Shown here in pieces: positions 1 to 64,000 of a DNA stretch of 64,000 nt. The notes beneath the pieces were generated by a model. That model was given only the letters and a program-made list of their open reading frames with translations, ran no database searches and had not been told where the DNA came from. The DNA is from Hypanus sabinus. Lineage: Eukaryota. Numbering within the stretch: position 1 is the stretch's first letter; each line of letters begins with the position of its first letter. The position numbers and the translations under genes are program-made. The DNA lies in the NCBI RefSeq assembly GCF_030144855.1, contig NC_082718.1, positions 92,566,001-92,630,000 on the forward strand, written 5' to 3'.

Positions 1-12994: not shown

Positions 12995-14010
12995 ATGGCG
13001 AACTCGACCCCGGAATGTGCTCCTGGTGAAGATGTTAACTCGTCCTACAACCCGCCCGTAATTATCGTTACATTCATCCTCGGGATTGTTGGAAATACGG
13101 TTGCTTTGTGGATCTTTTGTGCTCATGTGAAGTCCCGGAAACCGAGTATTGTGTATTCACTGAATCTGATGATTGCGGACACTCTGTTATTGTGCTGTCT
13201 ACCCTTCCGAGCTGATTATTTTCTCCGAGGGAAGGACTGGATTTTTGGTGATGGACTGTGTCGACTGAACATTTTTATGATTTGCCTGAACCGGATTGGC
13301 AGCGTCTTCTTTCCTCATGGTTATTGCGATCGATCGTTACTTTAAGGTGGTCCATCCACTCCACAAAGTAAACAAGATCACTACAAGGTGTGCGGTGGTG
13401 ATAGCCGGCGGTCTGTGGATTGTAGCAGCGGCTATTTGTTTGCACTTGCTGATAGACAAACATGATTTCAAACAGCACAACGTGAGAAACTGTGAGCCTT
13501 TCAGCATTAACAAGGCTCTGAGTCCCACAGCAGTTTGGACTGACTTTATTTTTATATTCTTTCAGTTTCTTTTGCCAGTTTCAGTAATCCTCTTCTCTAC
13601 GTCCTCCATCATCTGGAGGTTACGGCAGATGGAAACTGGAATGCGGGGTAAATATAAGCGAACTGTGAAACTTGTGACAGTCGTGGCTGCAGTTTTTGTC
13701 ATTTGCTTCTTGCCCACCAGTGTTGCTGTGGTCGCGGTTTTGGTCACTAAACTAAGAAGACCCTTCGACTGCAAGTCGTATCACACAGCAGTGAATATCT
13801 TTTACAATACGCTGTTTATAACGTATCTGAACGTATCTGAGTGTGGCCGATCCCATTGTTTACGATTTTTCTACTTCGTAGTTTCAACATGCTTTCGAGA
13901 AGGCTCTATTTGATCTCATTTTAAGCTCTTCCAGATCAGCCACTGAACCCGGAACATCCAGGGAGGAGCAGACTGTGGATCAGCAAACGAGCTCTGTAAC
14001 AGCTTTCTGA
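12995..14010 (+). pseudogene. HCAR-like GPCR pseudogene psi2
   Basis: +1 C insertion at 13309 (gtcttCtttcctc vs gtctttttcctc). Net +7 templated insertion at 13821-13840 (acgtatctga twice) disrupts TM7. Split over ORFs 12968-13345 and 13296-13913. Confidence 0.92.
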
Positions 14011-14487
14011 TCGCTCAGGGTCCGCGTGTACTAGATGCCCTCAAAGCAAAGGTGATTAATGCGCTCGAAAGCAGAAAATGATCAAATGGTAATATTTTTT
14101 CGGAAGGGTAAGTTGATCTGAACGAACAAGTTCCCTAATACACTTCCCTTTATGTAGAGAAGAGATTGCATCGTATCTACAAAACTCAGTTTATTTCAGA
14201 GCTTGTTCGTTAAGAAACTCTTCCTTTCTTTAAAGCAGCTTCCCCAATTTTTTTAATGCCTTGGGGTCTTACAATTACCTGAAGGGTCGGTGGAACACAG
14301 ATTGGATTTCCTGGTTTAATGGGAAGGGTTGTATGTTATGTATGGGTATTTAGGATTTCTCTTTCCGTAGAAGCAACTGCTTCCTCAGATGAATTCAACC
14401 TGCGTGTCTTCATTGTCGCTAGCTTCTACCCGTTATAGTGGGCCAATCTCAGGTTGACTGACTGCCCATCAGTATCTGCAGTAATCT

Positions 14488-15490
14488 TTTCCTTCTTTTT
14501 TAATCTTCTTCTTCTTATTATTAATATCAACATGATAAGATTAATACATAGATAGTGGGATTACAAACTTCAAATTTTAAACTGAACATGAAAGGATACA
14601 CAATCAATAGTTACAATATAGTCAAGTCTTCCGAAATCATGAATGATACAATTATCATATAAACAAAGCAAAACTTGGTATATCATATATATGTAAAAAA
14701 AAGAAAAGAGAAAAACAAAAAAAAATAACCCTAAGAAAAAGTAATCTAAAGCCTAATAACTAATAAAGGGAAAAAAGGAAGAAAAAATATAATGAATAAG
14801 GGGCTGTTTATAGTATCTTTAATAAAAAAAATACAAAATCATCAGTGTTGCCAAATCCGATTGTCTCAACATATGTATAATCAAAAGCGGAAAAACGAAT
14901 AGGTTTGGAGCAGGGTCAAATTACATCATATGAAAATATTGAATAAATGGTCTCCATGTCTTTTCAAATTTAATAGAAGGGTGAAATACAACACTTCTAA
15001 TTTTCTCCAAATTTAGACATAACATAGTTTGAGAAAGCCAATGAAATACAGTAGGGGGATTAATTTATTTCCAATTCAACAAAATAGATCTTCTAGCCAT
15101 TAATGTAAGAAATACAATCATTCGACAAGCAGAAGAAGATAAATGGATTGAGTCCATTATTGGTAAACCAAAAATTGCAGTAATAGGATGAGGTTGTAAA
15201 TCAATGTTCAATACCGTGGAAAAATATCGAAAATGTCTTTCCAATATTTTTTCAAAAGCGGACCTGACCAAAACATTTGAGATAAAGACGCTATCTCAGA
15301 ATGACATCTGTCACATATAGGATTTATATAGGAATAAAAACGAGCCAACTTATCCTTGGACATATGAGCCCTGTGCTCAACTTTAAACTATATTAATGAA
15401 TGTTTAGCACATATAGATGATAAATTGACTAATTGAAGAATTTTATCCCAATTCTCAATAGGGATAGTAAGGTTAAGTTCTGTTTCCCAA
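14488..15490 (-). mobile_element. 3' fragment of a second, distinct L1 family, antisense to psi2
   Basis: ORF 15065-15271(-) (PHPITAIFG, LMARRSILLNWK) is homologous to, but divergent from, the main L1 C-terminus. A-rich tail near 14490-14520. Confidence 0.8.
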
Positions 15491-15519
15491 GGATGATCAG
15501 GATTTGCAACAGAGATGAC

Positions 15520-15762
15520 TATGCACTTCTTAAACCAGAGGGTGGCAAATCTGGGGAATTCTTTGCCACGGATGACTTTGGTGGTGAAATCATTTGGTGC
15601 ATTTAAAGTGGAGGTTGATGGGTTCTTGATTAATCAGGGCATGAAAGGTATGGGAATGAGGCAGGAGAACGAGATTGAGAAGAATAATGAATCAATCATG
15701 ATGGAATGATGGAGCAGAATCGATGGGCTGAATGGCCCAATTCTGCTCCTATGTCTTATGGG
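15520..15762 (+). mobile_element. Uninterrupted CR1 3' end, the empty L1 target site (mirror ~37178-37420)
   Basis: ccacggATGACTTTGgtggtgaaatc is contiguous here but split by the L1 at 20794/26080. Confidence 0.8.
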
Positions 15763-16639
15763 TGTCAATGAAGTTACCAGAGTGTTGTAAGAGCCTCTCT
15801 GCTATACTAATGTTAAAATAATTATGCTAACCTGGTCGGCTCCATCTAGGAATGTCAACCAACAGCAATTTACTTGCTCTAATTCTTTGGAAATGACTGT
15901 TGTGGATCACTTGTTTGCAGCTAAGAACTCCAACACAAGATGGCAGTGTTGAAAAGAATGAACACCGAACATCCCTTGTGAAGAATGTCTTTACAAACAA
16001 GGGCGTGTGGGATACTGGGATAGCAGGTGCTTTCCACATCCTGCCCCCAAACCCTCCCGCCGCACCCACAGAATCAAATTAAAATATCTCCAGCGTTGTT
16101 TATTCCATTATTTCACACAGGCCAGCCTGAGCTTCAGTACGTCTATGCATACGTGCACGATTGCACACATGCAGATAGTTGAATTGGGGAAGCTAGAATG
16201 TGGAAGAACGTTGTGATGCACGGTCGTGTGTGCTCAGATATATGCTTGTGATTTAACTGCATGCATGCTCGTATGCAGAGGTACGCTAGTTATTGAGAAC
16301 TATGAGTAGGGCAGCTGTGCAGCAGTGAATGATTTTAATACGCACTGAACTGCTTCACCACATTCTAAACATCACGATGCAGTGTGGCCCGAGAGACCGT
16401 TGCAGCCTCTCCTCCCAGAAGCATGGGGAATCGTGGCCAGGCTGCATGAAGGAGAGCAGAACTGACTTTTAACTTCCATTCTGCAGATATTTGTGGTAAC
16501 ACGAAATCTACTCTAGGAATGTGCTTATCTCGCTGTACTCTGTGAGTAATATGCACAGAACTGCAATTAAATATATTTAGATGGATTTGAATAATGTTTT
16601 GCTCATTTCACTGAGGGCATCTGCAGGACCAATTTACCA

Positions 16640-17750
16640 GTACCCTGAGACCTCATCCTTAATGATCAACTCTGACATCTTCCCAACACCGAGGTGAGAT
16701 GAACTGGCCTACAGTTTCCTTTTCCTTTCTCTCTCCTTTTTTGAAGAGTGTGGTGACTTTGGCAATTTTCCCATCTTCCAGAACCATTCCAGAATCCAGT
16801 GATTCTTGAAAGATATTGCCTGATCTCTTCAGAAATCTGGAGCATACAGTATCTGGTCGAGGTAACTTATCTACCTTCAGACCTTCCAGCTTTCCAAGAG
16901 TCTTCTCTCCAGTCATGGCAGCTTCTCACACTTCACGACCCCTGTCACTGGAGCCTCCACCTTCCTGCTAGTGTCTTCCACAGTGAAAATGGATGCCAAA
17001 TAATTGGTCTGTTTCTTTGCTATTTCATAGCCTCCCATTACTACCAGTCCAGCGTGATTTTGCAATGGTCCAATATCCACTCTCACTTCTCTTTTATTGT
17101 TTATGTATCTGAGGAAGCTGTTTGTATTAAACTCTTTAATATTATTGCTTAGCTCACTTCTGTATTGCATCCTTACCTTCCAAGTGATATTCTTAATGCC
17201 TTCTGTTGCTTTTTAAAAGCTCCCCAATCCTCTAACTTCCCACTAATTTTCACTCTATTATATGCCGTCTGTTTGGCTTTTATGTTGGCTTTGACTTCTC
17301 TTGTTAGCCATGGTTTGTCATCTTTCCTTTAAAGTGCTTCATCCTCTCTGGGATGTATATATCCTCAGTTTTCTGAATAGCTTCCAGAAATTCTAGGTAT
17401 TGCTGTTCTACTATCAGCCCTGCCAGTTATTCTGGTCAAATCCTCCCTCATGCTTCTGTAATTCCCTTTACTCCACTGTAATACTGATACATCTGACTTT
17501 AACTTCCCTTCTCAGATTTCAGGGTGAATGCAATCAAATTATGATCAATTTCCCCTGAGGTTTCTTTTACCTTAAGCTCTCTAATCAACTCTGGTTTATC
17601 GCACAACACCTAATCCAGAATAGCTGGCCGTCTAGTGGGCTCAACCAGCAGCTGCTCTAGAAAGCCCTCTCATAGGCACTCTGGAAATCCCCCTCTCCAG
17701 TAATCCAGCACCAACTTGATTTTCCCAATTTACCTGCATATTGAATTCCA
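16640..17750 (-). mobile_element. CR1 ORF2 fragment (paralog)
   Basis: ORFs 16659-16916(-) and 16913-17170(-). Confidence 0.8.
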
Positions 17751-19123
17751 CCGTGACTGTTGTAATATTGCTTTTCTGCATGCATTGCATTGAATCTTAT
17801 GCTTTCTGGGAGCAAAGTTAACAAACTTTGAATACAACTTAGCAATGCGTTGAATTTTGCTGTATGTAGAACGTCATATATGATCATTCTGAATAAGCTT
17901 ACTTGTCTCTGAAATGTTGTGACTGTGTTACTGTTCTGCTTTGCACAATGGAAAAATCAGCCCAGGAATGGGTCTCCAGTGAGGCTGTCAATTCTGCTCA
18001 TAGCCCGCCAGTAATTGTAGCACAATCTTCCTCAGTCTAATCAGAAAAACAACTCTTTGTAGGTATTATAATATCATCTAAAATCATGGGAACTATTGTG
18101 CAAATGCAAATATAAATGAAGAGCAATAAATGAGGAGAACATGAAGTAACAATAAACAAGTAAGTTTATGTGTTCATAACGTGAGATCATTGGTTGTGGG
18201 AACAGCTGAAACAGAATGAGTGTTGTTTTTGTTCCAGAGCTTGATACCAGAACTGTTGTTGAACTTGAAGAAACTCAGTGCAATTGTTGTTTGAACCAAA
18301 CATTAGAGATGGAAGGAAATGTGATCTAAATGACATTGGCCATAGAATGATTGTTGGTTCCAGATGGGGTGGACTGAATATATCAGGAAGTGCTGATCTT
18401 TGGGACTTTCACTCACAACAGTATAGAGAATGGACCAAAAAACAAACAAAATAAAAACATCCAGTGAGAAGCAGTTCTGTTGGTGAAAACGTTTTGTTAA
18501 TGAGAGGTCAGAGGCGAATGGCCAGATGGGTTCTTGCTGACAGGAACTCCAATAACCATTTGTTACAACAGCGTGGTGCAAATGAGCATCTCTGAAAGCT
18601 GAGCCTTGAAATAGATTGGCTACAGCTGCAGGGGACTACGAACATACAGTCGGTCGCCTCTTTATTAGGTCGAGGGTTTACCTAATAAAGGGGCCACTGA
18701 GTGTACTGTAACCTGTGATCAAATCCTCAACGTGTGTGCAGCAGCTGTTTCTAGGCTATTATTCGTGAGTGGGAACGTGAATGATGCCAACGTTCATTCT
18801 GGATCTGGCAGCTAACAGGGCACCTGAAATCGGGGCCTTACTGAGAACGGAAGGGCACACTTCCACTCGGACCATTTGGGATTGCTTTTAGTTTAACACC
18901 ACATACTCTGGATGGGAAGGGAGGGAGTCAGTCTGAGTGAAGAAATGGAATGAGGAATTGCTCCTAATAAGGGTAAAGAGCTGATGATGAAAGAAGGTGC
19001 GTACTTTATAGTGAGGCTTGCCACAGTTCCATTTGTGTGACAAAGTGCAAGTTCAGTGTGGTTTATGGCAACTAACAACTTCAAACAAACTCATTCGACG
19101 AAGACCAGCTTGTTCAACTTCGA

Positions 19124-19153
19124 ATGAGTTCGCTCCGCTCTGAAACATCTTGA
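19124..19153 (+). promoter_or_regulatory. 9-codon upstream ORF (MSSLRSETS*), present in all five compact copies
   Basis: ATG AGT TCG CTC CGC TCT GAA ACA TCT TGA, ending 23 nt before the main ATG. The psi copies have AAG in place of this ATG. Confidence 0.6.
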
Positions 19154-19176
19154 CTGCGCGGCCGCTTTTTTGTACA

Positions 19177-20184
19177 ATGGCGAACTCGACCCCGGAATGT
19201 GCTCCTGGTGAAGATGTTAACTCGTCCTACAACCCGCCCGTAATTATCGTCACATTCATCCTCGGGATTGTTGGAAATACGGTTGCCTTGTGGATCTTTT
19301 GTGCTCATATGAAGTCCCGGAAACCGAGTATTGTGTATTCACTGAATCTGATGATTGCGGACACTCTGTTAATGTGCTGTCTCCCCTTCCGAGCTGATTA
19401 TTTTCTCCGACAGAAGGACTGGAGTTTTGGTGAAGGACTGTGTCGACTGAACATATTCATGATTTCCCTGAACCGGATTGGCAGCGTCTTTTTCCTCATG
19501 GTTATTGCGATCGATCGTTACCTTATGGTGGTTCATCCGCTCCACAAGGTAAACAAGATCACTACAAGGTGTGCGGTGATGATAGCCGGCGGTCTGTGGA
19601 TTGTAGAGGTGGCTATTTGTTTGCACTTGCTGATAGACAAACATGATTTCAAACAACACAACGTGAGAAACTGTGAGCCTTTCAGCATTAACAAGGCTCT
19701 GAGTCCCACAGCAGTTTGGACAGACTTTATTTTTATATTCTTTAAGTTTCTTTTGCCAGTTTCAGTTATCCTCTTCTCTACGTCCTCCATCATCTGGAGG
19801 TTACGGCAGATGGAAGCTGGAATGCGGGCCAAATATAAGCGAACTGTGAAACTTGTGACAGCCGTGGCTGCAGTTTTTGTCATTTGCTTCTTGCCCACCA
19901 GTGTTGCTGTGGTCGCGGTTTTGGTCACTAAGCTAAGAAGACCCTTCGACTGCAAGTTGTATCACACAGCAGTGAATATCTTTTACAATACGCTGTTTAT
20001 AACGTATCTGAACAGTGTGGTCGATCCCATTGTTTACTATTTTTCTACTTCGCAGTTTCAACATGCTTTCGAGAAGGCTCTACATGATCTTAATTTAAGC
20101 TCTTCCAGATCAGCCACTGAACCCGGAACATCCAGGGAGGAGCAGACTGTGGATCAGCAAACGAGCTCTGTAACAGCTTTCTGA
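19177..20184 (+). CDS. HCAR/OXER1-group GPCR, copy A3, intact, 335 aa
   Basis: Protein identical to A1 except KPS vs KPN. In-frame TGA at 19141 upstream of the ATG. Confidence 0.92.
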   Translation: MANSTPECAPGEDVNSSYNPPVIIVTFILGIVGNTVALWIFCAHMKSRKPSIVYSLNLMIADTLLMCCLPFRADYFLRQKDWSFGEGLCRLNIFMISLNRIGSVFFLMVIAIDRYLMVVHPLHKVNKITTRCAVMIAGGLWIVEVAICLHLLIDKHDFKQHNVRNCEPFSINKALSPTAVWTDFIFIFFKFLLPVSVILFSTSSIIWRLRQMEAGMRAKYKRTVKLVTAVAAVFVICFLPTSVAVVAVLVTKLRRPFDCKLYHTAVNIFYNTLFITYLNSVVDPIVYYFSTSQFQHAFEKALHDLNLSSSRSATEPGTSREEQTVDQQTSSVTAF

Positions 20185-20407
20185 TCGCTCCGGGTCCGCG
20201 TGAACTAGATGCCCTCAAAGCAAAGCTGATTCATGCGCCCGAAAGCAGAAAATGATCAAATGGTAATATTTTTCTGGAGGGTAAGTTGATCTGAACGAAC
20301 AAGTTCCGTAATACACTTCCCTTTCTGTAAAGGAGAGATTGCATCTCATCTACAAAACTACGTTTATTTCAGAGCTTGTTCGTTAAGAAATTCTTCCTTT
20401 CTTTAAA

Positions 20408-20485
20408 GCAGTTACCCCAATTTTTTTATGCCTTGGGGCGTTACAATTATCTGAGGGGTCGGTGGACCACAGGTTGGAAATCCTG
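20408..20485. mobile_element. Possible degenerate ~80-bp hAT-like MITE in the 3' flank of every gene copy
   Basis: Imperfect termini cagttaccccaa...ttggaaatcctg resemble CAGGGGTTCCCAA-type hAT TIRs. Confidence 0.4.
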
Positions 20486-20794
20486 GTTTTAATGGAAGGG
20501 TTGTATGTTATGTATGGGTATTTAGGATTTCCTCTTTCCATAGAAGCAACCGCTTCCTCAGATGAATTCAACCTGCGTGTCTCCATTGTAGCTAGCTTCT
20601 ACCCGTTATAGTGGGCCAATCTCAGGTTGACTGACTGCCCATCAGTATCTGCAGTAATCTATTCATCCAAGAACAACCCTACCTATGGACTTTCTGTCAG
20701 AAGGAAAGTGATGTTAGGAGTTGCTGGGATGGTGCCAAACTGCATGCACCCAGAGGGTGGCTAATCTGTGGAATTCTTTGCCACGGATGACTGT

Positions 20795-23700
20795 AGAGGG
20801 CGTCAGCCGAATTACGTCCTCGATCAGTTGTACTTTCTTAGCATTACTACACGACTAAAGAAGCTATTCTTCGAGGAGCCAGAGAGGAACGGAAATTACT
20901 CTTTAATTCAACAGACATTCGTATAGTTGAAGATTATCCCCCCGAAATCTTTGCCGAAAGAAAGAAATATTGAGAAGTTATGAGTGAAATGTATAAATTA
21001 GATTTAAATCCCTCCCTTCGCTTTCCAGCAAAGCTGATAATTTTCCGTGAAAAATCTCAACCATTGAGAATCTACTCTCCTCACAAGGGATGAGAGTATA
21101 TTAAAAAGTTTAAAGTTAAGCCTACTGAATAAAATATTAAAGATATATCGATTATTCAATAGCCAATTTTGAAGTATCTGTTATATGAGTTGTTTATGGG
21201 GCTTTTGAGTTAAGTACATGTTATACCTTTTCACTCTCTGGTAGTCTCTCTGGTGGTAGATGTAATTCTGTTTTTTACCTTAATTAATACATATATAACT
21301 GTTTTGTAGGGAACGTTTATAGTATTGTACTTTAGTGGTCCGTGTAGGAGCTGTTGTGTATTAATCTTTGTATTTTTTTTATTTGTTTCAATACGTATAG
21401 TTTTAGGTCTGTTATGTACATATATTCATTTATTTTTCTTTTTCGAGAGAAAGAATATACTTTGTAACAATATTTACTCGGATTTATTCTTTCTTTTGAA
21501 TATGTGTTTAAGCTACTTTAGCTGATTCTAAGATGGCCGTGGTTGATTATGTTTTTATTAATGTTAGACACAACATTATAGTAGTTGAATTCTGTTTGTG
21601 CCTTTTATTATAGCTATTTTCCGTGGGATTTCTGTTTTTTTTATATATGGAGCTGCAAGTTGGAGAACAGGGTCAAAGTTGATTAGTTAGCATGTGACCA
21701 GCCTATTGGCTTCTTCCTTTCTATCTATTGGACGGGGGGAGGGGGCAGGGGTCTATTACAGTCGGTGTTTTTCTTGATTGGGCAGTTCTTTTGATGGATT
21801 TCTCTATCGTAAATGTGTCACCCCTTCCGTTTGTACCCGCGACTTTGGTTTAATCTGTACTTAAGTAACATTTCTTTTATATAATATTAAACTCAATTTT
21901 AAACATGGATGTTAATAAAATTAATATAATATCTTGGAATTGGAACAGTGTCAATCATCCCATTAAGCTTAAAAAGATTTTTAAGAAATTAAACACACAA
22001 TGCTGATACTATTTTTGCGCAAGAAAATCATATACGAAAACAGGATGGGGATAGATTTTTTCGCTTTTGGAAAGGTTCTCTTTTTCCCTCACTGTCGGAT
22101 AGTAAAACAAGAGGCGTTTCTATATTACTTAGTCTCAAAACCCTTTTTGTACACCTTAATACTACTACTGATTTGATTGGAAGATATTTAATTGTTACTG
22201 GTTTATTATGCGAGTAAAAGGTAACTCTGGTGAGTGTATACGCACCTAATGTAGATAATTCTGATTTTTTAACGAAACTTTTTTCAGTGTTCCCGAATCT
22301 CAATGAATATAAACTGATCATGGGTGGTGACTTTAACTGTTGCTTAAATCCTGCGATTGACAGGTCATCAACCAATCCGTCGCGTCCTAATAAGGCGGCA
22401 GCTTATATTAACTCTTTTTTATTAGAATATGGCCTTGTTGATATTTGGAGATATAAACACCCGAATGATAAAGATTTCTCCTTTTTTTCACACGTCCATC
22501 ACAAATATTCTCGAATTGATTACTTTTTTTTAGATACACGTCTGTTGTACTCCGTTGCTGAATGTGCGTATGACAGCATTGCGCTTTCAGATCACGCGCC
22601 TTTAAAGTTAACCTTTAAGCTCCCGGATAGAGTTTTGAAAATCTCACAGTGGAGACTGAAGTCCGTTTTGTTACGGGATCCAGCATTTGTTAATTTTATT
22701 AAGGAGCAAATTTCTATATTGTTTGAATTTAATACAACGGAAGGAATGTCAAATCTGCTTATATGGGACACCTTGAAATCTTTTTGAGGGGACAGATAAT
22801 CTCATATTCAGCAGCCTTGAGAAAGAAAACGAAAGCGGAATTGTCAGTGCTTATTAATAAAATTAAACAGATAGATAAAGCGTATTCAGTTAAACCTACT
22901 GAAGACCTATATAAAGAAAGGGTCGAACTTCAATCACAGTATGATTTAGTTCTGACCGTTCCCATTGAACAGCAAATTTTTAAATCTAAAAGTTTATTTT
23001 ATATACATGGGGAAAAATCTGCTAAACTTTTAGCGGGTCAGTTAAAGGCTGGGATGATCAGAAGACAGATTTTAAAAATTCGCCGACCAGATAGAAAAGA
23101 ATCTTTAGATCCTTATGAAATTAATAAGATATTTATGGACTTTTATTCTAATGTTTATAAATCTGAATTCTCTGATATTAATATTACTATGAATAGATTT
23201 TTGCAAAGGTTAAACATACCTCAAATTTTGATTCCAGATGCTGATATGTTAGATGCACCTATTAAATAAGAGGAGATAGCCAAGGCTATATCCTCTATGC
23301 AATTAGGTAAAGCTCCGGGATCTGATGGTTATACGGTAGAATTTTATAAGATCTTTCACGAAACGCTTATAACGCATCTTCATCAAACGTTCACTGATTC
23401 GACATCTTCCGGGAACCTTCCTAAAACTTTTTATGAAGCACTAATTTCATTGATTCCATAAAAAGGGAAAGACCCACTGGAATGAGTATCCAATAGACAT
23501 AGTTCTTTACCGAATGTAGATTTTAAAATCCTCTGTAAGATTCTAGCAAATGGTCTTGAGAGTATCTTGCCTAATGTTATCTCAAACGATCAAACAGGAT
23601 TTATTAAAAATAGGTAATCACATTTTAATATTCGAATATTATTAAATATCATTTATTCCCCTTCAACCAAAGAATCTGAATGTGTTGTATCTTTGGAGGC

Positions 23701-26079
23701 AGAGAAAGCCTTTGATAGGGTGGAGTGGCCTTATCTATTTCAGGTTTTGAAGAGGTTCCATTTTGGTCCAGGATTTATCTCCTGGATTAAATTGATTTAT
23801 CATGCCCCGGTAGCTGTGGTTCTCACTAATAACCAAAAGTATCCTTGCTTTAGATTATATAGAGGTACCCGTCAGGGCAGTCCCCTTAGCCCTCTATTAT
23901 TTAATTTGGCTTTCGAACCACTTGCTATTGCTCTTAGGGATTCTAATTCTGTGCAGGGTATTAGGAGAGGGGGTAAATTTCATAAAGTTTCCTTATGCGC
24001 AGATGATTTATTAGTTGACATTTCAAATCCTAAGAAATCTATTCCTTCTATGTTATCTATATTTATGGAATTTTGTACTTTTTCTGGATATAAACTTAAT
24101 TTACATAATAATGAATTATTTCCTATTAATAATTATTTTGATCAAATACCTTTTAATATTGCCAAAAGCCATTTTACTGACCTTGGTATCAAAATTACAA
24201 AAAAGTTTAAAGACCTGTATAGGTATAATTTCTTCCTTTTAGTTGAATATACTCAACAGTCGCTTTCCAAATGGTCACCTATGTCAATGTCATTGATAGG
24301 TCGAATAAATGGTATAAAATGTTTATTCTACCGAAATTTTAATATATATTTCAAGCAGTTTCCTCTTTTGTTCCAAAAACATTGTTTGATAAAAGAGACT
24401 CTCTGATTTTGTCTTATGTTTGGAAGAATAAAAGCTCTAGAGTGAATAAACTTTAATTGCAAAAATCAAAAAAAGATGGAGAGCTGGCTTTACCAAACTT
24501 TAGATTTTATTATTGGGGAATTAATATTCGCTATATTACATTTTGGATTTATGGTATAGGCGATCAAGATCACCCTTCATGGTTACAGCTGGAGGAAAAT
24601 TCAGTACTGGGGTTTTCGTTAGCTTCTTTATCAGGAGCTCATCTTCCCTTTTTGTTCTCCAGAATAGGTAAACAAGCTCTTAACCCTATTGTTAAACATA
24701 CTTTAAAAATCTGGTTTCAATTTCGTAGATTTTTTGAATTAAATGATTTTTTACTTTCTAGTAATATTTATTTGAAATTTCTTTTTTAAACCAACTTTGG
24801 ATAAGGCTTTTCTAACATGGAAAATTAAGGGAATAAAAACGTTTTTAGATTTGTTTTTGCAAGACTGTTTAATGTCTTTTTCACAGTTAATGGATAAATA
24901 TGATATCTCGAATACACATTTTTTCAGGTATTTACAGGTTGGAAATTTCTTACGTGATTTTTTACCAAATTACCCCTTGATCTGCTCTTCAAATTTGGCT
25001 CATGTTATTAATAGCTATCATTTATAAACAGTTAATGAATGCTCGCACATCACCTAATGATAGGATTCAACGCCCCCTGGGAAGTAGAACTTCAACATTC
25101 ACTCTCAGATAAGCAATGGAGTAAAATTTATTATTTAGTTAATAATTTATCTCTCTGCGTACACCATATTTTAATTCAGTTTAAGATAGTACATAGATGT
25201 CCAAAGATAAATTGGCGCATATTTTTCCTAATATATGCCCTATTTGTGATAGATGTAATGCAGAAGCGGCTACTCTAACCCATTTGTTTTCATCATGTGT
25301 AAGTTTAAATAATTTTTGTAGAGATGTGTTTTGAATATTATCTAAAGTTATAGATATGGATGTTCAACCTAATCCACACAGCAATTTTTGGGATTTCCCA
25401 GAGGAAGCAAGCAAAGTGTCTGCCTCCGCCAAACATGTGATAGCTTTTTCAACTTTACTGGGTAGGAGAGCTATGTTGCTACACTGGAAAGAATCTAACT
25501 CACCCACTGTTAGCTATTGGCTGTCCTCCATCATGTCATGTTTAAGCTTGGAGAAAATTAGAAGCCGGACATTTGATACATCTTTTGATTTTGAACAAGT
25601 CTGACAACCCTTTATTCATTATTTTCACATGATTTAATTTATCTTTATCTATCTATCTATTTGTTTATTTATTTAATCTTTATTCTCTTTGGAGAATATC
25701 CTTGTCCATGAAGGTTCGGAAGGATGAGTTTTTTTTCTCTCTCTCTCTTTCTTTTTAAAGTGTATCCTCATTTGGACTGCCCAATCTTTCTTTTTCTCTT
25801 TTTTGATTTAGTTTACTTAGTGGGGTTTTTCTTTCTCTATCAATAAAATTACGAATCTTTTTTTTACGATTGCCATGAGGAGTTGTAATGTCTCTCTGCC
25901 CTTTGTATATATAACAGCATAATATATTACCTATTTGTGTTTGATATTATATGCTTTTTGTCTTTAATATTGCTGTTTATATGTCTTTTATATTATCTAC
26001 TTGTTTAACTCCTCTTTCGATTTGTATTTGTATATTCATTATTTGAAAATCTATATAAAAGATTGAATAATGAAATGAA
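20795..26079 (+). mobile_element. 5'-truncated, degenerate L1-clade LINE (ORF1 C-terminus, spacer, ORF2 EN-RT-zinc knuckle, 3'UTR)
   Basis: APE motifs VYAPN, GGDFN, SRIDY, SDHAP. RT motifs [28 protein letters not shown]. Cys-rich CDRC..THL. Target-site duplication ATGACTGT at 20787-20794 and 26080-26087. TGAAA-repeat tail. Multiple stops and frameshifts. Confidence 0.9.
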
Positions 26080-27147
26080 ATGACTGTGGCGGTGAAATCA
26101 TTGGGTATATTTAAAGTGGAGGTCGATGAGTCATTGATTAATCAGGGCATCAGAGGTATGGGGATGAGACAGGAGAACAGGATCGTGAAGAATAAAAAAT
26201 CAATCATGATGGAATGATGGAGCAGAATCGATGGGCTGAATGGCCCAATTCTGCTCCTATGTCTTATGGGTGGCAATGAAGGTGCCAGAGTGCTGTAAGA
26301 GCCTGTCTGCTATACTAATGTTAAAATAATTTTTCTAACCTGATAGGCTCCATCTAGGAATGTCAACCAACCGCAATTTACTTGCTCGAATTCTTTGGAA
26401 ATGACTGTTGTGGATCACTGTTTGCAGCTAAGAACTCCAACACAAGATGGCAGTGTTGAAAAGAATGAACACCGAATCTCCTTTGTGAAAAATGTCTTTA
26501 CAAACAAGGGCGTGTGGGATACTGGGATAGCAGGTGCTTGCCACATCCTGCCCCCAAACCCTCCCCACGCACCCACAGAACCCAATTAAAATATTTCCAG
26601 CGTTCTTTTTTCACATTATTTCACACAGGCCAGCCTGAGCTTCAGTACGTCTATGCATACGTGCACGATTGCACACATGCAGATAGTTGAATTGGGGAGG
26701 CTAGAATGTGGAAGAACGTTGTGATGCACGGTCGTGTGTGCTCAGATATATGCTTGTGATTTAACTGCATGCTTGCTCGTATGTAGGGGTACGCTAGTTA
26801 TTGAGAACTATGAGTAGGGCAGCTGTGCAGCAGTGAATGATTTTAATATGCACTGAACTGCCTCACCACATTATAAGCATCACGATGGAGTGTGGCCTGA
26901 GAGACTGTTGCTGCCTCTCCTCCCAGAAGCATGGGGAAACGTGTCCAGGCTGCATGAAGGAGAGCCGAACTGACTTTTAACTTCCATTCTGCAGATATTT
27001 GTGGTAATACGAAATCTACTCTAGGAATGTGTTTATCTCTCTGTACTCTGTGAGTAATATGCACAGAACTGCAATTAAATATATTTAGATGGATTTGAAT
27101 AATAGTTTGCTCATTTCACTGAGGGCATCTGCAGGACCAATTTACCA

Positions 27148-28285
27148 GTACCCTGAGACCTCATCCTTAATGATCAACTCTGACATCTTCCCAACACTGA
27201 GGTGAGATGAACTGGCCTACAGTTTCCTTTTCCTTTCTCTCTCCTTTTTTGAAGAGTGTGGTGACTTTGGCAATTTTCCCATCTTCCGGAACCATTCCAG
27301 AATCCAGTGATTCTTGAAAGATCATGCCTGATGTCTCCACAATCTCTTCAGAACTCTGGAGTGTACACTATCTGGTAGAGGTAACTTATCTACCTTCAGA
27401 CCTTCCAGCTTTCCAAGAGTCTTCTCTCTAGTCATGGCAGCTTCTCACACTTCACAAACCCTGTCACTGGAGCCGCCACCTTCCTGCTAGTGTCTTCCAC
27501 AGTGAAAATGGATGCCAAATGATTGGTCTGTTTCTTTGCTATTTCATAGCCTCCCATTACTACCAGTCCAGCGTGATTTTGCAATGGTCCAATATCCACT
27601 CTCACCTCTCTTTTACACTTCATGTATCTGACGAAACTGATGGTATTAAACTCTTTAATATAATTGCTAAGCTTACTTCTGTATTGCATCCTGACCTTCC
27701 TAGTGATATTATTATTGCCTTCTGTTGCTTTTTGAAAGCTCCCCAATCCTCTAACTTCCCACTAATTTTCACTCTATTGTATGCTGTCTCTTTGGCTTTT
27801 ATGTTGGCTTTGACTTCTCTAGTTAGCCATGGTTTGTTATCTTTCCTTTAAAGTGCTTCATCCTCTCTGGGATGTATATATCCTCAGTTTTCTGAATAGG
27901 TTTCAGAAATTCCAGCCATTGCTGCTCTACTGTCTGCCCTGCCAGTGTTCTTTTCCAATCAATTCTGGCCAACTCCTCTCCATTTTTCTGTAATTCCCTT
28001 TACTCCACTGTAATGCTGATACATCTGACTTTAGCATCTCCTTCTCAGATTTCAGGGTGCAATCAATCAAATTATGATCACTTTCCCCTGAGGTTTCTTT
28101 TACCTTAGGTCTCTAGTCAATTCTGCTTTATCGCACAACACCCAATCCAGAATAGCTGGCCTTCTAGTGGGCTCAACCAGCAGCTGCTCTAGAAAGCCCT
28201 CTCATAGGCACTTTGGAAATCCCCCTCTCCAGTAATCCAGCACCAACTTGATTTTCCCAATCTACCTGCTTATTGAATTCCCCCA
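27148..28285 (-). mobile_element. CR1 ORF2 fragment (paralog)
   Basis: ORF 27432-27746(-); colinear with 16640-17750. Confidence 0.8.
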
Positions 28286-28821
28286 AGACTGTTGCAATAT
28301 TGCCTTTCTGCATGTATTGCATTGAATCTTATTCTTTCTGTGAGCAAAGTTAACAAACTTTGAATATAACTTATCAATTCTTTGAATTTTGCTGTACGCA
28401 GAACGTCAGATATGAATATTCTGAGTAAGTTTATTTGTCTGTGAAATGTTGTGACTGTGTTACTGTTATGCTTTGGACAATGGAGAAATCAGCCCAGGAA
28501 TGGGTCTCCAGTGAGGCTGTCTATTCTGCTCATAGCCCACCAGTAAATTGTACCACAATCATCCTCAGTCTAATCAGAAAAACAACTTTTTGTAGGTATT
28601 ATAGTTTCATCTAAAATCATGGGAACTATTGTGCAAATGCAAATATAAATGTATAGCAATAAATGAGGTGAAAATGAAGTAACAATGAACAAGTAAATTT
28701 ATGTGTTCATAAAGTGTGATGATTGGTTGTGGGAACAGCTGAAACAGAATGAGTGTTGTTTTTGTTCCAGAGCTTGATGGTTGGGGGTAGCAACTGTTGT
28801 TGAACTTGAAGAAACTCAGTG

Positions 28822-29245
28822 CAATTGTTGTTTGAACCAAACATTAGAGATGGGAGGAAATGTGATCTAAATGACTTTGGCCATAGAATGATTGTTGGTT
28901 CCAGATGGGGTGGACTGAATATATCAGGAAGTGCTGATCTTTGGGACTTTCACTCACAACAGTATAGAGAGTGGACCAAAAAACAAACAAAAAAAAACAT
29001 CCAGTGAGAAGCAGTTCTGTTGGTGAAAACGTTTTGTTAATGAGAGGTCAGAGGCGAATGGCCAGATGGGCTCTTGCTGACAGGAACTCCAATAACCATG
29101 TGTTGCAACAGCGTGGTGCAAATGAGCATCTCTGAATGCTGAGCCTTGAAATAGATTGGCTACAGCTGCAGAGGACTACGAACATACAGTCGGTCGCCTC
29201 TTTATTAGGTCGAGGGTTTACCTAATAAAGGGGCCACTGAGTGTA
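28822..29245 (+). mobile_element. Internally deleted Tc1/mariner remnant ~470 bp upstream of the ATG. Paralogs: 1880-2303(-), 18282-18705, 50650-51073, 61209-61635; partial 6081-6359 and 46585-46862(-)
   Basis: ORF 28819 (GRKCDLNDFGHRMIVGSRWGGLNISGSADL...YREW) resembles a Tc1 N-terminal HTH. Ends in TIR cctaataaaggggccactgagtg followed by TA. Confidence 0.75.
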
Positions 29246-29716
29246 TTGTAACCTGTGATCAAATCCTCAACGTGTGTGCAGCAGCTGTTTCTAGGCTATT
29301 ATTCGTGAGTGGGAACGTGAATGATGCCAACGTTCATTCTGGATCTGGCAGCTAACAGGGCACCTGAAATCGGGGCCTTACTGAGAACGGAAGGGCACAC
29401 TTCCACTCTGACCATTTGAGATTGCTTTTAGTTTAACACCACATACCCTGGAAGGGAAGGGAGGGAGTCAGTCTGAGTGAAGAAATGGAATGAGGAATTG
29501 CTCCTAATATGGTTAAAGAGCTGACGGTGAAAGAAGCTGCGTACTTCATAGTGAGGCTTGCCACAGTTCCACTTATGTGACAAAGTGCACGTTCAGTGTG
29601 GCTTATGGCAACTAACAACTTCAAACAAACTCATTCGACGAAGTCCAGCTTGTTCAACTTCGAATGAGTTCGCTCCGCTCTGAAACATCTTGACTGTGCG
29701 GCCGCTTTTTTGTACA

Positions 29717-30724
29717 ATGGCGAACTCGACCCCGGAATGTGCTCCTGGTGAAGATGTTAACTCGTCCTACAACCCGCCCGTAATTATCGTCACATTCATC
29801 CTCGGGATTGTTGGAAATACGGTTGCTTTGTGGATCTTTTGTATTCATGTGAAGTCCCGGAAACCGAGTATTGTGTATTCACTGAATCTGATGATTGCGG
29901 ACACTCTGTTAATGTGCTGTCTACCCTTCCGAGCTGATTATTTTCTCCGAGGGAAGGACTGGATTTTTGGTGAAGGACTGTGTCGACTGAACGTGTTCAT
30001 GATTTCCCTGAACCGGATTGGCAGCGTCTTTTTCCTCATGGTTATTGCGATCGATCGTTACCTTAAGGTGGTTCATCCACTTCACAAAGTAAACAAGATC
30101 CCTACAAGGTGTGCGGTGATGATAGCCGGCGGTCTGTGGATTGTAGCGGTGGCTATTTGTTTGCACTTGCTGTTCGCCAAACATGACTTCAAACAGCACA
30201 ACATGACAAACTGTGAGCCTTTCAGCATTAACAAGGCTCTGAGTCCCACAGCAGTTTGGACAGACTTTATTTTTATATTCTTTCAGTTTCTTTTGCCAGT
30301 TTCAGTAATCCTCTTCTCTACGTCCTCCATCATCTGGAGGTTACGGCAGATGGAAGCTGGAATGCGGGGTAAATATAAGCGAACTGTGAAACTTGTGACA
30401 GCCGTGGCTGCAGTTTTTGTCATTTGCTTCTTGCCCACCAGTGTTGCTGTGGTCGCGGTTTTGGTCACTAAGCTAAGAAGTCCCTTCGACTGCAAGTCGT
30501 ATCACACAGCAGTGAATATCTTTTACAATACGCTGTTTATAACGTATCTGAACAGTGTGGTCGATCCCATTGTTTACTATTTTTCTACTTCGCAGTTTCA
30601 ACATGCTTTCGAGAAGGCTCTATTTGATCTTAATTTAAGCTCTTCCAAATCAGCCACTGAACCCGGAACATCCAGGGAGGAGCAGACTGTGGATCAGCAA
30701 ACGAGCTCTGTAACAGCTTTCTGA
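29717..30724 (+). CDS. HCAR/OXER1-group GPCR, copy B4, intact, 335 aa
   Basis: Full 7TM ORF with B-type residues (CIHV, RGKDWIF, KIPT, LLFAK, HNMTNC, RSPF). Confidence 0.92.
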   Translation: MANSTPECAPGEDVNSSYNPPVIIVTFILGIVGNTVALWIFCIHVKSRKPSIVYSLNLMIADTLLMCCLPFRADYFLRGKDWIFGEGLCRLNVFMISLNRIGSVFFLMVIAIDRYLKVVHPLHKVNKIPTRCAVMIAGGLWIVAVAICLHLLFAKHDFKQHNMTNCEPFSINKALSPTAVWTDFIFIFFQFLLPVSVILFSTSSIIWRLRQMEAGMRGKYKRTVKLVTAVAAVFVICFLPTSVAVVAVLVTKLRSPFDCKSYHTAVNIFYNTLFITYLNSVVDPIVYYFSTSQFQHAFEKALFDLNLSSSKSATEPGTSREEQTVDQQTSSVTAF

Positions 30725-31533
30725 TCGCTCAGGGTCCGCGTGAACTAGATGCCCTCAAAGCAAAGGTGATTAATGCGCCCGAAATCAGAAATTTATCAAA
30801 TGGTAATAATTTTCTGAAGGGTAAGTTGATCTGAACGAACAAGTTCCGTAATACACTTCCCTTTCTGTAAAGGAGAGATTGCATCTTATCTACAAAACTA
30901 ACTTTATTTCAGAGCTTGTTCGTTAAGAAATTCTTCCTTTCTTTAAAGCAGTTTCCCCAATTTTTTTTATGCCTTGGGGGCCTTACAGTTATCTGAGGGG
31001 TCGGTGGACCACAGGTTGGAAATCCTGTTTTAAGTGAAAGGGTTCTGTGTTATGTATGGGTATTTAGGATTTCCTCTTTCCATAGAAGCAACTGCTTCCT
31101 CAGATGAATTCAACCTGCGTGTCTCCATTGTAGCTAGCTTCTACCCGTTATAGTGGGCCAATCTCAGGTTGACTGACTGCCCATCAGTATCTGCGGTAAT
31201 CTATTCATCCAAGTACAACACTACCTATGGACTTTCAGTCAGAAGGGAAGTGATGTTAGGAGTTGCTGGGATGGTGCCAAGCTGCATGCACCCATATCGT
31301 GATGGTACTGGAACCGGATTCTAGAAAAAAGCCTATTCTAGTGAACTGGAGACAGGAACCGAAGTGCTGGTTCGAAATTAGAGAATTTATTTTCAGTAGA
31401 TAAAATTGAAATCTGGAATGAAGAAGGGATGTCAGTCTTGAAGAAGGATTATCAGGATTTGCAACAGAGATGACTATGAACTTCTTTAACTAGAGGTGGC
31501 GAATCTGTGGAATTCTTTGCCACGGATGACTGC

Positions 31534-34500
31534 AGAGGGCGTCAGCCGAATTACGTCCTCGAGCGGTTGTACTTTCTTTGCATTGTTACACGACTAAAGA
31601 AGCTATTCTTCGAGGAGCCAGAGAGAAACGGAAATTACTCTTTAATTAAACAGACATTCGTATAGTTGAAGATTATCCCCCCGAAATCTTGACCGAAAGA
31701 AAGAAATATCGAGAAGTTATGAGTGAAATGTATAAATTAGATTTAAATCCCTCTCTTCACTTTCCAGCAAAGCTGATAATTTTCCGTGAAAAATCTCAAC
31801 CATTGAGAATCTACTCTCCTCACGAGGGATGGGAGTATATTAAAAAGTTTAAAGTTAAGCCTACTGAATAAAATATTAAAGTTACATCGATTATTCAATA
31901 GCCAATTTTGAAGTATCTGTTGTATGAGTTGTTGATGGAGCTTTTGAGTTAAGTACATGTTATACCTTTTCACTCTCTGGTATGGGACGTGGTCGATTTA
32001 ATTTTGTTTTTTACCTTAATTAATACATATATAACTGTTTTGTAGGGAACGTTTATGGTATTGTACTTTAGTGATCCGTGTAGGAGCTGTTGTGTATTAA
32101 TCTTTGTATTTTTTATTTGTTTCTGTACTTATAGTTTTAGGTCTGTTATGTACATATATTCATTTATTTTTCTTTTTCGAGAGAAAGAATATACTTTGTA
32201 ACAATATTTACTCGGATTTATTCTTTCTTTTGAATATGTGTTTAAGCTACTTTAGCTGATTCTAAGATGGCCGAGGTTGATTATGTTTTTATTAATGTTA
32301 GACACAACATTATAGTAGTTGAATTCTGTTTGTGCCTTTTATTATAGCTATTTTCCGTGGGAATTTTTTTTTATATATGGAGCTGCAAGTTGGAGAACAG
32401 GGTCAAAGTTGATTAGTTAGCATGGGACCAGCCTATTGGTTTCTTCCTTTCTATCTATTGGGCGGGGGGAGGGGGCAGGGGTCTATTACAGTCGGTGTTT
32501 TTCTTGATTGGGCAGTTCTTTTGATGGATTTCTCTATCGTAAATGTGTCACCCCTTCCGTTTGTACCCGCGTTTGGTTTAATCTGTACTTAAGTAACATT
32601 TCTTTTATATAATATTAAACTCAATTTTAAACATGGATGTTATTAAAATGAACATAATATCTTGGAATTGGAACGGTGTCAATCATCCCATTAAACGTAA
32701 AAAGGTTGTTAAGAAATTAAACACACAATGCTGGTACTATTTTTGCGCAAGAAAATCATATACGAAAACAGGATGGGGATAGATTTTTTCGCTTTTGGAA
32801 AGGTTCTCTTTTTCACTCACTGTCGGATAGTAAAACAAGAGGCGTTTCTATATTCCTTAGTCTCAAAACCCTTTTTGTACACCTTAATTCTACTACTGAT
32901 TTGATTGGAAGATATTTAATTGTTACTGATTTATTATGCGAGCAAAAGGTAACTCTGGTGTGTGTATACGCACCTAATGTAGATAATTCTGATGTTTTAA
33001 AGAAACTTTTTTCAGTGTTCCCGAATCTCAATGAATATAAACTGATCATGGGTGGTGACTTTAACTGTTGCTTAAATCCTGCGATTGACAGGTCATCAAC
33101 CAATCCGTCGCGTCCTAATAAAGCGGCATCTTGTATTAACTCTTTTTTATTAGAATATGGCCTTGTCGATATTTGGAGATATAGACACCCGAATGATAAA
33201 GCTTTCTCCTTCTTTTCACACGTCCATCACAAATATTCTCGAACTGATTACTTTTTTTTAGATACACGTCTGTTGAACTCCGTTGTTGAATGTGCGTATG
33301 ACATCATTGAGCTTTCAGATCACGCGCCTTTAAAGTTAACTTTTAAGCTCCCGGATAGAGTTTTGAAAATCTCACAATGGAGATTGAACCCCGTTTTGTT
33401 ACGGGGTCCAGCTTTTGTTAATTTTAAGGAGCAAATTTCTATATTTTTTGAATTTAATACAAAGGAAGGAATGTCAAATCTGCTTATATGGGACACCTTG
33501 AAATCTTTTTGACGGGAGAGATAATCTCATATTCAGCAGCCTTGAGAAACAAAATTAAAGCGGAATTGTCAGTGCTTATTAATAAAATTAAACAGATAGA
33601 TAAAGCGTATACAGTTAAACCTACTGAAGACCTTTATGAAGAAAGGGTCGAACTTCAATCACAGTATGATTTACTTCGGACCTTTCCCACTGAACAGCAA
33701 ATTTTTAAATCTAAAAGTTCATTTTATATACATGGGGAAAAATCTGCTGAACTTTTAGCGGGTCATTTAAAGGCTGGGATGGTCAGAAGACAGATTTTAA
33801 AAATTCGCCGGCCAGATAGAACAGAAACTTTAGATCCTTATGAAATTCAAAAGATATTTATGGACTTTTATTCTAATCTTTATAAATCTGAATTCTCTGA
33901 TAGTAATATCACTATGAATAGATTTTTGCAAAGTCTAAACATACCTCAAATTTCGATTCAAGATGCTGATATGTTAGATGCACCTATTAAACAAGAGGAT
34001 ATAGCCAAGGCTATATCCTCTATGCAATTAGGTAAAGCTCCGTGACCTGATGGTTATACGGTAGAATTTTATAAGACCTTTCACGAAACGCTTATACCAC
34101 ATGTTCATCAAACGTTCACTGATTCTACATCTTCTGGGAACCTTCCTAAAACTTTTTATGAAGTACTAATTTCATTGATTCTATAAAAAGGGAAAGACCC
34201 ACTGGAATGTGTATCCTATGGACATATTTCTTTACCGAATGTAGATTTTAAAATCCTCTGTAAGATTCTAGCAAATGGCCTTGAGAGTATATTGCCTAAT
34301 GTTATCTCAAACGATCAAGCAGGTTTTATTAAAAATAGGTACTCACATTTTAATATTCGAAGATTATTCAATATCATTTATTCACCTTCAACCTAAGAAT
34401 CTGAATGTGTTGTTTCTTTGGAGGCAGAGAAAGCCTTTGATAGGGTGGAGTGGCCTTATCTATTTCAGGTTTTGAAGAGGTTCAATTCTGGTCCAGGATT

Positions 34501-34656
34501 TATCTCCTGGATTAAATTGATTTATCATGCCACGGTAGCTGTGGTTCTCACTAACAACCAAAAGTATCCTTGCTTTAGATTATATAGAGGTACCCGTCAG
34601 GGCTGTCCCCTTAGCTCTCTATTATTTAATTTGGCTTTCGAACCACTTGCTATTGC
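31534..34656 (+). mobile_element. 5' part of the same L1 insertion in the B monomer, broken within RT
   Basis: Same 5' junction (atgactgc-agagggcgtc). ORFs 31689, 32901, 33488 and 34418. Ends at ccacttgctattgc, followed by AT-rich filler. Confidence 0.9.
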
Positions 34657-35179
34657 AATAATAATTAATAACCTCAACCATCAAGCTCTAGAACAAAAAC
34701 GACACTCATTCTGTTTCAGCTGTTCCCACAACCAATGATCACACTTTATGAACACTTTACATTGTTACTTCATGCTCACCTCATTTATTGCTATTTATTT
34801 ATATTTGCATTTGCACAATGGTTCCCATGCTGAACTTCTCTATGATTTTAGATGAAATTATAATACCTACAAAGAGTTGTTTTTCTGATTAGACTGAGGA
34901 AGATTGTGCTACAATTACTGGCGGGCTATGAGCAGAATTGACAGCCTCACTGGAGACCCATTCCTGGGCTGATTTTTCCATTGTGCAAAGCAGAACAGTA
35001 ACACAGTCACAACATTTCAGAGACAAGTAAGCTTATTCAGAATGATCATATATGACGTTCTACATACAGCAAAATTCAACGCATTGCTAAGTTGTATTCA
35101 AAGTTTGTTAACTTTGCTCCCAGAAAGCATAAGATTCAATGCAATGCATGCAGAAAAGCAATATTACAACAGTCACGGT

Positions 35180-36300
35180 GGAATTCAATATGCAGGTAAA
35201 TTGGGAAAATCAAGTTGGTGCTGGATTACTGGAGAGGAGGATTTCCAGAGTGCCTATGAGAGGGCTTTCTAGAGCAGCTGCTGGTTGAGCCCACTAGACG
35301 GCCAGCTATTCTGGATTAGGTGTTGTGCGATAAACCAGAGTTGATTAGAGAGCTTAAGGTAAAAGAAACCTCAGGGGAAATTGATCATAATTTGATTGCA
35401 TTCACCCTGAAATCTGAGAAGGGAAGTTAAAGTCAGATGTATCAGTATTACAGTGGAGTAAAGGGAATTACAGAAGCATGAGGGAGGATTTGACCAGAAT
35501 AACTGGCAGGGCTGATAGTAGAACAGCAATACCTAGAATTTCTGGAAGCTATTCAGAAAACTGAGGATATATACATCCCAGAGAGGATGAAGCACTTTAA
35601 AGGAAAGATGACAAACCATGGCTAACAAGAGAAGTCAAAGCCAACATAAAAGCCAAACAGACGGCATATAATAGAGTGAAAATTAGTGGGAAGTTAGAGG
35701 ATTGGGGAGCTTTTAAAAAGCAACAGAAGGCATTAAGAATATCACTTGGAAGGTAAGGATGCAATACAGAAGTGAGCTAAGCAATAATATTAAAGAGTTT
35801 AATACAAACAGCTTCCTCAGATACATAAACAATAAAAGAGAAGTGAGAGTGGATATTGGACCATTGCAAAATCACGCTGGACTGGTAGTAATGGGAGGCT
35901 ATGAAATAGCAAAGAAACAGACCAATTATTTGGCATCCATTTTCACTGTGGAAGACACTAGCAGGAAGGTGGAGGCTCCAGTGACAGGGGTCGTGAAGTG
36001 TGAGAAGCTGCCATGACTGGAGAGAAGACTCTTGGAAAGCTGGAAGGTCTGAAGGTAGATAAGTTACCTCGACCAGATACTGTATGCTCCAGATTTCTGA
36101 AGAGATTGTGGAGATATCAGGCAATATCTTTCAAGAATCACTGGATTCTGGAATGGTTCTGGAAGATGGGAAAATTGCCAAAGTCACCACACTCTTCAAA
36201 AAAGGAGAGAGAAAGGAAAAGGAAACTGTAGGCCAGTTCATCTCACCTCGGTGTTGGGAAGATGTCAGAGTTGATCATTAAGGATGAGGTCTCAGGGTAC
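35180..36300 (+). mobile_element. CR1 ORF2 fragment (paralog)
   Basis: ORFs 35759, 36013 and 36084. Confidence 0.8.
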
Positions 36301-37450
36301 TGGTAAATTGGTCCTGCAGATGCCCTCAGTGAAATGAGCAAAACATTATTCAAATCCATCTAAATATATTTAATTGCAGTTCTGTGCATATTACTCACAG
36401 AGTACAGCGAGATAAGCACATTCCTAGAGTAGATTTCGTGTTACCACAAATATCTGCAGAATGGAAGTTAAAAGTCAGTTCTGCTCTCCTTCATGCAGCC
36501 TGGCCACGATTCCCCATGCTTCTGGGAGGAGAGGCTGCAACGGTCTCTCGGGCCACACTGCATCGTGATGTTTAGAATGTGGTGAAGCAGTTCAGTGCGT
36601 ATTAAAATCATTCACTGCTGCACAGCTGCCCTACTCATAGTTCTCAATAACTAGCGTACCTCTGCATACGAGCATGCATGCAGTTAAATCACAAGCATAT
36701 ATCTGAGCACACACGACCGTGCATCACAACGTTCTTCCACATTCTAGCTTCCCCAATTCAACTATCTGCATGTGTGCAATCGTGCACGTATGCATAGACG
36801 TACTGAAGCTCAGGCTGGCCTGTGTGAAATAATGGAATAAACAACGCTGGAGATATTTTAATTTGATTCTGTGGGTGCGGCGGGAGGGTTTGGGGGCAGG
36901 ATGTGGAAAGCACCTGCTATCCCAGTATCCCACACGCCCTTGTTTGTAAAGACATTCTTCACAAGGGATGTTCGGTGTTCATTCTTTTCAACACTGCCAT
37001 CTTGTGTTGGAGTTCTTAGCTGCAAACAAGTGATCCACAACAGTCATTTCCAAAGAATTAGAGCAAGTAAATTGCTGTTGGTTGACATTCCTAGATGGAG
37101 CCGACCAGGTTAGCATAATTATTTTAACATTAGTATAGCAGAGAGGCTCTTACAACACTCTGGTAACTTCATTGGCACCCATAAGACATAGGAGCAGAAT
37201 TGGGCCATTCAGCCCATCGATTCTACTCCATCATTCCATCATGATTGATTCATTATTCTTCTCAATCTCGTTCTCCTGCCTCATTCCCATACCTTTCATG
37301 CCCTGATTAATCAAGAACCCATCAACCTCCACTTTAAATGCACCAAATGATTTCACCACCAAAGTCATCCGTGGCAAAGAATTCCCCAGATTTGCCACCC
37401 TCTGGTTTAAGAAGTGCATAGTCATCTCTGTTGCAAATCCTGATCATCCT

Positions 37451-38455
37451 TGGGAAACAGAACTTAACCTTACTATCCCTATTGAGAATTGGGATAAAAT
37501 TCTTCAATTAGTCAATTTATCATCTATATGTGCTAAACATTCATTAATATAGTTTAAAGTTGAGCACAGGGCTCATATGTCCAAGGATAAGTTGGCTCGT
37601 TTTTATTCCTATATAAATCCTATATGTGACAGATGTCATTCTGAGATAGCGTCTTTATCTCAAATGTTTTGGTCAGGTCCGCTTTTGAAAAAATATTGGA
37701 AAGACATTTTCGATATTTTTCCACGGTATTGAACATTGATTTACAACCTCATCCTATTACTGCAATTTTTGGTTTACCAATAATGGACTCAATCCATTTA
37801 TCTTCTTCTGCTTGTCGAATGATTGTATTTCTTACATTAATGGCTAGAAGATCTATTTTGTTGAATTGGAAATAAATTAATCCCCCTACTGTATTTCATT
37901 GGCTTTCTCAAACTATGTTATGTCTAAATTTGGAGAAAATTAGAAGTGTTGTATTTCACCCTTCTATTAAATTTGAAAAGACATGGAGACCATTTATTCA
38001 ATATTTTCATATGATGTAATTTGACCCTGCTCCAAACCTATTCGTTTTTCCGCTTTTGATTATACATATGTTGAGACAATCGGATTTGGCAACACTGATG
38101 ATTTTGTATTTTTTTTTATTAAAGATACTATAAACAGCCCCTTATTCATTATATTTTTTCTTCCTTTTTTCTCTTTATTAGTTATTAGGCTTTAGATTAC
38201 TTTTTCTTAGGGTTATTTTTTTTTTTGTTTTTCTCTTTTCTTTTTTTTACATATATATGATATACCAAGTTTTGCTTTGTTTATATGATAATTGTATCAT
38301 TCATGATTTCGGAAGACTTGACTATATTGTAACTATTGATTGTGTATCCTTTCATGTTCAGTTTAAAATTTGAAGTTTGTAATCCCACTATCTATGTATT
38401 AATCTTATCATGTTGATATTAATAATAAGAAGAAGAAGATTAAAAAAGAAGGAAA
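37451..38455 (+). mobile_element. Mirror copy of the second L1 fragment
   Basis: ORF 37669-37875 is identical to 15065-15271. Confidence 0.8.
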
Positions 38456-38932
38456 AGATTACTGCAGATACTGATGGGCAGTCAGTCAACCTGAGATTGG
38501 CCCACTATAACGGGTAGAAGCTAGCGACAATGGAGACACGCAGGTTGAATTCATCTGAGGAAGCAGTTGCTTCTACGGAAAGAGAAATCCTAAATACCCA
38601 TACATAGCATACAACCCTTCCCATTAAACCAGGAAATCCAATCTGTGTTCCACCGACCCTTCAGGTAATTGTAAGACCCCAAGGCATTAAAAAAATTGGG
38701 GAAGCTGCTTTAAAGAAAGGAAGAGTTTCTTAACGAACAAGCTCTGAAATAAACTGAGTTTTGTAGATACGATGCAATCTCTTCTCTACATAAAGGGAAG
38801 TGTATTAGGGAACTTGTTCGTTCAGATCAACTTACCCTTCCGAAAAAATATTACCATTTGATCATTTTCTGCTTTCGAGCGCATTAATCACCTTTGCTTT
38901 GAGGGCATCTAGTACACGCGGACCCTGAGCGA

Positions 38933-39948
38933 TCAGAAAGCTTTTACAGAGCTCGTTTGCTGATCCACAGTCTGCTCCTCCCTGGATGTTCCGGGTTCAG
39001 TGGCTGATCTGGAAGAGCTTAAAATGAGATCAAATAGAGCCTTCTCGAAAGCATGTTGAAACTACGAAGTAGAAAAATCGTAAACAATGGGATCGGCCAC
39101 ACTCAGATACGTTCAGATACGTTATAAACAGCGTATTGTAAAAGATATTCACTGCTGTGTGATACGACTTGCAGTCGAAGGGTCTTCTTAGTTTAGTGAC
39201 CAAAACCGCGACCACAGCAACACTGGTGGGCAAGAAGCAAATGACAAAAACTGCAGCCACGACTGTCACAAGTTTCACAGTTCGCTTATATTTACCCCGC
39301 ATTCCAGTTTCCATCTGCCGTAACCTCCAGATGATGGAGGACGTAGAGAAGAGGATTACTGAAACTGGCAAAAGAAACTGAAAGAATATAAAAATAAAGT
39401 CAGTCCAAACTGCTGTGGGACTCAGAGCCTTGTTAATGCTGAAAGGCTCACAGTTTCTCACGTTGTGCTGTTTGAAATCATGTTTGTCTATCAGCAAGTG
39501 CAAACAAATAGCCGCTGCTACAATCCACAGACCGCCGGCTATCACCACCGCACACCTTGTAGTGATCTTGTTTACTTTGTGGAGTGGATGGACCACCTTA
39601 AAGTAACGATCGATCGCAATAACCATGAGGAAAGAAGACGCTGCCAATCCGGTTCAGGCAAATCATAAAAATGTTCAGTCGACACAGTCCATCACCAAAA
39701 ATCCAGTCCTTCCCTCGGAGAAAATAATCAGCTCGGAAGGGTAGACAGCACAATAACAGAGTGTCCGCAATCATCAGATTCAGTGAATACACAATACTCG
39801 GTTTCTGGGACTTCACATGAACACAAAAGATCCACAAAGCAACCGTATTTCCAACAATCCCGAGGATGAATGTGATGATAATTACGGGCGGGTTGTAGGA
39901 CGAGTTAACATCTTCACCAGGAGCACATTCCGGGGTCGAGTTCGCCAT
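38933..39948 (-). pseudogene. HCAR-like GPCR pseudogene psi5 (mirror of psi2)
   Basis: Same +1 insertion (39634) and +7 insertion (~39103-39122) as psi2. Confidence 0.92.
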
Positions 39949-42900
39949 TGTACTAAAAAGCGGCCGCACAGTCAAGATGTTTCAGAGCGGAGCGAACTCT
40001 TTCGAAGTTGAAGAAGCTGGTCTTCGTCGTATGAGTTTGTTCTCCTGTGGGTGGGGTATATGGGCGGGATGAAATAGTCAAGAGCACCAATAAGTTGTGC
40101 GGTCAAATCATTGACAACGTTCCGGAAAAACTAGAAGCAGAATCATTCAAATGAAGTAACAATAAAATACATTTAGTTTGTATTGCCAGGCTTGAAATTC
40201 TGCAGTACTTCGTTTTCTTGTTGAGTGCTTGAACAAGTTTACATTAACAATTAACTAATCATGGGGCATAATTTTAATCTGATTGGAGGGAGGTATAAGG
40301 GGATATCAGGGGCAGAGTTTTTTAAGCAGCGAGGTTGGGTGCGAGGAACACGCTGCCAGGTTTGGCGGTGGAGGCAGATACATCAGGGGCATTTCAGGCA
40401 CATGGATGACAGAAAAATGGAGGACTATGTAGGACGGAAGGATTAGACTGATCTTAAAGTCGATTAAAATGTCGCCAACATTGTACTGTAATATGATATG
40501 CTCTTTATAAGGGGGGGGGGGGGGTGCTGTTCTGTAATAGAAATCAACCCCAAAAATTATATCACTCTGTAATTGAAGTTATTTTTACAAAATCTCCTCA
40601 CGACAATTCATATCAAAATGCATTTGAATAGGAATTAAAACCAGAAAACGAATGAAACTCCCAGCATGTCAACTAATGACAGAAGAGCTTATGCTTCAGC
40701 ATGTAGGTCTCTTTTTATTTTCAATTTCAGCAGTTTTTGATTGTCTTTGGACGTAGAGATGCCTCTCTGAACATCACCTGATATCAGTGAAGGTGCTCTG
40801 TTTAACAAACACTTTTTATATTTTCAGGAAATGTGATAGAGACGTCCTCTTGTTTGGGGAAGTGATCACCCCGAATGGGATCTGACAGCGCATTAACCAG
40901 ATACTAGATTCGGCGAGAACACAGCATTGTATTCGAATTCCATTATTTCTGAACACCAGGGATATAGATAGAGTAAATGCAAGAACGGTTTTCACTGAAA
41001 TTGGGTGGGACGGCAACTAGATGTCCTGGGTTAAGGTGGGGGAGTGAAAAGATTAAGGGGAACGGGGGCTGGGGATTTCTTCACTCGGAGGGTTGCGAGA
41101 GGGTGGAACCAGCTGCCAGCACAAGTGGGGCATGAAAGTTCAATTTAAACGTATAATAGAAGTTACCATAGGTACATGGATGGTAGAGCTGTGGAAAGCT
41201 TTGGTACCGGTGCAGATCAATGCTAACTGGCAGATTAAATGGTTTAGTACGCAATACATAGGCCAAAGGGCATGTTTCTGTGCTGTACGTTTCTATGTTT
41301 CTGATTTTACATGACAATAAAATATCGACAAAGCAGTTGTATTTCTGACTAGTCCTAGGACGATTGTTATAATAATTACTGGTGGGCTGTGAGTAGAATC
41401 GACTACCTCGATGGAGACACGTTGCTGGGCTGAATTGTCCATTGTTCAAAACGCCACAGTAAACACAGTCACCGTCTCCGAGATAAGAAAACTTAATCAA
41501 AGATGAAAATATCTTCATACAGCAAAACTCAGAACATCAGTAAGTTGTGTCCAAATTATTAGCAGTGCTGTAAAGATTTAACTCAAAGAAATATATCCAG
41601 CGTGATTAACAGAATGTAATAGCTACTCGATATTAGGTACATAAACCATTTTATAGCCCTATCAAAGCTCTGAAACTTTCTTTATTATTCAGAGTGCAGT
41701 GCCAATTCAGTTGAAATGCACCTTCTCTACCTAAACTAAAGTTGCCCCTTTGGAAGCCCACCCTACTCCAGTTCCTCTCATAAACTGATAATTTGGTCCA
41801 ACAGGTGCCCCCAGTGAGCTGAGCAGAATATTATTCAAATCCATCTCATTGATTATACAGAATTGCTTTTCCGTACACTTTATTCACACAGTACAGAGAG
41901 AGACAACCGTATTCCCAGAGTAGATTTTCTGTTTCCACAAGGATCTACTGAATGAAGGTTAGAAGTGATTTCTGCTCTCTTTCATGCAGCCTGCGCATGG
42001 TTTATCATGGTTGTAGGAGGGGAGGCAGCAATAGTTCCTCGGGCCACTCTCCATTCATGGTGTTTGGGATGTGCTGAGGCAATTCAGTCTGTATTCAAGT
42101 CATTCACTGCTGCCCTACTCATAGTGATAAATACCAGGCATACGTATGCATGCACGCACTTAAGGCACAAATATATATGTGAGCACGCACATGCGCGCAT
42201 GCACACGCACAACCAACCTTGCATCACAACGTTCTTCCGCAGTCACCTCACCCCAATGCAACTATCTGCATGCGTAAGTGGAAAATAATGGTACTAAGGT
42301 CAACAGAAGTATTTTGATTGGATTCTGGGGGTGGGGGGTGGGGCTGTAATAAAAGAACCTGCAGTCCCAGAACCGCACACGTTCCTGTTTGCAAAGGCAT
42401 TCTTCACAAGGACTGTTGAGTTCAACACTGCCATCTCGGGTTTGAGTTCTATGCTGCAAACAAATGATGCACGAATTTCATTTCAAAAGAATTCATGATC
42501 AAAAAAACTCAGTGGAGAGTAAATTTCTCAAGAACAGCCACTCTGCCCTTATCGGCAGGTTTCTGGTGTTCCCACAACCACTGATTTCACGTTAAGGACG
42601 CTTTATCTTGTTACTGCATGTTCTCGTTAGACATTGCTGTTTACTGTACTTATATCTCAGTTTGCACAGTCTGGTGTTCATCGGTCCCGTTAACAGTTAC
42701 GTGATCTATAGATTTGTTCAGTATGTCCGCAGGAAAAAGAATCTCAGGGTTGTGTGTGTGTGGTGACACGTATGAGCTCTGATATTAGATTTTACTTTGA
42801 AATGTCAACATGATTGTCTGATTAGATATCTGCATTAATGAGCGGGGGATAGGTGTATCTAATAAAGTGGCCACTGAGTGTGTACTGGGATTTAGGCAAA

Positions 42901-45900
42901 AGTCCATAATGGCCACTGGCCACTGTGAGCGCAGGGATACTGCAGGTACGGTACCTGCTGACCAGAATTCCGGGCAGTCCTGCTGATCTCAATCTGGGAA
43001 ATACTTCAGATTCTACAGGATCTCCCAGAGTATCAGAGCAGCCCTGCAGGCAGATTATTTAAGCAATGGAAGCACGAGCCTGTTGAAGACCAGCGGCACC
43101 ACTTGCACCTCTGTCGTTCCCTCACATCGCCTGTGATTTATCCCGAAGAGGAGACAATGGCGCTTTTGCTGGCATCTTCGGAACAGCTCTATTTCCATCT
43201 TTAATATCTCCATTTTCCCCTTTCGGGGTCCTTTTCACGATCCTGACCTGGAGTTACACGGTGACCTCGGGAACCGCTCCCGGGGTGTCACGACTGCCCG
43301 CTATTCGATATGTCAGGGATGCAGCCTGAGAGAGTTAGCTCGCCTCCGGAGTTCCGGGATCTCGTGGCCCTGGAGTCGGGCGGACCGAAGGTCGGTGCCT
43401 CTGCAGGAATCCGGTGTCGCGGGAGACGGAAGATCGAAAGCAGCGAGCTGGCTGCCGGCTGTGTGCCCGGAGACCCCAGTTCTCGGGGCGCAGAGCTCGG
43501 AAAAAGCGACGCAACGGACTTCTAACATCACAGAGCAGAGAGTCGTTTGTTATGTCTCCCCTCTCGCTACGAAACGGAGATATCGCTTTCTCCCTTATTA
43601 GGGGGAGAGGGAGAGGGAGAGGGAGAGGCAGGGGGCGGAGAGAGGGAGAGAGAGAAGGAGAGAGAGAGAGGCGGAGAGTGAGGGAGAAACAGAGAGTGGG
43701 GGAGAGAGAGAGAGGGAGAGAGAGAGAGAGAGAGAGGGAGATAGAGAGAGGGAGAGAGAGAGTGAGATGGGGGGGGGGGGAGAGACTGAGAGCCTGTGGT
43801 ATGTCGAATACCGGACGAACGAGTAGTCTTTGGGGTGCCTTCGCCCACCGTTGTGCGGTAACTGCGCACATGACTGCCTCATTCAACAAATACAAGGTGC
43901 CATCTGACTTTGGGAACCCCTGGCCTACAGCTGCTCAGAGTACAGAAAGAGCTTTCGGGATGGAACTGAGAAGCTCATGCCCATACTTCAGAAACTCAAT
44001 GGGCAGCACACACCTCACCTACACCCACCCGACACTCCATCAGGAGGCATCTGCCTTTCCGTGGAGGACCAGAAAAACATCAAGTATTCGACTGGAATTA
44101 GGCTACTCAGACCAGTGAGTCTGCTCCACTCCCTAAGCATGTCTGAATTTCTCTTTTCAACTCCATTCTCCCAACTTCATTCTATAACCCTTAACCCCAA
44201 ACAAACACCTACAAATCGTTATCTGAAATACACTCAATGATTTGACCTTCACCGCCCTGGATGACAATGAATTCCACAGATTCCCCACACTCTGCCTGAG
44301 CAAATTCCTCATCCCAGTTCTAGTGAGATGCCCACTTATTCTGAAACTGTGCCCTTGGATACAAGATCATTTGATTCTCTCCTACTGATGGAAACATCCT
44401 CTCCACTTGCACATTGTCCAGGTTTGTGGTTCTGTATATTCAGCTGTCTAATTATCTCAGAATGTAAAAAAAAATATCTGTAGGGGTGGACAGGGGTTGA
44501 GAATGCTCCTGATCTCAAGTGGTGGACATATTGCAGACCTCATGTGTATTTAATACTCTGTAATAGTTGAGAACTCTTGTATATATATATATTGATTGAT
44601 TGATTGATTAAGGATTCTTGTTATAATTAATTTTAATTTCTGTGTAAATTACATACATTGCATACGTCATCACATGGTATGTGTGCGACTCCTTTGAAGT
44701 AAAAGAACTAACTTAAGACATATCTCTCAGCTCTTGTTCGCTTTTGAATTAGTTTAATATTTTGAAGTTTCAAAACATAACACAGAGTCATCAAACAATT
44801 TTGCTTCCTCGTAATCATGCAAGCAATGGAGCACAAAATGATATAATTGAAGCTGCTGTATTTAAGCAACTGTTCTTTTTGTATTTAAGGAATTGTAATA
44901 AAAGAAGTTCATCTACTTCCTCTGGTTCGGGGAAATGATTCAGCTTGAGTGGCAAGGTTCCTGAACAGAATGGTTTAAAAATATCTGAGTGGATGAAAAT
45001 CTAACCTGGTGTGCAATGGAGATGCAGAGAGACATGATGGGACCAGGAAAGAGGAAACTGTCAAAACAGCAGAGGGCTTCAGAGGTATCACAACCATCTG
45101 TGATCCTTTGGCTTGTAGGGAAATATTAGAATCAAACTGTGAGTTATAAAACTAATGCTGGAGGGTAAATAGAGTCTTCGAGGGAAATATATCAGGGATT
45201 CCTATGAGGGATGAAAACCTGATGCTCAGTGGTGGGTCGTGATCCTGTTGGAAATATCAGCAAGTGTCCAGGAGAGAGTAATTTGCATGAGCACTGACAC
45301 ACTATCATTGTCAGCAGGTCTGATGACATTGCAGGAGTCATTCTTATTGAAGGGAGAGTTGCAAATTCAGGTTCACTCGGTCAGAGTGAGCAAATTGAAA
45401 CAATTAGTGCTGAGTTGGCAGAGAGTGATGAATGGATCTGGAGAAGGAAAGGTCTTTGAAAAGGGACCCAGTCTTGTGGAGGATTCTAGAAATGGGGAAC
45501 CTCAGTGTTGAGGGCACCTGACCATGGGAACTCAGATTTTTAAGCACTTCTCAAGAGAGTCTAGAACCAGCATCACTCAAAATTCTCATGGGAATAGCAG
45601 TAGATGAATAGCCTGCAGTAAACTGCTCCTAGTGTTACACCATAAGGCCATAAGATATAGGTGCAGAGTTAGTCCATTTGGCCCATTGACTCTGATCTGC
45701 CATTTCATCATGGCTGACCTACTTTCCCTCTCAGCCCCAATCACCTGCCTTGTTTCCATATCTCTGCATGCCCTGACTAATTGAGAACCTATCAACCTCT
45801 GACTTTAATACTCCCAATGGCCTGGCATCCACAGCCACCTGTGGGAACGGATTGGACAGAGTGACCTTTCGCTGGATAAAGAAATTGTTCCTCATCTCCA

Positions 45901-46904
45901 TTTAAAAGGCGTCCTTCTATTCTGAAACTGTGCCTTCTGGCCTTACATGACCCCACCAGAGGAAACATCCTCTCCACATACAAATCTGGTAGGTGGTAGA
46001 ATGCGGCAGGAAGAAAAGAGGATGTGGAGAGAATTTTTAAAATGTTATATTAACTTAGTATTTGGGTAAAAGGAGGTTTGACAGTCACCAGAAACATAAT
46101 GGGGTAAATCATTCATTTCTCACTGTGACGTTGTGCTTTGCAAAGAGAATGAACAATATGTGCACCCAAAAACCAACAATTTTAAGATTTTTAGTTGCCA
46201 TGAACCACACTGAACATGCACTTTGAAACACAAATTGAACATGAACTTTGTCACACAAATGGATCTGTGACAAGCCTCACTCTATAGTAAACAGCTTCTT
46301 TCACCATCAGCTCTTTAACCATATTATGAGCAATTTCTCATTCTATTTCTTCACTCAGATTGACTCCCTCCCTTCCCATCCAGGGTATGTGGTGTTAAAC
46401 TAAAAGCAATCCCAAATGGTCAGAGTGGAAGTGTGCGCTTACGTTCTCAATAAGGCCCCCGATTTCAGGTGCACTGTTAGCTGCCAGATCCAGGAGGAAC
46501 GTTGGCATCATTCACGTTCCTACTCACGAATAATAGTCTAGAAACAGCTACTGCACATACGTTAAGGATTTGACCACACGTTACAATACACTCAGTGGCT
46601 ACTTTATTAGGTAAATCGTCAACCAAATAAAGAGGTGACTGAGTGTATGTTCATATTCCTCTGCTGCTGTAGCCAATCTATTTCAAGGCTCAGCATTCTG
46701 AGATGCTCATTTGCATCATGCTGTTGTAACAAATGGTTATCGGAGTTCCTGTCAGCAAGAACCCACCTGGCCATTCTCCTCTGGCCTCTCTCATTAACAA
46801 AACGTTTTCACCAACAGAATTGCTTCTCACTGGATGTTTTTTTGGCTTCTTAGTCCATTCTCCAATTAAGAGCAATAATTAATTAATTTATAATATTAAT
46901 TGTT

Positions 46905-48078
46905 ATTTTTTTTACCAAATTACCCCTTGATCTGCTCTTCAAATTTGGCTCATGTTATTTTTCAGTTTAAACCTTTTCAAAAATGATTAATAGTTATCAT
47001 TTATAAACAGTTAATGAATGCTCGCACATCACCTAATGATAGGGTTCAATGCTCCTGGGAAGTAGAACTTCAAAATGCACCCTCAGATAAGCAATGGAAT
47101 AAAATTTATTATTTAGTTAATAATTCATCTATCTGCGCACGCCATATTTTAATTCAGTTTAAGATAGTACATAGGGCCCATATGTCCAAAGATAAATTGG
47201 TGCATATTTTTCCTAATATATGCCCTATTTGTGATAGATGTAATGCAGAAGTGGCTACTCAAATCCATATGTTTTGGTCATGTGTAAGTTTAAATAATTT
47301 TTGTAGGGATGTGTTTGGAATATTATCTAAAGTTATAGATATGGATGTTCAACCTTATCCACTTACAGCAATTTTTGGGATTTTCCCAGAGGAAGCAAGC
47401 AAAGTGTCTGCCTCCGCCCAACATGTGATAGCTTTTTCAACTTTACTGGCTAGGAGAGCTATTTTGCTATACTGGAAAGAATCTAACTCACCCACTGCTT
47501 GCTATTGGCTGTCCTCCATCATGTCATGTTTAAGCTTGGAGAAAATTAGAAGCCGGACATTTGAGACATCTTTTGATTTTGATCAAGTCTGGCGACGCTT
47601 TATTCAATATTTTCACATGATTTAATTTATCTTTATTTATTTATTTTTCTTTATTCTCTTTGGAGAATATCCTTGTCCATGAAGGGTTGGAGATGACTGG
47701 AAGGATGTGCTTTTTTTTTCTCTCTCTTTCTTTTTTAATTTTATCCTCATTTGGACTGCCCGATCTTTCCTTTTCTATCTTTATTTTCTTTCTCACTTTT
47801 TTGATTTAGTTTAGTTAGTGGGGGTTTTCTTTCCCTATCAATAAAATTTCCAATCTTTTGTTTACGATTGCTATGAGGAGTTGTAATTTCTCTCTGCCCA
47901 TTGTATATATAGCAGCATAATATATTACCTGTTTGAGTTTGATATTATATGCTTTTTGTCTTTCAAATTGCTGTTTTTATGTCTTTTATATTATCTACTT
48001 GTTAAACTCCTCTTTCAAATTGTATTTGTATATTCTTTTATTTGAAAATCAATAAAAAAGATTGAAAAATGAAATTAA
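46905..48078 (+). mobile_element. 3' part of the broken L1 (ORF2 C-terminus and 3'UTR)
   Basis: Resumes at the position equivalent to ~24957. ORF 47014-47625 contains CPICDRC..HMFWSC. Ends at TSD ATGACTGT 48079-48086. Confidence 0.88.
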
Positions 48079-48997
48079 ATGACTGTGGTGGTGAAATCAT
48101 TGGGTATAGTTAAAGTGGAGGTTGATGGGTTCTTGATTAATCAGGGTATGAAAGGTATGGGGATGAGGCAAGAGAACGGGTTTGAGAAGAATAATAGATC
48201 AATCATGATGGAATAATGGAGCAGAATCGATGGGCTGAATGGCTCTTGAATTCATTTAAAATGTTTTTCGTGCATCGTTGTTGCAGCATAGAACTCCAAC
48301 ACAAGATGGCAGTGTTGAACACCGAACATCCCTAGTGAAGAATGTCTTTCCAAACAAGGGCGTGTGGGATACTGGGATAACAGGTGCTTTCCACATCCTG
48401 CCCCCAAACCTTCCCCACGCACCCACTGAACCCAATTAAATTATTTCCAGCGTTCTTTTTTCACCTTATTTCACACAGGCCTGCCTGAGCTTCAGTATGT
48501 ATATGCATACGTGCACGATTGCACACATGCAGATTGTTGAATTGGGGAGGCTAGAATGTGGAAGAACGTTGTGATGCACGGTCGTGTGTGCTCAGATATA
48601 TGCTTGTGATTTAACTGCATGCATGCTCGTATGCAGAGGTATGCTAGTTATTGACAACTATGAATAGGGCAGCTGTGCAGCAGTGAATGATTTTAATATG
48701 CACTGAACTGCCTCACCACATTATAAACATCACGATGGAGTGTGGCCTGAGAGACTGTTGCTGCCTCTCCTCCCAGAAGCATGGGGAATCGTGTCCAGGC
48801 TGCATGAAGCAGAGCCGAACTGACTTTTAACTTCCATTCTGCAGATATTTGTGGTAATACGAAATCTACTCTAGGAATGTGCTTATCTCTCTGTACTCTG
48901 TGAGTAATATGCACAGAACTGCAATTAAATATATTTAGATGGATTTGAATAATATTTTGCTCATTTCACTGAAGGCATCTGCAGGACCAATTTACCA

Positions 48998-50125
48998 GTA
49001 CCCTGAGACATCGTCCTTAATAATCAACTCTGACATCTTCCCAACACTGAGGTGAGATGAACTGGCCTACAGTTTCCTTTTCCTTTCTCTCTCCTTTCTT
49101 GAAGAGTGGAGTGACATTGGCAATTTTCCCATCTTCTGGAACCATTCCAGAATCCAGTGATTCTTGAAAGATCATGCCTAATATCTCCACAATCTCTTCA
49201 GAAATCTGGACCGTACACTATCTGGTAACTTATCTACCTTCAGACCTTCCAGCTTCCCAAGACTCTTCTCTCTAGTCATGGCAGCTTCTCACACTTCACG
49301 TCCCCTGTCACTGGAGCCTCCACCTTCCTGCTAGAGTCTTCCACAGTGAAAATGGATGCTAAATGATTGCTCTGTTTCTTTGCTATTTCATAGCCTCCCA
49401 TCACTACCAGTCCAGCGTGATTTTGCAATGATCCAATATCCACTCTCACCTCTCATTTACACTTCATGTATCAGAGGAAACTGTTGGTATTAAACTCTTT
49501 AATGTTATTGCTTAGCGTACTTCTGTATTGCATCCTGACATTCCTAGTGACATTCTTATTGCCTTCTGTTGTTTTTAAAAGCTCCCAAATCCTCTAACTT
49601 GCCACTAATTTTCACTCTATTATATGCCATCTCTTTGGCTTTTATGTTGGCCATGTGTTAGCCATGGTTTGTCATCTTTCCTTTAATGTGCTTCATCCTC
49701 TCTGGGATGGATGTATACTGAGTTTTCTGAATATCTTCCAGAAATTCTAGCTATTGCTGCACTACTGTCAGCCCTGTCAGTGTTCTTTTCCAATAATTCT
49801 GGTCAAATCCTCTCTCATGCTTCTGTAATTCCCTTTACTCCACTGTGATACTGATACATCTGACTTTAGCTTCTCCTTCTCAGATTTCAGGGTGAATTCA
49901 ATCAAGTTATGATCACTTGCCCCTGAGGTTTCTTTTACCTTAAGGTCTCTAATCAATTCTGGTTTATCGCACAACACCCAATCCAGAATAGCTGGCCTTC
50001 TAGTGGGCTCAACCAGCTGCTGCTCTAGAAAGCCCTCTCATAGGCACTCTGGAAATCCCCCTCTCCAGTAATCCAGCACCAACTTGATTTTCCCAATCTA
50101 CCTGCTTATTGAATTCCCCCAAGAC
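48998..50125 (-). mobile_element. CR1 ORF2 fragment (paralog)
   Basis: ORF 49777-49977(-) contains SGASDHNLIEF. Confidence 0.8.
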
Positions 50126-51544
50126 TGTTGCAATATTGCCTTTCTGCATGTATTGCATTGAATCTTATTCTTTCTGTGAGCAAAGTTAACAAACTTTGAA
50201 TACAATTGATCAATGCTTTGAATTTTGCTGTATGCAGAACGTCAGATATGAATATTCTAAACAAGTTTATTTGTCTGTGAAATGTTGTGTCTGTGTTACT
50301 GTTGTGCTTTGGACAATGTAGAAATCAGCCCAGGAATGGGTCTCCAGTGAGGCTGGCAATTCTGCTCATAGCCCACCAGTAATTGTACCTCAATCATCCT
50401 CAGTCTAATCAGAAAAACAACTCTTTGTAGGTATTATAATATTATCTAAAATCATGGGAACTATTGTGCAAATGCAAATATAAATGAAGAGCAATAAATG
50501 AGGAGAACATGAAGTAACAATAAACAAGTAAGTTTATGTGTTCATAACGTGAGATCATTGGTTGTGGGAACAGCTGAAACAGAATGAGTGTTGTTTTTGT
50601 TCCAGAGCTTGATACCAGAACTGTTGTTGAACTTGAAGAAACTCAGTGCAATTGTTGTTTGAACCAAACATTAGAGATGGGAGGAAATGTGATCTAAATG
50701 ACATTGGCCATAGAATGATTGTTGGTTCCAGATGGGGTGGACTGAATATATCAGGAAGTGCTGATCTTTGGGACTTTCACTCACAACAGTATAGAGAATG
50801 GACCAAAAAACAAACAAAATAAAAACATCCAGTGAGAAGCAGTTCTGTTGGTGAAAACGTTTTGTTAATGAGAGGTCAGAGGCGAATGGCCAGATGGGTT
50901 CTTGCTGACAGGAACTCCAATAACCATGTGTTACAACAGCGTGGTGCAAATGAGCATCTCTGAAGGCTGAGCCTTGAAATAGATTGGCGACAGCTGCAGA
51001 GGACTACGAACATACAGTCGGTCGCCTCTTTATTAGGTCGAGGGTTTACCTAATTAATGTGCCACTGAGTGTACTGTAACCTGTGATCAAATCCTTAACG
51101 TGTGTGCAGCAGCTGTTTCTAGGCTATTATTCGTGAGTGGGATCGTGAATGATGCCAAAGCGCATTCTGGATCTGGCAGCTAACAGGGCAGCTGAAATCG
51201 GGGCCTTACTGAGAACGTAAGGGCACACTTCCACTCGGACCATTTGGGATTGCTTTTAGTTTAACACCACATACTCTGGATGGGAAGGGAGGGAGTCAGT
51301 CTGAGTGAAGAAATGGAATGAGGAATTGCTCCTAATAAGGGTAAAGAGCTGATGATGAAAGAAGGTGAGTACTTTATAGTGAGGCTTGCCACAGTTCCAC
51401 TTATGTGACAAAGTGCAAGTTCAGTGTGGTTTATGGCAACTAACAACTTCAAACAAACTCATTCGACGAAGACCAGCTTGTTCAACTTCGAATGAGTTCG
51501 CTCCGCTCTGAAACATCTTGACTGCGCGGCCGCTTTTTTGTACA

Positions 51545-52553
51545 ATGGCGAACTCGACCCCGGAATGTGCTCCTGGTGAAGATGTTAACTCGTCCTACAA
51601 CCCGCCCGTAATTATCGTCACATTCATCCTCGGGATTGTTGGAAATACGGTTGCTTTGTTGATCTTTTGTGCTCATGTGAAGTCCCGGAAACCGAGTATT
51701 GTGTATTCACTGAATCTGATGATTGCGGACACTCTGTTAATGTGCTGTCTCCCCTTCCGAGCTGATTATTTTCTCCGACAGAAGGACTGGAGTTTTGGTG
51801 AAGGACTGTGTCGACTGAACATATTCATGATTTGCCTGAACCGGATTGGCAGCGTCTTCTTTCCTCATGGTTATTGCGATCGATCGTTACTTTAAGGTGG
51901 TCCATCCACTCCACAAAGTAAACAAGATCACTACAAGGTGTGCGGTGATGATAGCCGGCGGTCTGTGGATTGTAGAGGTGGCTATTTGTTTGCACTTGCT
52001 GATAGACAAACATGATTTCAAACAACACAACGTGAGAAACTGTGAGCCTTTCAGCATTAACAAGGCTCTGAGTCCCACAGCAGTTTGGACTGACTTTATT
52101 TTTATATTCTATCAGTTTCTTTTTCCAGTTTCAGTTATCCTCTTCTCTACGTCCTCCATCATCTGGAGGTTACGGCAGATGGAAACTGGAATGCGGGGTA
52201 AATATAAGCGAACTGTGAAACTTGTGACAGTCGTGGCTGCAGTTTTTGTCATTTGCTTCTTGCCCACCAGTGTTGCTGTGGTCGCGGTTTTGGTCACGAA
52301 ACTAAGAAGACCCTTCGACTGCAAGTCGTATCACACAGCAGTGAATATCTTTTACAATACGCTGTTCATAACGTATCTGAACAGTGTGGTCGATCCCATT
52401 GTTTACTATTTTTCTACTTCGCAGTTTCAACATGCTTTAGAGAAGGCTCTACATGATCTCATTTTAAGCTCTTCCAGATCAGCCACTGAACCCGGAACAT
52501 CCAGGGAGGAGCAGACTGTGGATCAGCAAACGAGCTCTGTAACAGCTTTCTGA
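51545..52553 (+). pseudogene. HCAR-like GPCR copy A6 with a single +1 frameshift
   Basis: C insertion at 51859, identical to the psi lesion. The downstream frame (51846-52553) is open to the normal stop and lacks the +7 insertion. Confidence 0.85.
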
Positions 52554-53163
52554 TCGCTCCGGGTCCGCGTGAACTAGATGCCCTCAAAGCAAAGCTGATT
52601 CATGCGCCCGAAAGCAGAAAATGATCAAATGCTAATATTTTTCTGGAGGGTAAGTTGATCTGAACGAACAAGTTCCGTAATACACTTCCCTTTCTGTAAA
52701 GGAGAGATTGCATCTCATCTACAAATCTACGTTTATTTCAGAGCTTGTTCGTTAAGAAATTCTGCCTTTCTTTAAAGCAGTTACCCCAATTTTTTTATGC
52801 CTTGGGGCGTTACAATTATCTGAGGGGTCGGTGGACCACAGGTTGGAAATCCTGGTTTTAATGGAAGGGTTGTATGTTATGTATGGGTATTTAGGATTTC
52901 CTCTTTCCATAGAAGCAACCGCTTCCTCAGATGAATTCAACCTGCGTGTCTCCATTGTAGCTAGCTTCTACCCGTTATAGTGGGCCAATCTCAGGTTGAC
53001 TGACTGCCCATCAGTATCTGCAGTAATCTATTCATCCAAGAACAACCCTACCTATGGACCTTCAGTCAGAAGGAAAGTGATGTTAGGAGTTGCTGGGATG
53101 GTGCCAAACTGCATGCACCCAGAGGGTGGCTAATCTGTGGAATTCTTTGCCACGGATGACTGT

Positions 53164-56100
53164 AGAGGGCGTCAGCCGAATTACGTCCTCGATCAGTTGT
53201 ATTTTCTTTGCATTACTACACGACTAAAGAAGCTATTCTTCGAGGAGCCAGAGAGGAACGGAAATTACTCTTTAATTAAACACACATTCGTATAGTTGAA
53301 GATTATCTCCCCCCCCCCCCGAAATCTTTGCCGAAAGAAAGAAATATTGAGAAGTTATGAGTGAAATGTGTAAATTAGATTTAAATCCCTCCCTTCGCTT
53401 TCCAGCAAAGCTGATAATTTTCCGTGAAAAATCTCAACCATTGAGAATCTACTCTCCTCACAAGGGATGAGAGTATATTAAAAAGTTTAAAGTTAAGCAT
53501 ACTGAATAAAATATTAAAGATATATCGATTATTCAATAGCCAATTTTGAAGTATCTGTTATATGAGTTGTTTATGGGGCTTTTGAGTTAAGTACATGTTA
53601 TACCTTTTCACTCTCTGGTAGTCTCTCTGGTGGTAGATGTAATTCTGTTTTTTACCTTAATTAATACATATATAACTGTTTTGTAGGGAACGTTTATAGT
53701 ATTGTACTTTAGTGGTCCGTGTAGGAGCTGTTGTGTATTAATCTTTGTATTTTTTTATTTGTTTCAATACGTATAGTTTTAGGTCTGTTATGTACATATA
53801 TTCATTTATTTTTCTTTTTCGAGAGAAAGAATATACTTTGTAACAATATTTACTCGGATTTATTCTTTCTTTTGAATATGTGTTTAAGCTACTTTAGCTG
53901 ATTCTAAGATGGCCGTGGTTGATTATGTTTTTATTAATGTTAGACACAACATTATAGTAGTTGAATTCTGTTTGTGCCTTTTATTATAGCTATTTTCCGT
54001 GGGATTTCTGTTTTTTTTATATATGGAGCTGCAAGTTGGAGAACAGGGTCAAAGGTGATTAGTTAGCATGTGACCAGCCTATTGGCTTCTTCCTTTCTAT
54101 CTATTGGACGGGGGGAGGGGGCAGGGGTCTATTACAGTCGGTGTTTTTTTCTTGATTGGGCAGTTCTTTTGATGGATTTCTCTATCGTAAATGTGTCACC
54201 CCTTCCGTTTGTACCCGCGACTTTGGTTTAATCTGTACTTAAGTAACATTTCTTTTATATAATATTAAACTCAATTTTAAACATGGATGTTAATAAAATT
54301 AATATAATATCTTGGAATTGGAACAGTGTCAATCATCCCATTAAGCTTAAAAAGATTTTTAAGAAATTAAACACACAATGCTGATACTATTTTTGCGCAA
54401 GAAAATCATATACGAAAACAGGATGGGGATAGATTTTTTCGCTTTTGGAAAGGTTCTCTTTTTCCCTCACTGTCGGATAGTAAAACAAGAGGCGTTTCTA
54501 TATTACTTAGTCTCAAAACCCTTTTTGTACACCTTAATACTACTACTGATTTGATTGGAAGATATTTAATTGTTACTGGTTTATTATGCGAGTAAAAGGT
54601 AACTCTGGTGAGTGTATACGCACCTAATGTAGATAATTCTGATTTTTTAACGAAACTTTTTTCAGTGTTCCCGAATCTCAATGAATATAAACTGATCATG
54701 GGTGGTGACTTTAACTGTTGCTTAAATCCTGCGATTGACAGGTCATCAACCAATCCGTCGCGTCCTAATAAGGCGGCAGCTTATATTAACTCTTTTTTAT
54801 TAGAATATGGCCTTGTCGATATTTGGAGATATAAACACCCGAATGAAAAAGCTTTCTCCTTCTTTTCACACGTCCATCACAAATATTCTCGAACTGATTA
54901 CTTTTTTTTAGATACACGTCTGTTGTACTCCGTTGCTGAATGTGCGTATGACAGCATTGCGCTTTCAGATCACGCGCCTTTAAAGTTAACCTTTAAGCTC
55001 CCGGATAGAGTTTTGAAAATCTCACAGTGGAGACTGAAGTCCGTTTTGTTACGGGATCCAGCATTTGTTAATTTTATTAAGGAGCAAATTTCTATATTGT
55101 TTGAATTTAATACAACGGAAGGAATGTCAAATCTGCTTATATGGGACACCTTGAAATCTTTTTGAGGGGACAGATAATCTCATATTCAGCAGCCTTGAGA
55201 AAGAAAACGAAAGCGGAATTGTCAGTGCTTATTAATAAAATTAAACAGATAGATAAAGCGTATTCAGTTAAACCTACTGAAGACCTATATAAAGAAAGGG
55301 TCGAACTTCAATCACAGTATGATTTAGTTCTGACCGTTCCCATTGAACAGCAAATTTTTAAATCTAAAAGTTTATTTTATATACATGGGGAAAAATCTGC
55401 TAAACTTTTAGCGGGTCAGTTAAAGGCTGGGATGATCAGAAGACAGATTTTAAAAATTCGCCGACCAGATAGAAAAGAATCTTTAGATCCTTATGAAATT
55501 AATAAGATATTTATGGACTTTTATTCTAATGTTTATAAATCTGAATTCTCTGATATTAATATTACTATGAATAGATTTTTGCAAAGGTTAAACATACCTC
55601 AAATTTTGATTCCAGATGCTGATATGTTAGATGCACCTATTAAATAAGAGGAGATAGCCAAGGCTATATCCTCTATGCAATTAGGTAAAGCTCCGGGATC
55701 TGATGGTTATACGGTAGAATTTTATAAGATCTTTCACGAAACGCTTATAACGCATCTTCATCAAACGTTCACTGATTCGACATCTTCCGGGAACCTTCCT
55801 AAAACTTTTTATGAAGCACTAATTTCATTGATTCCATAAAAAGGGAAAGACCCACTGGAATGAGTATCCAATAGACATAGTTCTTTACCGAATGTAGATT
55901 TTAAAATCCTCTGTAAGATTCTAGCAAATGGTCTTGAGAGTATCTTGCCTAATGTTATCTCAAACGATCAAACAGGATTTATTAAAAATAGGTAATCACA
56001 TTTTAATATTCGAATATTATTAAATATCATTTATTCCCCTTCAACCAAAGAATCTGAATGTGTTGTATCTTTGGAGGCAGAGAAAGCCTTTGATAGGGTG

Positions 56101-58467
56101 GAGTGGCCTTATCTATTTCAGGTTTTGAAGAGGTTCCATTTTGGTCCAGGATTTATCTCCTGGATTAAATTGATTTATCATGCCCCGGTAGCTGTGGTTC
56201 TCACTAATAACCAAAAGTATCCTTGCTTTAGATTATATAGAGGTACCCGTCAGGGCAGTCCCCTTAGCCCTCTATTATTTAATTTGGCTTTCGAACCACT
56301 TGCTATTGCTCTTAGGGATTCTAATTCTGTGCAGGGTATTAGGAGAGGGGGTAAATTTCATAAAGTTTCCTTATGCGCAGATGATTTATTAGTTGACATT
56401 TCAAATCCTAAGAAATCTATTCCTTCTATGTTATCTATATTTATGGAATTTTGTACTTTTTCTGGATATAAACTTAATTTACATAATAATGAATTATTTC
56501 CTATTAATAATTATTTTGATCAAATACCTTTTAATATTGCCAAAAGCCATTTTACTGACCTTGGTATCAAAATTACAAAAAAGTTTAAAGACCTGTATAG
56601 GTATAATTTCTTCCTTTTAGTTGAATATACTCAACAGTCGCTTTCCAAATGGTCACCTATGTCAATGTCATTGATAGGTCGAATAAATGGTATAAAATGT
56701 TTATTCTACCGAAATTTTAATATATATTTCAAGCAGTTTCCTCTTTTGTTCCAAAAACATTGTTTGATAAAAGAGACTCTCTGATTTTGTCTTATGTTTG
56801 GAAGAATAAAAGCTCTAGAGTGAATAAACTTTAATTGCAAAAATCAAAAAAAGATGGGAGAGCTGGCTTTACCAAACTTTAGATTTTATTATTGGGGAAT
56901 TAATATTCGCTATATTACATTTTGGATTTATGGTATAGGCGATCAAGATCACCCTTCATGGTTACAGCTGGAGGAAAATTCAGTACTGGGGTTTTCGTTA
57001 GCTTCTTTATCAGGAGCTCATCTTCCCTTTTTGTTCTCCAGAATAGGTAAACAAGCTCTTAACCCTATTGTTAAACATACTTTAAAAATCTGGTTTCAAT
57101 TTCGTAGATTTTTTGAATTAAATGATTTTTTACTTTCTAGTAATATTTATTTGAAATTTCTTTTTTAAACCAACTTTGGATAAGGCTTTTCTAACATGGA
57201 AAATTAAGGGAATAAAAACGTTTTTAGATTTGTTTTTGCAAGACTGTTTAATGTCTTTTTCACAGTTAATGGATAAATATGATATCTCGAATACACATTT
57301 TTTCAGGTATTTACAGGTTGGAAATTTCTTACGTGATTTTTTACCAAATTACCCCTTGATCTGCTCTTCAAATTTGGCTCATGTTATTAATAGCTATCAT
57401 TTATAAACAGTTAATGAATGCTCGCACATCACCTAATGATAGGATTCAACGTCCCCTGGGAAGTAGAACTTCAGCATTCACTCTCAGATAAGCAATGGAG
57501 TAAAATTTATTATTTAGTTAATAATTCATCTCTCTGCGTACACCATATTTTAATTCAGTTTAAGATAGTACATAGATGTCCAAAGATAAATTGGCGCATA
57601 TTTTTCCTAATATATGCCCTGTTTGTGATAGATGTAATGCAGAAGCGGCTACTCTAACCCATTTGTTTTCATCATGTGTAAGTTTAAATAATTTTTGTAG
57701 AGATGTGTTTGGAATATTATCTAAAGTTATAGATATGGATGTTCAACCTAATCCACACAGCAATTTTTGGGATTTCCCAGAGGAAGCAAGCAAAGTGTCT
57801 GCCTCCGCCAAACATGTGATAGCTTTTTCAACTTTACTGGGTAGGAGAGCTATGTTGCTACACTGGAAAGAATCTAACTCACCCACTGTTAGCTATTGGC
57901 TGTCCTCCATCATGTCATGTTTAAGCTTGGAGAAAATTAGAAGCCGGACATTTGATACATCTTTTGATTTTGAACAAGTCTGACAACCCTTTATTCATTA
58001 TTTTCACATGATTTAATTTATCTTTATCTATCTATCTATTTGTTTATTTATTTAATCTTTATTCTCTTTGGAGAATATCCTTGTCCATGAAGGTTCGGAA
58101 GGATGAGTTTTTTTCTCTCTGTCTCTTTCTTTTTAAAGTGTATCCTCATTTGGACTGCCCAATCTTTCTTTTTCTTTCTTTTTCTCTTTTTTGATTTAGT
58201 TTAGTTAGTGGGGTTTTTCTTTCTCTATCAATAAAATTACGGATCTTTTTTTTACGATTGCCATGAGGAGTTGTAATATCTCTCTGCCCTTTGTATATAT
58301 AACAGCATAATATATTACCTATTTGTGTTTGATATTATATGCTTTTTGTCTTTAATATTGCTGTTTATATGTCTTTTATATTATCTACTTGTTTAACTCC
58401 TCTTTCGATTTGTATTTGTATATTCATTATTTGAAAATCAATATAAAAGATTGAAAAATGAAATGAA
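53164..58467 (+). mobile_element. Segmentally duplicated copy of the same L1
   Basis: Same lesions as 20795-26079. TSD ATGACTGT at 53156-53163 and 58468-58475. Confidence 0.9.
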
Positions 58468-59534
58468 ATGACTGTGGCGGTGAAATGATTGGGTATATTT
58501 AAAGTGGAGGTTGATGAGTTCTTGATTAATCAGGGCATCAGAGGTATGGGGATGAGACAGGAGAACAGGATCGTGAAGAATAAAAAATCAATCATGATGG
58601 AATGATGGAGCAGAATCGATGGGCTGAATGGCCCAATTCTGCTCCTATGTCTTATGGGTGGCAATGAAGGTGCCAGAGTGCTGTAAGAGCCTGTCTGCTA
58701 TACTAATGTTAAAATAATTTTTCTAACCTGGTAGGCTCCATCTAGGAATGTCAACCAACCGCAATTTACTTGCTCGAATTCTTTGGAAATGACTGTTGTG
58801 GATCACTGTTTGCAGCTAAGAACTCCAACACAAGATGGCAGTGTTGAAAAGAATGAACACCGAACCTCCTTTGTGAAAAATGTCTTTACAAACAAGGGCG
58901 TGTGGGATACTGGGATAGCAGGTGCTTGCCACATCCTGCTCCCAACCCTCCCCACGCACCCACAGAACCCAATTAAAATATTTCCAGCGTTCTTTTTTCA
59001 CATTATTTCACACAGGCCTGCCGGAGCTTCAGTACGTCTATGCATACGTGCACGATTGCACACATGCAGATAGTTGAATTGGGGAGGCTAGAATGTGGAA
59101 GAACGTTGTGATGCACGGTCGTGTGTGCTCAGATATATGCTTGTGATTTAACTGCATGCTTGCTCGTATGTAGAGGTACGCTAGTTATTGAGAACTATGA
59201 GTAGGGCAGCTGTGCAGCAGTGAATGATTTTAATATGCACTGAACTGCCTCACCACATTATAAACATCACGATGGAGTGTGGCCTGAGAGACTTTTGCTG
59301 CCTCTCCTCCCAGAAGCATGGGGAATCGTGTCCAGGCTGCATGAAGGAGAGCCGAACTGACTTTTAACTTCCATTCTGCAGATATTTGTGGTAATACGAA
59401 ATCTACTCTAGGAATGTGTTTATCTCTCTGTACTCTGTGAGTAATATGCACAGAACTGCAATTAAATATATTTAGATGGATTTGAATAATAGTTTGCTCA
59501 TTTCACTGAGGGCATCTGCAGGACCAATTTACCA

Positions 59535-60672
59535 GTACCCTGAGACCTCATCCTTAATGATCAACTCTGACATCTTCCCAACACTGAGGTGAGATGAACT
59601 GGCCTACAGTTTCCTTTTCCTTTCTCTCTCCTTTTTTGAAGAGTGTGGTGACTTTGGCAATTTTCCCATCTTCCGGAACCATTCCAGAATCCAGTGATTC
59701 TTGAAAGATCATGCCTGATGTCTCCACAATCTCTTCAGAACTCTGGAGTGCACACTATCTGGTAGAGGTAACTTATCTACCTTCAGACCTTCCAGCTTTC
59801 CAAGAGTCTTCTCTCTAGTCATGGCAGCTTCTCACACTTCACAAACCCTGTCACTGGAGCCGCCACCTTCCTGCTAGTGTCTTCCACAGTGAAAATGGAT
59901 GCCAAATGATTGCTCTGTTTCTTTGCTATTTCATAGCCTCCCATTACTACCAGTCCAGCGTGATTTTGCAATGGTCCAATATCCTCTCTCACCTCTCTTT
60001 TACACTTCATGTATCTGACGAAACTGATGGTATTAAACTCTTTAATATAATTGCTAAGCTTACTTCTGTATTGCATCCTGACCTTCCTAGTGATATTATT
60101 ATTGCCTTCTGTTGCTTTTTGAAAGCTCCCCAATCCTCTAACTTCCCACTAATTTTCACTCTATTGTATGCTGTCTCTTTGGCTTTTATGTTGGCTTTGA
60201 CTTCTCTAGTTAGCCATGGTTTGTTATCTTTCCTTTAAAGTGCTTCATCCTCTCTGGGATGTATATATCCTCAGTTTTCTGAATAGGTTTCAGAAATTCC
60301 AGCCATTGCTGCTCTACTGTCTGCCCTGCCAGTGTTCTTTTCCAATCAATTCTGGCCAACTCCTCTCCATTTTTCTGTAATTCCCTTTACTCCACTGTAA
60401 TGCTGATACATCTGACTTTAGCATCTCCTTCTCAGATTTCAGGGTGCAATCAATCAAATTATGATCACTTTCCCCTGAGGTTTCTTTTACCTTAGGTCTC
60501 TAGTCAATTCTGCTTTATCGCACAACACCCAATCCAGAATAGCTGGCCTTCTAGTGGGCTCAACCAGCAGCTGCTCTAGAAAGCCCTCTCATAGGCACTC
60601 TGGAAATCCCCCTCTCCAGTAATCCAGCACCAACTTGATTTTCCCAATCTACCTGCTTATTGAATTCCCCCA
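59535..60672 (-). mobile_element. CR1 ORF2 fragment (paralog)
   Basis: ORF 59819-60133(-). Confidence 0.8.
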
Positions 60673-62106
60673 AGACTGTTGTAATATTGCCTTTCTGCAT
60701 GTCTTGCATTGAATCTTATGCTTTCTGGGAGCAAAGTTAACAAACTTTGAATATAACTTATCAATTCTTTGAATTTTGCTGTACGCAGAACGTCAGATAT
60801 GAATATTCTGAGTAAGTTTATTTGTCTGTGAAATGTTGTGACTGTGTTACTGTTATGCTTTGGACAATGGAGAAATCAGCCCAGGAATGGGTCTCCAGTG
60901 AGGCTGTCTATTCTGCTCATAGCCCACCAGTAAATTGTACCACAATCATACTCAGTCTAATCAGAAAAACAACTTTTTGTAGGTATTATAGTTTCATCTA
61001 AAATCATGGGAACTATTGTGCAAATGCAAATATAAATGAATAGCAATAAATGAGGTGAAAATGAAGTAACAATGAACAAGTAAATTTATGTGTTCATAAA
61101 GTGTGATGATTGGTTGTGGGAACAGCTGAAACAGAATGAGTGTTGTTTTTGTTCCAGAGCTTGATGGTTGGGGGTAGCAACTGTTGTTGAACTTGAAGAA
61201 ACTCAGTGCAATTGTTGTTTGAACCAAACATTAGAGATGGGAGGAAATGTGATCTAAATGACTTTGGCCATAGAATGATTGTTGGTTCCAGATGGGGTGG
61301 ACTGAATATATCAGGAAGTGCTGATCTTTGGGACTTTCACTCACAACAGTATAGAGAGTGGACCAAAAAACAAACAAAAAAAAAAAACATCCAGTGAGAA
61401 GCAGTTCTGTTGGTGAAAACGTTTTGTTAATGAGAGGTCAGAGGCGAATGGCCAGATGGGTTCTTGCTGACAGGAACTCCAATAACCATGTGTTGCAACA
61501 GCGTGGTGCAAATGAGCATCTCTGAATGCTGAGCCTTGAAATAGATTGGCTACAGCTGCAGAGCACTACGAACATACAGTCGGTCGCCTCTTTATTAGGT
61601 CGAGGGTTTACCTAATAAAGGGGCCACTGAGTGTATTGTAACCTGTGATCAAATCCTCAACGTGTGTGCAGCAGCTGTTTCTAGGCTATTATTCGTGAGT
61701 GGGAACGTGAATGATGCCAACGTTCATTCTGGATCTGGCAGCTAACAGGGCACCTGAAATCGGGGCCTTACTGAGAACGGAAGGGCACACTTCCACTCTG
61801 ACCATTTGAGATTGCTTTTAGTTTAACACCACATACCCTGGAAGGGAAGGGAGGGAGTCAGTCTGAGTGAAGAAATGGAATGAGGAATTGCTCCTAATAT
61901 GGTTAAAGAGCTGACGGTGAAAGAAGCTGCGTACTTCATAGTGAGGCTTGCCACAGTTCCATTTGTGTGACAAAGTGCACGTTCAGTGTGGTTTATGGCA
62001 ACTAACAACTTCAAACAAACTCATTCGACGAAGACCAGCTTGTTCAACTTCGAATGAGTTCGCTCCGCTCTGAAACATCTTGACTGTGCGGCCGCTTTTT
62101 TGTACA

Positions 62107-63114
62107 ATGGCGAACTCGACCCCGGAATGTGCTCCTGGTGAAGATGTTAACTCGTCCTACAACCCGCCCGTAATTATCGTCACATTCATCCTCGGGATTG
62201 TTGGAAATACGGTTGCTTTGTGGATCTTTTGTATTCATGTGAAGTCCCGGAAACCGAGTATTGTATATTCACTGAATCTGATGATTGCGGACACTCTGTT
62301 ATTGTGCTGTCTACCCTTCCGAGCTGATTATTTTCTCCGAGGGAAGGAATGGATTTTTGGTGAAGGACTGTGTCGACTGAACGTGTTCATGATTTCCCTG
62401 AACCGGATTGGCAGCGTCTTTTTCCTCATGGTTATTGCGATCGATCGTTACCTTAAGGTGGTTCATCCACTCCACAAAGTAAACAAGATCCCTACAAGGT
62501 GTGCGGTGATGATAGCCGGCGGTCTGTGGATTGTAGCGGTGGCTTTTTGTTTGCACTTGCTGTTCGCCAAACATGACTTCAAACAGCACAACGTGACAAA
62601 CTGTGAGCCTTTCAGTATTAACAAGGGTCTGAGTGCCCCAGCAATTTGGACAGACTTTATTTTTATATTCTTTAAGTTTCTTTTGCCAGTTTCAGTTATC
62701 CTCTTCTCTACGTCCTCCATCATCTGGAGGTTACGGCAGATGGAAGCTGGAATGCGGGGTAAATATAAGCGAACTGTGAAACTTGTGACAGCCGTGGCTG
62801 CAGTTTTTGTCATTTGCTTCTTGCCCACCAGTGTTGCTGTGGTCGCGGTTTTGGTCACTAAGCTAAGAAGTCCCTTCGACTGCAAGTCGTATCACACAGC
62901 AGTGAATATCTTTTACAATACGCTGTTTATAACGTATCTGAACAGTGTGGTCGATCCCATTGTTTACTATTTTTCTACTTCGCAGTTTCAACATGCTTTA
63001 GAGAAGGCTCTACATGATCTTAATTTAAGCTCTTCCAAATCAGCCACTGAACCCGGAACATCCAGGGAGGAGCAGACTGTGGATCAGCAAACGAGCTCTG
63101 TAACAGCTTTCTGA
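62107..63114 (+). CDS. HCAR/OXER1-group GPCR, copy B7, intact, 335 aa
   Basis: Full 7TM ORF, B-type, with private changes (KEW, VAFC, HNVTNC, KGLSAPAIW). Confidence 0.92.
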   Translation: MANSTPECAPGEDVNSSYNPPVIIVTFILGIVGNTVALWIFCIHVKSRKPSIVYSLNLMIADTLLLCCLPFRADYFLRGKEWIFGEGLCRLNVFMISLNRIGSVFFLMVIAIDRYLKVVHPLHKVNKIPTRCAVMIAGGLWIVAVAFCLHLLFAKHDFKQHNVTNCEPFSINKGLSAPAIWTDFIFIFFKFLLPVSVILFSTSSIIWRLRQMEAGMRGKYKRTVKLVTAVAAVFVICFLPTSVAVVAVLVTKLRSPFDCKSYHTAVNIFYNTLFITYLNSVVDPIVYYFSTSQFQHALEKALHDLNLSSSKSATEPGTSREEQTVDQQTSSVTAF

Positions 63115-63924
63115 TCGCTCAGGGTCCGCGTGAACTAGATGCCGTCAAAGCAAAGGTGATTAATGCGCCCGAAATCAGAAATTTATCAAATGGTAATAAT
63201 TTTCTGAAGGGTAAGTTGATCTGAACGAACAAGTTCCGTAATCCACTTCCCTTTCTGTAAAGGAGAGATTGCATCTTATCTACAAAACTAACTTTATTTC
63301 AGAGCTTGTTCGTTAAGAAATTCTTCCTTTCTTTAAAGCAGTTTCCCCAATTTTTTTTATGCCTTGGGGGCCTTACAGTTATCTGAGGGGTCGGTGGACC
63401 ACAGGTTGGAAATCCTGTTTTAAGTGAAAGGGTTCTGTGTTATGTATGGGTATTTAGGATTTCCTCTTTCCATAGAAGCAACTGCTTCCTCAGATGAATT
63501 CAACCTGCGTGTCTCCATTGTAGCTAGCTTCTACCCGTTATAGTGGGCCAATCTCAGGTTGACTGACTGCCCATCAGTATCTGCGGTAATCTATTCATCC
63601 AAGTACAACCCTACCTATGGACTTTCAGTCAGAAGGGAAGTGATGTTAGGAGTTGCTGGGATGGTGCCAAGCTGCATGCACCCATATCGTGATGGTACTG
63701 GAACCGGATTCTAGAAAAAAGCCTATTCTAGTGAACTGGAGACAGGAACCGAAGTGCTGGTTCGAAATTAGAGAATTTATTTTCAGTAGATAAAATTGAA
63801 ATCTGGAATGAAGAAGGGATGTCAGTCTTGAAGAAGGATTATCAGGATTTGCAACAGAGATGACTATGAACTTCTTTAACTAGAGGGTGGCGAATCTGTG
63901 GAATTCTTTGCCACGGATGACTGC

Positions 63925-64000
63925 AGAGGGCGTCAGCCGAATTACGTCCTCGAGCGGTTGTACTTTGTTACACGACTAAAGAAGCTATTCTTCGAGGAGC
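63925..64000 (+). mobile_element. Start of the L1 downstream of B7 (cut by the window edge)
   Basis: Same junction as 31534. Confidence 0.8.

What the first reader, a model, noticed from the sequence alone, without database searches (positions are those of the whole stretch)
34657..46904. 12.2-kb circularly permuted gene unit inserted in reverse inside an L1: signature of extrachromosomal-circle reintegration
Seen: the L1 after gene B4 stops at 34656 (equivalent to 23931 in the unbroken L1) and resumes in the same orientation at ~46905 (equivalent to ~24957), running to its TSD at 48079. This is therefore an insertion with ~1.0 kb of target deletion, not an inversion. Read on the minus strand, the insert starts inside the gene-upstream Tc1 remnant (equivalent to ~18428). 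It runs through the upstream region, gene psi5, the 3' flank and CR1, and ends only ~180 bp short of its own start in unit coordinates (equivalent to ~18250/28786). It is thus one whole repeat unit opened at a single point. Inference: a unit-length circle looped out of a tandem array, was linearised with ~180 bp loss, and was captured at a break in the L1. Two independent template switches landing 180 bp apart in a 12-kb unit is less parsimonious.
Basis: partly seen in the sequence, partly recalled or inferred. Interest (0 to 1): 0.85.

Follow-up and report, generated by a model that had tools for sequence, protein, structure and literature searches.

The report
Repeat-length gene unit inserted inside L1
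In a stingray receptor-gene cluster, one older gene unit about one repeat long sits backwards inside a broken L1 element; it is a real single insertion that may have come from a DNA circle, but the sequence cannot prove the circle.

Summary
An L1 of the HCAR-like receptor array stops at 34656 and resumes at 46907 in the same orientation, with 1,025 bp missing. Between the halves lie 12,206 bp of a reversed "long-form" unit and a 44-nt AT-rich filler.

The unit runs from repeat coordinate 18424 round to about 18261, so it is one period minus about 162 bp. The filler carries the insert's last 14 nt fused to the L1 bases just 3' of the left breakpoint, bases deleted from this broken L1. Both junctions were therefore made in one event in an intact L1.

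- The insertion is old. It lies in a 32.4-kb higher-order repeat, with a second copy in this window at 6036-18245.
- The scan also noted a further copy just beyond the window end (s1-184442).
- The long form lacks the L1 (empty site), so it is an older paralogue.
- No long-form unit in native or tandem context is visible.

A once-opened unit circle explains the repeat length best (about 0.45). A two-break linear fragment or replicative template switching gives the same sequence. The kind is known from the cattle KIT locus and human segmental duplications. This is a plausible, unproven new example.

The parts
31533..34656 (+). 5' part of the target L1 (unit B). It ends inside the reverse-transcriptase region at the equivalent of 23931 in the intact L1.
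   Evidence: 95-96% identity to 20794-23931; same 5' junction and TSD as the other L1 copies.
34657..46862 (-). Inserted long-form gene unit, 12,206 bp, read on the minus strand. In order: upstream region, 6.2-kb long-form-only block, HCAR-like pseudogene, linker, and 3' flank ('alpha').
   Evidence: colinear with unit coordinates 18424 to about 18261 of the next period. The L1 is absent (empty site).
34657..34680 (-). Left junction J1 and the AT-shifted last 24 nt of the insert. The join to L1 is blunt or has 1-2 nt of overlap (GC).
   Evidence: 17 of 24 positions match the short-form unit. All 7 differences are G/C to A/T.
38930..39950 (-). HCAR-like pseudogene of the insert, with a +1 insertion at CDS position 315 and a +7 insertion at 838. 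Coordinates are approximate.
40042..46235 (-). 6.2-kb block found only in the long form. It holds an ancient degenerate copy of the 3' flank.
37363..37368 (-). Empty L1 target site in the long form. The TSD sequence is present once (equivalent to 15572-15577).
46863..46906 (.). 44-nt AT-rich filler at right junction J2. At 46867-46887 (minus strand) it holds a 21-nt copy of the insert's alpha end fused to L1 bases 23930-23936.
   Evidence: 20 of 21 positions, 0 of 20,000 shuffles reach the score; the 11-mer occurs in the window only in the two fillers and at the breakpoint position of the two intact L1s.
46907..48078 (+). 3' part of the same L1, equivalent to 24957-26079. The TSD follows at 48079-48085.
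6036..18245 (+). Second copy of the filler plus insert (previous copy of the 32.4-kb higher-order repeat), now in the opposite orientation. It is flanked on the left by the reversed L1 3' part at about 4874-6035.
   Evidence: K2P 0.006 to the copy at 34872-46862. The filler differs from the other copy's filler at one base.
18029..18072 (+). Homologous crossover between the insert's alpha flank and the beta flank of the neighbouring gene. This is the edge of a fold-back palindrome whose arms are 1-2500 (reversed) and 18085-20584.
   Evidence: the arms have K2P 0.0016.
20794..26079 (+). Intact L1 of unit A, used as reference. A second intact copy starts near 53163.

Best explanation
Shown: a single double-strand-break repair event put one period-length copy of an older long-form HCAR-like gene unit, in reverse, into the reverse-transcriptase region of an intact L1 in a short-form unit. 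It removed 1,025 bp of L1.

Inferred: the immediate substrate was a free DNA fragment with defined ends.
- The left join is blunt.
- The right join was made by error-prone, templated end joining, which left a 44-nt filler.
- The insert's alpha end is used at the same terminal nucleotide both in the left junction and in the filler copy.

Inferred: the most likely source of a fragment that is one repeat period minus about 162 bp is a unit-length circle. It would have been shed from the tandem array by recombination between neighbouring units, then opened once and trimmed.

Shown: later events.
- The block of insert plus two short units (32.4 kb) was amplified in tandem.
- The reversed insert supplied inverted homology. 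That homology drove a fold-back at 18029-18072 and gene conversion of a frameshift into the neighbouring gene.
For: - L1 halves are colinear, in the same orientation and equally diverged.
- The filler contains the alpha end plus L1 bases 23930-23936, which are deleted from this broken L1. This places both junctions in one event in an intact L1.
- Insert length is one period minus 162 bp. The chance for two independent breakpoints is about 2 x 162 / 12,368 = 2.6%.
- Tandem arrays are known to shed circles of exact repeat multiples (PMC3225859). Germline small circles are enriched in duplicated DNA (PMC8617514).
- Circular intermediates are accepted for the cattle colour-sidedness translocations (Durkin et al. 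2012, cited in PMC12235870) and proposed for human segmental duplications (PMC7450558).
- The right junction is present in two paralogous copies that differ by SNPs and indels. It is therefore inherited, not a one-off assembly error.
Against: - No circle junction can be recognised, because the head-to-tail join of a tandem unit is native.
- No donor is visible. Every long-form copy in the window descends from this insertion.
- The long form has an empty L1 site. Any donor array must have been an older, unseen one, or a single long unit embedded among short units.
- The length coincidence was the reason the case was picked, which weakens it.
- Templated multi-step fillers are also typical of replicative template switching.
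- Only one genome was examined, and read support could not be checked.
Confidence: 0.45

Rival explanations
1. Replicative template switching (FoSTeS/MMBIR). A nascent strand left the L1 at 23931 and copied 12.2 kb of a chromosomal long-form unit on the opposite strand. It then made several short switches, which produced the filler, and returned to the L1 at 24957. No extrachromosomal molecule is involved.
For: The filler is a chain of short templated pieces: L1 bases next to the departure point, then the alpha end again. The pieces share 4-5 nt of microhomology (TATT). Such chains are the hallmark of this pathway. PMC7450558 invokes replicative interaction for similar cases.
Against: Start and end of the long copy would fall 162 bp apart in repeat coordinates by chance (about 2.6%). 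The alpha end is left at the identical nucleotide twice, which suggests a physical template end rather than a continuing chromosome. No retained donor is seen in the window.
Confidence: 0.25
2. Cut-and-paste of a linear fragment. Two breaks at nearly the same position in two adjacent units released a one-period fragment. The fragment was captured, reversed, at a third break in the L1 a few kb away. The donor site was closed by annealing of the overlapping repeat.
For: The fragment appears to have defined physical ends. The gene just downstream of the insert (beta lineage: G1, the G2 3' part, G4) carries a complex indel, ACCAG in place of a 13-nt stretch, at unit coordinate 18246-18250. That is exactly where the insert ends. 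This model needs no separate long-form array.
Against: It needs two breaks at homologous positions, either by coincidence or at an undemonstrated fragile site. Simple rejoining predicts a 162-bp duplication in the downstream gene, and none is present. The indel may be an ordinary lineage variant.
Confidence: 0.2
3. This was my own first reading. The left junction would be merely the boundary of a later 32-kb tandem or 18-kb inverted segmental duplication, unrelated to the right junction. The 'insertion' would then be an illusion.
For: 1-18245 is the reverse complement of 34680-52953 at 98.7%. The right junction therefore occurs twice in the window and the left junction only once.
Against: The filler at the right junction copies L1 bases from exactly the left breakpoint, fused to the insert's left-junction end. 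The L1 halves are equally diverged. The continuity of the other copy into gene G2 is through a 44-bp crossover about 200 bp before the insert's end, not native continuity.
Confidence: 0.03
4. Assembly artefact: mis-joined or falsely duplicated haplotypes in a repeat-rich region.
For: Many near-identical copies (99-99.9%) and a palindrome are hard to assemble. No reads were available to me.
Against: There are no gaps in the window. The right junction with its filler is present in two copies that differ by 0.6-1% and by indels. The structure is internally coherent, including the shared frameshift and the crossover.
Confidence: 0.04

Closest known systems
Serial translocation by circular intermediates at the cattle KIT locus (colour-sidedness; Durkin et al. 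2012, listed in PMC12235870)
   Same: A chromosomal segment reappears elsewhere with its ends circularly permuted. This is read as excision, circularisation, re-opening at another point and insertion in the germline.
   Different: There the source is single-copy. The head-to-tail junction inside the insert is therefore novel and diagnostic, and the donor is known. Here the source is a tandem repeat, the junction would be native, and no donor is seen.
Circular DNA intermediates in human segmental duplications (Chicote et al. 2020, PMC7450558)
   Same: Block order is reversed from A-B to B-A. Breakpoints show only microhomology and short indels, with no homology between donor and acceptor.
   Different: Those are large, dispersed duplications with the donor retained and a proposed replicative interaction. 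Here a 12-kb unit lies inside its own gene cluster, and donor status is unknown.
Extrachromosomal circles that are exact multiples of tandem repeats (Cohen et al. 2010, PMC3225859), and germline small circles enriched in duplicated DNA (PMC8617514)
   Same: They give a ready source of molecules exactly one repeat period long from a tandem gene array.
   Different: Those papers detect circles physically. Reintegration of such a circle into the germline genome is not what they show, and it is not shown here either.
Polymerase-theta-type end joining with templated insertions (PMC5068794, PMC4912351)
   Same: The filler is built from short copies of sequence next to the break ends, primed by 4-5 nt of microhomology, together with a deletion at the target.
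   Different: The enzyme cannot be inferred from sequence. The 19 nt at 46888-46906 have no template in the window.

Membership tests
Insertion through a circular DNA intermediate (eccDNA reintegration) | Insert is circularly permuted relative to its source and holds a novel head-to-tail (circle) junction | tested here: inconclusive
   The insert spans unit coordinates 18424 to about 18261. In a tandem array the head-to-tail join is native, so no novel junction can exist.
Insertion through a circular DNA intermediate (eccDNA reintegration) | Length equals a whole number of repeat periods when the source is a tandem array | tested here: met
   12,206 bp, which is one period minus the 162 nt at 18262-18423.
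Insertion through a circular DNA intermediate (eccDNA reintegration) | Identified donor locus or array with matching breakpoints | tested here: not met
   No native or tandem long-form unit is in the 64-kb window. The copy at 6036-18245 carries the same filler, so it descends from the insertion.
Insertion through a circular DNA intermediate (eccDNA reintegration) | Non-homologous junctions (microhomology, short fillers) at the acceptor site | tested here: met
   J1 is blunt or has 1-2 nt of overlap. J2 has a 44-nt filler.
Insertion through a circular DNA intermediate (eccDNA reintegration) | Physical evidence of the circle | not testable with these tools
   Needs circle-enriched sequencing of germline DNA.
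Replicative template switching (FoSTeS/MMBIR) | Chains of short templated segments from nearby sequence at the junction | tested here: met
   A 21-nt piece of the filler equals the alpha end plus L1 23930-23936.
Replicative template switching (FoSTeS/MMBIR) | Donor sequence retained (copy, not move) | not testable with these tools
   No donor is visible in the window, and genome DNA could not be fetched.
Simple inversion | Flanks of the reversed segment are each other's former neighbours | tested here: not met
   The flanks are two halves of one L1 in the same orientation, with 1,025 bp missing between them.
LINE-1 (identity of the target element) | ORF2 with endonuclease and reverse transcriptase, target-site duplication, empty site in a paralogue | tested here: met
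   (ORF2p, 1.7e-42). TSD ATGACT(G), with the empty site at 15560-15590.

The most novel reading that the evidence does not exclude
A unit-length circle shed by a tandem receptor-gene array re-entered the germline genome of a cartilaginous fish, a few kb from its origin and inside an L1. The reversed pseudogene unit then founded a new 32-kb higher-order repeat. It also supplied the inverted homology that produced a fold-back palindrome and spread a frameshift by gene conversion. That would be a complete natural history of circle reintegration reshaping a gene cluster.
Probability: 0.4. Interest if true: 0.6.

Novelty: new member of a known kind. Interest (0 to 1): 0.42.

Why it matters
Germline reintegration of circular DNA is proposed as a source of gene-order change (bioRxiv 10.1101/2022.06.22.497135), but few cases are well documented.

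Circles from tandem arrays are the most abundant kind. Their reinsertion is almost invisible because they carry no novel junction. A unit-length piece landing inside an L1, with a filler that ties both junctions to one event, is about as clear a footprint as sequence alone can give.

The locus also shows the consequences of a reversed insertion in a gene array:
- a new higher-order repeat;
- a palindrome formed by crossover between the insert and a neighbouring gene;
- conversion of a working receptor gene by the inserted pseudogene.

It remains a candidate. Only comparison with relatives or direct detection of circles can settle it.

Tried and rejected
1. First reading: the left junction is only the edge of an 18-kb inverted or 32-kb tandem duplication. 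Rejected by the filler evidence and by the equal divergence of the L1 halves.

2. The copy at 6080-18245 as native tandem donor. Rejected because it has the same filler and L1 3' piece on its left. It joins gene G2 through a crossover at about 18029-18072, while the other copy keeps its own sequence type for about 200 nt more.

3. Simple inversion within the first higher-order repeat. Rejected because the left flank at 1-2500 is a complete reversed gene 3' part, 99.84% identical to 18085-20584. That is a fold-back, not a flip.

4. Three-break reshuffle without loss. It predicts a 162-bp duplication in the downstream gene, which is not seen.

5. The filler as leftover native unit sequence, or as a sign of more than one round of copying on a circle. 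Not supported: the L1-derived 7-11 nt argue that it was made at integration.

6. Pfam scans of ORF pieces for the Tc1 and CR1 labels gave nothing. The linker at 14918-15450 is instead an antisense L1-like fragment.

7. Fetching flanking genome DNA by exact-protein look-up. The protein is in GCA_030144855.1, but the DNA file was too large.

8. No template was found in the window for the remaining 19 nt of the filler.
Full report
**Setting**

The window is a tandem array of single-exon HCAR-like receptor genes.
- The 335-aa ORF at 19177-20184 matches solved HCAR2 structures at 9e-72 and Pfam 7tm_1.
- The exact protein is in NCBI assembly GCA_030144855.1. PMC12946260 names this as the Atlantic stingray Hypanus sabinus.
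- Short-form units are about 10.5 kb. Each holds a 5.3-kb L1 at 20794-26079 and its equivalents. The L1 has endonuclease and RT hits, a PDB L1 ORF2p hit at 1.7e-42, and a 6-7 bp target-site duplication.

**The observation**

- L1 homology stops at 34656, equivalent to 23931 of the intact L1, inside the RT domain.
- It resumes at 46907, equivalent to 24957, in the same orientation, and runs to the duplicated target site at 48079.
- 1,025 bp of L1 are missing.
- BLAST gave 95% identity for the 5' half and 89% for the 3' half. The difference comes from gaps.
- Substitution identity is 94.0-97.2% just before the break and 94.5-94.7% just after it.

**The insert**

Read on the minus strand, 46862 down to 34657 is colinear with a unit.
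- The blocks in order are: upstream region, a 6.2-kb block absent from short forms, the gene block, a 1.0-kb linker, and the 3' flank.
- It starts at unit coordinate 18424 and ends at 18246-18261.
- The 162 nt in between (18262-18423) are present in all five short-form units and absent from the insert.
- Its receptor gene is broken by a +1 insertion at CDS position 315 and a +7 insertion at 838.
- The long form has an empty L1 site, with the target sequence present once at 15572-15577. This lineage therefore predates the L1 that all short forms share.
- The linker holds an antisense L1-like fragment, 68% identical to L1 25197-25640.
The translation of 18269-18592 does look Tc1-like to me, but that rests on my own knowledge and was not tested.

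**Junctions**

J1 is a blunt or 1-2 nt join. The last 24 nt of the insert still match the unit at 17 positions, and all 7 differences are G/C to A/T.

J2 has a 44-nt AT-rich filler at 46863-46906.
- In unit orientation, 21 nt of it reproduce the last 14 nt of the insert's other end, with a 1-nt gap. These are fused through a TATT overlap to L1 bases 23930-23936, the bases immediately 3' of the J1 breakpoint.
- None of 20,000 shuffles of the filler reach this score.
- The 11-mer TATTGCTCTTA occurs in the 64-kb window only in the two fillers and at that position of the two intact L1s. The chance expectation is 0.05 occurrences.
- Those L1 bases are deleted from the broken L1. The L1 was therefore intact when the event happened, and both junctions were made together.
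- This overturns my first reading, that J1 was only the edge of a later duplication.
- The other 19 nt of the filler have no template in the window.

The pairwise relationships are as follows.
- 1-18245 is the reverse complement of 34680-52953 at 98.7% identity.
- 18246-31640 is a direct copy of 50614-64000.
- Divergences are K2P 0.006-0.010.

The simplest account is a 32.4-kb higher-order repeat.
- Each copy consists of the reversed insert, the L1 3' part, gene G4, an intact L1, gene G5 and the L1 5' part.
- One copy spans 34657 to about 67038.
- The previous copy has its first 15.6 kb turned round.
- Another first-stage note (s1-184442) reports the same 12,232-bp structure starting 3,039 nt beyond the window end. 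That is exactly one period (32,382 bp) after 34657. I could not check it.

Consequences for the dating of the insertion:
- J2 with its filler is therefore present twice in the window (46863-46906 and 6036-6079, one base different).
- The two copies differ in flanking SNPs and indels. The junction is thus inherited and older than the amplification.

**The turned-round copy**

Gene G2 is a chimera.
- Up to about 18029 it is 100% identical to the insert's 3' flank (alpha type).
- From about 18072 it is identical to the reversed gene at 1-2500 (beta type; K2P 0.0016).
- The insert at 34680-34870 keeps alpha-type sequence for about 200 nt more.

A simple flip is excluded, because the left flank is a complete reversed 3' gene part.

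It also means that the apparently seamless tandem context of the copy at 6080-18245 is secondary. That copy is not a donor.

G4 of the second repeat shares the +1 frameshift of the inserted pseudogene, whereas G1, G2, G3 and G5 are intact. This points to gene conversion between the inverted neighbours. Both the fold-back and the conversion are consequences of the reversed insertion.

**Mechanism**

Shown:
- It was one event, in an intact L1, with a target deletion.
- The insert is one period minus 162 bp.
- One join is blunt and the other is templated and error-prone.

Inferred:
- The substrate was a free fragment with fixed ends. The same terminal nucleotide of the alpha end is used in J1 and in the filler copy.
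- A once-cut unit circle gives the period length automatically. Two independent breaks or template switches would land within 162 bp in repeat coordinates about 2.6% of the time.
- Tandem arrays shed circles of exact repeat multiples (PMC3225859), and germline small circles are rich in duplicated DNA (PMC8617514).

Against certainty:
- The permutation is not diagnostic in a tandem array.
- No donor is visible.
- The case was selected for its coincidence.
- Chained templated fillers are equally typical of replicative switching (PMC7450558 discusses both).

My estimates are:
- circle route, about 0.45;
- template switching, 0.25;
- a two-break linear fragment, 0.2;
- artefact or other, under 0.1.

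One loose end concerns the beta lineage (G1, the G2 3' part, G4). It has a complex indel, ACCAG in place of 13 nt, at unit coordinate 18246-18250, exactly where the insert ends. It could be a donor-site scar or an ordinary variant.

**Comparison and verdict**

The closest known cases are the cattle KIT translocations by circular intermediates (Durkin et al. 2012, cited in PMC12235870) and the proposed circular intermediates of human segmental duplications (PMC7450558).
- This would be a new member of that kind, in a tandem array of a cartilaginous fish.
- It fails the one feature that made those cases convincing, namely a novel circle junction with a known donor.
- The interest is moderate.

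Noticed in passing
window 1-2500 (minus strand) versus 18085-20584, with the crossover at 18029-18072: Fold-back palindrome. The arms are 99.84% identical (4 differences in 2,500 nt) and the spacer is 15.6 kb. Gene G2 is a chimera of the insert's 3' flank and the neighbouring gene. The left arm runs off the window start.
   Followed up: partly
window 51545-52553 (G4) versus the pseudogene at 12995-14010 and about 38930-39950: G4 shares the +1 frameshift at CDS position 315 with the inserted pseudogene. The equivalent gene 3' parts of the previous repeat copy (G1, G2) are intact. This explains why the G4 3' part is 2% diverged from them, and it is likely gene conversion between inverted neighbours.
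   Followed up: partly
window 10296-11637 (and 41300-42650 on the minus strand): The 6.2-kb long-form-only block contains an ancient, degenerate copy (67-77% identity) of the unit's 3' flank (equivalent to 15881-18212). The long form may therefore be the relic of an older dimer.
   Followed up: no
window 15560-15590: The long-form unit has the empty target site of the L1 that all short-form units carry. The TSD sequence ATGACT is present once.
   Followed up: yes
window 14918-15450: The linker of the long form holds an antisense L1-like fragment, 68% identical to the L1 3' region.
   Followed up: partly
window 18246-18250, 2337-2341 and 50614-50618: The beta-lineage genes have ACCAG where the other lineages have a 13-nt stretch (GGTTGGGGGTAGC). 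This lies at the very unit coordinate where the insert ends. It could be a donor-site scar or a coincidence.
   Followed up: no
window 34657-34680: The last 24 nt of the insert differ from the short-form unit at 7 positions, all G/C to A/T. This is a mutation cluster right at the junction.
   Followed up: no
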